Part shown: positions 1-64,000 of the stretch, piece after piece | Numbering within the stretch: position 1 is the first letter of the stretch | Layout: each line of letters opens with the position of its first letter | Made by a program: the position numbers and the translations under genes | Assembly: GCA_020353515.1 (NCBI GenBank) | Contig: CP070695.1 | Location: 839,369 to 903,368 of the forward strand | DNA: 64,000 nt | Source: Candidatus Heimdallarchaeota archaeon | GTDB taxonomy: Archaea > Asgardarchaeota > Heimdallarchaeia > Hodarchaeales > Hodarchaeaceae | Direction: 5' to 3' | The notes under the pieces: model-generated | The model's database searches: none | The model's input: the letters and a program-made list of their open reading frames with translations, nothing else | Told to the model about the DNA's origin: nothing

Positions 1-2
1 TA

Positions 3-1130
3 AAAAGACGAGAATTTTTCATAGATCATCTAAGAAAAGAACGTGTGGCTTTTAAACCCTCTCCGAAAAAGGTTTCGGCTATCTTTCCAGCATTGGTTTC
101 TGGACCTGAAGTATTTGGGTATATTGAGCTTAGTTTTCGTGATATTAAACGAGTTATGTATAAATTTCGAAATAATCCCATAACTCTAATATTTAGTGCT
201 AAAGAAAAAGAAAAACCAGTGGAATCTAAGATAAACACCAGTATTGATATAGCAAGTCTTGAAGAAAGAGGAATGACTAGAATTCCATGTTCAATAAACC
301 TTGGTGAATTATATGGGCAGATCACAGTGAGTGTAGAGGCTATTACTGCAACAAATGAAAGTCTTTTACCAATAAATTTCTCTTTCAAAGTAGTCCGAAA
401 GGATGAAATAGCAATAAATCCAAAAGAATTCTATGTTACAGGGAATTATGGTCTTGTAGAGTGTATTTTCCAAGCAGTTAATGAATCAAAAGATTCAGAG
501 AAAGGAGAACTCGAAGTTAATCTTGTAACTCAATCCTTATCGGATCCAGTTCCAATTTACTATACGAAATTTAATTTAAAACCAAAAGAAAATCTAGAAT
601 TAGCAAGAAGTATAGATCTATTGATTAATTATCAACATAGTCCCTTCTACATTGTGTCTCAAATCACAATCGGAAGAATGAAGAAGAATAGATCATTTAA
701 GACAATAGGACCGATAAAACCACTGAAAGAGATTTGTGTTGATTGGAATTTCACAGTAGACCCAACAAAACGAACTAATCTCTGGGAAGGAGTTGAACCA
801 AAGAAACAATATGAAGTAAATTTTGTTTTCCTGTTTATTAAATCAATGCCATATGCTACTATTACAATTCATGTGAATACCCTCCCTGGGGGACAAACGA
901 AACGATTAGCAAATTTTCGGATTAAAAGAGATCTTGATGCTGGAGACGAATTTGTTATCCCAAATATCAAGTTTAAAACACCAAAAGATTGTGGTTACCT
1001 CTTTTTTGATGTTGAAATACGAAATGAAATGGGATTAATTCCAATAGATCTCATTTCTGATCCAATTGGAGTCCAAAGTAAAGGTGAACAGGCGGCTACA
1101 TATGAAGAAAGACTTGATTTAACTTTATAA
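3..1130 (+). CDS. Hypothetical beta-rich protein (possibly tandem Ig/arrestin-like sandwiches), 5'-truncated by the window edge
   Basis: Frame is open from position 3 (KRREFFIDHLRKERVAF...), upstream of the GTG at 45 used by the ORF track. Alternating hydrophobic beta-strand patterns; no catalytic motif recognised. Confidence 0.6.
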   Translation, partial: KRREFFIDHLRKERVAFKPSPKKVSAIFPALVSGPEVFGYIELSFRDIKRVMYKFRNNPITLIFSAKEKEKPVESKINTSIDIASLEERGMTRIPCSINLGELYGQITVSVEAITATNESLLPINFSFKVVRKDEIAINPKEFYVTGNYGLVECIFQAVNESKDSEKGELEVNLVTQSLSDPVPIYYTKFNLKPKENLELARSIDLLINYQHSPFYIVSQITIGRMKKNRSFKTIGPIKPLKEICVDWNFTVDPTKRTNLWEGVEPKKQYEVNFVFLFIKSMPYATITIHVNTLPGGQTKRLANFRIKRDLDAGDEFVIPNIKFKTPKDCGYLFFDVEIRNEMGLIPIDLISDPIGVQSKGEQAATYEERLDLTL

Positions 1131-1252
1131 TTAAAAATTCGGATTTTTTCGAAATAAAATTAGCTTAAAAAAGATTAAGAATACTGATGTAGAAGAATGT
1201 TAGTTAAGAATTATACGAATTATTCACTAATTAAATTTGAAGAGGCATAATA

Positions 1253-2533
1253 ATGGTTAAACTTAATGTTGTAAATGTTGGGAAAATCGAAGGTCGTGCA
1301 TATTTACACCCGTCTGATATCAGTAGCGTTGGTGTTGAAGAGTTTGATTTCGTTAAAATTTCAACAGAATGGGAAGATTGGGGAGCAGTTCAAATCCTAT
1401 CATCTGATGAAGTCGCCAAGGGAACTATTGCTGTTGATGATAGTGTATTAAATTCAGCGAATATTTCAGATGGTGATTCTGTTGAAGTGGAGTCTGCAAA
1501 AATTGCAGCTGGTATTAAATCAATTAAACTCGGTATTGAACCACTAGCAGGACAAGAAGTCGAGGAGGCAATCCTATGGATCGCAACAGAATTTGAAGAA
1601 TTATCAACCGTGCTTCGTAATCGCCCAGTTTTCAATGGATTGCAGATTGCATGGGAAGATTGTCCGATTGGTAGTATAACAGTTCGATTCATGGGTTCTG
1701 AACCACCTATTCAAGAAGGTGAGATTGGAATTGTGGATCCAACAGGCAGAGAAGTCGAAATCAATATCATTCCGTTCACTGAGATGAGTTTTAATGCAGT
1801 TCTTGTTTTAGACGTGAGTGGGAGTATGCAAAAGAAAGATATGAAAGTTCAAAACATTAGCGGCGCTCTTGAGGGGTTGAAGAAAGGTTTAGAAGAAACT
1901 GAGGAATTAGGTTCTTTCCTTGGGAGATTTGAGGAAGGGAAAAAGGTCAGTCGAGTGGATGCTGCTAGTTTTGCAATCATGCTGTTTATGAGCTTAAAAA
2001 TCGCGAAAGGATGGGGTGAACAGGTTCAGCTTATTACATTCTCAGGAGATGTGGAAAAATTCTCTCTAGGTGACTCTCAAGTCATCTCCTGCGTTGGAGA
2101 AACCAAAAAAGCTGGTATTGAAAGTATTATTGGTCATGTCGTTCAGAAAACCGCAGAAAGTTCGGGCCTAACCTTCTTGAGTGGTGCTCTCGATGAAGCG
2201 TACAAAAGCATAGAGAATTTCGAAGTGAATCCAACAATAAACAAGCGAAATCCCACGATGATAATAGTCTTAACTGATGGTAATCCCAATAAAGGTAATG
2301 GCCTCGGAGTAAATCCAATTCCTATAGTCCGAAATAAAATTGAGGAAATTCCTGAAGCGGTTCTCTACGCAATTGGTCTAGGAGAAGCTGATAGATTGAT
2401 GCTACGTCGTGTAGGTGAGATTGGTCGGGGTGGATCATTGATGGCAGATGATTTAGAGATGCTCGTGGACTTCTATGATTCACTGGCTCAGAATTTCCAA
2501 ATGGTCGTAAAGATGAAGAAACAGGCTGAATAA
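1253..2533 (+). CDS. CDC48/VAT N-domain-like (double-psi barrel) + von Willebrand factor A fusion protein
   Basis: N-terminus GRAYLHPSDISSVGVEEFDFVKI...KGTIAVDDSVLNSANISDGDSVEV follows the CDC48_N pattern. C-terminal part has the MIDAS motif LDVSGSM plus GLTFL, VLTDG and YAIGLG. No Walker A. Confidence 0.75.
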   Translation: MVKLNVVNVGKIEGRAYLHPSDISSVGVEEFDFVKISTEWEDWGAVQILSSDEVAKGTIAVDDSVLNSANISDGDSVEVESAKIAAGIKSIKLGIEPLAGQEVEEAILWIATEFEELSTVLRNRPVFNGLQIAWEDCPIGSITVRFMGSEPPIQEGEIGIVDPTGREVEINIIPFTEMSFNAVLVLDVSGSMQKKDMKVQNISGALEGLKKGLEETEELGSFLGRFEEGKKVSRVDAASFAIMLFMSLKIAKGWGEQVQLITFSGDVEKFSLGDSQVISCVGETKKAGIESIIGHVVQKTAESSGLTFLSGALDEAYKSIENFEVNPTINKRNPTMIIVLTDGNPNKGNGLGVNPIPIVRNKIEEIPEAVLYAIGLGEADRLMLRRVGEIGRGGSLMADDLEMLVDFYDSLAQNFQMVVKMKKQAE

Positions 2534-2595
2534 ACATTATTAATCGACCTCTTTTTTCTTCTTTTAGACATAGATTTCTATATACATAGAACAAA

Positions 2596-2994
2596 GTGAG
2601 CCAAGTGCTCAATACTAAGGTACTTTCATTCCTTTCAGAGTTCATAGAATATTGTAATGAACTTGGTGAAGAAGCCCTTATTATTGTTGAAGGGAAAAAT
2701 GATAGTAAAACACTTCGTTTATTAGGTTTAACAGGGAATATCATCGAAAAGGGGCAGAAATCTAACAATAATTTAGTGGACATTGTTTTTAATGCCCCCA
2801 TTATTGTAATTTTGACCGACTTCGACCGTAAAGGACGACATTTACGTAAAGTAATTAGAAAAGAGATTCAAAGCAGGAAAAATCATGGTAAAATCGATAA
2901 TTATGCCAGACAACTACTATATAAATTGTGTAGAGCTTATAGAATCAATGAAATAGAGGATCTTGATCGCTTTGTTACAAATGTTCAGAGGTAA
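2596..2994 (+). CDS. Small TOPRIM-domain protein (primase/RNase M5-like)
   Basis: IIVEGKND and ILTDFDRKG TOPRIM motifs. Confidence 0.85.
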   Translation: MSQVLNTKVLSFLSEFIEYCNELGEEALIIVEGKNDSKTLRLLGLTGNIIEKGQKSNNNLVDIVFNAPIIVILTDFDRKGRHLRKVIRKEIQSRKNHGKIDNYARQLLYKLCRAYRINEIEDLDRFVTNVQR

Positions 2995-3125
2995 TTCTAA
3001 AAGTTATTTTAGAGCACGATTATAATGAACACAAAGAATTAAAACCATTCATCATCACTTTTGGAATATTATTCATGACAATTTATTCTGTTAAGAATTC
3101 TTACTACATCGTTGAGGTATCTTAA

Positions 3126-4205
3126 ATGCAAGCTATCATGAAAACAAAACAAGAAAAAGGCTTTGAAATTAAGGAAACAAAGGAACCTGAAGTTTTACAT
3201 GGAACAGATGTAAAATTTAAAATAGACGTTGCTTCTATCTGTGGAACCGACCATCATATGTGGGTATATGACGCATGGGCCCAAAAGAGACTCCCACCAG
3301 CTATTCCATTTATTGCTGGGCATGAAGTCGGAGGTACAGTCGTTGAAATCGGTCCTGATGTAATAAACATTGAAGTGGGAGACAAAATTTCAATGGAATG
3401 TCATGAGGCTTGTGGAACTTGCTATCAATGCCGATCTGACCGAATGCATATTTGTAGAAATACAAAAATATTTGGAGTCGATAAGAATGGTATTTTTGGG
3501 GAGTATGCTGTAATTCCCGAATTGAATGCGTGGAAAAATGATCCTGATTTGGATCCCGCCCTTGCGTCACTCCAAGATCCCCTTGGTAACGCAGTCCATA
3601 CCGTTCTACCCAAAGGATTAACTGCAGATGAAGGGATAGCTGGGAAAAATGTGTTCATCGCAGGATGTGGACCTATAGGATTAATGTCTATTCCAGTTGT
3701 TAAGATGTTTGGGGCAGCTCAAGTATTTGCGAGTGGTGGGGGAAGAAATATGCAGAGACTTGAAATGGCTAAGCAATTAGGAGCTGATATGGTGCTCAAC
3801 GCTCGGGAAGAAGGAGATAAAATTCCCAGAATAGTAAGGGATGCAACTGATGGAAATGGAGTGGATGTTTTACTTGAGATGTCTGGTAATGTCCACGCTC
3901 TTCGTCAAGGATTAGAAGCATTAACTTATGGAGGTCGGGTTTCATTATTAGGCTTCTTTCCTGGTCCCATCGAATTCGATATTAATACATTGATGGTAAG
4001 TAAAGGAGCTAGCGTTTATGGAATTGCTGGTAGACGCATGTTCCAAACTTGGCAAGTTATGAGAGGTATTTTAAAGTCTAACGAATTTCAGAAACAGTTA
4101 AAGAAATTAATAACCCACCGGGTACAAATGACTGAATGGGAGAAAGGAATGATCGAGATAGACGAGAAAAGAGCTATCAAAGTTGTAATGGATCCGTTTA
4201 AATGA
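3126..4205 (+). CDS. tdh: L-threonine 3-dehydrogenase (Zn-dependent MDR family)
   Basis: SICGTD, GHE, structural Zn CGTCYQC...C, DPLGNAVHT, GCGPIG, LEMSG and GIAGRRMFQTW signatures. Confidence 0.88.
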   Translation: MQAIMKTKQEKGFEIKETKEPEVLHGTDVKFKIDVASICGTDHHMWVYDAWAQKRLPPAIPFIAGHEVGGTVVEIGPDVINIEVGDKISMECHEACGTCYQCRSDRMHICRNTKIFGVDKNGIFGEYAVIPELNAWKNDPDLDPALASLQDPLGNAVHTVLPKGLTADEGIAGKNVFIAGCGPIGLMSIPVVKMFGAAQVFASGGGRNMQRLEMAKQLGADMVLNAREEGDKIPRIVRDATDGNGVDVLLEMSGNVHALRQGLEALTYGGRVSLLGFFPGPIEFDINTLMVSKGASVYGIAGRRMFQTWQVMRGILKSNEFQKQLKKLITHRVQMTEWEKGMIEIDEKRAIKVVMDPFK

Positions 4206-4213
4206 TCAAAGGT

Positions 4214-4561
4214 TTACTTCCCCAAAAACCTTTGTAATAACCCTTTTTTCTTGAAGTGTTTGTGCCATTGGCGAAGTATTTCATCACTACAATCGTAAGG
4301 GCCTGTTAACGCATAAAATTCTATTCCTGTATTCACAGAGAGTTTTCTTAAGTATTCACGATCAAGCTGCGATTCAGTAATTATAAAAGTCTTTATTTTG
4401 TTACCTAAATTAAAGAAAGTTAAGCGATAACCCTCTTTTATCTTCTGCATCTCACAATAATGATTTCTGCTAGATGGAACTTGAAAACGAACTTTATGAT
4501 TACTAGGCACCACAAAGACACATCTATCCATTAATCTAAAAAAACTTGTTCTTCTGAACAC
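4214..4561 (-). CDS. Hypothetical protein
   Basis: 115-aa ORF filling the gap between tdh and the next gene; no motif recognised. Confidence 0.55.
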   Translation of the reverse strand: MFRRTSFFRLMDRCVFVVPSNHKVRFQVPSSRNHYCEMQKIKEGYRLTFFNLGNKIKTFIITESQLDREYLRKLSVNTGIEFYALTGPYDCSDEILRQWHKHFKKKGLLQRFLGK

Positions 4562-4704
4562 ACATTTATTTAGGGAAAATCCATTTCGAGATTAGAATTC
4601 AACATTCGCAAACAATAAAAAACAACTATTTTATTCATACAGCAATAGAATAAATAGCTCCTTTAAAAGAATAATAGTTTCCGAGGGATTAATTTGGTAT
4701 ATGG

Positions 4705-7700
4705 GTGATTTTATTGTCAGAAGTTCAGAAGGCGTTAACAAAAGCAAAAGAAAATGAACAAGAAGGTAGCTTTGATAAAGCTGCTCGTAATTACTATAAT
4801 GCCGGTAAGCTGACAAACGATATCAGACTCTATAATAGAGCCTTTTTTACTGCAAGGAAATCAGGCCGTTCTGATCTAATGTTTGAAACCGCAAAAAGTT
4901 ATCATGAAATGTTAGATCAAGAAGAGGAACAAGCGAAAATTAAGGAATTGTTACCTACTTTCTTAGAAATTTCGGGGCGTGAACGTGATCGATTGGCTAA
5001 AGAAGCTCCTGAGGAAATGGTTGGAGTCTTAGATTGGACTGTTTCTCTCTTTCAACTTGTTGGTAAGCCAGAAGCAGCCTACGATTTTTCAATACAAACA
5101 GGAGATGCTTATTTCTCCTTTGGGCAGCAATTATTGGCTTCTACTTCTCTTCTAGGGAAGGAAGAAAAATGGCAAAGAGGTTTAGATTTATTTGATAAAG
5201 CGATTGAAGCTTATCAAAGAATAAAAACAGATACACAATCACTAGAGAAAATTCTCGAAGTTAAGCTTGACAGAATAGGAAAATTAATTGATATTGGTCG
5301 TCACGCAGAAGGTATCGAAGGGACAACAAGTTTGATGGATTACTATAATTCTCAATCAGATATTGTCCCGTATTCCCGAGAAGTTCTTTCTTCAAAAGTA
5401 GCTGAAATTTTCTCTGAAAAAAGTCTTAATGCTGCTCAGGAAAAGAAGTTTGACATTGCAGAAGTATTGAGGAAGACAACGAAAGCAGGATTTGAGAACG
5501 CAAGAAAATTTACCGAGATTTCTCCATTCTTTTGGCAACTTGCATTGATCTACGATGATCAAAATCAAAAAGATCTCTTTTTTTCTCTTGTAGACAACAC
5601 TTTTGACGTAGCTCTGAAGTATGAGGATAATTCGATTCAACAAGCGATTCTGAAGTATCTAGATGAACGATTCAAGAATATATGCGAAAATATCATCAGC
5701 TCCCGTCTTCTCATGGTTAAGAAAGGTTCTATTGAATTCCAAACTAATGAGGGGATACAATATATCCTAAAAAGTATAGATTTAGCAAAAATAATCAGTA
5801 ATGATGAAATCATTGAAGAAACTCTTAGATTCCTTTATAATTATGGTCAGAGAATGTACGAAAAGAAATTAACAAAACGATCTCTTCCCTACTTTGAATT
5901 CTGTGCTCAGAATTGGTGGACTTTACATGAGGGATCTAGTCAGACACATGAGATTATTAACTATTTAGAATCAAAATTTGGATCTTTGATAACCGAAGGT
6001 AAGTTTAAAGATGCCTCAAGGCACCTTGGAAGCATCATATCAATCAAAATATTTATTGGAGACTCTGAAAGTGCTGGTACTTCTGCTTTCTCATTTGCAA
6101 AGACAGCAGGCGAACAAGGAAAACAAAAAATAGAGTTGGAGTTTTTAGAACATGCATACGATGGTTTTGTTGCAGCAAAAGCAACACCTAAATTACAAGA
6201 AATGCTAACTTACGTAAACCATCAAATGGAACCATTATTCAACCTTGATTCGAAATCACAAAAACCTAGAGAGAAATTCATTGAATTAGGTGACGTAATC
6301 TCTGCATCAATCTCTGAAGAAACTCAAGGGGGATTTCTTCAAGCAACTACTTTCAAAGCTCTTAATACTGGACTAATTGACTTGGGAATTAGAACTGTTG
6401 ATGATGCCTTTGAAATACTAAAGAAATACGATGCTAAAGAAGCTGCAGAGATATACTTTAAGGTTGGTTCCATCTTAGGAGAGAATAATATAGAGAAATC
6501 ACTTGAATTTATTGATAAATCTACTCAATTTGCAGTCGAGAATGGATCATTAGGAGAGGTTGTTGACCGAAATCTAACTTATCTTGAGGAACAAACTCTC
6601 GCAATACCAGTTTTATCTCTGAAACTGCTTCTTACAGAGAAGTTAGAATTACTAACTGGAGTTGCAAAGAAACCTGAAAGATATAATGATTTTCTTTTTA
6701 ACTTAACAAAACATCTTGCTGAGAAGGCTACTCAACCAGATTTCTTTAATGAAACCAAGAATTTTCTTTCAAAATCATTTTATGGGTATCATAATCAAGA
6801 TCCTAATCACTCAAAGCTAGCTGATATAATTACTTGGACGAATAATCATATTCTCGATGAATATACAGAAACACAACATGCCCAAATGTATGAGCTAGCT
6901 ATTGTGAATTTAGCTTTTCACGAAACATTAAAACAAGCTCAAGAATACCTCAACTTTTATTGGCAACTTTTTAATAAATTTGTTTCTAAAGAAGATTTTT
7001 CCCATGGTATTGCTTACTTTAAGCAAACTCATGAAACCTTAATACGCATGAATGAACCAACTAAGTCTATCACTGAATTTACAGGGCAAGTTGTTGCAAG
7101 TCTTGATCGTGGAATTAAACCAAAAATAGCAGATGAAAAATTTGATGAAGCTTGGCCTCTTATTGAAGGACTCTTCTCAATTCTTTCTGAAGCAGGGGTA
7201 TCCTCCCAAGCAGTGAGCTTGTATCAAACAAATAGCCAACTTTTTGCTCCCCATCGTTTAGATCTAGCCTTAACAATGTGGAATCAAGCTATTGACACTG
7301 CTAAAACAATAAATGATACCGAGGCCATAAATGCAATAGTAAAGACCATTGTTGATGAAACTATCCCTGTATATGTTGAAAAAGGAATCCCTGGTGCTGT
7401 CAATCAATTATATTCAGCAGCAGCCTCAGGTTATCATGCGCTAGGAAATACAGCTGCTATGTTGGATACAATGTTAAACGTTACTAGATATAATCTATCT
7501 ATTAGTGATTTCGAAGCAGTTCACCAATTAGGCGTAAAAGGGTTTGAATTAGCAACTAAATCGAAGAATGACGAATTTTTATTCGAATTCTCCAATATGT
7601 TCTTTGCTATAGGAAGTGGTTTATTAGCAGAAGATCCTGAAATAGGTATTCAGTTAATAAAAACTGCTTCAGATTATCTGAGAGGCTATGGTCCTTCAGG

Positions 7701-8199
7701 CCAAGACCATTATCTTATTAAAATGGCAGAAATCTTTGAACCATTGCATAATTCTCCTTTAACACAAAAAGTAGCTCAAAGTGAGCGTACAAAGATTCTT
7801 CAGTACTTTCAGGAAACAGGAAAAAGAGTTGAAGAAGGAAAATTTCTTGTTACGACTGCAAAATTAAGTTTTCAAGCTGGAAATGTCAATGAAGGATTAG
7901 ACTTAATTTCCCAAGCGACTGGAATTTTAAAAGAACTTGAGGATGAAGATGGTTTAAGTGAGATTGTAAGTGTCTGTTTAAAAGCTGCTACAAACTATCG
8001 TGTAGGAACAGATGAGTACATAGCTCTATCCCGTCATGCAGCCAGTGTCCAAGAGACAGCTACAGTCGAAATTTCAGATGAGAAAACCCAAGAAGCATTT
8101 GGAGACCTTTTTGAAGGATTATTAGATGATATGACAAGCTTAATGGATCCTGTAGAACGAGAAAGAAGAAAGAAAGAAAAAGAAAGAAAAAAGAGATAA
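4705..8199 (+). CDS. Large alpha-solenoid (TPR/alpha-SNAP-like repeat) protein
   Basis: 1164 aa of helical repeats (e.g. DKAARNYYNAG, AAEIYFKVG, GLDLISQA); acidic then basic C-terminal tail. Confidence 0.7.
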   Translation: MILLSEVQKALTKAKENEQEGSFDKAARNYYNAGKLTNDIRLYNRAFFTARKSGRSDLMFETAKSYHEMLDQEEEQAKIKELLPTFLEISGRERDRLAKEAPEEMVGVLDWTVSLFQLVGKPEAAYDFSIQTGDAYFSFGQQLLASTSLLGKEEKWQRGLDLFDKAIEAYQRIKTDTQSLEKILEVKLDRIGKLIDIGRHAEGIEGTTSLMDYYNSQSDIVPYSREVLSSKVAEIFSEKSLNAAQEKKFDIAEVLRKTTKAGFENARKFTEISPFFWQLALIYDDQNQKDLFFSLVDNTFDVALKYEDNSIQQAILKYLDERFKNICENIISSRLLMVKKGSIEFQTNEGIQYILKSIDLAKIISNDEIIEETLRFLYNYGQRMYEKKLTKRSLPYFEFCAQNWWTLHEGSSQTHEIINYLESKFGSLITEGKFKDASRHLGSIISIKIFIGDSESAGTSAFSFAKTAGEQGKQKIELEFLEHAYDGFVAAKATPKLQEMLTYVNHQMEPLFNLDSKSQKPREKFIELGDVISASISEETQGGFLQATTFKALNTGLIDLGIRTVDDAFEILKKYDAKEAAEIYFKVGSILGENNIEKSLEFIDKSTQFAVENGSLGEVVDRNLTYLEEQTLAIPVLSLKLLLTEKLELLTGVAKKPERYNDFLFNLTKHLAEKATQPDFFNETKNFLSKSFYGYHNQDPNHSKLADIITWTNNHILDEYTETQHAQMYELAIVNLAFHETLKQAQEYLNFYWQLFNKFVSKEDFSHGIAYFKQTHETLIRMNEPTKSITEFTGQVVASLDRGIKPKIADEKFDEAWPLIEGLFSILSEAGVSSQAVSLYQTNSQLFAPHRLDLALTMWNQAIDTAKTINDTEAINAIVKTIVDETIPVYVEKGIPGAVNQLYSAAASGYHALGNTAAMLDTMLNVTRYNLSISDFEAVHQLGVKGFELATKSKNDEFLFEFSNMFFAIGSGLLAEDPEIGIQLIKTASDYLRGYGPSGQDHYLIKMAEIFEPLHNSPLTQKVAQSERTKILQYFQETGKRVEEGKFLVTTAKLSFQAGNVNEGLDLISQATGILKELEDEDGLSEIVSVCLKAATNYRVGTDEYIALSRHAASVQETATVEISDEKTQEAFGDLFEGLLDDMTSLMDPVERERRKKEKERKKR

Positions 8200-8298
8200 C
8201 TAAGTTGGTATGAAAGACACAAACATTTTATCACAATTTTTTTTAATCTAAAAACATCTGAAATAATTTACATTAGACATTGTTTCGTTGTGATTTAG

Positions 8299-9762
8299 AT
8301 GGAGTTAGGTACTTCGACGTACAAACCAGCCAGATTTCAAAAATTTAATTGGTCAATCGCCCGATTTGGCGATTCTATAATGGGAAATGTTCTTTCTATT
8401 TTCGTGATCCTTTATTATTTAGAAGAGGTATTAACTCAGCCCTCAAATTTTGATGCCCTTTTAGTTACAATGATTACATTTTCAGCAAAATTGTCTGAAG
8501 GTTTAATGAATGTACCAGTTGCACGTATATCTGATAACATCAGGACTAGATGGGGTAGAAGACGTCCATTTCTTCTTTTAGCGCCAGTGTGGAGCTTTTT
8601 CTTCATTCTTGTTTTTTGGTGTCCTTTTACGGAAGATCAGGTTCCATTAATTCTATTATGGTTATTAATTAGTTATGGTGGATTTCGATGGAGTAATGCT
8701 GCCGTTATAAATCCTCATCTAGCATTATTACCTGAAATTGCTCCAGAAAAACATCAGCGAACAGATTATCAAGCTTATAAAACGATTTTTCAATTATCAG
8801 GCACAATAATCGGAGTATTAATCTTTCCTATCCTCAGGGGTATTGTTGCGACTATCATGGGAATTGATAATCGTACAACTGCAGTGATAGCAACAATCCC
8901 GCTTGGAATCATTGCATTTTTAGGAATGATGATAAGTTTTTTTGGTATCAGAGAAAATGAAAATGCTAGTTTAACCCATTTCGGTATGATTGAATCTTTC
9001 AAAACGACATTTAAAAATAATTCATTTTTCCCAAGTTACTTAGCAACTGCGGCAACTGTCATGTTAGCAGAAGCTATGCTTCTTGCAGCTATTCCAATGA
9101 TTGGAGTAAACGCTATTGGTTTACAACCAGATGACATAATGGTTTCTCTTTTATCTGGTTTATTTGTTATTACTGCGATTGGCGTCGTTCCTCTTATTGT
9201 TTATATTTCAAAACGAGTTGGGAAAGCACGATTATTTTACTATTGTTTTCTTTTCTTCGGAGTGTTCTCATGGTTAACTATATTAATCGGTCAAATTCCT
9301 ATTATAACTCCTATAAATACTATTCAATTCACTCCAATAGAGGGGGGGTATGAACTAGTCACTAGTCCCGATTGGCGAAATTTTGTTATAATCCAGACAC
9401 TTTTGACGGTATTTTTAGTTGGAATCCCTGTTGGTGGAGTGATTCTTCTTCAATATTCTGTTTTCGCAGATGTAATCGATGTAGATGAAGAAATGACTGG
9501 TCAAAGAAGAGAGTCAATGTATTTTGCTTCCCAAGGAGTTGTAGACTGGTTTTTTGCTGCGTGCGGAGACCTAATGCTTGGGATTCTACTTTTTCTGTTC
9601 GGTAGAGAATACTATTCTTCTACTATCGCGACAGAAGCAGGAATATTTGGTACTGGGCCCCTAGGTTTGTTATTGACTGGCCCAGTAGCGGGTACGATCT
9701 TAATTTTAGGCGCTTTTATGTTCCGTCGTTATCCTCTGATGGAAGGAAAAGAGAAAAAATAG
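8299..9762 (+). CDS. MFS transporter, glycoside-pentoside-hexuronide (MelB-like) family
   Basis: About 12 hydrophobic segments; SDNIRTRWGRRRPF and ADVIDVDEEMTGQRRESMYF motifs. Confidence 0.88.
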   Translation: MELGTSTYKPARFQKFNWSIARFGDSIMGNVLSIFVILYYLEEVLTQPSNFDALLVTMITFSAKLSEGLMNVPVARISDNIRTRWGRRRPFLLLAPVWSFFFILVFWCPFTEDQVPLILLWLLISYGGFRWSNAAVINPHLALLPEIAPEKHQRTDYQAYKTIFQLSGTIIGVLIFPILRGIVATIMGIDNRTTAVIATIPLGIIAFLGMMISFFGIRENENASLTHFGMIESFKTTFKNNSFFPSYLATAATVMLAEAMLLAAIPMIGVNAIGLQPDDIMVSLLSGLFVITAIGVVPLIVYISKRVGKARLFYYCFLFFGVFSWLTILIGQIPIITPINTIQFTPIEGGYELVTSPDWRNFVIIQTLLTVFLVGIPVGGVILLQYSVFADVIDVDEEMTGQRRESMYFASQGVVDWFFAACGDLMLGILLFLFGREYYSSTIATEAGIFGTGPLGLLLTGPVAGTILILGAFMFRRYPLMEGKEKK

Positions 9763-9803
9763 AGATTCTTTCAGTATGAGTCAATTCATGTAGGGAATTA
9801 ACT

Positions 9804-10319
9804 CTGAGAAGTTCAAAGTTCAAAAGAATTCGAGAACAGCTTCAATTTTGTAATATTTCGGGGGGAGTTTGGATTGATGCTGGTTGTGGGAAGGGTACAT
9901 ATACTCTTCCATTGGCAACTCTTGTTTCTCGAGTAATTGCTATCGACAACAACCGATCTGATATTTCCTTTCTTCGAGCTCAACTCCCCCAAAAAACCAA
10001 TATTATTGTTTCTGAAAAAGATTTCACTAAAGATGTTCTTTCTCAAGACTTTGTTGATGGTGTATTATTCGGTTTTTCTTTACATTATCAACCTAACTCT
10101 ATCCCAGCATTAAGAAATGCCTTCAATCATCTGAAACCTAATGGTAGTATCATAATTTTTGAGTATACTCGTGATAAACCTTTACCTTGGGTTCCCTTCC
10201 CTATTCCTGAAATAAAATTAACTGAATCACTAAAAAAAATTGGATTCAGAGAAATTGAGACAATAATACAGAAAAGACGTTTTTATGTTATTCATGGTAA
10301 AAAAGTAATGAAAAAATAG
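9804..10319 (+). CDS. Class I SAM-dependent methyltransferase (start upstream of the ORF-track TTG, probably CTG at 9804)
   Basis: Frame is open from 9780 and encodes motif I WIDAGCGKG upstream of 9912; SLHY and LKPNGSIIIFE follow. No in-frame ATG/GTG/TTG before motif I; AGGGA precedes CTG 9804. Confidence 0.75.
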   Translation: MRSSKFKRIREQLQFCNISGGVWIDAGCGKGTYTLPLATLVSRVIAIDNNRSDISFLRAQLPQKTNIIVSEKDFTKDVLSQDFVDGVLFGFSLHYQPNSIPALRNAFNHLKPNGSIIIFEYTRDKPLPWVPFPIPEIKLTESLKKIGFREIETIIQKRRFYVIHGKKVMKK

Positions 10320-10329
10320 TCATTATCAA

Positions 10330-10749
10330 TTATGATCTCATTGGCATTACTGTGGCTTTTCCATCTACTACAAGCTCATTATGCTGATTTGTGCAATAAG
10401 TTCTCAAAACCACTCTTTCTTTCTCATCGTCTTTATTGATCACTTCTACTGTTACTAGTATAGTATCCCCTATCCTTATAGGTTTAATAAAAGTTAATTC
10501 CTGCTTTAAATAGATACTTCCTGGTCCTGGGAGTTCATTGGCGAGTACTGCGGAGATTAAAGCTGCAGAAAGCATACCATGTGCTATTCGTCCCTGGAAA
10601 AACGTTTTCTTAGCGTATTCTTCATCTAAATGAATCGGATTTCTGTCTCCGCTTATTTCTGCAAATTTTTTTATATCAATGTCCCTTATAGTACGTTTAA
10701 TTGAAGCTTTTTGTCCAACTTTTATTTCAGAATAACTAAATACAACCAA
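10330..10749 (-). CDS. MaoC-family (R)-enoyl-CoA hydratase/dehydratase
   Basis: FAEISGDRNPIHLD...RIAHGML hydratase-2 motif; LPGPG. Confidence 0.92.
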   Translation of the reverse strand: MVVFSYSEIKVGQKASIKRTIRDIDIKKFAEISGDRNPIHLDEEYAKKTFFQGRIAHGMLSAALISAVLANELPGPGSIYLKQELTFIKPIRIGDTILVTVEVINKDDEKERVVLRTYCTNQHNELVVDGKATVMPMRS

Positions 10750-10929
10750 TTTATCACCTTTGTTTAGAATTCTTGCATGGTTGCCTACTAAATTGAACTT
10801 AGATAATTTTCAATAGAAAAACAAGGCCAATAAATCTCTATTTATATCAAATAGGTAGGGCCCTCTCCACTAGTATAAACGATTTCTCTTAGTACTTTTC
10901 CATATGTTCCAGATTTATAACCGATAATA

Positions 10930-13047
10930 ATGAAGGGATGCATAATGGTTGATATTCCAAAACGAATTGAAAGATTAGAGGAGCTTGCAGAGAATCTCAC
11001 ATGGGTATGGAACCCAAAAGCCCGTGAACTATTTAAACGTCTTGATCATCCTCTATGGGTTTATACTTACCATAATCCTGTTCGTATGCTGCAAATCATA
11101 CCAAATAAAAGGTTAGATGCAGCTGCTCAGAACCCAGCTTTCCTTAAACATTATGATGGCGTCATGCATAATTTTGATCGTGATCTAGATTCAAAGGACA
11201 CATGGTTCTCAAATAACTACCCTCATTTTTCTGGGGAAATAGCTTATGTTAGCACTGAATATGGATTACATCAATCCCTCCCAATTTATTCAGGTGGTTT
11301 AGGAATCCTTAGCGGAGATCATGTTAAGGAAAGTAGTGATTTAGGAGTTCCACTCGTAGGAGTAGGATTCGTGTATCCCCAAGGGTATTTTACTCAGTTA
11401 TTGCCAAGAAATGGGTGGCAAGAAGCGCAATATAATTACTTGAAATTTAATCAAATACCAATTAATCCTATTATCAAAAATGAAGCTGAACAATTACATA
11501 TAGAACTAAAGTTCCCTAAGCCAATTTTTTTGAGAGTCTGGAACCTCAAGGTTGGAAGAACCCCACTTTATCTTATGGACACTGATATTGATAAAAATGA
11601 ACCATGGAACCGAGGTCTTTCAGCACGACTTTATGGAGGAGACCAAGAAATGAGGATACGTCAGGAAATTGTTCTTGGTTTCGGGTCTGTAAGGATTCTT
11701 TCACAACTTGGGCATAATCCAGAAGTATATCACTGTAATGAGGGTCATACTGCGTTTGTCGGCCTTGAACTTCTTCGAAGGGAGATGATTGAGAATGGAA
11801 AGAGCTTTGAAGAAGCAACTAAAATTGTACGAAATAAGATTATTTTCACGACTCATACTCCAGTAAAAGCTGGACACGATCAATTTCCTTTTGAATTAGT
11901 ATCAAAGTACTTCCAAGATTATTGGGAAAATTTGGGGATCAATCGTGATAAATTTTTAGCTCTTGGAGCATTCGATTGGGGAGATGGCCAAGGTCCAAGG
12001 TTTAATATGACGGCACTTGGTATTAGGTTAAGCCGGTATCAAAATGCTGTCTCAAAGCTCAATTGTGAAATAAGTAACAAAATGTGGAATGGCCTTTTTT
12101 CTACACCTGAATTTGAGAACCGATTACCGATCCAGTTCGTCACCAACGGGGTTCATATTCCCACATGGATTAGCAGATCATTTCAAGCTTTATATAAAAA
12201 GTATTTAGGTAAAAATTGGATTGATAGACACGATGATCCTGACATATTCGAGAAAATTGACAATATCCCAAATAGGGAACTTTGGGCTGCCCGAGAAGAA
12301 GCAAGGGATCGGATGTTTGTATTTTTACGTGAAAGAGCCCGTATTAAAAGAATAGATGAGAATAAAGATTCCCGTCAGACCTTAGTTGCTGGAGCTCTTC
12401 TTGATCCTCATGCTTTGACAATTGGGTTTGCAAGAAGATTTGCAACTTATAAACGAGCATTTTTAATCTTTCATGATATTGAAAGACTCCGTAAAAGTCT
12501 ATTGGACCGTTATACCCCTATTCAAATTATTTTCGCAGGAAAGGCTCACCCTGCTGATGATCCCGGGAAGAATGTTCTTCAACAGATTTACCAAAAGGCG
12601 GTAGATCCATCAATAGGGGGTCGAGTAGCTTTCATCGAAGATTATGATATGCAGGTAGGAAGGTACTTAGTCCAAGGCTGTGATGTGTGGCTTAATACAC
12701 CCCGAAAACCTTTTGAAGCATCAGGTACTTCAGGTATGAAAGCTGCTATCAATGGGTGCCTTAACTTCTCTATTCTAGACGGGTGGTGGCCCGAAGGATA
12801 TGATGGAAGTAATGGCTGGACTATTGGAGGCCAAGAGCAAAATAATATTGAAGATCAAAACCAGTATGATGTTAATTCGTTTTATAGAATTCTAGAGGAA
12901 GAAATACGACCGTTATTTTATGATAAAGATAGTGAAGGAATACCAACGGGGTGGTGTGAAGTCGTTCGAAATTCAATTAAAAGTATAACACCCGCTTTCT
13001 CTGCCCGAAGAATGCTTAAAGAATATGTAAAAGGATATATTCCATGA
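10930..13047 (+). CDS. glgP: Alpha-glucan (glycogen/maltodextrin) phosphorylase
   Basis: YSGGLGILSGDH, NEGH, FTTHTP, GFARRFATYKR, EASGTSGMKAA (PLP lysine). Confidence 0.95.
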   Translation: MKGCIMVDIPKRIERLEELAENLTWVWNPKARELFKRLDHPLWVYTYHNPVRMLQIIPNKRLDAAAQNPAFLKHYDGVMHNFDRDLDSKDTWFSNNYPHFSGEIAYVSTEYGLHQSLPIYSGGLGILSGDHVKESSDLGVPLVGVGFVYPQGYFTQLLPRNGWQEAQYNYLKFNQIPINPIIKNEAEQLHIELKFPKPIFLRVWNLKVGRTPLYLMDTDIDKNEPWNRGLSARLYGGDQEMRIRQEIVLGFGSVRILSQLGHNPEVYHCNEGHTAFVGLELLRREMIENGKSFEEATKIVRNKIIFTTHTPVKAGHDQFPFELVSKYFQDYWENLGINRDKFLALGAFDWGDGQGPRFNMTALGIRLSRYQNAVSKLNCEISNKMWNGLFSTPEFENRLPIQFVTNGVHIPTWISRSFQALYKKYLGKNWIDRHDDPDIFEKIDNIPNRELWAAREEARDRMFVFLRERARIKRIDENKDSRQTLVAGALLDPHALTIGFARRFATYKRAFLIFHDIERLRKSLLDRYTPIQIIFAGKAHPADDPGKNVLQQIYQKAVDPSIGGRVAFIEDYDMQVGRYLVQGCDVWLNTPRKPFEASGTSGMKAAINGCLNFSILDGWWPEGYDGSNGWTIGGQEQNNIEDQNQYDVNSFYRILEEEIRPLFYDKDSEGIPTGWCEVVRNSIKSITPAFSARRMLKEYVKGYIP

Positions 13048-13063
13048 AGAATGTCGTTCTCTT

Positions 13064-13666
13064 TTAACCAGTTAGCATCTTTTGAGCATTCTCTTGCCAA
13101 GTTTTGATCTGCTTGTCACTTTTTCGGCCGATCATTGTTGCAATCTCCTGACTGTGTTTACTTAATAAATCCCCAATTGTTTTGATGTTGGTTGCAACTA
13201 ATTTATCAAAAGCTGCCTTTCCAATTCCCTTCACTTCTGAAACAGAAGTTAATGTATTTATAGTCGGTGCTGCAACAGTTGGTTTCACAGGTTCCGCTAC
13301 TGGTTCTGGTATTGGTTCTGGTGGTTTTTCAACAGGTTTTATTTTTCCCTTGACTTTGATTGGAGGTTTAGGTACTGGTTTAGGTTTTTCCTTTTTAGGC
13401 TTAGTTTTTGGTTGTACTTTAAGAGAAGGCGCCTTTTGAAATAACTTTCCAGTTTCAATGCAAAGCCAAAGATGTTGTTGTTTAGATGGATCATCAGGAA
13501 GGTAATGATACCCAATATCATAAATAGCCCCAGGACACGATTCTTTGTGCAACGCTTTAGCCACTCGTTTTGTTTTTGGAATGTATTTCTTCACCCAATG
13601 CTTACCAATAATATAAGTGTCACCTGGTTTTCCTAGTGTGTGTTTCCACAACATTAATAATACCAC
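13064..13666 (-). CDS. Protein with unknown N-domain, Pro/Lys-rich linker and C-terminal helix-hairpin-helix domain
   Basis: PKPVPKPP...PEPIPEP linker; VSEVKGIGKAAFDKL...IKTIGDLL HhH pattern. Confidence 0.7.
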   Translation of the reverse strand: MVLLMLWKHTLGKPGDTYIIGKHWVKKYIPKTKRVAKALHKESCPGAIYDIGYHYLPDDPSKQQHLWLCIETGKLFQKAPSLKVQPKTKPKKEKPKPVPKPPIKVKGKIKPVEKPPEPIPEPVAEPVKPTVAAPTINTLTSVSEVKGIGKAAFDKLVATNIKTIGDLLSKHSQEIATMIGRKSDKQIKTWQENAQKMLTG

Positions 13667-13803
13667 TTTTCGATTAAACTGTTTGAAGACGAGTTTTCAA
13701 AAAAACTATAACAGTTTCTCTTAATCTAGGAACAAGACTCTTAAGAACTTAAATCGTGTGAAAATCTTACTAATAAGTTATCTAATGAATGTGGTGATTA
13801 TAA

Positions 13804-14793
13804 ATGCAAAGTAACGAGCAAAGAAAGAGAATTGGAGTATTCTGTAGTGGGGGTGATGCTCCAGGTATGAATGCTTGTTTGCGAGCTGTAGTACGAAGAG
13901 GTATTGCGAAAAAACTTAATATAATTGCAATCCACAGAGGATTTCAGGGTATTTTCGATGAAGCATTTGAGAAAATGACTCCCCGTTCTGTTGGAAATAT
14001 TCTCCAACTAGGCGGAACTATCATAAAAACCGCAAGATGTAAGAAGTTTTATTCAATAGAGGGGGTATTAGAGGCAGTGACTATATTAAAAAAACACAGA
14101 TTGGATGGATTAATAGCAATAGGGGGAGATGGAACATTTCGTGGTTTATTAGAATTAAAAAAACTTTGGGATGGCCAAGTCATAGGGATTCCAGGAACAA
14201 TCGATAATGATATTTTTGGCACAGATTATACTATTGGTTATGACACTGCAATCGATACTGTTATTCAAATGCTTGATCGAATCAGAGATACAGCAGAGTC
14301 ACATGAACGTGCATTTGTTGTTGAAGTTATGGGACGTCATACAGGTTTTATCGCTCTCAAGGTGGGGATAGGATGTGGAGCTGAGGAGGTATTGATCCCA
14401 GAACATACTATTGATTTAGAAACTGTAGCTAGGCGTGTAAAGGTAGCTCAGAAACGAGGGAAAAAAAGTATTATCATCATAGTAGCGGAAGGGGTAAGTA
14501 AAGGTAACATTTTTGATTTTTGTAATCGTTTAACTACCCAAAAAGGATTGGAATTTCAAACACACATATCTATTTTAGGCCACGTACAACGTGGAGGGTC
14601 ACCAAGCGCTCTTGACCGATGGCTGGCAACACGACTTGGTGCATTCGCCGTCGACTGTGTTTTAAAAGGGGATACAGGAATTATGGTGGGTGAACAGAAT
14701 CTCCAATTAGTAAAAATTCCCCTTGAGGATACACAAAAGAAAAAACCCATTGATTCCTATGCTTATGAAATAATTCACGATCTTGCGATTTAA
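13804..14793 (+). CDS. pfkA: ATP-dependent 6-phosphofructokinase (bacterial PfkA type)
   Basis: SGGDAPGMN, GGDGT and PGTIDND (Gly at both ATP/PPi-discriminating positions), EVMGR, LGHVQRGG. Confidence 0.93.
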   Translation: MQSNEQRKRIGVFCSGGDAPGMNACLRAVVRRGIAKKLNIIAIHRGFQGIFDEAFEKMTPRSVGNILQLGGTIIKTARCKKFYSIEGVLEAVTILKKHRLDGLIAIGGDGTFRGLLELKKLWDGQVIGIPGTIDNDIFGTDYTIGYDTAIDTVIQMLDRIRDTAESHERAFVVEVMGRHTGFIALKVGIGCGAEEVLIPEHTIDLETVARRVKVAQKRGKKSIIIIVAEGVSKGNIFDFCNRLTTQKGLEFQTHISILGHVQRGGSPSALDRWLATRLGAFAVDCVLKGDTGIMVGEQNLQLVKIPLEDTQKKKPIDSYAYEIIHDLAI

Positions 14794-14826
14794 TGGTTAA
14801 AGAACAGTAAAAAGAGGTCACTTTAC

Positions 14827-15960
14827 ATGTGTGATACTTTCGTTGCACTCGGATCAGCTACTATTGATGGTAAGGTGATTTTTGGAAAAAATAGTGACAG
14901 ACCATATCTAGAAAAACAAACAATTGTGTATTTCCCAAGAAAACAATATACAGATGAAACTGTTCTTAAATGTACTCACATCTCCATCCCACAAGTCGAG
15001 GAAACACATGCAGTTTTACTTTCAAAACCTAGTTGGATGTGGGGGGCAGAGATGGGAGCTAATGAAAAGAATGTCGTAATTGGCAATGAAGCCATATTCG
15101 ACACAAAAGAACCTTTAGGACCCCCTTCATTAATTGGAATGGACTTAGTTCGTCTCGCTCTCGAGCGATCTTCAACCACTATTCAGGCTGTCCACATTAT
15201 TTGCGAATTGCTAGAGACATACAATCAAGGAGGAGCATGCGCGGAAGATGATCCGACGTTAATGTACCATAATTCCTTTCTCATAGCAGATTCTAATGAA
15301 GCCTGGGTTCTAGAAACCGCAGGGAAGTGGTGGATTGCTCAACAGATTAAAGACGGATTTAGAAATATCTCAAATTCTTTGTCAATTCGATCAGAATATA
15401 CTCTTGCCAAAGAAGGGATTGTAGATTATGTCCTTGATAAAGACTATTGTGACAACCGTGGAGAGTTTAATTTTGCAAAATGCTTTACTAAAGGTTTTTA
15501 TCAAACCCCTTCAAGATATTCACGGGAAGGTTGGGGAAATTATCTTTTACAATTAAATTCTGGAAACATTGGTCCAAAAATTATGATGGAGATCCTCCGT
15601 GATCATTATGGGGGTATCTGTATGCATGGGGCCTTCCGAACGACCGCTTCTCAGGTTTCTTATCTTTCGAGAAAGAATACTATTCATTGGATGACAGGAT
15701 CACCACACCCATGTGTTAGTTTCTTTAAACCATTTGTTGTTCCAAGGCAAAATCAACCTATAGAAATTGACATCTTTTCACAAAGAGATAATCTCAATCT
15801 ATTAGAAAAACAGGCTATAATTCAGGAACTACATTCTTTCGAGCAAGAATTAATCCAATCTATTCAAAATATAATCCAGACCGATAATTGGTTAATGAAA
15901 GATATTCAGACTCTCACCCAGGAAGCTCTAAAGCGTGAGTATTCATTAATTTCGGCGTGA
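14827..15960 (+). CDS. C69-family dipeptidase / secernin-like Ntn hydrolase
   Basis: N-terminal MCDTFVA nucleophile Cys, GKNSDR, WMWGAEMGANE, LGMDLVRL-like motif. Confidence 0.9.
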   Translation: MCDTFVALGSATIDGKVIFGKNSDRPYLEKQTIVYFPRKQYTDETVLKCTHISIPQVEETHAVLLSKPSWMWGAEMGANEKNVVIGNEAIFDTKEPLGPPSLIGMDLVRLALERSSTTIQAVHIICELLETYNQGGACAEDDPTLMYHNSFLIADSNEAWVLETAGKWWIAQQIKDGFRNISNSLSIRSEYTLAKEGIVDYVLDKDYCDNRGEFNFAKCFTKGFYQTPSRYSREGWGNYLLQLNSGNIGPKIMMEILRDHYGGICMHGAFRTTASQVSYLSRKNTIHWMTGSPHPCVSFFKPFVVPRQNQPIEIDIFSQRDNLNLLEKQAIIQELHSFEQELIQSIQNIIQTDNWLMKDIQTLTQEALKREYSLISA

Positions 15961-16209
15961 TGGGTGATTATTGCTTCTATTTGTTTGGATCAACTAAATT
16001 TCTCTTTTAACCGAGACAATATAAATGGTGAGGACCATCAAACTCGTTTCTTAATGTGTTTACTTGAAAATTCATTGTAAAAACTTCTTAATTCACTTGA
16101 CTTAATAGCTACTTTGAAGAGGTTTATTCAGAAATTTTTTTTATGAAAGGCTTTTTTCTGATTATTATAAAAAAAAAATAGATTCCCATATCATTATTCA
16201 AATGCATTT

Positions 16210-17391
16210 TTGGAGATACCATTGGAACACGTTAAAAGGCAAAATTTGTCGTCTTTTTATTCGGCTTTCAATCTCCTAGAAAAAACAGCGAAAAGAACGG
16301 TAAATTCGATAAATGAAAATCCTCCTTGCCTTGTAGAATTTTGTAAAACACTTGAAGAAGCGAAAGAGAAAGACAAGAGGATACATCTCGTGGGGATGGG
16401 TAGATCAGGAAAAGTAGGTATGTTATTAGGGGAATTATTAAAAAATGTAGGTTATAAAGTCTCATATTTAGGTAAAAGTCTTGCCAAACCAGTCCGAAGA
16501 GATGATGTAGTTATTGGTATCACTGGTTCAGGATGGACTAGCTTCACGATAAATACCTTACAGGAATCAATTAGTAGAGGCGCAAAAATTTTAGTTTTCA
16601 CTGGTGACCAGCATTCTCTTGCAGCAAGATTAGCAGATTCAATTATTCTTATCCCACGGGGATATGTGAAGGAAAAGTTCGCTCCTGTTTCTCATGCTGC
16701 CTTAACACCTGTTTCTCACGCACCTCTTACCCCACTTGGCACAGTATTTGAAATGACATCTATGTGTATTGGTATTGGTGTAATTTTAGGACTCCGAGAC
16801 GACTCATCTGTTAAAGGGTTTAATGAAAGTGTAAATGAAGTTTTAAGAGCAGCAGAAATGACTTTAGACAATATTAAGAGAAACGAACAACCTTTACTGC
16901 AGTTTGTCACTCTCCTTGAAAGTTATTCCAGCCAATCAGGTAAAATGCTATTTGTCTATGGTAGTGGCCTAGATTCAATTATCGCAAGTATTTCCTCTAT
17001 TAGATTAAGTCATCTAAGAATTAATTGTAAATCAAATTATGATTGGAGATTCAGAGGGAAAAAAGACTTACTTATTGGAATCTCGGGTTCAGGTGTATCC
17101 ACAAGTACTTTAGAACGTGTTGAAAGTGCGAAATCCGCCCATATGCGCATAGTTGGGTTAACATCTTTTTCAGAATCAGAATTAGCTAGAAAATCAGATA
17201 TTTTTCTCCCTATTGAGGGAAGAACAGAAAAGATAAGTGCTGATTTACATCAAATATCGAATCTTAGCTTCTTAATTCCTTCATTTGAATACGCGGCCGC
17301 AATTACTTTAGATTCATGTGTTGCTCAATTAGCAATGGATCTAGGCATTAGTGAGAGAGAAATGAAAGAAGAGCATGCGAATATTGAATGA
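16210..17391 (+). CDS. 6-phospho-3-hexuloisomerase-like protein with two tandem SIS domains
   Basis: Domain 1: GMGRSG, ITGSGWT, APLTPLGTVFE. Domain 2: GSGLDS, ISGSGVS, PSFE. C-terminal MKEEHANIE is the typical PHI ending. Confidence 0.85.
   Translation: MEIPLEHVKRQNLSSFYSAFNLLEKTAKRTVNSINENPPCLVEFCKTLEEAKEKDKRIHLVGMGRSGKVGMLLGELLKNVGYKVSYLGKSLAKPVRRDDVVIGITGSGWTSFTINTLQESISRGAKILVFTGDQHSLAARLADSIILIPRGYVKEKFAPVSHAALTPVSHAPLTPLGTVFEMTSMCIGIGVILGLRDDSSVKGFNESVNEVLRAAEMTLDNIKRNEQPLLQFVTLLESYSSQSGKMLFVYGSGLDSIIASISSIRLSHLRINCKSNYDWRFRGKKDLLIGISGSGVSTSTLERVESAKSAHMRIVGLTSFSESELARKSDIFLPIEGRTEKISADLHQISNLSFLIPSFEYAAAITLDSCVAQLAMDLGISEREMKEEHANIE
16684..16731 (+). repeat. 24-bp imperfect tandem duplication within the PHI gene (PVSHAALT/PVSHAPLT)
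   Basis: cctgtttctcatgctgccttaaca followed by cctgtttctcacgcacctcttacc. Confidence 0.85.
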
Positions 17392-17393
17392 TT

Positions 17394-17693
17394 TCAGAGT
17401 CCAAGCTTAAAAAATCCACCTGCGATTAGTGGAAAAATGGACACCTCACAGTCGTGACTTAAGCTAGTATCTAATCCCTCCAGAGCAAGTATATTTCGTC
17501 CATCAATAAGAATTGTAAATCCTTTTTTTAATTCTTCATTTTCTAAAAAGAAAGAACTTCCTTTTTTACCAGATTTCGATTGAAAAAAGTCGAAAATCTG
17601 CCTCAATTCTATAGGTTCCTTAATAACAATATTATGAGTTTCTCCAAATTCCAATTGTAAAATGGCAAAAAAAATGAGCCTTATTGTAATCAT
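17394..17693 (-). CDS. MoaD/ThiS/SAMP-family ubiquitin-like protein with C-terminal extension after Gly-Gly
   Basis: ILIDGRNI...GLDT.L...EVSIFPLIAGG followed by FFKLGL; start overlaps the stop of the upstream AOR-HPS gene (ATGA). Confidence 0.88.
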   Translation of the reverse strand: MITIRLIFFAILQLEFGETHNIVIKEPIELRQIFDFFQSKSGKKGSSFFLENEELKKGFTILIDGRNILALEGLDTSLSHDCEVSIFPLIAGGFFKLGL

Positions 17694-20143
17694 TGGTCTT
17701 TACTCGTCAAAATTACATTTTTAAGATGTAGAGTTGCTTGTTGTGGATTAGCTGACCTTGTAATTGCTGAACCTACAATGATGATATCAGCACCACATTC
17801 GATAGCTTTCGGAATGGTTTCCGCTTTCAGTCCACCCGCTACTGCAATTGGAATCTTGATAATCTCTCTTAATCTTTTTAATGTGGGAAAAGGAATTTTA
17901 TCAAAATCTGATCGCAGTTGTTGATCTATACCTATGTGTAATCCAATAATATCCACACCAAGCTTTTCCAAATCAATGGCTCGGTTAATAGGATCCTTTA
18001 TCCCAATTAAATCGGCGAAAATTTTGACTCCAAATTTTTTTCCTGCCCCAACAGCATCTTTAATGGTACTATCTGGAGCTATACCTAAAATACATACAAT
18101 ATCAGCACCAGCTAACGCAGCCATCTCTGTTTCTAAATAGCTCGCATCCATTGTCTTAAGGTCAGCAACAATTGTTTTGTGAGGAAAGAGCTGACGTAAT
18201 TTACTAACTGATTCTATACCAGTTGCTTTAATTAAAGGGGTGCCCGCTTCAATCCAGTCCACGCCTCCCAAAGCACTTTTCTGAGCTATTTTAAGGGCTT
18301 CATCCAGATCGCGAAGATCTAAAGCAATTTGAAGTTTTGTATGAGTTTTAATAGGTTGAATATTAAGCTCTCCTAATTTTCGATCTGAAGGGATTCCTAA
18401 ATCTCCCCAGCCTCTGATATTATAATATTCTTTTAAAAGACCATTAATATTAAGGGTGTGACCCTTAGCTGGTCCTTCAGGTAACGATTCTTTTTGAAAT
18501 CTTGAAGGGAGGACATCATTTTCTTTTGTCAATCCTTCTCGAATATTAAACAAGCGTTCTAAATTGTAAATTCTTTCTCCAATTTTCCTGAACTCATCCT
18601 CATCAATATAAAAACCAGTAGCGGTAGTTAAAAGCTTCGCATAAATTTCGACTTCGCACTTAAACGTTGAGAATACAGCCATTGCAGTGAATTTACACCA
18701 TTCAGCAGAATCGAGAGCAGCAAATACATCCTGCAAATTTTTGACTAGATTCGCTTTTTCCTCTTCTGCAAAGGGGTCGACAAAATGGGGTAAGCTTAAT
18801 ACTTCTTGAATAACAGTGTAAGCTTTTAAATGGGTTCCCCCACTATTGGAGGTGACGTAGCTAAGTGCCATGCCCTTTATTCCTCTTGGATCATAAGCAG
18901 GTAATTCCAAGCCTTTAACATGGCATGCAAACTTTGTTGTTTCCTTACCAATTTGATTAGCGGCATTTCTTACTCCGTTTGCCAATAAGTCACCTTCATT
19001 CCTTCGATAAGCAATATTTTCTATTAATGAAAGAAGCGCTTGACCATCACCAAATGGTATAGCGTTAGGAATGATTTTTTTTTCACTACATTCCATAAAC
19101 CATCCAATAACGTTTCCAGTAGAAATAGTATCTAATCCTAGCTTGTTACAAAGCGAATTAGCTTTAAATATAGTCTCAAGATCGCTTATACCGCAATTAG
19201 GACCTAGAGCCCATAATGATTCATATTCAGGACCTTGTGTTTCTATCTCCTTGTATTTCATGATCCTCCCGCAAGCAATAGGACAGCCTCGGCAAGGTTC
19301 TTTCTTCACTAAGTATTCCCTAAGTGTTTCACCTGCAATTTGACGTACATCATCAAAAATACCAGTACTGAAGTTTTTAACAGGAAGTACACCGTGCTTA
19401 TTTACAATGTTAACAAGAATAGGAGTTCCATAAAGTCCCATTCCAGTTCCTGTCACAGGGTGCCCCTTTAAGATCTCTAAAAACTTTTTATTAACCTTCC
19501 GAAACGCGTGTTGGTTAACAGGGACGACTTTTCCATTTCCTCGAACTACAACAGCTTTAAGCTTTTTTGAACCCCAAACAGCTCCAATACCTCCTCTCCC
19601 TGCAGTTCTTGTTCCATTGATTACGCAGGCAAAATGAACTAGATTTTCCCCTGCAGGACCTATAGCTGCAACAGAATGACCACTGTGACGCTTTTTTAGT
19701 AATCCTTCTGTTTCATCGATAGTTTTCCCCCATAGATTCGTGGCATCTTGAATTAAAACGTTCTTTGCATTTATTAAAAGATAAACAGGGGTATCAGACG
19801 CATCCTCGATAATAATACCATCATAACCTGCTCGTTTTATCTCAATCCCTAGTCTTCCCCCACAATGAGTATCATTAAGGGTTCGTTCTGTGAGTGGACT
19901 CTTGAAAACCATACACCACCTCGAAGTAGTAGGAGATGTTGTTCCTGTCATTGGCCCTGTCATAATGACAACTTTATTATCTGCGCTTAACGGATTAATC
20001 CCTGATTTAAGCTCGTCATACAAAATTTTAACGCCATACCCTCTTCCTCCAAGGTATTCTTGAGCGATATCAAGGTTTATTGGTTCTCTTTTGATCTCTT
20101 TTGTCTTTAAATTAACTCTCAGAATATGATTAGCGTAGGTCAC
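17690..20143 (-). CDS. Fusion of aldehyde:ferredoxin oxidoreductase (W/Mo AOR family, aa ~1-600) and 3-hexulose-6-phosphate synthase (aa ~603-817)
   Basis: AOR part: YLGGRG, AIGPAGEN, GRGGIGAVWGSK, CRGCPIAC, GPEYES, LGLDTIS, PAYDPR, ERLFNIREG. HPS part: LQIALD, IEAGTPLIK, ADLKTMD, HIGIDQQ, AVAGG, IVGSAIT. Confidence 0.92.
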   Translation of the reverse strand: MTYANHILRVNLKTKEIKREPINLDIAQEYLGGRGYGVKILYDELKSGINPLSADNKVVIMTGPMTGTTSPTTSRWCMVFKSPLTERTLNDTHCGGRLGIEIKRAGYDGIIIEDASDTPVYLLINAKNVLIQDATNLWGKTIDETEGLLKKRHSGHSVAAIGPAGENLVHFACVINGTRTAGRGGIGAVWGSKKLKAVVVRGNGKVVPVNQHAFRKVNKKFLEILKGHPVTGTGMGLYGTPILVNIVNKHGVLPVKNFSTGIFDDVRQIAGETLREYLVKKEPCRGCPIACGRIMKYKEIETQGPEYESLWALGPNCGISDLETIFKANSLCNKLGLDTISTGNVIGWFMECSEKKIIPNAIPFGDGQALLSLIENIAYRRNEGDLLANGVRNAANQIGKETTKFACHVKGLELPAYDPRGIKGMALSYVTSNSGGTHLKAYTVIQEVLSLPHFVDPFAEEEKANLVKNLQDVFAALDSAEWCKFTAMAVFSTFKCEVEIYAKLLTTATGFYIDEDEFRKIGERIYNLERLFNIREGLTKENDVLPSRFQKESLPEGPAKGHTLNINGLLKEYYNIRGWGDLGIPSDRKLGELNIQPIKTHTKLQIALDLRDLDEALKIAQKSALGGVDWIEAGTPLIKATGIESVSKLRQLFPHKTIVADLKTMDASYLETEMAALAGADIVCILGIAPDSTIKDAVGAGKKFGVKIFADLIGIKDPINRAIDLEKLGVDIIGLHIGIDQQLRSDFDKIPFPTLKRLREIIKIPIAVAGGLKAETIPKAIECGADIIIVGSAITRSANPQQATLHLKNVILTSKDQ

Positions 20144-20291
20144 AATCTTAACCAGCTCTCAGGGCGATTTTACTCTTCACGATTTCTGATAACAGCTGCT
20201 TATGATGGTTTTACATTTTTTTCCACAACAATAATTCCTTTAATTCCCTCTAAAAATACGTGTTTAAATCTTGAATCTATGAGGCTTATTT

Positions 20292-21404
20292 ATGTACTCG
20301 AATTTTAACGAAAATTTGGCAAAACTAATCATTCAATATTCTGTTAATGTAAAGAAAAATGACCTTGTGTTAATTCAGGCTTCAATTAACGCTGAGAACC
20401 TTGTCCGAGAGATATTTAAGGAAAGTATCCGAGTAGGCGCAAATATTTTAAGAATGAAATTCAGGTTTGATGGTCAGGACGAGATATTTTACAAATATGC
20501 TTCTGATGCTCAATTACAATACGTTGACGAGCTTGAAATTGAGTTATGGAAGAAAGCTAATGTACTAATAGCAATCGATTCTGACTATAATACCCGGGAA
20601 TTAACTAATGTCGCAGCAGATAAGAAAGTGATGCTAAGAGAGGCAAGGAAGGAAATCACAAAAATATATCTTGAACGAGCAGCTAAAAAGGAATTAAGAT
20701 GGAATTTATCTCCTTATCCTTGTAATGCACATGCTCAAGAGGCACAAATGGGAGGAATGGAATACTTAGAATTTGTATATAAAGCACTGAATCTTCATCA
20801 AGAAGATCCTGTTAGTTTCTGGAAGGGCGTGGAAAAGAAACAGCAGAAAATAGTAGATATATTAAACAAGGGTTCAGAAATGCAGATAATAGGTGAAGAT
20901 ACAGACTTAACTTTAGCGATTGAAAATCGAAAATGGGAGAATTGTTGTGGCCACGAGAATCTTCCGGATGGAGAAGTTTTTACGGGCCCACATGAAGATG
21001 GGGTTAATGGAACAATTCGGTTTACCTATCCAGGGATATATGAAGGCCAAGAGATCGAGGATATTCATTTAACGTTCAAGGAGGGAAAAGTAACAGATTT
21101 CAACGCAGTAAAAGGAAAAGAGCTTTTAGAAAAAATGTTAACTATTTCTAACGCGAATATTATTGGAGAACTAGCTGTAGGCACAAATTTTGCAATAAAT
21201 AAATTTACTAAGAACATGCTGTTCGACGAAAAAATGGGTGGTACCGTTCATCTTGCCCTAGGCTCTGGCTATCCTGAAACTGGTTCAAAAAATCAATCAT
21301 CCATTCATTGGGACATTCTGAAAGAAATGAAGAGTGATGAATCAATAATATTTTTAGATGAAGAGATGATTTATAAAGCTGGAAAATGGTTAATCCCAAA
21401 ATAA
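20292..21404 (+). CDS. Aminopeptidase, M29 family (AmpS/aminopeptidase II)
   Basis: NLPDGEVFTGP, GELAVG, LFDEKMGGTVHLALG, SSIHWD. Confidence 0.92.
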   Translation: MYSNFNENLAKLIIQYSVNVKKNDLVLIQASINAENLVREIFKESIRVGANILRMKFRFDGQDEIFYKYASDAQLQYVDELEIELWKKANVLIAIDSDYNTRELTNVAADKKVMLREARKEITKIYLERAAKKELRWNLSPYPCNAHAQEAQMGGMEYLEFVYKALNLHQEDPVSFWKGVEKKQQKIVDILNKGSEMQIIGEDTDLTLAIENRKWENCCGHENLPDGEVFTGPHEDGVNGTIRFTYPGIYEGQEIEDIHLTFKEGKVTDFNAVKGKELLEKMLTISNANIIGELAVGTNFAINKFTKNMLFDEKMGGTVHLALGSGYPETGSKNQSSIHWDILKEMKSDESIIFLDEEMIYKAGKWLIPK

Positions 21405-21413
21405 TATCTATTA

Positions 21414-23714
21414 CTAAAGATGAATAACGTCACCACTTTGTAACGATTCAAGGGCAGCACGTGCGACTCGAAGAGCAGAAATACCATCAGAAATAGGAAT
21501 AGGTACTTCTTCATCATTTAATATCGCTTTGGCAAATGCACCAACTTGATCAACAAAAAATGGTAATTGATCAAATTCTTCTAAAGTTGGTTCAAGTCCG
21601 TCTAATTCAGTATTTTTAACAGCAGGCTGTTTTGATGGATCAATCTGGATGGTTCCGTCCTCACCATAAACAAACATCTTTGTATTATTTCCAACTTGGT
21701 CTCTGAGGTCTGCCTCGGCCCAGGAAGCTTCTATTGTAATCAATACCCCTGATTGAGATTGGAGAGTAATGACAACAGTATCCCATGTATCAATCTCAGG
21801 ATAAACAGAATTTGATCCAATTGCATAAACAGTTTTTATCGGATCATTTGGACCTAGAAACCATTGAACTAGATCAATATCGTGTATTGCTAGATCTACA
21901 GCTATCCCCCCACTTTTATCAATGTTCCAAAACCAATCTGCTACTGGTGGTCCTCTTCCCCTTCGGTGCGCATGAATGGAAACTATGGAACCAATCTCAC
22001 CTTTATCTATTACCCTTTTTGTAGTAGAATAGTGAGACATAAACCGACATATCATTGCAACCATTAGTTTGACATTATTTTTCTTTAATTCATGTTCAAC
22101 TGCTTTTAACTCTTCTGGATGTAATAATATGGGTTTCTCACAAAGAATATGTTTTCCTGCATTTGCTGCAGCGACAATGTATTCTTTATGAACGAAAGTT
22201 GGCACACAGATTGATACTGCTTGTAATTGAGGATCATTGAGAGCTTCAAGATAATCCTCGTAAATATTGGTTACCCCAAAAAATAATGCTGCTCCTTGAA
22301 GTGATACTGGATTTCGTGTAGCAAACGAGTGCAATTCTGTCCATGAGCAAGCAGAATAAGCAGCAGCATGAACTTGCCCGATCCCTCCCAATCCAATTAC
22401 CCCTATTTTTAAGGGATTGTCGACTTTTGGAATACCTGAAATTAGTTCATACACTTTTGGAGAAGTCCTTGTAGAAAGCATTGTACCAATGATTCGTTCC
22501 TTAATTCCGAGTTTAGTATTCAATATTTCTTCCATTTCTCTTAAAAATTTTCCAGCAATCAAAGATAACTCAATATAAGACAATTGATGCCAATTAGGTA
22601 AACCAATTACATTTTCAGTAATTTTATCTGTAATAGGACAGCGGGAATCAGTATAGAACACTTCTTGTTCAAAAAAAGGACAAGTAAATGGGCATTTACG
22701 GTTTCCATAACCCATTCTCTCCTTAAAGAGAGTAGAAGTGTAAAGACCAGCAGGATAAATTAACTGTGTTATCTGAAAGTCACGATTAAGACGATCAGCC
22801 AATTCTTTTCCCGTCATCCCAACTATTGATGGATCTATTTGTAGAGCATAAGCATGGAATACATGTTTTCCATTCTCTGGCATTTGAGGTAAGGCTACCC
22901 CTGGAATATCTTTTAATAATGAATTTAAATATAATGAGTTCTTAATTCGTCCATCATTCATCTGATCAAGTTTTTTTAGTTGTTCTAAGCCAATTGCTGC
23001 CTGTATGGTTGTCATACGATAATTATAACCTAATCTCTCATATGTGTACCAAGATGGTTCCCCATGATGTCTAACTAATCGGCATTGCTCAGCAAATTCG
23101 GGGTCATCAGTAACTATAATACCTCCCTCACCAGTCATCATATTTTTGGATTCAAAGAGACTAAAACATCCTGCCTTTCCAAATGTCCCTATTTTTTTCC
23201 CATCATATTCTGCTCCATGAGCTTGACATGCATCCTCAATCAAAACTAAGTTATGTTTTTCAGCAAACTCAAGAAGAGATGTTAAGTCCATTGGATAACC
23301 AAATAAATGTACAGGGATAATTGCTTTTGTTTGGTCAGTTACCTTATTCTTTAAGTCAGTAGGATCCATACAAAAGGTATTAGGGTCAATGTCAACAAAT
23401 ACTGGAATAGCATTTTGATGTAGAACAGCTGTGGCTGTAGCAACAAATGTATAAGGTGGAATTAAGACTTCATCTCCAGCTCCAATTCCAGCAGCAGCTA
23501 AAGACACATGTAAAGCAGCCGTTCCTGAACTAACAGCAATAGCGTACTTAGCACCCATGTAATTAGCAAATGCTGTTTCAAACTCCTCTATTTCAGTACC
23601 ACTCATGAAAGTTAAACGTTTATCACGCATAACACGCTTTACAGCCAAGATCTCTTCCCGTTCAACTTTTCGATCCATTGGGAATAGATCTCGGGGTTTA
23701 ATTTTACGGGTCAT
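21414..23714 (-). CDS. Fusion of DegT/DnrJ/EryC1/StrS PLP aminotransferase and Gfo/Idh/MocA NAD(P) oxidoreductase
   Basis: N-part: SSGTAALH, IEDACQAHGA, FSLFESKNMMTGEGG, GYNYRM. C-part: GVIGLGGIG, HILCEKP, GGIAVDLAIHDID. Confidence 0.9.
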   Translation of the reverse strand: MTRKIKPRDLFPMDRKVEREEILAVKRVMRDKRLTFMSGTEIEEFETAFANYMGAKYAIAVSSGTAALHVSLAAAGIGAGDEVLIPPYTFVATATAVLHQNAIPVFVDIDPNTFCMDPTDLKNKVTDQTKAIIPVHLFGYPMDLTSLLEFAEKHNLVLIEDACQAHGAEYDGKKIGTFGKAGCFSLFESKNMMTGEGGIIVTDDPEFAEQCRLVRHHGEPSWYTYERLGYNYRMTTIQAAIGLEQLKKLDQMNDGRIKNSLYLNSLLKDIPGVALPQMPENGKHVFHAYALQIDPSIVGMTGKELADRLNRDFQITQLIYPAGLYTSTLFKERMGYGNRKCPFTCPFFEQEVFYTDSRCPITDKITENVIGLPNWHQLSYIELSLIAGKFLREMEEILNTKLGIKERIIGTMLSTRTSPKVYELISGIPKVDNPLKIGVIGLGGIGQVHAAAYSACSWTELHSFATRNPVSLQGAALFFGVTNIYEDYLEALNDPQLQAVSICVPTFVHKEYIVAAANAGKHILCEKPILLHPEELKAVEHELKKNNVKLMVAMICRFMSHYSTTKRVIDKGEIGSIVSIHAHRRGRGPPVADWFWNIDKSGGIAVDLAIHDIDLVQWFLGPNDPIKTVYAIGSNSVYPEIDTWDTVVITLQSQSGVLITIEASWAEADLRDQVGNNTKMFVYGEDGTIQIDPSKQPAVKNTELDGLEPTLEEFDQLPFFVDQVGAFAKAILNDEEVPIPISDGISALRVARAALESLQSGDVIHL

Positions 23715-23856
23715 AAGATTCTACAACTCTTTTCAGGTAATTACGGTTGAATCAGGTTTTGTCCAAAATGACTTTTTTAATTTAGAATAGAAAAATAGTG
23801 AGAAACCAAAAAATTTTTTGTCTGAAAATATCCTCATCTTATCTGAAAAAAAAAGA

Positions 23857-23870
23857 CGAAAGTTTATATA
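23857..23870 (+). promoter_or_regulatory. Archaeal BRE + TATA box upstream of the SSB gene
   Basis: cgaaagTTTATATA fits the purine-rich BRE followed by a TTTAWATA consensus. Confidence 0.55.
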
Positions 23871-24039
23871 TCATAATAAGGTGGAATTATATAAGCCCAA
23901 CTTCTGGAATGAAAGAGTAATTGTGCGAATGGAACAATTTAAGTCTCTAAAGTCTATCGAGATCGAAAATTAGAACATGTAGGATGATTTTGCTTTTTTG
24001 TAAGGATTTGGGTTCTATTCGTCGTTAGAAGTGTAAAAA

Positions 24040-24555
24040 ATGTCTTATAGTTTTGATTCAGAAGAGACGCATGACGTCAAGATCGAAGATGTCAAGCCTC
24101 TCGAAAAAAGATTGAATGTAGTTTTTCAAGTCACCAATGTTGGTGAAGAACGAGAAATAAATAAAAAATCAGGGGAAACACATAGAGTATGTGATTTCAC
24201 CGTTGCAGACGAGACCGCATCTATCACATTGACATTATGGAATGAAGATATTGATGCCATCTCGGTTGGAAAGGTTTACAAGCTCAGTAACGGATTTGCA
24301 AATGTTTTTCAAAATTCTCTTCGATTATCAAAAGGAAAATTCGGAGAAATCGGTGAGGACACAACAGTTTTTGATGATGTCAACCAAGACAATAATAGAT
24401 CTTCTGAACATGTAGAAGATCCCCGGAGGAGATCCTATAGACAACGTGGTGGTTATGGTGATAGAGGAGGTTATGGAGGAAGATCCTCTGGTTATGGTGA
24501 TCGCGATCGTCGTAGAAGTTCAGATCGGGATCGGAGCTCACGATCTCGTTGGTGA
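24040..24555 (+). CDS. ssb: Single-OB-fold single-stranded DNA-binding protein (crenarchaeal SSB/hSSB1-like) with RGG/RS/RD tail
   Basis: VADETASITLTLWNE OB motif; tail RGGYGDRGGYGGRSSGYGDRDRRRSSDRDRSSRSRW. Confidence 0.85.
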   Translation: MSYSFDSEETHDVKIEDVKPLEKRLNVVFQVTNVGEEREINKKSGETHRVCDFTVADETASITLTLWNEDIDAISVGKVYKLSNGFANVFQNSLRLSKGKFGEIGEDTTVFDDVNQDNNRSSEHVEDPRRRSYRQRGGYGDRGGYGGRSSGYGDRDRRRSSDRDRSSRSRW

Positions 24556-24587
24556 ACTAAAAGTATCTTAGCTCCCTTTTAAGCCGT

Positions 24588-24617
24588 CACTCGTATTATT
24601 CTTTTTTAATACGAGTG
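24588..24617. terminator. 11-bp perfect hairpin between convergent genes, probable terminator
   Basis: cactcgtatta-(ttcttttt)-taatacgagtg followed by tttatttt. Confidence 0.7.
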
Positions 24618-24643
24618 TTTATTTTCAATTCTAGAAGCCAAAA

Positions 24644-25456
24644 TTAGTATTTTTCATGGAATTGCTCTGCAGCAATTATTGCTCTTTTACTGTCTACCTC
24701 TACTCTTTTCTGTGCCCAAAAGAGATCAATTCCTCCCGCTATAAGAGCAAAGATAAAGAAAAGCCATACTAAAGGATTAAATATTTCATCTATTAAATCA
24801 ACGATCATTTTCGACATGAGAATAATCAAGGAATATCCAAATGAAATGAAAATATAGCTCATCGTGTCAATATAAAGCCAATTTTTGATCCATTCTACCC
24901 CAGCAAACTCAATGTACGCTCCTACAAAACAAGCAATAAACATGAGTCCCAAGCTATTTGAGGCAAGAAAAGCTAAGAAGGTGAAGATTACTCGGGCAAA
25001 TAAAAAATATTGATCTTTCCGGGTTTCGCCAAATTTCCATTCAAAAAAGAAAGTGGGTAGGATGAATAGTATTCCTGGAAGAAAAGCAAGCTCGGGAAGA
25101 ACCATCACTTCTTTACCAATATTATAAGTAAAGATAGAGACCATGCCCCACGCGAAGCCCACATACGCCGAATAACCGTAATCTGGATCCCAAGGATGAT
25201 ATTTCCACTTTCCAGAGCTTACACCCCAGTAATCAGTAATATAACCTACAGTTAGACCAAAAAAGAAGAAAAACCATTCATCCCACCCTGGTTGTGCAAT
25301 TACTCCATAACAAACCATATATATTATCCCTAATACTAAACAAATCCAATCATTCTGAGTTTTATTATTCAACCATAATACAAAAGGAACTCCCCCAATA
25401 AAGAAAATTAAGTTAAATAAGGGAATATAGGGAGCAAGTTGAGCGATTAGAACCAT
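24644..25456 (-). CDS. Multi-pass membrane protein with an internal two-fold repeat
   Basis: About 8-9 hydrophobic segments; GYITDYWGVSSGKWKY recurs as GAYIEFAGVEWIKNWLY. Confidence 0.7.
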   Translation of the reverse strand: MVLIAQLAPYIPLFNLIFFIGGVPFVLWLNNKTQNDWICLVLGIIYMVCYGVIAQPGWDEWFFFFFGLTVGYITDYWGVSSGKWKYHPWDPDYGYSAYVGFAWGMVSIFTYNIGKEVMVLPELAFLPGILFILPTFFFEWKFGETRKDQYFLFARVIFTFLAFLASNSLGLMFIACFVGAYIEFAGVEWIKNWLYIDTMSYIFISFGYSLIILMSKMIVDLIDEIFNPLVWLFFIFALIAGGIDLFWAQKRVEVDSKRAIIAAEQFHEKY

Positions 25457-25729
25457 TAATAGATCACATCAAAGAATAATTTTGACAGTATTAGACTTTC
25501 CATTCATTTGGATGACAAATTACCTGTTTCAAAATCACTTCTAAGTCTTTTTCGTGTCTTGAGTTCGAGGTTATCTGAGAGAAAAACATACCCTAAACAA
25601 ATTTAAACTTACAAATTAAGAAAAGAGAAACCATGTTTTCTACGTAATTCCTTCTTTCAGAGAGTAGTCAATTTAAGTAAATAATAAAAAGATTACCTCA
25701 AAAAGAGTATTGATGATTTTTGCATTGTA

Positions 25730-26077
25730 GTGATAGAAATGGCGCGAGTAATCAACGAAAAGGAATTTGCAGACATTATTAAAGCAAATACACAATCAAA
25801 TTCATCCCGACCTTTAGTGGTAGATTGTTTTACTGATTGGTGTCCTCCATGTAAAGCAAGTGCTCCTATCTTTGAAAAATTCAGTCAGAAGTATACTGAA
25901 GCCGATTTCATAAAAATTAATGTAGATAAAAATCAGGGAGTAGCTGTTAAATTACGAATCCAGGGAGTCCCGACTTTTGCAATAATCATTGGAAATAGAT
26001 TAGTTTCGAAGATAGTGGGAGCAGATATGAGAAAATTAGAGAAAGAAATCCAAAAAGCTATCAATGGAAAAGAATAA
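25730..26077 (+). CDS. trxA: Thioredoxin
   Basis: WCPPC active site, KINVD, GVPT cis-Pro motif. Confidence 0.92.
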   Translation: MIEMARVINEKEFADIIKANTQSNSSRPLVVDCFTDWCPPCKASAPIFEKFSQKYTEADFIKINVDKNQGVAVKLRIQGVPTFAIIIGNRLVSKIVGADMRKLEKEIQKAINGKE

Positions 26078-26325
26078 CTCTCTTCTTCCTTGAGGGGTAA
26101 CTGGGATTAAGCTAAATTCCGAAAGGAGCCAATTGTACAATCAAACATAATTTCAAGTCTTCATGGATTTGAACAAGGAGGAGATAAAAAGGATTAATTT
26201 AGTTTTTTTCATTAATCGTTTTGATTTTTTTATTACATAGAAAAAAGACTTATGATTCAGTTATAAATAGTGGATTAGGAAGCAACTTTGATCTATTAGT
26301 AAATCATTATTTGAGGGCTATTTAT

Positions 26326-27219
26326 TTGGTTAAAGATTACTATGAAATACTTGGAGTCCCAAAAAACGCTTCAAAAAAAGATATTAAAAAAGCATACAGA
26401 AAACTAGCTTTGAAATATCATCCCGATCGTGCAAAAGAAAGTGGTATGAACCCAAAAGTAGCCGAAGAAAAGTTTAAAGAAATAGGAGAAGCATATTCAG
26501 TTCTTTCAGACACAGAAAAAAGGCAACAATATGATCAATTTGGACCCGAGGGATTTGCTCAGTTTGCTCGTGGAGGAGCGGGAGGATTCAGAATGGATAT
26601 TGACCCATTTGAGATTTTTTCACAGTTTTTTGGTAGAGGCGGACCTAATGACTTTTTTTCAGCATTTGGAACTGGAGGTTCTCCGTTCTCAGGAAGAAGT
26701 GGTTTTAGAACCGCGATGAGACCACAAAGAGGTCAAGATCTCAAAATTGCCTTAAAACTTAAAATTTCAGAATTGGAGGGAAGAACTACCTCTTTAAAGA
26801 AAACTATCAGTCTGAATCGCAAATATCAAGATGGTTCTACAAAAAAAGAGAAGATTAGGATTCCAATTCCTCCCAATATTAAAAATAGAAAGATTTTGAG
26901 AATAACTGGTAAGGGAAACCAAGGTAAAATGGGGGGGAGTGCTGGAGATTTACTAGTAGAAGTTTCTTTGATAGATGACGTTTTAGAGATACCTGTTTCG
27001 GTCTTTTTAGCAATTCGTGGTTCAGATCTGACCATCAAAACACCTGCAGGTGAACAATTATCAGGTTATATACCTAAAAACACGAAAGAAAATACAATAC
27101 TTACATTCATCAATAACGACAATGAAAATAAGAAAATAAGGGTGAAATACCAGTATCCGAGGAGTTTAACAAAAGAACAGGAAGACCTATTATCAAAATT
27201 ACATGAGCTCACAAAATGA
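26326..27219 (+). CDS. DnaJ-class chaperone, type II/CbpA-like (no zinc finger)
   Basis: KDYYEILGV...YHPD J-domain, G/F-rich region, GDLLVEV C-domain, no CxxCxGxG repeats. Likely start TTG 26326 after GAGGG. Confidence 0.88.
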
Positions 27220-27564
27220 TCAATGATTTGTTATTTGTAAATCCTTTTTCTCCTTCATCTGAGCCCTGATGATAGTTTTCCTCCCAATTCTTCTGAGAAC
27301 ATTTTCAATCCCTTCTTCCATTAACTGTTTCATCGAGTATTGAAATGTAGGTTTGATATTATAACCGTACTTTTGATCTATAAATAATATCAGGTATTTA
27401 ACAGTAAAAGAACCTAAATCCATATCAATTGTTCGTGATAGAATCCCTGCAGCAAGTCCAGATTTATCTTGTGTGCTTTGATCACATAATTCCTTGATTT
27501 TTTGCCATTGACCGAATGTTTCACCAATAATAGCCAATGACGTGACAAGTTTAGAAGAATTCAC
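27220..27564 (-). CDS. Hypothetical protein
   Basis: 114-aa ORF with GGTGA-type RBS; divergent from the gelsolin-like/GTPase pair. Confidence 0.6.
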   Translation of the reverse strand: MNSSKLVTSLAIIGETFGQWQKIKELCDQSTQDKSGLAAGILSRTIDMDLGSFTVKYLILFIDQKYGYNIKPTFQYSMKQLMEEGIENVLRRIGRKTIIRAQMKEKKDLQITNH

Positions 27565-27767
27565 TTCATCACCAATCTCTTTGATTTTTCTGTATTTACT
27601 AAATGATAATGTTTATAATTTCTTGTAGTGGAAATCATATAAATATTAATCATCAATAATTGATTTCCAAATATTTTTAATTTATCTTAAAATACTAATT
27701 CCAACATCGTTTAATAATAATGTATCTTATATAAACAAAACACAAATATCAATAGGAGCAAAGAAAC

Positions 27768-28049
27768 TTGGTTCGACTTGTGTTTAAGAATAGATCATTT
27801 ACTGAAGGTAGAGAGGAAGCTGGTGACGCTGTACTAATCTTAGACGAGGCGACTCAATCAGGAAAATTGGAATACTCTCCTGATGCTGGTTTAATCTTAC
27901 GTAGAACAGCACGTCGGCAAGCTGAGAGTATTTGTAGATCGGGATTTCAACTTGCAACAGGAAAAAGAATAGGAGCAGGATTCACTCTAACAGAAGATGA
28001 AGACAAAATTGATGACCGTCTACTCCAAGAAGGACACAAGTACCGTTAA
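27768..28049 (+). CDS. Small protein, possibly single-domain gelsolin-like (Asgard type)
   Basis: AVLILDE strand followed by the long helix GLILRRTARRQAESI and GF...RIG, resembling my recollection of Asgard gelsolin-fold domains; AGGAG RBS. Confidence 0.5.
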   Translation: MVRLVFKNRSFTEGREEAGDAVLILDEATQSGKLEYSPDAGLILRRTARRQAESICRSGFQLATGKRIGAGFTLTEDEDKIDDRLLQEGHKYR

Positions 28050-28076
28050 TCCCGATTAAAGTATAGGCAGACCTAG

Positions 28077-28616
28077 ATGCCAGCTAGCACTTCGAAAATT
28101 GTTATGTGTGGAGACTACGGGGTTGGTAAAACAACTTTTGTTAAGTTGTTTTTAGGAGGTGAAATAGGAGGAGGGTATAAACCAACAATTGGTGTGGATA
28201 TTGGTCGCAAAATTTTCGATATCGATCGTAATAGGATTACCTTCCAAATTTGGGATCTTTCTGGACAAGAATCATTTCATTCAATTAGAAAACAATTTTA
28301 TAGCAGAACTGATGGAGCAATTCTAATTTTTGATGTTTCCCGACGTACAACTTATCAAAACATTACTCGATGGACAGAAGAGTTGTTAGAAGAGACAGGA
28401 AAGATACCTATTGTGCTAGTAGGTAATAAGATCGATTTACGTGATGAGTTAACCGAATTTGTGACAACTGAAGAGGGTGAATTATTATCTAAAGTCATTT
28501 CTAGTCAAACTGGTATCAAAACTCCATTTGTAGAAGCAAGTGCAATCAAACAACAAAAAAATCTCGAACCTTTTACAATGCTTGGAAAAACCATTCTGGA
28601 GCAAAAGGAGTCATAA
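28077..28616 (+). CDS. Ras-superfamily small GTPase, Rab-like
   Basis: G1 GDYGVGKT, G2 YKPTIGVD, G3 WDLSGQ, G4 NKID, G5 EASA; no C-terminal cysteine motif. Confidence 0.95.
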   Translation: MPASTSKIVMCGDYGVGKTTFVKLFLGGEIGGGYKPTIGVDIGRKIFDIDRNRITFQIWDLSGQESFHSIRKQFYSRTDGAILIFDVSRRTTYQNITRWTEELLEETGKIPIVLVGNKIDLRDELTEFVTTEEGELLSKVISSQTGIKTPFVEASAIKQQKNLEPFTMLGKTILEQKES

Positions 28617-28765
28617 TTTTTTCTTTTTTTGACTGATCTATCAATACCATCTGATAATGACAAAAAAGTCATCTTTTATTATTACGATTAGAGTTCTAAA
28701 CAATTTTAACAGGAAAATATATTTGAATTACAGCTTAAGTTTTTGATTAACGAAAAAAAAATTGT

Positions 28766-29668
28766 GTGATTAGCATTTCTCGAATTTTGATTCTTGCAGA
28801 CATTCATGGGAATATTCAAGCTGTATCTAAATTACTTTCAATAATCAAGAAAGAACAGTGGTTAATAGATTTAATTCTAATAGCGGGGGATCTCCCAGAA
28901 ACTACACCTATCAGTTTAATGCTACAATATATCCTTTCTCATGGTAATTTATCTAAAAGTAAGTATACAAAATGGGTTTATAAAGAAGGAGGGAGAAGAA
29001 TATTTGTAAACAAGCAAATCAAGTCAGTTAAAGCCATTCTAGCTCTTTTAGCTTCACTAAAAGCTCCCATCGTTTATGTACCAGGTAATGTGGATAGTTA
29101 TGAAGCTCAAAAAGTACTTAAATCTTGGACAGCTTCAGAGGTTCATTTCTTAAATGCAAAAGTCCTCAAACTTGGATCCCTACAAATTTGGGGATTTGGA
29201 GGTACTGTATTTCCTCCTAAGAGACATAAAGAACCATTATGTGATATGGAATTTTCTCCAAATGATTTTTCATCCCAATTGAATCCATTATTCAAAATAA
29301 GTACAGACACATCTTCCCGTACCTTTAATATCCTCCTTACACATGAACCTCCTGCTTTTTGCTATAAGACTGATGAGAGAACGATTAGTGGCGGATCTGA
29401 TGAACTAACTAAGTTAATACAATATTTAAAACCGAATTTAGTGATATTTGGGCATTATCATGAATTTCCACTAATAAAAACACAAAAAGATATGATTTTT
29501 ATTAATCCTGGACCATTAACACGATATTATTTCGCTTTAGTTGAAATTAAAGAGAATCTAGTTACAAAAAGTATCAAGAAAATGAACTCTGTCGCATGGG
29601 ACTTCAAGAATATGATTTATTCAACTCGATTCCAACAATATAAAGAACTCAGATTTACAGAGTTCTAA
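28766..29668 (+). CDS. Calcineurin-like metallophosphoesterase
   Basis: ADIHG, AGD, PGNVD, THEPP, GHYHE, INPG. Confidence 0.9.
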   Translation: MISISRILILADIHGNIQAVSKLLSIIKKEQWLIDLILIAGDLPETTPISLMLQYILSHGNLSKSKYTKWVYKEGGRRIFVNKQIKSVKAILALLASLKAPIVYVPGNVDSYEAQKVLKSWTASEVHFLNAKVLKLGSLQIWGFGGTVFPPKRHKEPLCDMEFSPNDFSSQLNPLFKISTDTSSRTFNILLTHEPPAFCYKTDERTISGGSDELTKLIQYLKPNLVIFGHYHEFPLIKTQKDMIFINPGPLTRYYFALVEIKENLVTKSIKKMNSVAWDFKNMIYSTRFQQYKELRFTEF

Positions 29669-29690
29669 AAAAAGATAGATAGGGGTTAGG

Positions 29691-30479
29691 TTAAATCCGA
29701 ACAGTTGTTTCCAACCGAATACCTTTCTTATCTATCGTCATAGGAACAGAAATTGGTAACAGGGTACTCTTCCAAGATTTCTGAACTGAGAAATTAATTG
29801 ATATTTTTCCCCCACCAACTCTACCAAACGAGATATCAAATACGAAATCAGCTAAATGAGAAGCGAGAACTTCAATAGAGGAGCCATGCAGATTCTTTAC
29901 CATAAGAATAAAGTGAATCCCTGATCCTCGTTGCCTTACAATGTGTTTCAGCGTTTCAATGGCAATAGATACGCTTTCCATGGAATTACTACGGATCATT
30001 GAGGAAATTGTGTGTATACATGTACTCACATTATCATACTCAATAATTGTAGGTACAAAAACTCTTGAAAAATAACGTAACGAATCTTGAGCGTAATCGG
30101 AACCAAAATCCACACCAGGTAAAGATTGTAGACCAATGACAGCTCCTTCAGCAGCAATTCTAGCGGTAAAGGCGTCCATAAATTGCCACTTTTCACCAGC
30201 TACCACAAAAGGTTGAATATTAAAATCATAGATTCCCATTTCTTCAATTATTTCGTGTGGTCTCCCATCGTATGATAAATAGACCACTTTTTCTGTTGCT
30301 TTTGATTTTAATGTTGAAAAAAGGATTTGCTGGGCAAATAATTCAAATTTTGTACCTGGTTCTCCCAATACTAGAATTACACTTTTATCAGGGAGTCCAG
30401 GATTATCCTCTCCTCCTAAGAATAGGTCTAAAGATTTGACACCTGTACGAAGTATCTTATTCGTTTCCAAAGTCTTCAC
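29691..30479 (-). CDS. KaiC/RecA-superfamily single-domain protein with degenerate ATPase motifs
   Basis: TGVKSLDLFLGG, Walker A eroded to GEPGTKFE, Walker B to CIHTIS, HLADFVF. Confidence 0.8.
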   Translation of the reverse strand: MKTLETNKILRTGVKSLDLFLGGEDNPGLPDKSVILVLGEPGTKFELFAQQILFSTLKSKATEKVVYLSYDGRPHEIIEEMGIYDFNIQPFVVAGEKWQFMDAFTARIAAEGAVIGLQSLPGVDFGSDYAQDSLRYFSRVFVPTIIEYDNVSTCIHTISSMIRSNSMESVSIAIETLKHIVRQRGSGIHFILMVKNLHGSSIEVLASHLADFVFDISFGRVGGGKISINFSVQKSWKSTLLPISVPMTIDKKGIRLETTVRI

Positions 30480-30765
30480 ATCTCCAATTGATCAATACCT
30501 TTTTTACTGTCAGTTCTATCCTCTACACGCTTTAAATCTCTATTTAATACAATAGCTGCTTATTTAGCTGAATTCACACAGTTTTCTTCTAATTTTATGT
30601 GGTAAATTTCAAATGTACAAATTAATCATTTCTTTTATTACCCTAGTATTTTAAATAATTCTAGGTTACTGTGAATATTTGAGAGATTCAACTGAATATA
30701 ATTTATAATTTTCTCACATTAAAATGATAACGAAATATATTTGTAAGAATTAAGAAACTACATTT

Positions 30766-31572
30766 GTGCGGTTACTTATGTACGACGTTGATCCTCTAGC
30801 CCTTCCTTTTGAATTCAAAGGATTTGGCCCCAAAAGTGAAATTGGGTGTCTACTCCTCCATTCGTTCACAGCAAGTCCAAGTGAAGTTCGACCTTTAGGA
30901 GTCTTCTTGAGAAATTGTGGGTATTCAGGTATTGCTCCATTATTACCTGGACATGGGAGTGTGCCAGAGGAGTTAAGACAAACCACATGGTTAGATTGGT
31001 ATTCTAACGCGAGAGAAGGACTTTTCTACTTAATCCAGAATTATACTAAAATTGTTGTTATTGGGGTTGCATTAGGATCAGTACTGGCAACAATGTTAGC
31101 AGCTTCTCCAGAAAGAGATCAAATTGGTGGAGTAATTCTTATATCCCCCAGTCAGCATCCTCCTTCTACATTGGTCAAAACAGTATTACCATTTCTGAAA
31201 TATATCAAGAAAAGTTTCACTACAATTTCTGATGAAGAAGCTGGAATAATTAAGGTTCTAGATGAAGAAAGAGGACAATTTTACTATTCTAAAAGACCAA
31301 CTGAATCTTTAATTGAACTTTATAGAGTCATTGGGTTCACAAATCGTCGTTTATCTCTCATTACTCAACCTACATTAATAATTCATAATGAAAATGATAG
31401 TTTATCCCCTGATTTTATTCTTGATAATCTTATAAATTGTCCCTATAAAGAAAGGTGGACTCATGAGAAGAGAGCTCGTTGGTTCTTTTACTCAGAGGAA
31501 GCTCAATCGGCTTTTGAAAAAATAGACAATTTTATAGAGACACATTGTTTCAAAGAACTAAACACTGAATAA
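30766..31572 (+). CDS. Alpha/beta-hydrolase fold protein (carboxylesterase-like), catalytic Ser apparently lost
   Basis: LLLHSFTAS, PLLPGHG, TWLDWY, ITQPTLIIH; nucleophile elbow reads GVALG rather than GxSxG. Confidence 0.8.
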   Translation: MRLLMYDVDPLALPFEFKGFGPKSEIGCLLLHSFTASPSEVRPLGVFLRNCGYSGIAPLLPGHGSVPEELRQTTWLDWYSNAREGLFYLIQNYTKIVVIGVALGSVLATMLAASPERDQIGGVILISPSQHPPSTLVKTVLPFLKYIKKSFTTISDEEAGIIKVLDEERGQFYYSKRPTESLIELYRVIGFTNRRLSLITQPTLIIHNENDSLSPDFILDNLINCPYKERWTHEKRARWFFYSEEAQSAFEKIDNFIETHCFKELNTE

Positions 31573-31602
31573 TTAATCATGTGGCTACGCTGAATTTGGT
31601 AA

Positions 31603-33228
31603 TTATCTGAACCTTTTTGGCACAATCCGATATAGTAAGCTCGCAATAGGAGCACCTATTCGGATGGTGATCCAAAAAGGAAGAATTGGAAAGAATCGAG
31701 GTATCCATGCCCCCCATACCTTACCAGGATTAAATATACCATAGGGATCGATCTCCTTCTCAAGCAATTTCATTTTACTCAATTGTTTTTGGAATATTAA
31801 GCTTGAATAAGGACTAAACCAAATGCCACTACTATATGGCTTCCCTTTCCAATGACGAGCGATTTGAATTATATCAAAGGTCCTTATCCAATGAAAAGTA
31901 TACGGTAAAGAACCGAATATAGGTACAGATTTTTGTCTTATATCTGCAGGAAACCAAACAAATAATATGCAAAAGCCATCAGAAGCTGATACAAGTTCAA
32001 TCGCATATAATTTCCTTTCATAACGTTTTGTTAAAGCCTCAATGATCTCATGTAAATGAATAGTAGGAACTAGGACTTCTGCAACTATCAAAGAAGGACC
32101 TTCGCGTTTTAATCTAATTGTTTGAAAACGTTCATCCCAAAATCTCTTACTCAAGTCATCTGATAATTCAGAAAGCTCGAACTTTTGGGTAACCTCATCA
32201 AAATCTCCATTATGCCAGTTTTTCTCCAGAAAACTCATGGAAATAATCCCACCAGCATATTCTTGGGATTGCCAAGCAGAAATATTGCCTGAACTCTTCC
32301 ACAGTAGATTTTGATGATCATCAAATCGTAAGAAGAAAGGTTGGAGATCTTGATAAGCTGAGATTGCTTTAAGTAACTGGTCTTGATGAAAGGATGAAAC
32401 AGCTCTATGAACCATATCAGAGAGGTTCCTAACTTTTAATGTAACCTTCCAAAGGATTCCTAACTTTCCACAACTACCAATAAAGACATCTGGATTCACT
32501 TGGACTTCTTTTCCCTGTGTTCCAAGAATTACTGTACTCACAACACTATTATTTACACTACCGAATTTAGTTGATCCAACTCCATATCCCCCTTGGGCTA
32601 CCCAGCCACCAACAGTTGACGATGGACCTGAGGAAGGATATGATTTTAAAGTCAAATTTATAGTTTCTAAATGTTTACGAAGATTCTCCCAAGTAATACC
32701 ACATTCTACTTCAACAGTATGATTTTCCTCATCTATTGCAATGACTTTATCGAAATTTGTAAGCAAAACAATTATCCCATTTTTTATAGGCACTGTTCCT
32801 CCATATCCAGAAGTTCCTGCTCCACGAGGGATTAGGGGAATTCGGTACTGTTCACAAAGATCAATAATTGATCGTAATTCGCTGATGTCTTTTGGTTGTA
32901 ACACTGCGAGACAGTTTAAATTGAATAAAAGACGTATAATCTTAGGAATATCGCCAATGTCTCTACTATAAAGTAGTCGCTCATATTTTTTTCTGAAAAC
33001 AATCATTCCTGCATCTTGGAAGGTATTGAGCTTAATATGAATCTGTTTCCGTTGTTTTTTCAGCGTTAGAAAGTAAATTAGCAATATACTAAAGCTTAGA
33101 ATTACTAAAGCTACCCCAACAAACTGATATTCCTGATTTGGATGTAATTCTGGCAGAGCGAAGAAATATATCGATATGGTAACCAAAAAGAAGACAAACC
33201 ACATGAAAAGTCTATCGTAAGTACGCAA
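31603..33228 (-). CDS. FAD-binding oxidoreductase (GlcD/FAD_binding_4 family) with N-terminal transmembrane helices
   Basis: PRGAGTSGYGG, YPSSGPSSTVGG, GKLGI, DPYGIFNPGK; two hydrophobic N-terminal segments. Confidence 0.85.
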   Translation of the reverse strand: MRTYDRLFMWFVFFLVTISIYFFALPELHPNQEYQFVGVALVILSFSILLIYFLTLKKQRKQIHIKLNTFQDAGMIVFRKKYERLLYSRDIGDIPKIIRLLFNLNCLAVLQPKDISELRSIIDLCEQYRIPLIPRGAGTSGYGGTVPIKNGIIVLLTNFDKVIAIDEENHTVEVECGITWENLRKHLETINLTLKSYPSSGPSSTVGGWVAQGGYGVGSTKFGSVNNSVVSTVILGTQGKEVQVNPDVFIGSCGKLGILWKVTLKVRNLSDMVHRAVSSFHQDQLLKAISAYQDLQPFFLRFDDHQNLLWKSSGNISAWQSQEYAGGIISMSFLEKNWHNGDFDEVTQKFELSELSDDLSKRFWDERFQTIRLKREGPSLIVAEVLVPTIHLHEIIEALTKRYERKLYAIELVSASDGFCILFVWFPADIRQKSVPIFGSLPYTFHWIRTFDIIQIARHWKGKPYSSGIWFSPYSSLIFQKQLSKMKLLEKEIDPYGIFNPGKVWGAWIPRFFPILPFWITIRIGAPIASLLYRIVPKRFR

Positions 33229-33393
33229 TGAGCCTTCACTCCTCTGAGAGCAAATATAAATACCATATGACTAATTCAGAATCAATATACTTATTTTCGA
33301 TTCTTTTAGAAAGAGACTTAAAAAAACATTTGATAACCACTTAATTTGAGTTGATTATGCAATAAATTGTCAGTAATTTTTGTAGATAATTAG

Positions 33394-34065
33394 TTGAGGA
33401 AAGGTATGAGGAAAGACGTGATAAAATACGTTATGTTTGATTTCGATGGAACCATTGTTGATTCAATGCCATTCCTTGAAAATAACGCAGTTTATCTCTT
33501 AACAAATCAATATGATTTTTCTGAAGAAGAAGCTCAAAAAATATACCGGGAAACAACGGGACTCCCCTTTCTTCAACAAATGGAAATAATTGCTCCTGGA
33601 GAGGATAATAGTCAAATAATTAATAAATTTGAAAAAATGAAAATTGAACGAATTTATGAACAAAAACTCTTTGCTGATTCGTATAAGGTACTCGAAGAAT
33701 TGAAAGAGCTGGAATATTTGTTAGGAATATCAAGTGGTACAATTGAGGCCATAATAGTCAAGTATCTGTATAAGCAAGGGTTAACCATTGTTGATGACAT
33801 ACTTGGCTGGCGTCCTGGCTTTGAGAAAGGCAAAGATCATTTTAATTTTGTAAAATCGAAATATAAGTTATCTAGCTCTAATATCGCATTTATTGGTGAT
33901 TCCCTGAATGATGCTCGGAGAGCTAAAGCAGAGAACATATTTTTTATTGGAAAAGAAGGAATGTTCCAAACCAAGCATTTTCAAAAGATTATTAGAGAAA
34001 CCCCAGTTATTTCATCTTTGAAGGAAGTAAAAGAAATCCTCGAAACATGTGAGAATGAGAAATGA
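33394..34065 (+). CDS. HAD-superfamily hydrolase
   Basis: FDFDGTIVDS, ISS, K, FIGDSLND. Confidence 0.92.
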   Translation: MRKGMRKDVIKYVMFDFDGTIVDSMPFLENNAVYLLTNQYDFSEEEAQKIYRETTGLPFLQQMEIIAPGEDNSQIINKFEKMKIERIYEQKLFADSYKVLEELKELEYLLGISSGTIEAIIVKYLYKQGLTIVDDILGWRPGFEKGKDHFNFVKSKYKLSSSNIAFIGDSLNDARRAKAENIFFIGKEGMFQTKHFQKIIRETPVISSLKEVKEILETCENEK

Positions 34066-34490
34066 ATCTTAATTCCAAATATGTAACTGGACTTCTTGTT
34101 ATCGTTGTAGCAAGTATTGGACTGTTTTCCCCTATAGGGATGATCTTTGGGTCTCTAATCCTAGATGATAGTGCTTTATTTGCCTTCCCTTATCTTGTAT
34201 TAGGAGTTGTCACAATAGTGGTCGGGATCTTATTTCTCATCCTTCTATTCTCTCCTGAGCGAATTAGAGGATTTAAAGCTGAATATGAAGCCTCCCCTGA
34301 TTTGACACATTTTACTGTGGTTAAAACTTTTCCGAAAAGGGGACCTGAATTACCAGAAATTCCCGAAGTCGGATATTGTAGTGCTTGTGGGAAAAAAGTC
34401 TTCAAACCATTTCAATGCTCTACATGTGGTCAAATTCTTTGTGGAAAGCATTATCTCCCAGGAAGTCATACATGTATAGAGGAGAGTTAA
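34062..34490 (+). CDS. Membrane-anchored AN1-type zinc-finger protein
   Basis: Two TM helices then CSACGKKVFKPFQCSTCGQILCGKHYLPGSHTC. Confidence 0.85.
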   Translation: MNLNSKYVTGLLVIVVASIGLFSPIGMIFGSLILDDSALFAFPYLVLGVVTIVVGILFLILLFSPERIRGFKAEYEASPDLTHFTVVKTFPKRGPELPEIPEVGYCSACGKKVFKPFQCSTCGQILCGKHYLPGSHTCIEES

Positions 34491-35174
34491 ATGACTCAAA
34501 AACCTGACTGGGAACAAGATTTCACCAAAAAAACCATTCTAGATAGACTCCATCTCTCTGTTCAAGAAATCTCTGAATTAGGAATTGGCTGGATAATCAC
34601 TAGTGTTGTTATTCTCTTTCTATATGGGCTGATTGGTGAGATTCTTCAGACTGGAAGAATTCCTGATACAATATTGATTTTTCTGTTTATCTGGGGGATT
34701 AGTTTTTTTGCTCATGAATTGTCTCATAAATTTATTGCAATCAGATATGGTGCAAGAGCTTACTACAAACTTAGTAAAGAGGCCCTTATATTTACATTAG
34801 TAAGCGTTATAATTGGTTTCCCGATTTTAGCAACAGGGGCTGTTTTTTGGTGGGGAGAGGCCACTGCTTCTCCAGGTATTCGGGGTAGAGTGTCTGCATC
34901 AGGACCAATAATAAACTTTGTACTTGCAGGGATATTTCTTTTTCTAGAGGGAATAGGAATATTAATTGAAATTCCTATACTCATACTAATCGGGGCTGTA
35001 GGTGTTTGGTTAAATGTTTTTATTGGAGTGTTTAATCTCCTCCCCATTGGGGTTCTAGATGGAGCAAAAGTACTCGCCTGGGATCCCAAAATATGGATAT
35101 CATTAATTGGGAGTTTACTAGTAATTGGTTTTTTTGGAGAAGGATTTATCCCCTTCCTTGGTTCTTTCTTATAA
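34491..35174 (+). CDS. Site-2 protease (M50 intramembrane metalloprotease)
   Basis: HELSH, SGPIIN, FNLLPIGVLDG. Confidence 0.92.
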   Translation: MTQKPDWEQDFTKKTILDRLHLSVQEISELGIGWIITSVVILFLYGLIGEILQTGRIPDTILIFLFIWGISFFAHELSHKFIAIRYGARAYYKLSKEALIFTLVSVIIGFPILATGAVFWWGEATASPGIRGRVSASGPIINFVLAGIFLFLEGIGILIEIPILILIGAVGVWLNVFIGVFNLLPIGVLDGAKVLAWDPKIWISLIGSLLVIGFFGEGFIPFLGSFL

Positions 35175-35196
35175 GACGAGAATTTAAAATCTACTG

Positions 35197-35286
35197 TTAC
35201 TGAATTGGCGGAAATAAATCTCCCAGACATGATGATAGCATGAAAGTAATGATGGCATTTAGATTGATGCTATCCATCCCCGCCAT
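35197..35286 (-). repeat. Diverged direct-repeat copy of the last 30 codons of the regulator gene (38764-38853)
   Basis: Translates to MAGMDSINLNAIITFMLSSCLGDLFPPIQ* versus PAGIDSINLNSVITFMLSSRLGDIFPPIQ*; 73/87 nt identical by hand alignment, no gaps. Confidence 0.9.
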
Positions 35287-35329
35287 TTTACAATTCAAAA
35301 AAAAAAAAGAAAGAGAGGGAAAGAATCGT

Positions 35330-37621
35330 TTAAGTTGTTGTAGCCATAGTAATTTCGATATCATCAATGATAGTCTGAGCTTGTGAAATCCAGTTATTTG
35401 CGACTGATTCAGGGATATGTTTAGAGTTTTGTGCTTGAATATGATTTATAAATGCCTGCATGATATTTCCACATGCTTTGAGCATATTGTTGGCTCGTCG
35501 ATTTCTGCCTTCAAGAATGTACTCTAGTGCTTGCTCTTTTTTCTTAGTTGCACTCTCCATTTTCGAAAGTAGACTTTTCTTAATCCCTTTGTGGATGGTT
35601 GAATCACTGATCGAATCTATCAGCTCTTGAAGTTCAAGATTGATATATCTGGCCATACTCTCCTTTGTGACTCGGACATTAAGTCCTCCTATATCACTAT
35701 CACTTGCACTTGAATCAGTTTGGCTTATAGCTATAGCTATGAATTGATAGAGTGCAGTCTCCATGCTTTGCCAATCGTTTGGAACCTCAATGCAGAGTTC
35801 AACACCACCATAGGATCCAGGATTCAATGTAATATATGTCTCATCGAGGCTTGACCAATCTGGTTGAATTACTGTGGGATTGGCACGATAAGCTCCGTTG
35901 AAATCGATGTAAACCAAAGAAAGGTCAAAAGTTTCTAGAACATTTCCAAGATTTGTCACTTCAATAGAATAAACTCCAGTTCCACCAGGATCAGTGACAT
36001 CTGTGCTGGGTACTACTTGAATATCGACCTCATAAAAGGGTAATATGTGGACTTTAGCTGAATCACTATCAGTTGCTTCTAGATCGTATAATGGTGCCTG
36101 TTGGCTGGTAGCTGTGACGGTGAACGGATAATCGCCAGGTGACGTAGACCAGTGTCTATAAGGTTCGATAGAAAGCTGAACACTGGCTGATCCATAGGCA
36201 GTTACTGCGACTTCTGATGATAATATACACGTCCATGTACTTGGTAGCCCTGAATGCAAAAGGCTAAACGTATCTCCAACGTTTCCTCTGTTGATAACAA
36301 CTATATCATAGATACCGGTGTCTCCAGGAATGATTTCCTGATAGGTGGGAGTAACGATTAAATCAACGCCAAATTTCTTGACAAATACATCGACATCAAC
36401 AACTCCAACGGTACCAGGGTGAACACCTAAGTATAGTCCATCTGTAAGCCAACTCATATCAAGCGTGTAGAGTGTGATCGTTGGGTCTCCAGTAAGCCAG
36501 TCTATCCAACTGTTGAAATCTAATTTCAGTTTAAATGCTAGCTTAAATATACTGAAATAGTACCTGAAGTCTGATAACTCTATTCTTGCATAATCGGTTG
36601 TAGTATCGTAATCATCTGCATGCACGGTAAAAGGTATTTTCTGATTCGGCGCTGTCCATGTGAGGGTGGCTCCGTTAGTAGCATCTCCACTAGTACTAAA
36701 CTTGGCTGTGATCTTGTCAGAACAAAGTTGTGGTTCAACAACTAGCTTCAACGCCATTATCCATACATCCAACAGTGTATATTCGAATGATGGTATGGGG
36801 AAGTAATTTCCAGGGCCCAAAGGAGTGGTAAAACTCCTACGCCAATTAAGGTTTGGTCCAAAATACCAAGAATTTTCTTCCCAGCCTACAATAGGTAACC
36901 ATATACCTGCTGCAACTTCAATATTCGTTTGGAATACTAAATAGAATTCATCAAAGTCTGGTTTGTCAAGAGGGGTCAGTGTCGCGTAACATTCGTAGTC
37001 GTGTTCAACAGTCATCTGTTCTGGGTATTCAAGTGTGATTCTAACTGGAAGTCTTATCCCAGCACCAATATTTAGATTGATATAAACTCTGCAATAACCT
37101 TTCATAACCACAATGTCCGCAGAAACATCGAGAATTTTCCAACGAAATGCAACTAATTGATAGGTAAATCCTAACAGAACATCCTGTTCCAGTAATGCGT
37201 CTTGAGTTGCTGGAATCCAATCGGTAGATTCCTCTGTTGAAGTAGGTGTTTCCACCAATAATGATTGATCTGCTGTATCCTCTCCAAGTTGTAGAGTTGA
37301 AGTCTCCATGACCATTGTTTCTTTGATTACGTCCATGGTGCCATTATGATAATCAATAATTAGCATTGTAGTTCCATTTTCATAATCAATGTATTCTGTT
37401 GAAGCTATGGATTCTGTTGATGGAGTTCCATCATTTAAGAAAGTGGCTTGTGACATAAGTATCTTTGCTGCCTGTTCGGGTGTGTCAAAGGCGGATGATT
37501 GGTCTATGGGGTTAGTATTTACCTGAGACGCCATGTTCATGAGTGAAAAAGCGACAACAAAAAGCAAAATGATCGAAACAAAGATTTTCTTGGTGTTTCT
37601 GTCTAACCCAATTTTTTTCAT
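35330..37621 (-). CDS. Secreted/surface protein with two NEW3/CARDB-like Ig domains and a C-terminal FIMAH-like helical domain
   Basis: Signal peptide; repeats PGDTGIYDIVVINRGNVGDTFSL and PGGTGVYSIEVTNLGNVLETFDL; C-terminal SLLSKMESA...AFINHIQAQNSKHIP. Confidence 0.75.
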   Translation of the reverse strand: MKKIGLDRNTKKIFVSIILLFVVAFSLMNMASQVNTNPIDQSSAFDTPEQAAKILMSQATFLNDGTPSTESIASTEYIDYENGTTMLIIDYHNGTMDVIKETMVMETSTLQLGEDTADQSLLVETPTSTEESTDWIPATQDALLEQDVLLGFTYQLVAFRWKILDVSADIVVMKGYCRVYINLNIGAGIRLPVRITLEYPEQMTVEHDYECYATLTPLDKPDFDEFYLVFQTNIEVAAGIWLPIVGWEENSWYFGPNLNWRRSFTTPLGPGNYFPIPSFEYTLLDVWIMALKLVVEPQLCSDKITAKFSTSGDATNGATLTWTAPNQKIPFTVHADDYDTTTDYARIELSDFRYYFSIFKLAFKLKLDFNSWIDWLTGDPTITLYTLDMSWLTDGLYLGVHPGTVGVVDVDVFVKKFGVDLIVTPTYQEIIPGDTGIYDIVVINRGNVGDTFSLLHSGLPSTWTCILSSEVAVTAYGSASVQLSIEPYRHWSTSPGDYPFTVTATSQQAPLYDLEATDSDSAKVHILPFYEVDIQVVPSTDVTDPGGTGVYSIEVTNLGNVLETFDLSLVYIDFNGAYRANPTVIQPDWSSLDETYITLNPGSYGGVELCIEVPNDWQSMETALYQFIAIAISQTDSSASDSDIGGLNVRVTKESMARYINLELQELIDSISDSTIHKGIKKSLLSKMESATKKKEQALEYILEGRNRRANNMLKACGNIMQAFINHIQAQNSKHIPESVANNWISQAQTIIDDIEITMATTT

Positions 37622-38282
37622 GTCTTTAGTTCCTCCATCTTATTTCCTGAATAGCCAGCTACTACATTATTTTTTCATAGCTGGTATTCTAATGTTTAAA
37701 AACAGTGTATATCTTGAGGATAAGTATGATAATTCCCGTATTGATGTCTACTCTGTTCCTCACTTAAAAATAGGAATATAATTGAAAATAATTCAGATTG
37801 ATTATCTTGAATTAAAAATTTCGTGGTTTAGACGATCCCCTTATATCTCTGGTTTATTTGTTTTTAAACAAGGGTATACGGTGTTTTGTTTTAATTTAAA
37901 AATTTATCTAGGCATACTAATGCACCTATTTTATGACAATGAAACTAGCTTCTTGTTTTAGGAATTCCTGATTTAAAATCATTAAAAAACCGTTTTGTCG
38001 AGCTTGTTCATATTTTTCGTATTATTCGGCAAAAATCAACATTCGTTTTGCAATAAGTGTGGGGGAGATAATTGTGGGGCAGGTCGGGCTCTTCGATCTA
38101 ATCCCTCATACTCTGGTTCCTGTGATTTGTCACGAATGAGAAGTACAATCAAAACACGTACTACCAAAAATTTCGACTGTAAATGTCATCTACCAAGTAT
38201 CAATATCAATAAAAGTCCCCTGTAAGGTGAATAGATAAGAACAGAATCCAGGTGAATAGAAACTAACATCTATAGTGCCTTT

Positions 38283-38696
38283 TCAGGGCGACCGGTCTTC
38301 TCTAGTTGGATAATTATGAGTCGCAATATGAGTTGTAACTTCCTCCTCGGCTCTAGCAGCTCCACCTGTTGTGTGAAGGGTGGGATCGTTATCGACCCAA
38401 ATATCCCAGTAACCATAATCCCAATGTTTCCATTGATTAACCAGAGGAAAAGAATAAGCAAAATGATGTTGGACTGAATAAAAGCCAGATTCCAGCTGAC
38501 CCAGGACATTAGTGGTTACTAAAGGTAAAATAAACCACCCAAATGGACGTGAATGATTTTCATCAAGGGTTTTTCCTCCAATTGTAACATTAATGGGATA
38601 AATGATGTGCTCACACAATTCTACTATGAATTTCCTATCAGTATCTGGATCCTCAAGCCACAAAATACTAATTTTATCTCCTTGATGAAATGTCAC
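38283..38696 (-). CDS. Hypothetical protein, probably a gene remnant
   Basis: 137-aa ORF without a clear RBS; downstream sequence (38030-38280) holds broken hydrophobic stretches. Confidence 0.35.
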   Translation of the reverse strand: MTFHQGDKISILWLEDPDTDRKFIVELCEHIIYPINVTIGGKTLDENHSRPFGWFILPLVTTNVLGQLESGFYSVQHHFAYSFPLVNQWKHWDYGYWDIWVDNDPTLHTTGGAARAEEEVTTHIATHNYPTREDRSP

Positions 38697-38763
38697 ATTA
38701 GCAAGGTCCCAATACCATGATTGCGTGTTATTTTAGAACAAACTGAAAAAAAAAAATGAGTTG

Positions 38764-39387
38764 CTACTGAATTGGAGGGAATATATCTCCCAGACGCGAT
38801 GATAACATGAAAGTAATAACACTATTTAGATTGATGCTATCTATCCCTGCAGGTGGCTCTCTATGCTCCTCGAAGAATTTCCTCTGGAATTTTATAAACT
38901 CCTTTACAAATAAATGCCCAGTTTCTGTACTAAACAAAAATATGGTAAAAATATTTGAATCCTCTTTGATTGAAGGATTTTGAAAATACTGAAGTTGACT
39001 GTTAACTAAGTGATCATAAACGGTCTTCAAGATTTCACGGAACGCGATAAGAATATTTTGCATACGAAAGATTGCTTTTTCTTTTTCTTCACCTGATAAT
39101 TGATCAATAGTCTCATCTGTAATCAAAGTATCTAAGCTAATAATTTCGGGGTTCAAGGCCCAATATTTTACCTGTAAATTTCCTTTTGCCTCAGTTTTGG
39201 AAACATACACCAAGTTTGCTTCCAGCAATTTTTCTAAGTTTCGAGTAATGGTTGACAGATTCTTTTTTGTAATTTTGGCTAATTGTCCTGCCGTCAACTC
39301 GGAATAAAAGACTAAATACATTGAAATTTGGCTAATTGTTGGATTATCAAATAATTCGAGTATTTTTGAGATATGTGAAGTGGACAT
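38764..39387 (-). CDS. Winged helix-turn-helix transcriptional regulator (ArsR/MarR-like)
   Basis: LTAGQLAKITKKNLSTITRNLEKLLEANLV HTH plus wing KYW; likely start ATG 39387 after AGGAGTGA. Confidence 0.85.
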   Translation of the reverse strand: MSTSHISKILELFDNPTISQISMYLVFYSELTAGQLAKITKKNLSTITRNLEKLLEANLVYVSKTEAKGNLQVKYWALNPEIISLDTLITDETIDQLSGEEKEKAIFRMQNILIAFREILKTVYDHLVNSQLQYFQNPSIKEDSNIFTIFLFSTETGHLFVKEFIKFQRKFFEEHREPPAGIDSINLNSVITFMLSSRLGDIFPPIQ

Positions 39388-39426
39388 GTTATCACTCCTT
39401 GGATTATTACTCGATTTGAATGAATG

Positions 39427-39467
39427 CAAAAGGTATATAAATAGCTAGCGCTTGCATTTATGCAAGC
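39427..39467 (+). promoter_or_regulatory. BRE/TATA promoter followed by a palindromic operator
   Basis: caaaaggTATATAAAT, then perfect inverted repeat GCTTGCAT-tt-ATGCAAGC (39450-39467), between divergent regulator and transporter genes. Confidence 0.7.
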
Positions 39468-39531
39468 ACTTGCGAGAGTATAACTGATAAAAATTTGTAT
39501 GTTTTAATCATTTAAAAGGAATGAAGAAGAG

Positions 39532-41463
39532 ATGGAACAGGAATATCAGACAAAAATGGTTGAAATTGCACAAACTCAAGAGTTTTCTAAGAGAATTGTC
39601 ATTATTGGTATCTTAGTAGGTTTAATGATGAATTGGTTAACGCTATATTTGAATGTTGTTCTTGGCCTCATGTCTGTTGGTATTTCCGCTTTTGTTGTCC
39701 TCCTATTTACTAAAATTCTTCTTAGAGAAAAAGCAACCTCACAAAACCTATCTTTAGTGTCAATAGCTTATGGGGCTACAAGCTCAGCAGAAGCTAGTAT
39801 AGGCTTGCTATTTCTCATATGGTTATATAACAACGCCTCCTCATTCGGATTTGAAAATTTTAATCCTCCAGGTTGGCTTTTACCTAGTTCAACAGTCATC
39901 TCAAATAGAATTGTGTTAACAAATGAATGGATTGTCCCTTTACTTGTCCATTATTTCCTCATGCTTATCCCTGGAATTTCTGGATTAATTCTTGGAATCT
40001 ATTTAGCTCCAAAATTCATAAATAATGAGGAAGAATATCCTTTCCCAGGTATCATTCAACGTGTGAAAACAGTTGAAGTGTTAGTAACTAATCAAACCTC
40101 AAAGATAAATTTATTCAAACGATTCGGTTTTTTGGGCTTTTTCGTAGCTTTAATCACTCTATTTTACCCTGTAATAGATTTTTCAAATACTAATACTGGT
40201 TTAGTATTCGGTATAATGCTTGGAACGATCGGAGTTACAATGTTTTCTGTAGGATTCGTGATTAATAACCCTAAAATATCAGTACCAGCAGGAATATCAT
40301 CTCTTGTGCTATACACAGTTGTAACTCCACTCATAATTAATATCGCTGACTTCAAAGATCAAATAATACAAGGTAACTTTACTAATGACTTTTTTGGTCT
40401 ATATTCATATCTATTACAGCATAAATACCTATCCTTCCTGATTGGATTCATTATCTCTGCATCAATCATTTCTCCTTTCGTATTTTCTCAGATTAAAAAA
40501 ATAATAATAAAATTAAGGAAGAAAAATCAAACATTTGGAGTTACACCATCCTCAGACATATCTTCAGAAAATAAAGCGGAATTTGAAGAGAATGAACAAA
40601 CTAAAGGAGTAAATGAAGGAAGTAATCCAGCACAAATAACCAAAAATTCATCATATTTTCAGAATATCACTAGTTCAATTGGCAAGAGAGAGCTGATAAT
40701 TTTCATATCTTATATCACGGTGTTGATTATATCAACATTATTCATTGTTACACTCAATATTCTTCCTTCTACGGATTTCATCTTAGTTCTCCTACTCCTT
40801 ATGTGGATTATGATTTTAGGATCGTTTATTCAGGGTTATATCACAGTATCAACCATTGCTAAAGCATCAGCTGCTGCAACTATACCTTTTATATTTGACA
40901 ATATACCGCTTTTCCTTGTTGGGGCCAGGGGTTTGACTCCATATATTGCTACTCCGAAAGCTGAAGTAGGAGAAACAATTGGTATGGTTTCTACTTTGAA
41001 ATTTGGCCAACAAATGAAAATAAGTCAGAAAAACACTGTATTGGCTTTTCTAGCTGGTTATATTGTTGCTGTTTTAGCTACTCCGTTTTTTACATTATTT
41101 CTATGGAAAGCATTAGGAATTGGAAATGTGAATTTTCCCGCTCCTGCCTTTCCGATTTTTCTTGCTTTGATTGGGCCATTTGCAGCTGGAGCACTTGATG
41201 TTTTCTTAAAAATCTCTGAAATGATATTCGGAGGAATCTTAGCATTGTTTTTCCCTACAATTGGATTATCAGTTGCAATAGGAATGTTTTTTCCTCCCCA
41301 TATGGCGATATGTCTCAGTTTAGGCGGAATAACGGCATTTATCGCAGAGAAAAGGAAAGGAAAGGAATGGATGAAAGATAAAGGACAAATAATAGCTACT
41401 GCTATTTCTGTAGGAGCAACTTTAACAGTACCAATCTTAATTCTCTTAAATTTATTAACATAA
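39532..41463 (+). CDS. OPT/YSL-family oligopeptide transporter-like membrane protein
   Basis: Many TM segments; EEYPFPG, LKFGQQM and FPAPA motifs typical of the OPT family. Confidence 0.75.
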   Translation: MEQEYQTKMVEIAQTQEFSKRIVIIGILVGLMMNWLTLYLNVVLGLMSVGISAFVVLLFTKILLREKATSQNLSLVSIAYGATSSAEASIGLLFLIWLYNNASSFGFENFNPPGWLLPSSTVISNRIVLTNEWIVPLLVHYFLMLIPGISGLILGIYLAPKFINNEEEYPFPGIIQRVKTVEVLVTNQTSKINLFKRFGFLGFFVALITLFYPVIDFSNTNTGLVFGIMLGTIGVTMFSVGFVINNPKISVPAGISSLVLYTVVTPLIINIADFKDQIIQGNFTNDFFGLYSYLLQHKYLSFLIGFIISASIISPFVFSQIKKIIIKLRKKNQTFGVTPSSDISSENKAEFEENEQTKGVNEGSNPAQITKNSSYFQNITSSIGKRELIIFISYITVLIISTLFIVTLNILPSTDFILVLLLLMWIMILGSFIQGYITVSTIAKASAAATIPFIFDNIPLFLVGARGLTPYIATPKAEVGETIGMVSTLKFGQQMKISQKNTVLAFLAGYIVAVLATPFFTLFLWKALGIGNVNFPAPAFPIFLALIGPFAAGALDVFLKISEMIFGGILALFFPTIGLSVAIGMFFPPHMAICLSLGGITAFIAEKRKGKEWMKDKGQIIATAISVGATLTVPILILLNLLT

Positions 41464-41502
41464 TTGAAGATTATTCAAGAAATAGAAAAAAAGGTGTTAA
41501 AA

Positions 41503-41937
41503 ATGACCAAAAACCCTAAAAATCGAGTTTTATTAGAGTTAAATCCTGAAATGAGGGCAAAAATTGATGTGTTAATTGAAAAAGGACTGTATCCAAACAG
41601 CTCAGATTTCCTTAACAAAGCTATAAAATCCCAACTTAAGCTCCATGATGCGACTTTTCAAGAGTTAGACATAGAAAGGGATTTAGTAATTGGATTAGCC
41701 AATTATTCAGCCAAGGAATTAGAAACAATTACTGCTAAAGGAAAAAAACTTGAGATCAAAGTCTTGGGCGGACTCAAATTTTCTGAAGATGTCACACCAG
41801 CATTAGTGGACCAATCAATTGCAAAGATAAATCTTGCAGGGATTCTCAAAGCACCTGAAAAGGTAAAAACTGTTCTAAATGAAAAAAGGTATACTCTCTT
41901 GGGTCATAAGTATTCAGAATTCAAAAGGTTTGAATAG
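41503..41937 (+). CDS. Ribbon-helix-helix (CopG-like) regulator with C-terminal extension
   Basis: KIDVLIEKGLYPNSSDFLNKAIKSQL; ATG 41503 after AGGTG. Confidence 0.75.
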   Translation: MTKNPKNRVLLELNPEMRAKIDVLIEKGLYPNSSDFLNKAIKSQLKLHDATFQELDIERDLVIGLANYSAKELETITAKGKKLEIKVLGGLKFSEDVTPALVDQSIAKINLAGILKAPEKVKTVLNEKRYTLLGHKYSEFKRFE

Positions 41938-41989
41938 TCAAGATGATAAATAAGAGGGATTACTTGGAAGTATATCACAGATGGTTCTT

Positions 41990-43441
41990 TTACGCAATCA
42001 TTGAGGACCAAGGATATCGTTTACTAATCTCTTGAAGTAAGCGATTAACCTTTCGTTCTTCAAAGGTCTCTCGATAGCATAAACATATTACTAATCCACC
42101 ACGAGTTCTTTTAAATCTTTGATACATTGTTTTCACTGTATTGACGACATCATAAACTATCATTAGATTTGCTTGAGGGATATCAATATCACGTTCCCCT
42201 ACAGCAGTCATGACTAACACAGCTTTTGCTTCTTCTCTCTTGAATTTGTTTAGCACCTCTATTTTGTTTCTGACTTGCCCAGTAATTAGGAATGAGGCAA
42301 TTCCCCTCTTCTCTGTTTCCTCTTGTAAACAACTAGCAGTGTCTAAAAATGAGCATAAGACGACAGTTTTAGAATTAGGTGGTTGTTTTTTAATAAGATC
42401 ATGTACCGCCTTGATCTTCGTCGTTTTTTCAGGTAAAGCCTTAATAAGTTCCTTAGTTACTCCAAATTTCTTCAGTCTATACAGAAATCTCCTAAATTTT
42501 TTTGGTTGCATTGCTGTACAGTATTTACGTATTAATAATAACCCATGATATTTTTGATTATCCCCTGATTCAGACTCCAACATACCAGACACTAGAGCTA
42601 ATTGTGATGAAGGAATCGCCTCAAGGAGTGTTGGTTTCTCTTCCAAGGTTTCATCTATAATTTTTTGACGTAAATTTTTTATCGCTTGATCTATCAGGTC
42701 CAAAATAGTCTTCAATTCAGGACTCACATCAATCTGTAGTCGTTGAATGAAAGTGTTCTGGATATAATCTTGTATATCCGTCTGTGCTAAGAGTGAGTCC
42801 ATTCGAATAATATGAAGTCCAGGAATACTATTATTCAGAGTGACAATCTCTTGCTGAATTTCTATTGTTTCTTTCCTAAAATCAAAGAATATGTGATCAT
42901 CACGGATTGTGCCAGTCATTCCAACAATCCAAGCTTTTGATTGTACAAAATAGGGGATAAGGGTGTTATAAGGATAAATTAATAAACGAGAATCTCCGTG
43001 TCGTCGAACTATTTTATCTATTTCATTAATAATTACTACGTCGAATATAGGTTTTGTTATGAATTTCTTGAAGGCATTTGAGAATGTTTGTGGAGTGGAT
43101 GCGACTATTCGAGCGTTTTCAAGAATTTTTTTTCTGAGGAAACTTGGTGTTCTACTTGAAAAAGCTTGAAAATCAGATTCTCGAAATCCCCCATATTCTT
43201 CCTTGAAGTAATGAATTGTTTCAGAAAAGCTCAGAGTTGAATGTAATAGAAGAAGTACTCTTTGTTTAGGAAGAAGATCCTTGATAAGCAAATAAGTGAG
43301 AACACGTTTTCCCAATCCAGTGTCAACTTCGGCTATTGTGTGGTATCCTCGAAGCCAATTTTCTTTAAGTATAGAAAGAATCTTTTCTTGATATTGTCTT
43401 TGTTGAATTACACTTCTTTCTGTCGAATGATGGTTTACCAA
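41990..43441 (-). CDS. Divergent Hef/FANCM(Mph1)-like SF2 helicase without nuclease domain
   Basis: Q motif RQYQ, DTGLGKR, STPQ, motif II INEID, GMTGT, VGERDIDIPQ, QRFKRTR. Confidence 0.75.
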   Translation of the reverse strand: MVNHHSTERSVIQQRQYQEKILSILKENWLRGYHTIAEVDTGLGKRVLTYLLIKDLLPKQRVLLLLHSTLSFSETIHYFKEEYGGFRESDFQAFSSRTPSFLRKKILENARIVASTPQTFSNAFKKFITKPIFDVVIINEIDKIVRRHGDSRLLIYPYNTLIPYFVQSKAWIVGMTGTIRDDHIFFDFRKETIEIQQEIVTLNNSIPGLHIIRMDSLLAQTDIQDYIQNTFIQRLQIDVSPELKTILDLIDQAIKNLRQKIIDETLEEKPTLLEAIPSSQLALVSGMLESESGDNQKYHGLLLIRKYCTAMQPKKFRRFLYRLKKFGVTKELIKALPEKTTKIKAVHDLIKKQPPNSKTVVLCSFLDTASCLQEETEKRGIASFLITGQVRNKIEVLNKFKREEAKAVLVMTAVGERDIDIPQANLMIVYDVVNTVKTMYQRFKRTRGGLVICLCYRETFEERKVNRLLQEISKRYPWSSMIA

Positions 43442-43568
43442 GGCAAATTAATTAAGAACCAATGTTATTATAAACATACAAGCTTGTGTAAAAATTTTTG
43501 ACACCTTTTTAAAACTGAAGTTCATTTATGAAAATATGTAATTATAGGTTAAAATTAGATTTAAATGT

Positions 43569-46500
43569 GTGATAATTATGTCGAAAGACTTATATGACCA
43601 GCTAGGGCTCACATCAGAAGAGACCCGAGTTTATAGCATTATCATTTCTAATTTAGTGAGAACAATTGATGAAGTAGTAATTTTGGCAAGGGATCTAAAC
43701 CCTGAAGTTATTAAAACCGCTCTCGACGGATTAGAAAAGAAAAAATTTTTACGAGTAATTCCTGGGAAGGTGCCTCAGTATATCGCCTTAGCTCCAGCAA
43801 TAGCTGTTACTAGTGAAATTGACAGGCAAATAGAAAACGAATTGAATCAAAGTCAAGAGGAAATCATGAATCGGTGGGAAGTAGGACAAAAAGAACTGCT
43901 AGATATGATCAATGATTTCCAAAAGGGTCCAGAACTGTTCACAAGAACTGAAAGAGAGATTCACTCCCATATTAATACCTATATGGAACAGATAAAGACT
44001 AAAAGTATGGAGATCCTACAACAGATCAAAAAACAGATCTCTGTTCAAAATCAAAAAAATTCTAAAAGTCTAGAGGAATTGAGGTCAGATTTCTCTTCTA
44101 ATTTAGAAGCAGAAGTTCAAAAAAACATCTCACAGCTTGAATCACAACTTCAAGCAATCAAAGATGCTCAAACAGAAGAAAGAGCACAACTTCTTGAGAA
44201 AATTTCAAAAATTTACTCTGAAAGAATTGATAGTTTCAACATTCTATTCTCTCAAGTGAAACAATCAGTTCAAACACATCAACAACAGCTTTCAAATTCA
44301 ACTGAGAATTTAAATTCGACCCTCACGAGTGTTAATGAACAAACAAAGCGGAATATCAAGAATAGTAAGGCCACTAGCCAAGAAGATCTCGATTCAATTG
44401 AAGAAGAGGTAACTAAGAGAGTTATTGATAAATTAACAATCATTAATCAAAGTATTGAATCAGTGCAATCAAATCTCATAGAAGTAAGTGAGGAATCATT
44501 GAAGTCCATTCAAGGAATGGTTGGAATTTTCAGGGAAAAAACTTCTCAAAGTTCAGCCTCTGTAGTGGAAATCACAAATAAAACAGCAGAAAATCTATGG
44601 CAACACATTCAAAAGATGCTTCAATCGTTTGCCCAAACTATCAGTAGTTTAGATGAGGTTAAAGAAAAACTAACCTCACAAGAAACAATTAACAAATTAA
44701 ATGTCGCAACTTCTAGCGTAAAGGATGGATTATTTAAAGGATTAGAAAACCTCGACGAGGTTTATACAGGTGGAGTAACACTTATCAATACAGAAATGAC
44801 TAAACAGTTGTTATCCTTTCAAGAAAGAATGCAAAACGATATTTCACAATTATTTACACAGCTAGAAAGTTCTATCCAAGAAAAATATGCTATTGGTATA
44901 GAAAAAATCACTGATTTACCCTTGGAAATCTCCTCTCTTTTAGATACTAATAGAAATATGATTATTCAAGAAACTTCAGAATTACATAATAAAGTTTTAG
45001 GAGATTTTAAGCAGCAAATTCAACCCACGATTAACAATCTATCAGAATATTTTACAGAAATGATAAGGAAGATATCAGATTCAGAAAAGGTCTTCATTGA
45101 GGATTCAGAGATAGATTTAGTAGATATATCAACTGCTATCGATGAACTAAACCTGAAAATGAAGGAAACAGTTTCAAATCGTGGGAAGCTCTCAGAAGCA
45201 TTACAATACCTCCGAAATGTAGCAAATGAGGAATTCTCGTCTTTTGGATCTTCTGCCAATATGATGCTAGGCCAAATGCAATCAACGATAACTGAAAATG
45301 TTGCAGCACGAACAGAAGAGATTTCTCAGAATTTTGAAGTGATTAATCAAGTTACTGGGGAATTAAATAAGATTTCAAACAATTCTCAAGCAGAAATCTC
45401 AAAAATTCTTGAACAATTGGAAACTAGCATAGATGCTGGGAATCAAACAATTTCTGAAGCTTTTGATCAGGATATTGCTAATCTCGCGATGGATGTTGAA
45501 GAAATTAACAAAGCAGCGATAAAAGAGCAAGAGGATCTAATAATTGCATCAAATGACCGATTAAGTTCTCTAAGTGATAGAATTGGAAAATCAACCCTAG
45601 AACTCAGTCGTAATATTCCCACTCAATTAGAGGAATACCAAGCACGCCATACTGACGATTTTAATAATTTCGATAGAGCAGTAAAGGCGGAATTGAATAA
45701 AATTAAAGCTCGCTTAACGGAGATTAATTCTGAGGTCACCGAAAGATTAGGTAAAAGAGTAAGCCTAGGAAAAGGAGGATTTCAAGATATAGAGAAAATT
45801 GTTACATCTGCGATGAAGGATTTTGAAAGTGCTCAAAAACGAACAGAAAGACTCATCGACGACCAAATCCATAATTTCAACGCATCTAGTGAGTCTTTTG
45901 CAGAAACAATAAACACTAGCTTGAATACTCAAAATTTAGAAATCCAACGATTAATGGACGCCATCAGTGAAGATCTCTCAAAATCTGTGAACTCCTCGTA
46001 TGAATTAGCACTGAAAAATATCTCCGTGTTTTCAAATAAAATAAGGGAGAGATTTAACTCACGAAAAGATGATCTTGCTGATCACCTTTCCCTGCTCCTA
46101 TCCACGATTTCAGCATCACTTGGAGAAAGTCTTAAGGGTAGTCTTGTGAATGAATTTGAAAAAATGGATTCTACATTACAACAAATAAAACAAACAGCTC
46201 AAGCACCACAGGAGTTAGAGACAATACTTGGCGCTGAAGTAAATAATTTTATCGGAAACCTACAACTCGCATTTCGATCAGCGAGTGAATCAGGAGCAGC
46301 TCGGATTGCTGAAGTAATTAACGAATCAGTCACTACAGAGATAGAGAGAACCTATGACATTTTAAAGGAACAATTTGACCTATCAAATCTCAAAGATATA
46401 ATTACAAGTCAGTTGAAATCAACTTCTCATAAAGGAACAAACGTTCTATCCCAGATTAGCGATGAATTAAATGAAAAATCAAATGTATTGCTTGTATCAA

Positions 46501-48185
46501 TAAATGAGAACCTTCAAAACTTGAAAACAAGTCTAGCTGAAACTCAGAACCAAATCAATGAATTTTTAGGGTCTCAAATTCAGACTTTAAATTCAACTCA
46601 AGAAGAAAAATTTCGCAAAGTTCCAGCTCACTTGGAGGAAAATAAGACAGATCTAATCTCCACTTTAGAAGGAGCTCAACAAAAATTTCAAAATTCTATC
46701 ACAACTGCCAATCAGAGCATTAATGACTCAATTAAGGAATTATCTTCTATGATTACATCTGGTACGACTGAGAAACTGCAGGATATTCGAACCCTTCCTA
46801 ATTTTTTAGATAAGACAACAAAGGAATTGCTAGATGATATTGAATTTCAGTACAACAGTTCACAAGAAAGTATTGAGGATGTAAGGGCTTCAAGCTTAGA
46901 TCACCTAAAGAATATAGAACAATTGACTGCAAAACAGAGAATAGAATTTACTGACCAAATCAAAAATATAAACATTGAACTAGAACACGAGTTAAGTGAA
47001 CTGGAATCAATGGTAGCCGAATTAGATAAAAACTTCCCAGATATAAAGACTCAAACAGAAAAAGAAATTCAACAAGCAATAAAATCATTCAGTTCTGATA
47101 TTCGAGATATTTCTACAAAAATTGAAACAGAATTAAGCTCTGGTAAAATACAACTTAGTCAAAAAATGGATCGTCTTTATAAAGAATTTCTCGCATCCGT
47201 CGATTCATTCGCGTCGACAGGTGAAAATTTTGTTAATTCTTTAAATACTCGCCATAATACGTTGTTAAATCAAGTCAACAACTTTTTAGATGACAGTATT
47301 GCAAATAGTATTAATACGATGGAAATTGAGAGAAAAACTGTTATCGATCGCCAGCAAGCACATTTCACAGAAGTTGATCAAAGTGTAACTAGTTTTTCAG
47401 CTAATTTTGGCAAAGTAATCACTAATAGCTTAGAAGGCATCTCGAATGACATACAAGAAAGCGCTTCAGGAATTATTTCTACGATTACTGAACTGGGTGG
47501 GGCATATTACGAACCCATTGATACCATGCTTACAGATTCATATTCATTCTTCGAATCAGAAGGACAGAAGATCATGAATGTTCTTGAACATGAAGTTCTG
47601 AATCTCGTCTCAGAGACTGACAAAAAGGCAACTCAAACACAGGATACTATATCAAGCGATTTAGCTCAATTAATTGGAACTATTCCTGATAAAATAGGAG
47701 CTGGGCTCACAAAAAGTAAAGATCTAATGTCAGCAATCTCAGAGGTACAAAAATTAGCAATGGAAGTTCCAATAACTAGTGTTGAGGATACTTATCTTCA
47801 AACTCAAACTGAAACAAAAGTAATAGCTACATTAGAAGCCATGCTAAGTCGTACAAAGTCTACGATACAAATTATGGTACCGAAGTTATCGATGATTCCG
47901 TGGGATCTTTTAGAACAAGCAGGAACACGACGACGAATACAAATCCTCACTCAGGTTGATTCGCAAGAAGTTGCTAATAAAATATCTCAAGAACTGGGTA
48001 ATGTCCAATTAAAACATTATGAAAATGTTGAGGTATATGCTTTTGCAAGAGATGGCAATGAGGAAGCTGCCATCGGTTCAGGTGATAGCAGTGGTATTCA
48101 ATTGATCATTACAACGGATAGTCGCCTTATTGGAATACTAAAAGAAATAATTCAAGATTTATGGCCGCGAGGTAAATCAATTTAA
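43569..48185 (+). CDS. Giant coiled-coil protein with TrmB-like wHTH N-terminus and TrmB effector/PLD-like C-terminus
   Basis: LGLTSEETRVY...LEKKKFLRVIPGKVPQYIALAP (TrmB wHTH); about 1300 aa of heptad-rich helix; C-terminal MLSRTKSTIQIMVP...IQILT...ARDGNEE. Confidence 0.75.
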   Translation: MIIMSKDLYDQLGLTSEETRVYSIIISNLVRTIDEVVILARDLNPEVIKTALDGLEKKKFLRVIPGKVPQYIALAPAIAVTSEIDRQIENELNQSQEEIMNRWEVGQKELLDMINDFQKGPELFTRTEREIHSHINTYMEQIKTKSMEILQQIKKQISVQNQKNSKSLEELRSDFSSNLEAEVQKNISQLESQLQAIKDAQTEERAQLLEKISKIYSERIDSFNILFSQVKQSVQTHQQQLSNSTENLNSTLTSVNEQTKRNIKNSKATSQEDLDSIEEEVTKRVIDKLTIINQSIESVQSNLIEVSEESLKSIQGMVGIFREKTSQSSASVVEITNKTAENLWQHIQKMLQSFAQTISSLDEVKEKLTSQETINKLNVATSSVKDGLFKGLENLDEVYTGGVTLINTEMTKQLLSFQERMQNDISQLFTQLESSIQEKYAIGIEKITDLPLEISSLLDTNRNMIIQETSELHNKVLGDFKQQIQPTINNLSEYFTEMIRKISDSEKVFIEDSEIDLVDISTAIDELNLKMKETVSNRGKLSEALQYLRNVANEEFSSFGSSANMMLGQMQSTITENVAARTEEISQNFEVINQVTGELNKISNNSQAEISKILEQLETSIDAGNQTISEAFDQDIANLAMDVEEINKAAIKEQEDLIIASNDRLSSLSDRIGKSTLELSRNIPTQLEEYQARHTDDFNNFDRAVKAELNKIKARLTEINSEVTERLGKRVSLGKGGFQDIEKIVTSAMKDFESAQKRTERLIDDQIHNFNASSESFAETINTSLNTQNLEIQRLMDAISEDLSKSVNSSYELALKNISVFSNKIRERFNSRKDDLADHLSLLLSTISASLGESLKGSLVNEFEKMDSTLQQIKQTAQAPQELETILGAEVNNFIGNLQLAFRSASESGAARIAEVINESVTTEIERTYDILKEQFDLSNLKDIITSQLKSTSHKGTNVLSQISDELNEKSNVLLVSINENLQNLKTSLAETQNQINEFLGSQIQTLNSTQEEKFRKVPAHLEENKTDLISTLEGAQQKFQNSITTANQSINDSIKELSSMITSGTTEKLQDIRTLPNFLDKTTKELLDDIEFQYNSSQESIEDVRASSLDHLKNIEQLTAKQRIEFTDQIKNINIELEHELSELESMVAELDKNFPDIKTQTEKEIQQAIKSFSSDIRDISTKIETELSSGKIQLSQKMDRLYKEFLASVDSFASTGENFVNSLNTRHNTLLNQVNNFLDDSIANSINTMEIERKTVIDRQQAHFTEVDQSVTSFSANFGKVITNSLEGISNDIQESASGIISTITELGGAYYEPIDTMLTDSYSFFESEGQKIMNVLEHEVLNLVSETDKKATQTQDTISSDLAQLIGTIPDKIGAGLTKSKDLMSAISEVQKLAMEVPITSVEDTYLQTQTETKVIATLEAMLSRTKSTIQIMVPKLSMIPWDLLEQAGTRRRIQILTQVDSQEVANKISQELGNVQLKHYENVEVYAFARDGNEEAAIGSGDSSGIQLIITTDSRLIGILKEIIQDLWPRGKSI

Positions 48186-48223
48186 CTTTTTTCATCATTA
48201 ATATCTCTTCACAGCGATTTAAA

Positions 48224-49378
48224 ATGTTAGAGATTTCATTGAATGATATCAATAAATTGGGATTGTACAAACAGCATTTATCAGAGGATAAGCGGACTCA
48301 AGATCTTATAGAGGTTGTACAGGAAATAGCTGGACTTCACGCAACCATTCCAAGGACTCCATATTTGAGTTTGTTTGCCAGGATCAATAACTTTACGAAA
48401 GAGCTTCTAGATGAGGAGCTCTATATAAAAAAACGTCTAGGAAAGATCAGATGTGTTCGCAGAACTCTTTATATTTTCCCTCAAGAAATGATCCCAGCTT
48501 TTCATATGGCAACCACCAAAATGGTAGAAAAACTAACCAGAAAATCATTAGAATATCAGGGGATATCATTCAACACATATCAAAATATTTCAGAATCAAT
48601 TCTTAGAATTTTAAAAGAAAAAAACGAAGAAATGACTGCGTCGGAAATTAAAAAAGCTCTAAAAACTAAATTGAATCTCTCAAACATTTTATATCTGATG
48701 TGTGACCAAAGGCTTCTTATACGAGGTAAACCTCGTAAATACTTTCTTTTTTACGCATATTTCCCTAGGATGGATTTTTCATTGAGTGAACATGAAGCAA
48801 TAACTCAACTTGTAAGATACTATCTTCAAACCTTCGGCCCTGTTTCAGAAGAAGATGTAGTCTGGTGGACTGGTTTAGGAAAAACACAGATAAAAAAAGC
48901 AATAAAAGGGATTCAAGATGAAATAGTACAGGTTAGGGTCACTGATTTAGAGAAGAATCTTCTTATGTCAGAATCTAATATTAAAATGTTCACTAAGATT
49001 ACTCTGGAAAAGAAAGTTGTAAATCTTCTACCAACTTTAGATTCGTATATCATGGGTTACAAAGAACGTGAAAGGTATTTTATCCCAAATAATCATTATA
49101 ATCATGTTTTTGATCGTACTGGTAATGCTACATCGATAATTTTAATGGATGGGCAAATAATTGGCGTTTGGGATGTAATAAATAACAAAAAACCCTTAAT
49201 AAAACTTTTCCTCTTTAAAGAAGTTAATGATAATGTAATAGGGAAAATTTACCAAAAAGCAAAGCAAATTGGAACTTTCATCTCTGATAAAGAAGTTACG
49301 ATAAAGGAATGTAATTCTATGATTCCTTTAACTGAGAGAACTGCAGGATCATTTATGTCACCACTTAGAGATAGCTAG
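48224..49378 (+). CDS. AlkZ/YcaQ-family winged-helix DNA glycosylase-like protein
   Basis: GLHAT..PYLSLFARI, RRTLY, YLQTFGP...WWTGL, LLPTLDSYIMGYKER, DGQIIGVW. Confidence 0.85.
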   Translation: MLEISLNDINKLGLYKQHLSEDKRTQDLIEVVQEIAGLHATIPRTPYLSLFARINNFTKELLDEELYIKKRLGKIRCVRRTLYIFPQEMIPAFHMATTKMVEKLTRKSLEYQGISFNTYQNISESILRILKEKNEEMTASEIKKALKTKLNLSNILYLMCDQRLLIRGKPRKYFLFYAYFPRMDFSLSEHEAITQLVRYYLQTFGPVSEEDVVWWTGLGKTQIKKAIKGIQDEIVQVRVTDLEKNLLMSESNIKMFTKITLEKKVVNLLPTLDSYIMGYKERERYFIPNNHYNHVFDRTGNATSIILMDGQIIGVWDVINNKKPLIKLFLFKEVNDNVIGKIYQKAKQIGTFISDKEVTIKECNSMIPLTERTAGSFMSPLRDS

Positions 49379-49477
49379 ATAGAGTTTATGAACTGAAAAC
49401 TTAAGATGCAGATTATCTATATTTTCTGATAAGTTAGATATTCAAGCAGAGAGTTAAGATTCAGGCTGGAAATTACA

Positions 49478-49951
49478 ATGATCCAAATTCGACGCGCTAG
49501 TATAAATGATGTACCTACGTTAGTCCGATTTAGAAGTTTATTATTCAAAGAGATGGGATTATTGAGGGGAGAGCAGGAAGAAAAATCTTTTGAAAGAGCG
49601 TGTGAGCTGTTTTTTACTCAGTTTATTCCCCAGAACGAATTTCTATCTTGGATAGCTGAAGATGATAAGAAAGTAGTAGCTGTAAGTGGTCTTGTATTTT
49701 TTCAAAAACCTCCATCTCCTGGAAATAATTCTGGAAAAGAAGCGTATATCATGAATATGTATACACTTAAAGAATGGCGGAAGAAGGGTATAGCATCAAA
49801 ATTATTAAAAAAAATTACAGCCTTTTTAAACCAGATGAGGATCATTTCTATTAGCCTACACACTACAGAAGTTGGGAGAACTGTATATGAGAAATTTGGT
49901 TTTTCTCTCGTAGATACTGAGATGAAACTCTTAATCGAACAAAACCAATGA
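49478..49951 (+). CDS. GNAT N-acetyltransferase
   Basis: NMYTLKEWRKKGIA, YEKFGF. Confidence 0.9.
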   Translation: MIQIRRASINDVPTLVRFRSLLFKEMGLLRGEQEEKSFERACELFFTQFIPQNEFLSWIAEDDKKVVAVSGLVFFQKPPSPGNNSGKEAYIMNMYTLKEWRKKGIASKLLKKITAFLNQMRIISISLHTTEVGRTVYEKFGFSLVDTEMKLLIEQNQ

Positions 49952-49952
49952 A

Positions 49953-52319
49953 TTAAAAAGCTCCATGTTCGGTTCTTCTAATGATTTCATCCTGGAGTTC
50001 AGGGATTAAGTCAACAAAATAATCACTATACCCAGCAACACGTACGATTAGATCACGATACTTCTCTGGATTTTCCTGGGCCTTTCTTAAGGTATCTGCA
50101 GTTACTACATTAAATTGAATATGATGACTATCTAATCTGAAATGAGCACGGATTAAGTGCATCAATTTATCGATACCCTCGTCAGACGATAGAAGCTGAG
50201 GGGTGAACTTCTGGTTTAAGAGGGTTCCACCTGTCCTTAAATGATCGATTTTTGAAACAGATTTAATAACTCCAGTTGGCCCATTTCTGTCTGCACCTTG
50301 AACGGGTGAAATACCTTCTGATAGGGGTTCTCTATTTCTCTTACCATCGGGCATTGCGCCAGTCATTTGGCCAAAATACACATGGACAGTTGTGGGAAGA
50401 AGATTAATTCTATGAGATCCTCCTTTCATATTAGGTCGTCCATCTACAGCTGCAAAATAGCTCTCGAATACTCTTACAGTAATGGAATCTGCATAGTCAT
50501 CATCATTACCATATTTTGGGGTTTCATTCATGAAACGGTGTCTTAATTCGTCAAAACCCTCAAAATCAGCTTTCAGCGCTTTTAGAAGCTGTTCCATATT
50601 GGTGTGATCATTATCAAATATATTGTATTTTATTGAGGTTAAAGAGTCAGTTATACTTCCTAAACCAACACCTTGTATGTAGGATGTGTTATACCTAGCA
50701 CCTCCTCCGTTGTAATCCTTTCCATTGGGTATACAATCCTCAATTAATAGGGAAAGGAAAGGACACGGCATGTATTTAGAATAGATCCTTTCTATGATAT
50801 TATTCCCTCTGATTTTAACATCAATGAAGTAGTTTAGTTGTTTCTCATAAGCATTATATAACCCATCAAAGCTATTGAAAGCAATAGGATACCCAGTTTT
50901 TATTCCAATTTGTTTTCCAGTTCTGGGATCGATACCATTGTTAAGAGTTATCTCCAAAACTTTTGGCATATTAAAATATCCAGTTAAAATATAGGCTTCT
51001 GTTCCGAAAGCACCAGTCTCCACACATCCACTAGCTCCCCCTTTCCTTGCATCTTTCAATGATTTTCCTTGACGCACCATTTCCTGAATGATAGCTTCAC
51101 AGTTAAAGATTGAGGGTTGGCCATAACCAGTTTTGATAATTTTTATAGCTCGTTTAATTAAGCGATTGGGATTTTTCTTACTTAATTGGACCATGGAACT
51201 GGGTTGTAATAACCTCATTTCTTCGATGATATCTAGTAATAAATAGGATAGTTCGTTTGTTGCATCTGATCCATCTTCCTTAACTCCCCCAATATTAATC
51301 AGGGTGAAATCAGTATAGGTATTGCTCTCTTGAGCTGTCACTCCGACCTTTGGAGGAGCTGGTTGATTATTAAACTTAACCCAGAAAGCTTGAAGCAGCT
51401 CTATTGCTTCCTCTTTAGTTAATGTTCCCTCCTCAAGCTCTTTTTTGTAAAAAGGATATAAGTGTTGATCTAGTCTTCCGGGATTAAATGAATCCCAAGT
51501 GTTTAGCTCAATTGTGACACCAAGATGAACAAACCAATAGTATTGCAACGCCTCCCATAGAGTTCCAGGTGTTTGAGCTGGTACTTTTCGGCAAATTTCA
51601 GACATTTTTATCAATTCTTTTGAACAATTACTATCTGAAACCTCATGAGCCAGTCTTTCTAATGCCTCAGAGTATCGATGAGCATATGTAATCAGGGCAT
51701 CCGCAGCAATATCCATTGCTTTCAATTCTTCTCTTTTATCATAGGCTTCAGGGTCATTATAGAAATCCAAATTTTTGATAGAATGTTTGATGTCTTCTTT
51801 AAGATCTAGGAACCCTTTATTATAAATTATATCGCCTAAAACTGTATGACCAGGAGCTCTTTGCTCTTGAAATTCAGTAAAAACACCCGCTTCATACGCA
51901 TCTTTCCATTCATCGGAAACAGAACTGAAAATTATATCTCTAATAGACCTGCCGTTTTCCCAAAATGGAATGATGGTGTTTTTATAGATATCTCGTGTTT
52001 CAACGCTGACCAGAAAGGAAATTTTTTCCCTTGAGTTTAAAATCTCAAGATCTTTTAAGCTGTGGACACATAATTCTGGATAAGTAGGTGCAGCCTTTGG
52101 TTTTGACCCTTTTTCCCCTACAATCAGCTCCCCATCGTTAATACACAATTTTTTATTCTCTAAAAGATACTTGAAAGCCAAAGCACGCTTCACGGGGATT
52201 GAAACTCGATCAGCAATATCACTTTGATAGAATTGTGTAAGTAATACTGCCCTTTCAGCATCTAACCACGGTTTTGCCTCCAAGCTTTGTTGTCGTAATT
52301 TCTGTATTCGTTCATTCAT
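49953..52319 (-). CDS. hypD: Glycyl radical enzyme, trans-4-hydroxy-L-proline dehydratase
   Basis: FTEFQEQRAPGHTV, ELNTWD, KFNNQPAPPKVG, ESNTYTDF, Cys loop SGCVETG, LPTTVH, Gly loop VRVAGYS; matches HypD as I recall it. Confidence 0.85.
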   Translation of the reverse strand: MNERIQKLRQQSLEAKPWLDAERAVLLTQFYQSDIADRVSIPVKRALAFKYLLENKKLCINDGELIVGEKGSKPKAAPTYPELCVHSLKDLEILNSREKISFLVSVETRDIYKNTIIPFWENGRSIRDIIFSSVSDEWKDAYEAGVFTEFQEQRAPGHTVLGDIIYNKGFLDLKEDIKHSIKNLDFYNDPEAYDKREELKAMDIAADALITYAHRYSEALERLAHEVSDSNCSKELIKMSEICRKVPAQTPGTLWEALQYYWFVHLGVTIELNTWDSFNPGRLDQHLYPFYKKELEEGTLTKEEAIELLQAFWVKFNNQPAPPKVGVTAQESNTYTDFTLINIGGVKEDGSDATNELSYLLLDIIEEMRLLQPSSMVQLSKKNPNRLIKRAIKIIKTGYGQPSIFNCEAIIQEMVRQGKSLKDARKGGASGCVETGAFGTEAYILTGYFNMPKVLEITLNNGIDPRTGKQIGIKTGYPIAFNSFDGLYNAYEKQLNYFIDVKIRGNNIIERIYSKYMPCPFLSLLIEDCIPNGKDYNGGGARYNTSYIQGVGLGSITDSLTSIKYNIFDNDHTNMEQLLKALKADFEGFDELRHRFMNETPKYGNDDDYADSITVRVFESYFAAVDGRPNMKGGSHRINLLPTTVHVYFGQMTGAMPDGKRNREPLSEGISPVQGADRNGPTGVIKSVSKIDHLRTGGTLLNQKFTPQLLSSDEGIDKLMHLIRAHFRLDSHHIQFNVVTADTLRKAQENPEKYRDLIVRVAGYSDYFVDLIPELQDEIIRRTEHGAF

Positions 52320-52322
52320 TGA

Positions 52323-53123
52323 TTATCCTCCAAGCTTGGTTTTAAATCCAAGTTCTCTGAATATGTCCAATAACTGATCCAACCTTTCTGTTGATGGAGG
52401 GTTAAGGTTCAATAATTTATTTTCACGTTTTAATTTTATGTACTTGCTGTACCCAATTTTGTGAAACGGAAGAAGATTAATTTCCTTAATGGTTTCAAGT
52501 TTTGTTATCCATTCTGCTAATTGACTAATATTCTCCTCTGTTTCTGTAATTCCCGTAATAACTGGGAAACGGATTATTATGTACTTTCCCTCTTCATCAA
52601 GTTTCTTTAGATTTGATAGGACTGGTAAAACTGATACACCAGTATATTTCTGATGTTTAGCATCATCAATCATCTTGAGATCGTATAAAAAAAGATCCAC
52701 TTTATCTTTTATTCTCTTGATAATCTCCCAAGAGGCGTACCCGCAAGTATCAAGCGTTGTTGATAGTTCTCGGGTCAGACATGCGATTAACAGGTGATCC
52801 AAAAAATCAGGTTGCATTAATGGCTCCCCACCAGAAAAAGTTACTCCACCACCAGATTGATCATAAAAAATCAGATCTTTCTCTATTTCAGTGATAACCT
52901 CTTCAACACTTACCTCTCGTCCGATGATTTCTTTTTGAGTATTTTGTTCTTCCCAAATTCTTTCAGGTTTTGGATTTTGACCCTCTGGATTGTGACACCA
53001 CCAACAGTTTAAGGGACAACCCTTTAGAAAAACAGTTGTTCGGATACCAGGGCCATCATGAAGTGCATATTTCTTAATATCAAAAATAACTCCTCTACTT
53101 TGCGTTTCCATCACTTCATGCAA
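52323..53123 (-). CDS. Glycyl-radical enzyme activating enzyme (radical SAM)
   Basis: HDGPGIRT, CPLNCWWCHNPE, GVTFSGGEP, LLPFH; lies 3 nt upstream of the GRE gene. Confidence 0.93.
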   Translation of the reverse strand: MHEVMETQSRGVIFDIKKYALHDGPGIRTTVFLKGCPLNCWWCHNPEGQNPKPERIWEEQNTQKEIIGREVSVEEVITEIEKDLIFYDQSGGGVTFSGGEPLMQPDFLDHLLIACLTRELSTTLDTCGYASWEIIKRIKDKVDLFLYDLKMIDDAKHQKYTGVSVLPVLSNLKKLDEEGKYIIIRFPVITGITETEENISQLAEWITKLETIKEINLLPFHKIGYSKYIKLKRENKLLNLNPPSTERLDQLLDIFRELGFKTKLGG

Positions 53124-53245
53124 TTATAAGAGAGTAAGAGCTTGTTTCGGACTTCAATAAAAATTCTGATATAACTTATTCTTTACGAATTCACTTTTTA
53201 ATCAGATCATAATATAAAGTATAATAAGAGTTTGGATGAATATTT

Positions 53246-53683
53246 ATGTCAATATTTTCGACTCCAATTATACACAAAGTATTGATCAAATCAGACCGAA
53301 AAAAAGTCTTTGACAATATGACAACTGCAAAGGGGTTAGATGGATGGTTTACAACTGGAGCTTATGTTGACCGTAGACCAGAAGGGGGAAAGATTATCTT
53401 TAAATGGGTAGATTGGGGACCTGATAAAGTAAATACCCAAGCAATTTGTCCTATAGTCGAAGTAAAGGTTCCTGAACGATTTGTATTTAAATGGTGGGAA
53501 GATCATTATACAACAGTTGAATTTGACTTTACTGAAGCGGAAGAGGGAACTGTAGTGAGTGTTAAGGAATACGGTTACACTGACACCTTAGAAGGGCATC
53601 GTCGTTGTCTTGAATGTGCTGTTGGTTGGGGAGAAGCATTAACTCTCCTAAAATTCTTCTGTGAGTATGGGTTAAGATATTAA
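53246..53683 (+). CDS. SRPBCC/AHSA1-like ligand-binding protein
   Basis: KVFD...GLDGWF, PERFVFKW, GWGEALTLLKFFCE. Confidence 0.85.
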   Translation: MSIFSTPIIHKVLIKSDRKKVFDNMTTAKGLDGWFTTGAYVDRRPEGGKIIFKWVDWGPDKVNTQAICPIVEVKVPERFVFKWWEDHYTTVEFDFTEAEEGTVVSVKEYGYTDTLEGHRRCLECAVGWGEALTLLKFFCEYGLRY

Positions 53684-53736
53684 CATTGATTTGCAAGATC
53701 AGGGAGTAAGAACTTTAGAGAAAATATCAAGACCCA

Positions 53737-53970
53737 TTACCTTTCTTTCATCATTTCATCTATTTGGGTAATATACTTTTGTAAATCATCACTAGGTTGA
53801 GGAGCTATTTCTTGTCTTTTCCTAAATCTTAGCCCAATATTCCAACCAAGGACAGCCATAAGAACGAAAAAGAATATAATAATATTTGTATAAAAAAGAA
53901 ATAGCAATATCACACTAAATATGCCTACAGCTAATATAAACAATATCGGGTGTTCTTGTTTTTTCGACAT
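53737..53970 (-). CDS. Small membrane protein
   Basis: 77 aa, two hydrophobic segments, AGGA upstream. Confidence 0.6.
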   Translation of the reverse strand: MSKKQEHPILFILAVGIFSVILLFLFYTNIIIFFFVLMAVLGWNIGLRFRKRQEIAPQPSDDLQKYITQIDEMMKER

Positions 53971-54100
53971 TTAGTTTTTTTCCTATATAAGAAGAATCAC
54001 TTGGATTAATAATAGTTTTAGATTGAGGATTTTTTTTATTCTCATTATTTATGGTCAAGAAAAGAGCATTATCAGTAGTAAAAAATGTTGAGTTGAATTA

Positions 54101-55153
54101 ATGAAGAAATCTGAAAGCTTTATTTCTATATTTGACCCAGATAGTACTTCTGATGAATTGTGGGAGAAGTATTATCTCTTTTATTTACGAATTTTTAAAG
54201 AAATGTTTCCTGATGACCCCCCACCATCAAAAGAGTGTCTGAAAAAAGAGATGGAAAATCCTCATCCAGATAATAAAGATTATCGTTGGATTCTTTCAGA
54301 GGAGAAGAGTAACAACATCATTGGTTATGGGAGAGTTACAGTTTATAATAAATCATCACCTGCTTACCAAGCGAATAAACACATAGCATTTGGAACTTTA
54401 TTTGTCGATAAATCGCACCGTCGGCTTGGATTTGGTGAAGATTTACTAAAAATTCTAGTGAAGAAAGTAAAAGATGAGAAAAAAACAATATTTCAAGGGG
54501 GAACTCTATTAGAATCTGGGAAAGCATTTTGTGAACAGTTTGGAGGAATAATTGCATTAACAGAAGAAGAAAGCCGATTAAAGTTGGAAGAAGTAGACTG
54601 GGAGATGTTAGATGAATGGATAGACGAGGGAACGCGTCGTGCAGAGGGAGTGACAATTAAAAGGTTTGAAGTTGTTCCAGAGAAAGATCTAGAGGACTAT
54701 TGCTTGATATTTACTGAAACATTAAACCAGGTTCCGAAGGGGGAGCTTGAATGGGAAGCTAATGAGACTCCAGAAATCCGAAGAAGTCGAGAAAAACGGA
54801 ATAAGTTGATAAATCTAACTTGGACCACATTTATTTCTAGAGAAGATGATGGTACAATAAGTGGGTTAACAGAGACATTCTATCAACCAGATCAGGCATC
54901 ACTCCTCTTCCAAGGATTAACAGGTGTTAAAAAACAGTACAGGGGAAGAGGATTAGGAAAATGGTTGAAAGCAGAGATGCTAAAGTATGCTAAGAAAACC
55001 TTTCCAAAGCTGAAGTTTGTTGTCACAGATTTTGCGGTCACCAATGCTCCTATGATTGCTATCAACAAAAGATTAGGCTTTAAAAAACACAAATTCTGGA
55101 AGGAATACAAGTTTAATGTGGATGAATTAACAGATTCCTTGAAACTTCAATGA
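54101..55153 (+). CDS. Tandem GNAT acetyltransferase
   Basis: VDKSHRRLGFG and TGVKKQYRGRGLG; NAPMIAINKRLGF. Confidence 0.88.
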   Translation: MKKSESFISIFDPDSTSDELWEKYYLFYLRIFKEMFPDDPPPSKECLKKEMENPHPDNKDYRWILSEEKSNNIIGYGRVTVYNKSSPAYQANKHIAFGTLFVDKSHRRLGFGEDLLKILVKKVKDEKKTIFQGGTLLESGKAFCEQFGGIIALTEEESRLKLEEVDWEMLDEWIDEGTRRAEGVTIKRFEVVPEKDLEDYCLIFTETLNQVPKGELEWEANETPEIRRSREKRNKLINLTWTTFISREDDGTISGLTETFYQPDQASLLFQGLTGVKKQYRGRGLGKWLKAEMLKYAKKTFPKLKFVVTDFAVTNAPMIAINKRLGFKKHKFWKEYKFNVDELTDSLKLQ

Positions 55154-55836
55154 TTATAGTTGACCTGGATCACCCAAAAGATACTTGATTCATCTACTTC
55201 CTCAACCGTTGAATTTAGCTTCAATTCTGAAGATAATCTAGTAAAATCTTCAGGTGTATATGTTGATGCTATAAAGCCATCCTTGCATACGATAATCCCA
55301 TTTTTGCTCTTTTCCATATCAATCTCCCCTATCAATCCCTCTTCAGATTGTTTAATAAACCAATCAAGTCGTTTTTCCCAAATTTTTTCAGAATAACTTG
55401 AGAAGAGAACCTTTCCTCCAGTTTTGGTTACTCTGATACTCTCTTGGATTAGTTTGTAGGGATCGACTTTAAAGGCTGAAATTCCATTTTGAATGGCGAT
55501 GACAACTTGAAACATTTGATCTTCAAAATCGAGAGAGACTGCATTCATTTTATGCAATTTAATATTTGAAAAATCGGTTAAGTACTCTTGAGCGTACAAA
55601 AGACTCTCCTCTGAAGTGTCAATGCCAGAAACAAATTGTGCTTCCTCTGCTAATCTAGCTAATACTCTTCCATACCCACAACCAAGCTCAAGAACATGAT
55701 CTGTAGACTTGATATTCTCTAGGATAAATTTTATCTCCGCTTCTAAATATTGTTGGATTCGGGGAGGCGCAATTTCATAACATCGTTTCAAACGTAACGC
55801 AGAAAGTTTTGTGGAGTAATATTCCTCTTTACTCAT
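55147..55836 (-). CDS. Class I SAM-dependent methyltransferase
   Basis: VLELGCGYG, GIDTS, RVTKTGG. Confidence 0.9.
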   Translation of the reverse strand: MSKEEYYSTKLSALRLKRCYEIAPPRIQQYLEAEIKFILENIKSTDHVLELGCGYGRVLARLAEEAQFVSGIDTSEESLLYAQEYLTDFSNIKLHKMNAVSLDFEDQMFQVVIAIQNGISAFKVDPYKLIQESIRVTKTGGKVLFSSYSEKIWEKRLDWFIKQSEEGLIGEIDMEKSKNGIIVCKDGFIASTYTPEDFTRLSSELKLNSTVEEVDESSIFWVIQVNYNH

Positions 55837-55927
55837 AATGAGAAATCCTCTATAGAGTAATCTCCAGACCTAAATACACTAGACAGAATGATTGAACGCT
55901 TCTAGATTTAATAAAAACTTCTGAAAA

Positions 55928-58084
55928 TCATTTTATGGTCTTAATAACTTCGTCGACATCTTTAATGATTTGTTTTACCGATGTAGTAACATTACCAGTA
56001 TTGGTATTGATATTCATTGTAAGAGTTTCAGCAGCAGTATCAATCCCAGTTTCAATCTCCTCGAATTTAATATCAAGATTACGACGTTGATCATCTATTG
56101 TTGCACGTCGAGTCCGATTAGCATCAACAGTTAAATCAAGACTTTGTTGTTGATCGTCAAAGAATCGGGTAAATTTCTCGTGAAGATTATCTCGATATTC
56201 ATTAAGTGTATCTAAGTTTTTATTCAGTTCTTGAGTAGTTGTTGCACGGAATTTCGCAATAGAACTCTTGTGTTCGTCCTCTAATCCTTCAATGAGTTCT
56301 TTGGTGCTTTCTTCACTAGCTTTTACATTTTCATCCAGTTTATGATGAGTTTCTCCAACAATTGATTGAATCGCAGTCATACCATCTTGTTCAATAGCAG
56401 TTATTTGTTTCCTAAGGTCATCAAATGCCGCACTACTCGTCCTTGATACTTCTGATTTCTTTTCTTCGATATATTCACGGTTAGATTCAACATGATCATT
56501 AGCAGCGGGAGAAATACTACTTATTGTCGTAATTAATTCACTTTGTTTTGTACGAAGAGTGTTTCTAATATCAGTGAGTGTTGTTTCGATATTTTTCTCC
56601 TGTCCAGATTGAAGAGTTCGGAATGATTCATTGACTGTTGTCTTTAGCTGATCAAGAGTTCCACTGTTCTTCTCAATAGTTTCACTAACCCGATTTTGAG
56701 TATTATCAAAAAAATTCATTAGTGAAATATCCAAATCATTTCCTGTTTTATTGAGCTTTTCAGTTGTAATCTGTTTATAATTGTCAAGTGAGGAAGAAAT
56801 CGCTCTGAATCGATCGTCCACAGCATTTACTAAACTAGAATAGACATTTTCCCGATCCTTTTCATATTCATCAGAGACTTGAGAGAAAATCCCTGTCAAT
56901 TGTTCTTCTAGTTGTTTCCCAATACCACCAATTTTGTTCAAATTGCTTACAAGAAGTCCATCAAGACTTTCTTTCATTTCATCACGAGCACTGGTTAACC
57001 TAGAAACGAGGGCATCAATTTGATTGAGGATTGAATCTTGAAATTTGGAGAAAGAGAGAGTTATGTTATCAATTTCATTGTAGAGGTTGGTTTTGAGTTG
57101 ATTTTCTAATTCTGACATTAATTTTTCTTGAGATAATTCATTTGATTCCAAAGCTTTCTTAAAAGATGTTCCAGTGGTATCTTTAATTGAGGATATAGCA
57201 TTTAAATGCTCTTGTTGCATTGTTTCCCAATCTACTTTGGATTCAGCTATTTGATTCTCAATTCTAGTTTTCACATCAGCTTTGGCCTTTAAAATTAATT
57301 TTTGAATGGCTTTTTGCATCTCTTCATTAGTAGTTTTCTGACCTGCAAGACTCTCTTCTAGATTGTTCATCACACCGTCAATACTTGCAAGTAAATCCTC
57401 TTTTGCCATCTCCAATCGGCCCACGGAATCACTAACGGTTCCAGCAAAGATAGCATCAACATTTGCTTCCTTAGAATCACTGAGATCTCTAATTTTTGTT
57501 TGAAAATTAGACAGTGATTCGAGAAATGAGGTAGCAATACTGTCAGTCATCTCACGCTGATTAGCGCTTTCACTTTCTACTGTACTGACAATATCCCGCT
57601 GAATCTGCGTTAATTTATTAGAAATAGAAGTTTCAAAATCAGATATTTGACTTCGTTGCCCCGAATAAATATCGCTTAACCCAGTGTTAACTTTTCCAGC
57701 CATTTGAGAGTAGATAGAAGATACATCTCCCTCTTGTTTGGTTGATAGGTCAACTATTGCTTTTAGAAGATTCTGAACACCAGAGCTCACTTCTCCCAAT
57801 AATCCATCTAACCTACTATTTAGTGCATCTTTTTCAGAAACAAGAGTTTTTTTCTTATAATCTTCTAATTCTTTTGCTAAATCATCGATACTACTCATTA
57901 ACGAGTTTATTTCAGAAAGAGTGCTAGATTTAGTCTGATTTAATGAGCTAGTGAAACTTTCTAACGCTTTTTTACTTTCATTTTGAAAATCATGGATTCG
58001 TTGTTGAATTTGAGTATTTTCACTTTCAAGTTTTGCTTTATTATCTTTAATTCGACTGATTTTATCATCCTGTTCAGTACTCAT
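55928..58084 (-). CDS. All-helical coiled-coil protein, 718 aa
   Basis: Continuous amphipathic helices; almost no Pro, no Cys, no globular domain. Confidence 0.75.
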   Translation of the reverse strand: MSTEQDDKISRIKDNKAKLESENTQIQQRIHDFQNESKKALESFTSSLNQTKSSTLSEINSLMSSIDDLAKELEDYKKKTLVSEKDALNSRLDGLLGEVSSGVQNLLKAIVDLSTKQEGDVSSIYSQMAGKVNTGLSDIYSGQRSQISDFETSISNKLTQIQRDIVSTVESESANQREMTDSIATSFLESLSNFQTKIRDLSDSKEANVDAIFAGTVSDSVGRLEMAKEDLLASIDGVMNNLEESLAGQKTTNEEMQKAIQKLILKAKADVKTRIENQIAESKVDWETMQQEHLNAISSIKDTTGTSFKKALESNELSQEKLMSELENQLKTNLYNEIDNITLSFSKFQDSILNQIDALVSRLTSARDEMKESLDGLLVSNLNKIGGIGKQLEEQLTGIFSQVSDEYEKDRENVYSSLVNAVDDRFRAISSSLDNYKQITTEKLNKTGNDLDISLMNFFDNTQNRVSETIEKNSGTLDQLKTTVNESFRTLQSGQEKNIETTLTDIRNTLRTKQSELITTISSISPAANDHVESNREYIEEKKSEVSRTSSAAFDDLRKQITAIEQDGMTAIQSIVGETHHKLDENVKASEESTKELIEGLEDEHKSSIAKFRATTTQELNKNLDTLNEYRDNLHEKFTRFFDDQQQSLDLTVDANRTRRATIDDQRRNLDIKFEEIETGIDTAAETLTMNINTNTGNVTTSVKQIIKDVDEVIKTIK

Positions 58085-58098
58085 GAATTCTCACCCTT

Positions 58099-59829
58099 TT
58101 ATGTGTTAGTTTCTGGTGAGGGTACAGATTTGACTGTTGTACCCGCCAGTAGTGATTTAAAAAACGATGCTTCTGCATCAGAAGTATAAGTTTTTATTGC
58201 TTTATTCACTGCGTCTGTGGCTGAATTAATATCATCTGCTCCTTCGAACAGCTTGAAAGCGTGATAGTAAGATGCACGTGCCAATTCAAATTGCTGCTGT
58301 TTATCGTATTTTTCCGCATTCTGAAGATAGACCATTGCTGCACGCTGAGAGATATCTTTTCGTTTCCGCTCGTTTTTAACAAAACGATAAGCTTCCAAAG
58401 CTTTTCGATAAAGTGCAGTGGAATAAGGAAGCTTTTCTTGGTTGTAAAACTCACGGGCAGTTTCCTCGAAGAACACACCACTTCCCTCTACATCTTTCGC
58501 CATGCGCAAGAAATTACCCGTAAGAATAGCTAAACGATATGCCTCAAAGAACTTTTGAGTTTCGAAAGCACTTTGATAGAGAGATTTTGTACGATTTGGA
58601 ATAGATTTATCTTCTAACTTCTGTTCTGTTGAGTATGATGCCTGTTCCAACCGTTCCAGAACCTTGGGGTTCATTTCAAACCCCATCATCATATCTGCCT
58701 CAAGTACCTGTAATAATAGTCCAGCTTCAGCTTTCAAATCTATGACAGAAAGACCTGAACCTAGTGATGAAAAAGCAGCATAACTTCCAAACTGATAGAA
58801 ATCCCCAATTTTAATAATCAAACCTTTTGCAACTAGAGAATCTCTAGTACTTTTTGGAATCTTAGCTGATTCAAATGCTTCTTGGGGAATAGCATTACGA
58901 GAAGAACCCAACATTAACTGAAGAACCTTATTTTCTTCTTCATCAATTCTATAAACTTCTTGAAGAAAAGCACGAAGGGCAAACGTACGAATAAAAGGTT
59001 GTGCCATCTCCTTTATGGATCTTTCACTTTCGTCTAAGCCTTCTTGTTTAATTTTATCTTCGACCCAACGAACAACATCCACAATAAAAACAAGGCTAAA
59101 TGGTGAACGATCACTCTGCTTTACGAGCTCCTCGCGAAGTTGGCTACTACTTCGTAGAATCCCATGAGCAATTTTTGTAAGAAGAAGTTTTGAATCTGAA
59201 AAATCTAATTTATCTAACGCAAAATGCTCACTAATTTGGACAAGTTCTTTGATTTCATCTAAATTATATTCTTGACAAGTTCCAATAAATAATAATTGTG
59301 GAAATCTGCTTTGTAGAACCTTGAGAAGAGCACATAATCCATCAATGACATATTTTTGTCCGGAATCTAAAATCCGATCAAGGGAGTCCAGAGCAATAAC
59401 AATTGAGGATTTAGGAGGGCGATGGGTTAAGTTGTTAGAGTAACCGCTAATAATGTCAGACATTTTTGATTTTAGTGTAAAAGATTTTATCTCCTCTTCC
59501 TTTGCTTTCTTAAGAAATCCCTTCTTTTCTTCAGTTAAATGAGGAGAGAGGGCTTGATAAATATCACGGAAGAGATTTCGAGTCATTTTTCCACCCATTC
59601 CGATTGGTATGGAAACGAATACCATCATCTCATTTTTAACAATCTCACCAAAAACATTCAGTAAACTAGTTTTACCAATGCCTGGAGATCCAGAAATGAG
59701 AATAAAATTCTCTTTAAGCTTTTCCTTCTTGAAATCAGCTAATATTGATTCAAAGCGTTTCTCGTGGCTTCGTCGTCCCACAACTAAATGGGGCTCACAA
59801 GGTTTCAAAAAATTGTCATAGGAACTCAT
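58099..59829 (-). CDS. P-loop ATPase (AAA_16/STAND-like) with wHTH and C-terminal TPR/SNAP-like repeats
   Basis: VGRRSH, GSPGIGKT, IVIALDSLD, DRSPF (GxP equivalent), LVAKGLI wHTH, repeats YSTALYRKA and ARASYYHA. Confidence 0.8.
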   Translation of the reverse strand: MSSYDNFLKPCEPHLVVGRRSHEKRFESILADFKKEKLKENFILISGSPGIGKTSLLNVFGEIVKNEMMVFVSIPIGMGGKMTRNLFRDIYQALSPHLTEEKKGFLKKAKEEEIKSFTLKSKMSDIISGYSNNLTHRPPKSSIVIALDSLDRILDSGQKYVIDGLCALLKVLQSRFPQLLFIGTCQEYNLDEIKELVQISEHFALDKLDFSDSKLLLTKIAHGILRSSSQLREELVKQSDRSPFSLVFIVDVVRWVEDKIKQEGLDESERSIKEMAQPFIRTFALRAFLQEVYRIDEEENKVLQLMLGSSRNAIPQEAFESAKIPKSTRDSLVAKGLIIKIGDFYQFGSYAAFSSLGSGLSVIDLKAEAGLLLQVLEADMMMGFEMNPKVLERLEQASYSTEQKLEDKSIPNRTKSLYQSAFETQKFFEAYRLAILTGNFLRMAKDVEGSGVFFEETAREFYNQEKLPYSTALYRKALEAYRFVKNERKRKDISQRAAMVYLQNAEKYDKQQQFELARASYYHAFKLFEGADDINSATDAVNKAIKTYTSDAEASFFKSLLAGTTVKSVPSPETNT

Positions 59830-60023
59830 ATGGAATAAACCTCAATTGCAGTAACTAGTTTTTACTATCGTTATAAAAAATTTCACAAAAAAATTCAATA
59901 AAGAATTATATAAGAGATTAATATATAGATATTGGGAAAAAAAGGAATACCGGACACGATCATACGCTCATTAATGTCTTTTTATCCAATTTGTATAGTT
60001 TTTGTGTATCTGGAGAATTTGCA

Positions 60024-62777
60024 ATGAATAAAGGACTTGATAACTCTTATAATCATCCTGGCCTTGAAGAAGAGATTTATGAATGGTGGGAAAAAGAGGG
60101 GTTTTTCCGACCTGAAAAACAAATCGAATTAGGATTAATAGAAAGAGAAAAAAGCCCAAGATTTTGCATAACAATTCCTTTACCCAATGTTACCGGACAA
60201 TTGCATCTTGGGCATGCAGTCACTATATCTCTCGAAGATTTAATGACGCGTTTCGAGCGGATGAAACAAAAAGAAGCATTATTTATTCCTGGTACAGATC
60301 ATGCAGGAATCGCTACTCAAAATGTAGTGGAAAGAGAACTACTAAAACAAGGAATTAATCGAAAAGATCTTGGTCGTGAACAGTTTATAGACAAAGTCTG
60401 GGAGTGGAAGGATAAATACCATGCTCGAATTACAGAACAATCAAAACGAATGGGTATGAGCAGTGATTGGAATAGAGAAAGATTCACTTTAGATTCCATG
60501 TGTACACGAGCAGTTCGGGAAGCATTCTATCGTTTATATACCAAAGGGTTAATCTATCGCGGGGAATATATGATTAATTGGTGCCCTCGATGTGAATCAG
60601 CTATTTCTGATCTTGAAACGGAATCGGAAGAAAAAGCGAGTCACTTATGGTATATTAAGTACCCAATTATGGATGAAGATTGGAAGAAACCTCGGAATAA
60701 GTGGGGAAGTGGAAAGTGGGCTGAAGGAGTATCAGATTTCATTGTAGTAGCAACAACACGACCAGAAACTCTTTTAGGGGATACAGCTGTCGCAATAGCG
60801 GCAAATCACAAAGAATATGGTAAATTTGTAAATACATGGGCTATCCTGCCTGTAAACGCCCGTGAAATACCAATAATTGTAGATGAATATGTGGATCCTG
60901 AATTTGGAACAGGTGCCTTGAAAATTACTCCAGGACATGATCCTAACGACTTTGAGATAGGCCAACGACACAATTTAGAAGTGATTACTATATTAGATGA
61001 AAGTGTTCATCTATTACCTGACTACTCAGGCCCTTATGCTGGTATGACTCGTGAGGAGGGTCGTGAAGCAATAATAAAAGATCTAAAGAAAGAAGGATTA
61101 CTTGAAAAGATTGAACCATACCTCCATCAAGAGCCTCATTGTCAACGTTGTCATACTGTTATTGAACCAAGAGTTTCACTTCAATGGTTCGTAAAAACAA
61201 AACCATTAGCAGAGGCCGCGATGGAAAAAGTACGTCAGAAAGAAACAATAATTATTCCTGAACGAGAAGAAAAAAGATTCTTCCAATGGATGGAAAATAT
61301 TCACGATTGGTGTATAAGTAGACAGCTCTGGTGGGGACATCGAATACCTATTTGGTATTGTGATAATTGTAATAAAGAGATTTGTCCTCTTCCAGATGTT
61401 GAGAAGCTTGATAACTGCCCAAAGTGTGGAAGTGGGAATTTAACACAAGAAAATGATGTGTTAGATACATGGTTTTCAAGTGGATTATGGCCATTCTCCA
61501 CCCTTGGGTGGCCTAATACTGATAATCCTGATTACAAACGATTTTTCCCAACTGATACTCGAGAAACTGGATATGATATCCTTTTCTTTTGGGTAGCGCG
61601 AGAAATGATGCTAGGTATTGAGTTAACAGGGATGGTACCTTATAGAACTGTTTATCTCCATGGTCTTATTAGAGATGAAAGAGGAAGGAAAATCAGTAAA
61701 TCCATGGAAGATGTTGATAAATATGATCCATTACATATCATCTCTGAGCATGGTGCTGATTCATTACGTTATGTTCTAATATCAAACAGTATCCCAGGTT
61801 TAGATACTAACTTAGATCCCCGCCAACTCGATGCAGCTCATCATTTCCTAAATAAAGTTTGGCAATCCACACGCTTCGTCCTTAATAATATCCACGAAGC
61901 TGAAACATTACCACGGCTAGATGAGATTAAATATGAAGACCTTCGGATCCCCGATAGATGGATTCTTTCTCGATTAAATTATCTTGTAAAAACAATAACT
62001 GAATGTATGGAAAATTATGATTATCTAAAGGCGTCCCGAGAAATCAAGAATTTCTATTGGAATGAATTTTGTGATTGGTATATTGAAATCACTAAGATTC
62101 GACTTTATGGTGAGGAAGAAAAAGATAAAATCGTTCCCAAAGTAATTTTACTTCACATTCTAGACACTGCATTCAAATTACTCCATCCTATTGTTCCATT
62201 CGTTACTGAAAAATTGTGGCGAGCTCTACCTAACGGTATTAAGAGTGAACCAGCCTTAATTGTTGCGAAATGGCCTGAATATAACAAGAGTCTTATTGAT
62301 GAAAAACTGGAGGAAGAGTTCCAATTCACTATAGATCTGATTCACGAAATAAGACGAATTAGGGCCGTTTTTAACGTTGGTTTGACACGAAAAATCCCCT
62401 TGCAGATTCAAGCTGATGATAGTATTACATTATTTGAAAATACGAAAGAAGAAATTATAGCATTAGCCAAGATTGATCCGGAAAAATTAACCGTATCATC
62501 TGAATTAGAACAACCAAAACGAGCTGCTCGGGTTGTTATACACGAGATAACAGCATACATACCATTAGAAGAGATCATTAACTTAGAAGAAGAGAAAGAA
62601 AAGGTTAAAAAACGATTGAATAACGTGAAACAGAAGATTCATCAAATAAATGCGAAATTAAGTGGCCCCTTTTCTCAAAAAGCCCCCAAAGACATTATAG
62701 AAAAGGAAAAAGAGAAATTAAATGAATTGGACAGTAAAAAATCCCAGCTAGAAGAGCAATTGGAGATTTTAACATAA
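60024..62777 (+). CDS. valS: Valine--tRNA ligase
   Basis: PNVTGQLHLGH (HIGH), DHAGIATQ, ATTRPET, DWCISRQLWWGH, KISKS (KMSKS), C-terminal coiled-coil arm; ATG 60024 after GGAGA. Confidence 0.96.
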   Translation: MNKGLDNSYNHPGLEEEIYEWWEKEGFFRPEKQIELGLIEREKSPRFCITIPLPNVTGQLHLGHAVTISLEDLMTRFERMKQKEALFIPGTDHAGIATQNVVERELLKQGINRKDLGREQFIDKVWEWKDKYHARITEQSKRMGMSSDWNRERFTLDSMCTRAVREAFYRLYTKGLIYRGEYMINWCPRCESAISDLETESEEKASHLWYIKYPIMDEDWKKPRNKWGSGKWAEGVSDFIVVATTRPETLLGDTAVAIAANHKEYGKFVNTWAILPVNAREIPIIVDEYVDPEFGTGALKITPGHDPNDFEIGQRHNLEVITILDESVHLLPDYSGPYAGMTREEGREAIIKDLKKEGLLEKIEPYLHQEPHCQRCHTVIEPRVSLQWFVKTKPLAEAAMEKVRQKETIIIPEREEKRFFQWMENIHDWCISRQLWWGHRIPIWYCDNCNKEICPLPDVEKLDNCPKCGSGNLTQENDVLDTWFSSGLWPFSTLGWPNTDNPDYKRFFPTDTRETGYDILFFWVAREMMLGIELTGMVPYRTVYLHGLIRDERGRKISKSMEDVDKYDPLHIISEHGADSLRYVLISNSIPGLDTNLDPRQLDAAHHFLNKVWQSTRFVLNNIHEAETLPRLDEIKYEDLRIPDRWILSRLNYLVKTITECMENYDYLKASREIKNFYWNEFCDWYIEITKIRLYGEEEKDKIVPKVILLHILDTAFKLLHPIVPFVTEKLWRALPNGIKSEPALIVAKWPEYNKSLIDEKLEEEFQFTIDLIHEIRRIRAVFNVGLTRKIPLQIQADDSITLFENTKEEIIALAKIDPEKLTVSSELEQPKRAARVVIHEITAYIPLEEIINLEEEKEKVKKRLNNVKQKIHQINAKLSGPFSQKAPKDIIEKEKEKLNELDSKKSQLEEQLEILT

Positions 62778-62790
62778 AATTAATTTTATT

Positions 62791-63564
62791 TTAACTATAC
62801 TGATCTTTAAGTTCAGGAATAACCTCTCTTGCTATTTTCTCGAATACAGGAAGCTGTTCTTTATGATAAGGATAGAGGAAGATGATCTCATTAATTCCTA
62901 CATCTACAAATCGCTTAACCATCTCTCTAAAGTTTTTTTCTGATTTGAGGATGGTCATCAGCCCTCCTTTCCAAGAAACATCAGTTTCCCATTCAAGATA
63001 AGATCGTCGGAGAGAGTTTGGATCACGACCGATTTCCTCACAGTATCTATCTAGGAGTTTATTACGTTTACGAGTCAGCTCCGCGAATTCATCTGTATTA
63101 CTACCAGCAGAAGACCAAGTGTCTGCATAATGGGCTGGATACTTGAGCATAGCATCCCCAAAAGCTGCAATCGTAATAGGTGTTCTGGGTTTCTGAATGG
63201 GACGAGGATTCATGACCGCCTCCTTGAGTTTGTAAAAGCAGCCTTCGTACGTTGTAATCTCATTGCATAATAATTGTTCCACAATCTCTACATATTCACG
63301 GAAACGAGCCACTCTTTCTCTCGGGGGCCAATTAGGAATACCAGTCATTGCATGACCAGGATCACTTGGTAATCCTGTACCAAGACCCAATTCTAACCTA
63401 CCATTCGAAATATGATCTACCGTAAGGGCTTAACGGGCTAAGAAGGCTGGATTCCGCCAGGTAATTGGTGAGACTCCGATCCCAATCCTGATATGGGTAG
63501 TTTTTACAGCTAGAGCTGCGATAAGCGTCCAGCTTTCGAACCACGGACCTTGAGGATTTCCCAT
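62791..63564 (-). pseudogene. LLM (luciferase-like) flavin/F420-dependent oxidoreductase pseudogene
   Basis: PWFESWTLIAALAVKTTHIRIG...RNPAFLAR*ALTVDHISNGRLELGLGTG with in-frame TAA at 63430-63432; the usual N-terminal part is missing. Confidence 0.85.
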
Positions 63565-63809
63565 ATTTTATATCTTGTCGCAAAATTGTTGTTTGAAGAC
63601 GTTTGAAAGAAATGTCATCTATTGTAGATGAAAGAATATTTACATTTAAACTAATCTTAGGCACATTATCTACAAAATATAATATAAATTGAGGAACTAA
63701 AAAAATCATTAGAAGGAGGATAATGAATAATGGAATGTACTTTATGTAAGGACAAATATAAAACATAAAGTATAATCTGTATGATTAGTCTATCTATTGA
63801 TGTGAAGAA

Positions 63810-64000
63810 ATGAATTACAGAGAAATTGCTCCTTCTACCTTTTCAGAACAAATTTTCTCCTTTTTTCTACAGTTATTTTCTCATTATGAGAATGGTGATA
63901 TTGAGGATTATAAGGAATTGTGGACATTTTTCAATAAATTATATCAGGGAGGGTATAACAATTCGATTGGATTCCCTGATTTATTACCTATACAACTAAC
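63810..64000 (+). CDS. Hypothetical protein, 3'-truncated by the window edge
   Basis: ATG 63810; frame stays open to the end (MNYREIAPSTFSEQIFS...). Confidence 0.45.
   Translation, partial: MNYREIAPSTFSEQIFSFFLQLFSHYENGDIEDYKELWTFFNKLYQGGYNNSIGFPDLLPIQL

Follow-up and report, generated by a model that had tools for sequence, protein, structure and literature searches.

A fused AOR-HPS protein in Asgard and other archaea, a candidate reverse ribulose monophosphate module with formaldehyde oxidation

Organization of the locus

In the window, i.e. the whole stretch of 64,000 nucleotides that was analysed, one reading frame on the reverse strand encodes an aldehyde:ferredoxin oxidoreductase (AOR) joined to an HPS barrel, in the company of small and sugar-related genes (Table 1). 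Pfam recognizes AFOR_N at residues 6–202 (252 bits, cut-off 29.8), AFOR_C at residues 216–595 (455 bits, cut-off 27) and OMPdecase/HUMPS at residues 602–803 (119 bits), in agreement with the initial annotation of an uninterrupted frame that holds a complete AOR and a complete HPS. The whole chain is modelled with confidence by AF2 (pLDDT 93.2, pTM 0.90), the linker being included in the confident part.

Table 1. Coordinates of the fusion gene, its domains and its neighbours within the window
Feature	Position	Strand	Description
AOR-HPS fusion gene, 817 aa	17690..20143	-	Single ORF, GTG start; stop codon 17690-17692
AOR domain, aa 1-598	18350..20143	-	Tungsto/molybdopterin and [4Fe-4S] aldehyde:ferredoxin oxidoreductase by sequence, AOR sensu stricto clade
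Linker (~aa 596-601) and HPS domain (aa 602-817)	17693..18349	-	HPS assigned by TIGR03128 and nearest structures
MoaD/ThiS-fold small protein, 99 aa	17394..17693	-	Start overlaps fusion stop by 4 nt (ATGA)
Tandem double-SIS protein, 393 aa	16210..17391	+	Candidate 6-phospho-3-hexuloisomerase; two PHI-like halves
Phosphofructokinase	13804..14793	+	Pfam PFK, 345 bits; another F6P-consuming branch
Alpha-glucan phosphorylase	10930..13047	+	Pfam DUF3417 and Phosphorylase; glycogen-to-hexose-phosphate supply

The MoaD-like gene overlaps the fusion stop as originally noted. Its product matches Pfam ThiS (PF02597) with 32.7 bits (cut-off 22.5) and lies under the NCBIfam cut-offs for moaD_arch (33 versus 49.5 bits) and SAMP1 (33 versus 60 bits). 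The Gly-Gly pair is not free at the C-terminus but is followed by the six-residue tail FFKLGL, so that processing would be needed. Among the orthologues, those of L087, L088 and L002 end at the Gly-Gly pair, and those of L085 and L086 carry unrelated tails. Such orthologues directly adjoin the fusion in 10 of the 14 evaluable foreign loci, and four of the seven MoaD-like frames of the host genome have an AOR paralogue within 5 kb. Because MoaD-like proteins are companions of AOR paralogues in general, the small protein, presumably co-translated with the fusion, probably serves the AOR moiety, by supplying pterin dithiolene sulfur or by maturation, and not the sugar (RuMP) chemistry.

The gene on the opposite strand converges on the MoaD-like gene, with 2 nt between their ends. 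Its earlier description as a PHI gene stands as regards this convergence and a PHI-like fold, but a plain PHI is ruled out: the protein is a double-SIS pseudo-dimer, which against TIGR03127 reaches 126.8 bits as a whole and 69.5 and 60.8 bits for the separate halves, below the equivalog cut-off of 160. It is nevertheless the best PHI-like gene of the genome, and for both halves the nearest structures are of the PHI type (1VIM, the PHI part of 9LJ9, 1JEO and 1M3S). The halves are 24% identical to each other (E 2e-6); GRSG, SGxT and GTxFE motifs are present in the N-terminal half, and the degenerate C-terminal half retains only an SGSG-type motif. Next to the fusion, the double-SIS gene is found only within a Hodarchaeales-like group: it adjoins the fusion in L085 and lies directly upstream on the same strand in L086, where the order on a single strand is double-SIS, fusion, MoaD. 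The phosphofructokinase and alpha-glucan phosphorylase genes have retained their synteny with the fusion in both of these loci.

The AOR and HPS domains

Comparison with solved structures places the AOR domain nearest to P. furiosus AOR (1AOR, 517 bits). P. furiosus FOR (1B25), which belongs to the same family and owes its name to the oxidation of formaldehyde, is clearly farther away with 338 bits, and WOR5 scores 199 bits. Of the family placements considered at the outset, the broad-specificity AOR clade is the one that stands, whereas membership of the FOR clade is ruled out. Enzymes of the AOR clade oxidise a broad range of aldehydes. The domain has few fusion-specific residues and shows no obvious narrowing to a C1 substrate.

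The fold, the cofactor ligands and the catalytic Glu and His are common to the fusion, 1AOR and the related AORs 9MQX, 9G7J and 8C0Z. These are stand-alone proteins of ~605 residues, whereas the fusion carries the C-terminal HPS barrel and a clade-specific insertion of 4–5 residues at about residues 491–495, after the fourth Cys of the AOR domain. The [4Fe-4S] ligands C284, C287, C291 and C483 (a CxxCxxxC motif with a distal Cys), which align to Cys288, Cys291, Cys295 and Cys494 of P. furiosus AOR, are invariant in 45 diverse fusions, and the same holds for the catalytic and pterin residues E308, H438, D338 and D478. In P. furiosus AOR the catalytic residues near the metal are E313 and H448, accompanied by two pterin-binding Asp motifs.

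The HPS domain matches the NCBIfam model TIGR03128 (RuMP_HxlA) with 210.2 bits, and with 214.4 bits in the genome search, the cut-off being 200, as compared with only 83 bits for the UlaD/KGPDC profile; the initial preference for HPS over UlaD/KGPDC therefore holds. Among solved structures it comes closest to 9LJ9 (220 bits), which is of the HPS-PHI type, followed by the HPS of M. gastri (3AJX, 141 bits), with KGPDC at 73 bits. The metal-binding and catalytic signature of the OMPDC suprafamily consists of an Asp in strand 1, a Glu, a DxKxxD motif, the His of HxGxD and a phosphate-binding Gly-Gly. The corresponding Mg-binding and catalytic residues D609, E632, D661, K663, D666, H736 and G770-G771 of the HPS domain are invariant in the 45 fusions and align to 9LJ9 and 3AJX. 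Judged from these alignments, all cofactor and catalytic residues are retained in both domains of the fusion. Two composite identities were considered and rejected, namely Fae-HPS (NF009833), to which the HPS part scores 144 bits versus a cut-off of 274 and of which the Fae domain is absent from the protein, and HPS-PHI (NF041755), for which 206 bits are reached versus a cut-off of 500, with the HPS half alone matching.

Distribution of the fusion and gene inventory of the host

A search for the domain architecture across archaea recovered the same AOR-HPS layout in more than 100 protein clusters with identities of 42–87%, a number that is a lower bound and was counted at 90% identity. The carriers, many of them uncultured, belong to Asgard archaea, Methanomethylicota, Nezhaarchaeota, Bathyarchaeia, Thermoplasmata and DPANN. 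In the main fusion clade the length of the linker is fixed. The AOR domains of the fusions form a clade (31 of 34, SH 95), while the HPS tree has every fusion on one side and 68 of the 69 plain HPS sequences on the other. Variants of 991 residues have the order AOR, degenerate HPS, full HPS. The fusion-specific clades of both domains fit a single ancient fusion event and, because so many divergent clusters share the architecture, with a fixed linker, separate AOR and HPS clades and the order kept in the 991-residue variants, the fusion is, on this comparative evidence, maintained by selection.

The same conservation already refutes the explanation that a sequencing error in the assembly or annotation has fused two neighbouring genes, an event that we regard as next to impossible. 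The frame is uninterrupted in all of these independent clusters, which derive from NCBI, JGI, ENA and Logan assemblies and extend down to the lowest identities, and it is open across the junction in seven other Asgard genomes. A public contig of 3420 nt, possibly from the source sample, covers positions 17617-20143 without a single difference. No support for an artefact was found; X2, the sole contig from an independent sample that crosses the junction, has too small an overhang to count. The junction questioned initially is thus real.

The host is an Asgard archaeon of Hodarchaeales-like affinity, and its genome is a single contig of 4.94 Mb with a completeness of 96%. In profile searches the fusion is its sole HPS, and searches for Fae, transketolase, transaldolase and G6PD returned none of the four. 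With a sole HPS and no Fae, the genome has to rely on something other than H4MPT as its sink for formaldehyde. Formate-THF ligase (Fhs, 785 bits), formate dehydrogenase (FdhA, 738 bits) and RuBisCO-family genes are present. A 6PGDH gene lies beside genes for an FGGY kinase, for transporters and for a glucose-dehydrogenase-like protein, and this 6PGDH/gluconate module is a possible second source of pentoses, so that the fusion need not be the sole source and is not demonstrably essential for them. The initial question whether Fae and other pentose routes are missing is therefore answered with yes for the four enzymes above, with the 6PGDH/gluconate module as a limitation. Fae is absent from all eight fusion-bearing Asgard genomes, whereas it is present in 101 of the 151 Asgard genomes sampled overall, a complementarity that involves three families only and few independent lineages. 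With one HPS query, no HPS at all was found in three of eight genomes of the same genus.

Predicted function and alternative readings

In many archaea pentoses are synthesized by the RuMP pathway in reverse, with the release of one formaldehyde per pentose. Formaldehyde is the sole aldehyde in the HPS reaction. We consider it fairly probable, from the sequences and the gene inventory, that fructose-6-phosphate (F6P) is converted via hexulose-6-phosphate to ribulose-5-phosphate (Ru5P) and formaldehyde, and that the same polypeptide oxidises this formaldehyde to formate with reduction of ferredoxin. The scheme is a prediction with regard to the two catalytic activities and to the flux direction, as well as to the metal, the acceptor of the electrons and a possible physical channelling. 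In it, the neighbouring double-SIS protein would isomerise F6P to D-arabino-3-hexulose-6-phosphate, which the C-terminal HPS domain would cleave to Ru5P and formaldehyde. The N-terminal AOR domain, with tungsto- or molybdopterin and a [4Fe-4S] cluster, would then oxidise formaldehyde to formate and pass two electrons to ferredoxin. Removal of formaldehyde on the polypeptide would pull an otherwise unfavourable cleavage and prevent the build-up of a toxin, and formate may proceed to formate-THF ligase or formate dehydrogenase. The net reaction would be F6P + H2O + 2 Fd(ox) -> Ru5P + formate + 2 Fd(red).

The core of this reading, a reverse RuMP module with fused formaldehyde oxidation, was already contained in the initial annotation and has passed all computational tests that were run, with three qualifications: the AOR domain does not belong to the FOR clade, the PHI candidate is not a plain PHI, and a further source of pentoses may exist. 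Genes for the PHI-like protein, phosphofructokinase and glucan phosphorylase flank the fusion and are counted in favour of the reading; the general AOR clade, the sub-cut-off PHI candidate, the 6PGDH module and the genus members without HPS are counted against it.

The latter two observations would suit a looser arrangement, in which the fusion just co-expresses or co-localises a formaldehyde-fixing HPS and a formaldehyde-oxidising AOR for formaldehyde of any source, without formaldehyde having to be handed over between them and without a part in the making of pentoses. Many non-methylotrophs use RuMP enzymes for detoxification (Kato et al. 2006, as cited in PMC9723716). Fixation, however, requires supply and regeneration of Ru5P, which are missing in the genome; moreover, the tight linker of conserved length and the co-evolution of the domain clades suggest that the two domains form a fixed unit, and the fusion is the only HPS in a genome with no other known route from F6P to pentose. 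We consider such a detoxifying role unlikely. It is highly improbable that drift has given the barrel a different aldolase or decarboxylase activity, with another aldehyde released or another keto-sugar phosphate as substrate, and that the AOR domain oxidises the product. The HxlA score only just exceeds its cut-off, functional drift between HPS and KGPDC is known in the OMPDC suprafamily and the AOR domain falls in a clade of broad substrate range, but the HPS signature residues are all invariant, true HPS structures are by far the nearest and the fusion has PHI-like genes in linkage with it.

The protein might also work in the opposite direction, with reduced ferredoxin driving the reduction of formate to formaldehyde on the AOR domain and HPS trapping the product on Ru5P, so that formate, or CO2 via FDH, enters hexose phosphate. 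AOR-family enzymes are reversible in principle, acid reduction by AORs being established, and the HPS condensation, being exergonic, could draw the unfavourable step forward; FdhA and RuBisCO-family genes are present, and a fusion would be most useful if free formaldehyde must remain very low. Nevertheless, this direction appears quite improbable: typical ferredoxins have a higher potential than the formate/formaldehyde couple, for which the textbook value is about -530 mV, the neighbours are genes of hexose-phosphate catabolism and, in the absence of transketolase and transaldolase, an assimilatory RuMP cycle could not regenerate Ru5P. There is likewise only a slender chance that reverse operation takes place in vivo, at least when conditions are reducing and rich in formate, with low-potential ferredoxin reducing formate to formaldehyde that stays confined to the enzyme and is condensed immediately with Ru5P. 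If true, this would be a natural ATP-free entry point from formate to sugar. Together with FDH and RuBisCO-family enzymes it would make up a C1 route not known before, and it would offer synthetic formate assimilation a catalyst that already exists.

For the preferred reading, in which formaldehyde from reverse RuMP is oxidised on the fusion, the closest parallel is Fae-HPS of methanogens and other H4MPT users (NF009833/PRK13307). There, too, HPS and a formaldehyde-consuming domain share one polypeptide, with the partner at the N-terminus and HPS at the C-terminus, and formaldehyde from reverse RuMP is captured. However, Fae joins formaldehyde to H4MPT without redox chemistry, whereas the partner in AOR-HPS is a pterin/[4Fe-4S] oxidoreductase of 600 residues with formate and reduced ferredoxin as predicted products. 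The initial proposal of an H4MPT-independent counterpart is supported by the absence of Fae, the formate sinks, the sole HPS and the intact domains, the likeness being that of a functional analogue only. The HPS-PHI fusion of Thermococcales (NF041755; 9LJ9) contains the closest solved HPS domain and has a pentose role in reverse RuMP, but lacks a formaldehyde sink; in the AOR-HPS system the PHI candidate is encoded separately, as the double-SIS protein.

A route from RuMP formaldehyde via AOR to formate and Fhs has been proposed before with separate AOR and RuMP enzymes, for Culexarchaeia (PMC9723716) and Brockarchaeota (PMC8065059); in both papers the enzymes are treated as separate and a fused gene is not mentioned. 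In the literature searched no paper describes an AOR-HPS fusion, consistent with the initial statement that a characterised AOR-HPS is not known. The fate of formaldehyde in lineages without H4MPT or Fae has so far been guessed in metagenome papers, and the conserved fusion, as a Rosetta-stone link, identifies an AOR-type enzyme as the sink in the proposed reading. It would define a ferredoxin-linked "oxidative" pentose route from F6P to Ru5P for Asgard, TACK, Thermoplasmata and DPANN archaea, in which AOR-HPS is proposed as the functional counterpart to the oxidative branch of the pentose-phosphate pathway, and if the closed hand-over of formaldehyde is true, AOR-HPS would be of interest for engineered C1 pathways. 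For one clade of the large and otherwise mostly unassigned AOR family, it would also provide a physiological substrate.

The fused gene and its two domains

The 817-residue product is assigned, by every sequence criterion tested, to the HPS family and also to the AOR family, where it falls in the AOR clade and not in the FOR clade. TIGR03128, the NCBIfam equivalog model for 3-hexulose-6-phosphate synthase (cut-off 200 bits), scores 210 bits on the fusion and 214 bits in a search of the genome, against 83 bits for the competing UlaD/KGPDC model and 51 bits for PyrF. Together with the nearest solved structures, which are the HPS half of the HPS-PHI fusion 9LJ9 (220 bits) and M. gastri HPS 3AJX (141 bits), these scores rule out a KGPDC/UlaD identity of the fused barrel, in agreement with the initial annotation, which favoured HPS. 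In the HPS part D609, E632, D661, K663, D666, H736 (fusion numbering) and the phosphate-binding GG are invariant.

The AOR part matches P. furiosus AOR (1AOR) over its full length with 517 bits, versus 338 bits for FOR (1B25), 199 for WOR5 and 174 for BamB. Membership of the FOR clade is rejected on these scores, and a GAPOR identity on a match of 40 bits only. The CxxCxxxC motif and distal Cys, the metal-adjacent Glu/His pair and the two pterin-binding Asp motifs are present, and these residues are invariant across 45 aligned fusions, down to 43% identity. A search of this domain for active-site changes specific for the fusion clade gave six positions only and a short insertion at about residues 491–495. 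An AlphaFold2 model of the whole chain, calculated with the 45-fusion alignment, has a pLDDT of 93.2 (linker 84–89) and a pTM of 0.90, which hints weakly at a defined placement of the domains relative to each other.

Features of the fusion locus and of related loci (window positions, unless the window's own genome, G000, or a compared locus, L, is named)
Feature	Position	Strand	Remarks
Tandem double-SIS protein, 393 aa	16210..17391	+	convergent; ends 2 nt from MoaD-like stop
VSHAALTP/VSHAPLTP duplication	16687-16734		
ThiS/MoaD-fold ORF, 99 aa	17394..17693	-	start inside fusion stop (ATGA)
Tail after Gly-Gly of MoaD-like protein	17394-17417		6 residues
AOR-HPS fusion ORF, 817 aa	17690..20143	-	GTG start; single open frame
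AFOR_N	fusion aa 6-202		Pfam
AFOR_C	fusion aa 216-595		Pfam
OMPdecase/HUMPS	fusion aa 602-803		Pfam
Aminotransferase-oxidoreductase fusion, 766 aa	21414-23714	-	
~990-aa fusion variant P0043	L003 4569-7544		others: P0037, L011, L012; one in Aenigmatarchaeota MAG
CxxCxxCC-domain (PF03692) protein, ~190 aa	L087 5381-5953; L088 5379-5966	same as fusion	directly upstream of fusion
6PGDH locus	G000:C1:1828671-1836386 (L089 4671-12386)		
Second double-SIS (PHI-like) paralogue, 388 aa	G000:C1:3523005-3524024 (L090 3985-5151)	- (L090)	
FdhA and FocA/NirC-type fragments	G000:C1:4783924-4784293		156-aa and 65-aa frames

Junction, distribution and origin of the architecture

The junction between the AOR and HPS domains is real. 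A word-indexed search of NCBI, JGI, ENA and Logan assemblies found the same uninterrupted architecture (AFOR_N, AFOR_C and OMPdecase) in over 100 clusters (90% identity), which excludes an assembly artefact and settles the concern of the initial annotation about a sequencing error. Named cluster members belong to Hodarchaeales/Hodarchaeota, Heimdall-, Thor- and Hermodarchaeota, Thermoplasmata, Methanomethylicaceae, Nezhaarchaeales and Thermoprotei; further carriers among species-representative genomes are Bathyarchaeia/Nitrososphaerota, Methanosuratincola and one Aenigmatarchaeota (DPANN) MAG. The nearest relatives, with 84–87% identity, are named Hodarchaeales/Promethearchaeota; these names point to a Hodarchaeales-like Asgard archaeon as the source of the window. 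A 3420-nt contig, which may be from the source sample, bridges the junction; a contig from an independent sample spans positions 18327-18522, reaching ~13–16 nt past the linker on the HPS side, and is too short to bridge it. A related-locus search with alignment of the junction gave mostly plain HPS: 9 of the 80 listed loci span the junction, and no Asgard relatives are among these 80.

Linker length is constant within the main fusion clade; the divergent fusions P0122, P0123 and P0180 have ~12 additional linker residues. In variants of ~990 residues the AOR domain is followed by a degenerate HPS copy, without the first Asp and the HxGxD (catalytic His) region, and then by a full HPS domain.

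When 1.84 billion representatives were scanned in full by HMMER with the AOR domain alone, two fusion representatives ranked first (671 and 653 bits), ahead of plain AORs of ~600 residues with at most 538 bits. The tree of the AOR domain groups 31 of 34 fusions in one clade (support 95); the other three, which are divergent, make up a tight clade of their own within an unresolved polytomy next to it. The HPS-domain tree separates all fusions from 68 of the 69 plain HPS proteins, the lone exception being encoded on a 2.5-kb contig and possibly a truncated fusion. Both trees, which are unrooted and were calculated with FastTree only (supports being local SH-like values), show the Asgard fusions as a monophyletic group. 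A single old fusion, spread later by vertical descent and transfer, would fit these data.

Of 151 genomes sampled evenly across the phylum, eight have a match that spans the junction within a single open frame: five of the own genus (including the window's own genome, and out of eight sampled), two of family f26 and one of family f27. In other Asgard genomes the HPS matches lie in frames of ~400–460 or 220–250 residues. Fae occurs in 101 of the 151 genomes and in none of the eight fusion carriers, and plain HPS in several Fae-less families. The pattern, which concerns three families only, agrees with a replacement of Fae by the AOR domain. The junction/HPS query gave no HPS match in three genomes of the own genus, G107, G119 and G130 (87–93% complete), so that some relatives can do without the fusion. 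Within the genus, 6-phosphogluconate dehydrogenase (6PGDH) is present only in the window's genome and in G119.

Neighbouring genes and genomic inventory

The MoaD-like gene overlaps the fusion stop, as initially annotated. Among 14 foreign loci with sufficient flanking sequence, 10 have an orthologue directly adjoining the fusion; in Asgard it lies downstream in the same orientation, in Nezhaarchaeales and Methanomethylicota upstream and divergent. No MoaD-like neighbour is found in the 990-residue group or in locus L004. Since four of seven MoaD-like ORFs in the own genome have an AOR paralogue less than 5 kb away, the gene appears to pair with AOR enzymes generally and not with RuMP chemistry. 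Most simply, the protein would be a pterin-dithiolene sulfur carrier or a maturation factor. Its Gly-Gly is followed by a short tail; the tails of close relatives are unrelated and 5–24 residues long, distant orthologues stop at GG, and several other MoaD-like ORFs of the own genome have short tails as well. This suggests that MoaD-like carriers in this lineage may undergo proteolytic maturation.

The convergent neighbour, initially annotated as PHI, has the annotated position and PHI-type nearest solved relatives for both of its SIS halves (AF1796, 1VIM; the PHI part of 9LJ9; MJ1247, 1JEO; YckF, 1M3S), but it is a tandem double-SIS protein that scores 127 bits against a PHI cut-off of 160. 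The two halves are 24% identical, and all three recognisable PHI motifs are kept in the N-terminal half only. This half also contains an exact-length tandem duplication of eight residues, just ahead of the GTxFE motif. A second double-SIS paralogue elsewhere in the genome adjoins a Glycos_transf_3 (nucleoside/AMP phosphorylase-like) gene; this locus, together with RuBisCO-family genes present elsewhere in the genome, hints at a pentose-bisphosphate/nucleotide-salvage route.

The module is preceded by genes for a glucan phosphorylase, PFK and a C69-like peptidase; relatives at 79% and 75% identity have the same order. In one of these relatives, L086, an inversion of the fusion-MoaD pair places the double-SIS, fusion and MoaD genes head to tail on one strand. 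A DegT/DnrJ-type aminotransferase fused to a Gfo/Idh/MocA oxidoreductase is also encoded in the window and is conserved beside the module in L085. In a second Asgard group (L087 and L088) a CxxCxxCC-domain protein precedes the fusion, and L087 has a separate 221-residue OMPdecase-family gene two genes downstream.

The own genome, a single contig of 4,943,496 bp that is 96% complete by marker genes, contains ten AOR-family genes and, in a search with TIGR03128, the fusion as its only HPS gene. No Fae, transketolase, transaldolase or G6PD was found in it. The initial annotation had asked whether Fae and other pentose routes are missing; this holds for Fae and for these three enzymes, but 6PGDH is present (424 bits). 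Its locus, with an FGGY sugar kinase, EamA and MFS transporters and a glucose-dehydrogenase-like Zn-ADH, looks like a gluconate/glucose entry and not the classical oxidative pentose pathway; it is a possible second source of ribulose-5-phosphate (Ru5P). Formate-tetrahydrofolate ligase (Fhs, 785 bits) and the formate dehydrogenase alpha subunit (738 bits, over its cut-off) are present. About 9 kb from the intact FdhA, a fragment of an FdhA C-terminus adjoins one from the N-terminal end of a FocA/NirC-type formate channel, possibly what is left of a formate module.

Proposed reaction and its alternatives

The idea that RuMP formaldehyde is passed to an AOR is already in print for separate enzymes: oxidation to formate and transfer to Fhs have been proposed for Culexarchaeia (PMC9723716), and AFOR oxidation of formaldehyde alongside HPS/PHI for Brockarchaeota (PMC8065059). 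A study of Asgard archaea notes unclassified AORs with high expression, and HPS fusions of the usual types (PMC11291895). In the openly accessible full-text literature no description of an AOR-HPS fusion was found, which answers the initial question whether the architecture had been characterised; within this scope it is apparently undescribed. The proposed analogy to Fae-HPS stands in so far as a formaldehyde sink is predicted to be fused to HPS in both; the fusion lacks a Fae domain, however, and so falls outside that family.

The HPS reaction involves no aldehyde other than formaldehyde, which is hence the obvious intermediate common to both domains. The formate/formaldehyde couple is very negative (~-0.53 V), so that oxidation of formaldehyde can drive the reduction of ferredoxin and draw the cleavage forward. 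The fusion thus probably acts in a sequence in which fructose-6-phosphate would be converted via hexulose-6-phosphate to Ru5P and formaldehyde, the latter being oxidised to formate with formation of two reduced ferredoxins; formate would then pass to Fhs or formate dehydrogenase. Without transketolase and transaldolase Ru5P cannot be regenerated, which speaks for pentose formation and not for an assimilatory RuMP cycle.

Operation in reverse, with fixation of formate, is improbable; the genome does encode formate dehydrogenase, and the energetics of the couple favour the oxidation. A co-localised detoxification pair, in which the two domains would act without hand-over of formaldehyde, is unlikely but deserves more weight than any other alternative. 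That the specificity of the aldolase has drifted is slightly less credible still than the reverse direction; the TIGR03128 score, just above the cut-off, speaks for such a drift, the invariant HPS residues against it. An artefact has a negligible probability. The AOR-HPS feature is real and conserved, and the formaldehyde-oxidising, pentose-forming function predicted for it from sequence is a clear hypothesis.

Follow-up and report, generated by a model that had tools for sequence, protein, structure and literature searches.

The 64,000-nucleotide stretch of a Candidatus Heimdallarchaeota genome analysed here, which we call the window, holds a giant gene on its forward strand and a pair of partner genes on the reverse strand. 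A GTG at 43569 opens a forward ORF of 1538 codons. The real start is probably the ATG at 43578, three codons past the GTG, which gives a protein of 1535 aa: it is there that the orthologues (1533-1538 aa) begin, with MS(K/T)DLY. The features discussed below are as follows.

43569..48185, forward: giant TrmB-like rod protein, whole gene; stop codon at 48183-48185
43578..43796, forward: TrmB/TrmBL2-type winged helix-turn-helix, aa 4-76 (from Pfam, the family profile and a paralogue model)
43797..43943, forward: conserved first helix past the wing, aa 77-125, start of the N arm (from profile alignment and conservation)
43944..45752, forward: N arm, acidic hendecad helix, aa 126-728 (from periodicity, with an AF2 helix over 561-728)
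45546..46058, forward: conserved tip module, aa 660-830, common to the 715-aa and 1091-aa relatives
45753..45779, forward: predicted hairpin turn KRVSLGKGG, aa 729-737, where the AF2 model of residues 560-910 has its sole loop
45780..47720, forward: C arm, acidic hendecad helix, aa 738-1384, exceeding the N arm by ~40 aa
47721..48182, forward: PLD-like α/β domain, aa ~1385-1538 (from a profile and superposition of a paralogue model)
55928..58084, reverse: partner gene B, 718-aa all-helical hendecad protein, 14 nt downstream of gene A
58099..59829, reverse: partner gene A, 576-aa STAND-like AAA_16 NTPase with a winged helix and TPR/SNAP-like repeats (from Pfam)

The giant protein is thus made up of a TrmB/TrmBL2-type winged helix, an acidic hendecad helix of ~1260 aa and a C-terminal PLD-like domain. 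It contains no cysteine, and no ATPase family of Pfam or NCBIfam matches it. We found no description of the family in the published literature; its members are annotated just as hypothetical or as 'helix-turn-helix domain-containing'. A search of 1.84 billion proteins at E 1e-3 yields 42 family representatives, and all named members come from Asgard archaea. Within the genus the family is patchy, with 9 of 22 genomes carrying it, a distribution more in keeping with an accessory system than with a core component of chromatin.

The end domains

Taken as a single sequence, the N-terminus matches the Pfam TrmB family (PF01978) weakly, with E 0.017 and 15.4 bits against a cut-off of 25.6. The same family is matched by 25 of 41 members of the giant protein's family, the best with E 7.5e-13. 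A profile of the N-terminal region, compared with solved structures, places TrmBL2 at the top (E 1.1e-12), with TrmB at E 2.9e-12, and the model of this domain in a paralogue superposes on winged-helix repressors with Z ~11. By this homology the N-terminal domain is a TrmB-type winged helix, as an earlier note on this DNA had it. The motif IPGKVPQY..AP of its wing does not vary; on the recognition helix, the exposed face differs among orthologues. Tyr50 and Asp51 are the DNA-contact residues of the TrmB recognition helix (PMC4158304). This pair is lost in the giant protein, where Lys49 and Thr50 occupy the aligned positions, and orthologues have Lys or Gln. Past the wing, the helix formed by aa 77-125 (conservation 0.77-0.90) is the counterpart of the α5 dimerisation helix of TrmB and TrmBL2, the alignment reaching TrmBL2 residue 111.

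For the C-terminal domain, the top solved match of the profile is TrmB (3qph, residues 86-201, E 0.014). Its fold was predicted in the paralogue alone, 44% identical across the domain. That model superposes on the TrmB effector 2f5t, residues 110-238, with Z 13.4 and an rmsd of 2.4 Å over 122 residues (VIA), and with Z 13.1 and 12.5 on TrmB 3qph and TrmBL2 5bpd, respectively. Foldseek ranks TrmBL2 at the top (E 1e-6), and the model also superposes on PLD-family nucleases. In profile and predicted fold, the domain matches subdomain 1 of the TrmB effector (PF11495) and the C-terminal domain of TrmBL2, in agreement with the effector-like domain claimed earlier. Across an alignment of 33 C-terminal domains, the HxK(x)4D (HKD) motif of PLD superfamily enzymes (Nuc, Zucchini, PLD3) is absent, because no His is invariant or near-invariant; conservation there falls on Arg, Pro, Asp and Glu residues. 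Effector subdomain 2, the sugar-binding β-barrel with Gly320 and Glu326, is absent as well: the protein stops after subdomain 1, like TrmBL2. A further protein, P0040, is built from two tandem C-terminal domains of the family.

Judged by these homologies, the two ends would be the halves of a small DNA-binding protein of TrmBL2 type, DNA binding itself being assigned by homology. The same end domains in the same order are found in TrmB (3qph, 2f5t) and in TrmBL2 (TK0471/PF0496; 5box, 5bpd, 5bpi, 5bqt), a chromatin protein of Thermococcales. The likeness to TrmBL2 comprises the PGK..Y..P wing with its helix, followed by the PLD-like domain and no sugar-binding barrel (PMC4158304). TrmBL2, however, has 264 aa and one short linking helix, where the giant protein has a predicted hendecad hairpin of ~1260 aa between the domains; it equally departs from the TrmB family at large, with its short amphipathic linking helix and total of 250-350 aa. 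It differs from both proteins, too, in lacking Tyr50/Asp51, in being part of a system that includes an ATPase and another rod, and in its Asgard-only family.

The helical rod and its tip

The rod, aa 126-1384, has a net charge of -72. Its autocorrelation peaks at 11, 22 and 44 residues, with no peak at 14 or 21. Hydrophobic power in local windows over aa 111-1320 reaches 4-19 at 3.67 residues per turn, against 0-2 at 3.5, and falls to 0.9 solely near aa 496-605. The periodicity of the rod is hendecad (11 residues, 3.67 per turn), not that of a heptad coiled coil. From the earlier description of some 1300 aa of coiled coil we therefore retain the long helical region, at ~1260 aa, and drop the heptad. 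About a dozen conserved Pro/Gly positions break up the rod, and its length is kept nearly free of indels in orthologues down to 43% identity. Pfam apolipoprotein A1/A4/E (PF01442) matches it over eight stretches with 70.4 bits, below the gathering cut-off of 90, and the apolipophorin-III family is also among the Pfam matches; the sub-cut-off apolipoprotein scores are explained by the 11-residue amphipathic repeat common to both.

The Gly/basic break that had been noted near the middle of the rod, RLGKRVSLGKGG (aa 726-737, nt 45744-45779), is confirmed ~20 residues ahead of the midpoint. Conservation at this hinge, which the earlier note had put forward as a check, is found: G734, K735 and G737 are invariant in nine orthologues and in the paralogues. 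The 50-aa window at aa 701-750 is the sole net-basic one of the rod, and the surrounding tip module (aa 660-830) is the best-conserved part of the protein, above the head. The tip has neither a hinge domain nor a CxxC zinc hook, consisting of a loop of 6-9 residues in a protein devoid of Cys.

The helical middle very probably turns back at this Gly/Lys loop to form an arm of fixed length, ~90 nm, which would bring winged helix and PLD-like domain to the same end and set the conserved basic tip at the other. This antiparallel layout, first proposed from the letters of the DNA alone, now draws support from the position of the tip, from indels and from predicted structures. In three length classes, the N and C arms flanking the tip motif measure 201/240, 391/428 and 609/651 aa, so that the C arm exceeds the N arm by 37-42 aa each time. 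In 16 of 18 family members, from 715 to 1812 aa long, a tip profile trained on other clusters places the tip at most 16 aa from the predicted centre. Close relatives differ by mirrored, compensating indels, several of them of 22 or 33 aa, that is two or three hendecads: 33/33 and 40/33 aa in one pair (76% identical), 22/15 aa in a second, and in a third the loss of ~323 aa in one arm and of 315 aa in the other. The 715-aa paralogue retains residues 4-239, 643-828 and 1257-1538 of the giant protein, and its two arms are therefore shorter by ~403 and 428 aa.

The AF2 model of residues 560-910 (pLDDT 79.9) consists of two helices, 561-728 and 735-877, and a single loop, 729-734. Over its whole length it can be superposed on hairpins of chemoreceptors, Rad50 and Smc. 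The model of the whole 715-aa paralogue, weak in itself (pLDDT 64, pTM 0.39), is again a long hairpin turning at the tip loop; segmental AlphaFold modelling, suggested earlier as a check, thus gives the expected turn. The AF2 helices run unbroken over 107-168 residues, their only breaks being the tip and one mirrored pair, and P684 leaves the helix of the model intact. AF2 monomers are biased to hairpins, since a lone long amphipathic helix has no other packing partner. The symmetry of the conserved Pro/Gly breaks is ambiguous, a mirror centre at ~794 fitting them as well as one at 735.

Partner genes

In Asgard archaea the giant gene shares a compact operon of three genes with those of a STAND-like ATPase and a further hendecad rod, and nine distant loci have the ATPase, rod B and the giant gene tightly packed. 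In the window, the A-B pair (55928-59829) lies on the opposite strand, 7.7 kb from the giant gene. Two genus relatives share this convergent, loosely linked layout, the separating DNA measuring 7.7, 13.5 and 17.6 kb over the three. Gene A shares 23% identity over 567 aa with its counterpart in the distant operons (E 3e-22); gene B matches its own counterpart there weakly (E 2e-5) and has a very strong 3.67-residue periodicity. Because homologues of both A and B are present in the window, the system has an ATPase, though the giant polypeptide is without one. 'ATPase-free', as the earlier note put it, holds for the polypeptide and fails for the system.

Of the 9 genus genomes with the tip family, 8 have gene A. 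Counted over the genus, both occur together in 8 genomes and are jointly missing from 10, with one only in 1 and 3.

Proposed role and its rivals

We propose that the short inter-domain helix of a TrmBL2-like protein has grown into two hendecad helices of ~600 and 650 residues, which would lie antiparallel against each other, with the turn at the basic loop KRVSLGKGG (aa 729-737). The result would be a stiff acidic arm with the head at one end and a positively charged tip module at the other. The head, probably dimeric, may bind DNA non-specifically through its wing, as its homology to TrmBL2 suggests, and the tip may have a docking partner, be it the second rod, the ATPase, a membrane or nucleic acid. 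With the head on DNA and the tip on a partner, the arm would serve as a spacer or tether of fixed length, in an assembly governed by the ATPase. The architecture of head, fold-back hendecad arm and basic tip we regard as highly likely, and the spacer or tether function as tentative; taken as a whole, a TrmBL2-like head on an antiparallel hendecad hairpin that acts as spacer or tether with an ATPase is the explanation towards which we lean. One step further, the three genes might encode an Asgard-specific machine, its assembly controlled by nucleotide, that holds DNA 30-110 nm, depending on the paralogue, from another structure of the cell, for example a membrane or filament. We consider this extension rather doubtful; if true, it would be a chromatin-positioning scaffold in prokaryotes without known counterpart. 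Asgard archaea are the lineage closest to eukaryotes.

TrmB-family proteins form parallel dimers through the post-wing helix (PMC4158304), and an extended parallel dimer could be imagined here too: a rod of ~190 nm with paired winged helices and paired PLD-like domains at opposite ends, the tip motif being a kink or binding site. The tandem domains of P0040 suggest that the C-terminal domains do pair. Such a dimer, however, gives no reason for the motif to be central in rods of 440-1545 aa, nor for mirror-image indel pairs, and the AF2 models turn at the motif; we judge it very improbable. A chain of three- or four-helix bundles, as in spectrin, EzrA or apolipoproteins, would make a shorter, thicker or curved body, and would accommodate the dozen conserved Pro/Gly breaks, the second symmetry centre at ~794 and the apolipoprotein and apolipophorin-III matches. 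Against it stand the long unbroken AF2 helices and the indifference of the model helix to P684, while the apolipoprotein score is below its cut-off and accounted for by the repeat, and paired 33-aa mirror indels fit a two-stranded register; it seems improbable to us. Scarcely credible is an ordinary sequence-specific repressor or activator of TrmB type, its long helix serving oligomerisation only, despite end domains homologous to such regulators: the protein lacks the sugar-binding subdomain, its DNA-reading residues are not conserved and do not resemble those of TrmB, rod length stays constant within 5 residues at 43% identity, the tip is more conserved than the head, and the genetic linkage is to an ATPase and another rod rather than a target operon.

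STAND NTPases often serve as sensors in defence. The system might act against viruses or plasmids: the ATPase would be the sensor, and the two rods, of which one has a putative DNA-binding head and a nuclease-fold domain, would supply the effector or a means of measuring DNA, in loose analogy to Lamassu, Wadjet or Zorya. This alternative bears on function alone and would leave the fold-back architecture untouched. The patchy yet joint occurrence of family and ATPase in the genus and the variable distance of the A-B pair from the giant gene agree with such a role, as do PADLOC matches of the rods to LmuB profiles and to the tail part of the ZorA profile. The matches are confined to helical tails, though (for ZorA, E 2e-20 at profile positions ~230-830 only), and reflect repeat and composition. 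Pfam finds no MotA family match, hence no MotA/ExbB-type membrane domain as in ZorA, and neither an SMC head nor another defining domain is present; the PLD-like domain, with no invariant His, has no HKD motif. Defence systems are widely transferred, unlike a family with few representatives and Asgard-only named members, and one genome has three paralogues of set lengths for a single ATPase. We consider a defence role unlikely.

Fixed-length fold-back arms are known in DNA-organising ATPase machines, for example SMC, Rad50 and MukB. On computational evidence, the antiparallel intramolecular coiled-coil arm of the SMC/Rad50 type is met again in the proposed hairpin: it would join the N- and C-terminal domains in one head, with a conserved far tip, and its two arm lengths co-vary through paired indels. 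The giant protein differs in having no ABC ATPase head (its termini being a winged helix and a PLD-like domain), no hinge and no CxxC hook, and in being hendecad where those arms are mostly heptad. The same geometry would here be set on the head of a TrmBL2-type chromatin protein, with the ATPase a separate STAND-like protein. The near residue-exact length of orthologues and the set sizes of paralogues point to a molecular ruler, and the family offers a concrete set of proteins open to expression and testing.

The chemoreceptor (MCP) hairpin 2ch7, on which the model of residues 560-910 superposes over 304/309 residues (Z 12.4, rmsd 8.3 Å), is likewise a long helical hairpin with the tip most conserved, as is expected of a protein-docking site. 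The giant protein has no MCPsignal match and no membrane or HAMP parts, is hendecad and not heptad, and is 3-4 times as long. The E-G peripheral stalks of A/V-type ATPases, parallel heterodimers of short proteins rather than intramolecular hairpins and not homologous to it, are also stiff two-helix hendecad struts (PMC3293630, PMC6131620).

The giant gene and its end domains

The window lies in a closed genome of 4.94 Mb and encodes a giant protein, a winged helix and a phospholipase D (PLD)-like domain separated by a helical rod, whose closest database relatives bear Hodarchaeota, Heimdallarchaeota or Promethearchaeota names; the source is accordingly an Asgard archaeon.

43569-48185, + strand: giant-gene ORF, 1538 open codons from GTG
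41990-43441, − strand: XPB/Rad25-like helicase, divergent, upstream of the giant gene

Because all orthologues begin three codons past this GTG, the real start is likely the ATG at 43578, giving a protein of 1535 aa. The 136-nt spacer to the helicase gene is AT-rich and a T-run follows the stop codon; they may serve as promoter and terminator, respectively.

Two paralogues occur in the same genome, so that the set family sizes there are 715, 800 and 1535 aa:

G000:C1:3187104-3189251, − strand: 715-aa paralogue with the architecture of the giant protein and the same tip motif
G000:C1:4608767-4611169, − strand: 800-aa paralogue, more distant, with the architecture of the giant protein

Searched alone, the giant protein matches Pfam TrmB weakly and below the cut-off (E 0.017); PF01978 is matched by 25 of its 41 relatives, with a best E of 7.5e-13. 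Among solved structures, a profile built from 20 N-terminal domains matches TrmBL2 (E 1.1e-12) and TrmB (E 2.9e-12) best, and the alignment takes in the winged helix together with the helix that follows. At the family level, profile comparison clearly places this domain in the TrmB/TrmBL2 type. For the C-terminal domain, the best solved match of a 33-sequence profile is TrmB (3qph, residues 86-201; E 0.014). The 715-aa paralogue, whose C-terminal domain is 44% identical to that of the giant protein, was modelled with AlphaFold2; the top Foldseek matches of the model are TrmBL2 (E 1e-6), with PLD-family proteins and TrmB next. In this model the C-terminal domain aligns structurally with effector subdomain 1 of TrmB (2f5t 110-238) at Z 13.4 and an rmsd of 2.4 Å over 122 residues, and with TrmBL2 (5bpd) at Z 12.5 and 2.6 Å. 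Both termini are thus related to TrmB, as an earlier note had read them. The TrmB sugar-binding barrel is missing from the giant protein, as it is from TrmBL2.

The alignment of 33 C-terminal domains contains no conserved His; the domain is therefore not a PLD-type enzyme. One metagenomic protein of 312 aa, P0040, consists of two such domains in tandem and nothing else, which suggests that the PLD-like domain usually acts in twos, like the domains of PLD-fold dimers.

TrmB contacts DNA through the pair Tyr50/Asp51 (PMC4158304), which aligns with Lys49/Thr50 in the giant protein. The recognition helix varies across orthologues on its exposed face, whereas their wing (IPGKVPQY..AP) is the same throughout and has the motif PGK..Y..P in common with TrmBL2; DNA binding by the head is therefore no more than plausible.

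A hendecad rod and its central basic loop

The rod (aa 126-1384) is helical, enriched in Ser, Glu, Leu, Ile, Gln, Thr and Asn, and carries a net charge of −72. Its repeat is a hendecad of 11 residues rather than a heptad: the autocorrelation of the profile has maxima at 11, 22 and 44 residues, with low values at 14 and 21. In local windows over aa 111-1320, hydrophobic power is 4-19 for a helix of 3.67 residues per turn, against 0-2 for 3.5; only around aa 496-605 does the former dip (to 0.9). Sub-threshold matches to apolipoprotein, the ZorA tail and LmuB arise from this repeat; together with those to FliJ, MtrG and Baculo_PEP_C, these weak single-sequence matches were put down to helical repeat and composition.

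Nine orthologues, with identities down to 43%, measure 1533-1538 aa and have an almost indel-free rod. Strong constraint thus acts on both its length and its register. The best-conserved stretch of the protein is 691-750 (0.90-0.93), ahead of both end domains, and it holds the only net-basic part of the rod, including the Gly/Lys loop KRVSLGKGG (aa 729-737), hereafter the tip. The earlier note had proposed that the rod folds back antiparallel at this loop, rejoining two TrmB halves; the fold-back part of this proposal holds.

Fold-back at the tip is well supported by five lines of sequence and model evidence that agree: arm lengths, predicted centre, blind profile, mirrored indels and structure models. 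In the three length classes that keep RVSLGK.G, the N and C arms measure 201/240, 391/428 and 609/651 residues, the C arm being longer by 37-42 residues each time. The tip was predicted with no input other than where the end domains stop and start, by the formula (N-domain end + C-domain start − 40)/2; at this centre a short basic loop with Gly/Pro is present in distant relatives (e.g. KKLSLGKEE, KKFSLGTDE). In a leave-one-cluster-out test, each profile was trained on the centres predicted for all the other clusters. Of 18 proteins of 715-1812 aa, 16 gave their best match no more than 16 residues from the predicted centre, with E from 1e-5 to 1e-15. This profile replaced the most basic window as a tip finder, which was too noisy.

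Indels are mirrored about the tip. Between two proteins of 1532 and 1392 aa, 76% identical and with the tip at 735, deletions of 33 aa each at 310-342 and 1123-1155 face one another, as do those at 540-579 (40 aa) and 910-942 (33 aa). A second pair of close relatives has mirrored indels at 579-600 and 842-856, and in a pair of 1812 and 1168 aa the loss of about 323 residues in one arm is accompanied by that of 315 in the mirror region of the opposite arm. A number of the indels, at 22 or 33 residues, span whole hendecads. The 715-aa paralogue retains residues 4-239, 643-828 and 1257-1538 of the giant protein.

The AlphaFold2 model of residues 560-910 (pLDDT 79.9) is a long hairpin of helices 561-728 and 735-877, whose sole loop is 729-734; that of the 715-aa paralogue turns at SLGKSG and has one pair of mirror-placed breaks, with the caveat that monomer models favour hairpins. 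The 560-910 model superposes end to end on chemoreceptor 2ch7 (304 residues) and on Rad50 and Smc arms, at Z 12-13 that reflect shape only. Symmetry of conserved Pro/Gly breaks was dropped as evidence: 8 of 13 are mirrored about 735.5 within 10 aa (p about 0.01), but a centre near 794 fits as well and the mean-distance test is not significant.

An α-helix rises 0.15 nm per residue, so that arms of 600-650 residues would be about 90-97 nm long. Altogether, sequence and models support well an architecture in which a hendecad hairpin of 90 nm carries a TrmBL2-like head at one end and a conserved basic tip at the other.

An associated ATPase and second rod

Relatives of the giant protein were found in 29 of 301 genomes searched (E 1e-10), across several Asgard families; 42 representatives of the family were found, and every named member is from Asgard archaea. 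In nine loci of distant lineages the giant gene comes last in a tight operon. Gene A encodes a STAND-like AAA_16 NTPase of 570-593 aa with a winged helix and TPR-like repeats. Gene B, an all-helical hendecad protein of 430-770 aa, is resolved in six loci; the other three have an unclustered gap of 1.2-1.5 kb between gene A and the giant gene. The corresponding part of the window reads:

48186-55927: 7.7 kb from the giant gene to the A-B pair, with unrelated genes (AlkZ-like, GNATs, glycyl-radical enzyme and activase, AHSA1, methyltransferase)
48224-49378, + strand: AlkZ-like DNA glycosylase, 38 nt downstream of the giant gene
55928-58084, − strand: gene B-like hendecad rod (rod B), 718 aa, after gene A and 14 nt from it
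58099-59829, − strand: gene A homologue, full length, 576 aa (23% identity over 567 aa, E 3e-22)

The A-B pair faces the giant gene convergently, a layout repeated in two relatives of the genus with spacers of 13.5 and 17.6 kb. As the spacer differs in length among relatives and holds unrelated genes, insertions seem to have broken up what was once an operon. We identify the pair at 55928-59829 as the displaced partners of the giant gene. The description of the rod as ATPase-free in the earlier note thus holds for the giant polypeptide, but not for the gene system.

This gene A is the only copy in the genome, and none lies beside the 715-aa or the 800-aa paralogue. Within the genus, the tip-bearing family and the ATPase occur together in eight genomes and are both missing from ten, while one genome has the family only and three the ATPase only; as these genomes are related and incomplete, the counts are a pattern, not a statistical test. 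The orthologue in one relative (G244:C1:664254-667349, open frame of about 1268 aa) matches the giant protein only from residue 505 on and may be N-terminally truncated; the genome of this relative, 70% complete, yielded no gene A.

The helicase and AlkZ-like genes are syntenic in genus relatives (52-75% identity) and absent beside distant family members. A link of the giant gene to DNA repair was set aside, this synteny being limited to the genus.

A full-text search of open-access papers and preprints found no published description of the family. A fixed-length spacer or tether, which would be assembled under ATPase control, would best account for its strictly conserved length, the set sizes of the paralogues, a tip conserved above all other parts, and the linkage with an ATPase and a further rod. 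The main functional rival is a role of the giant protein and its ATPase system in defence, favoured by the patchy distribution of the family and by the STAND-like nature of the ATPase.

Coherent 3.67-residue periodicity is stronger in rod B than in any other protein analysed here, and rod B has a GGIGK motif close to its own centre (aa 386-390); for both reasons, it may also fold back.
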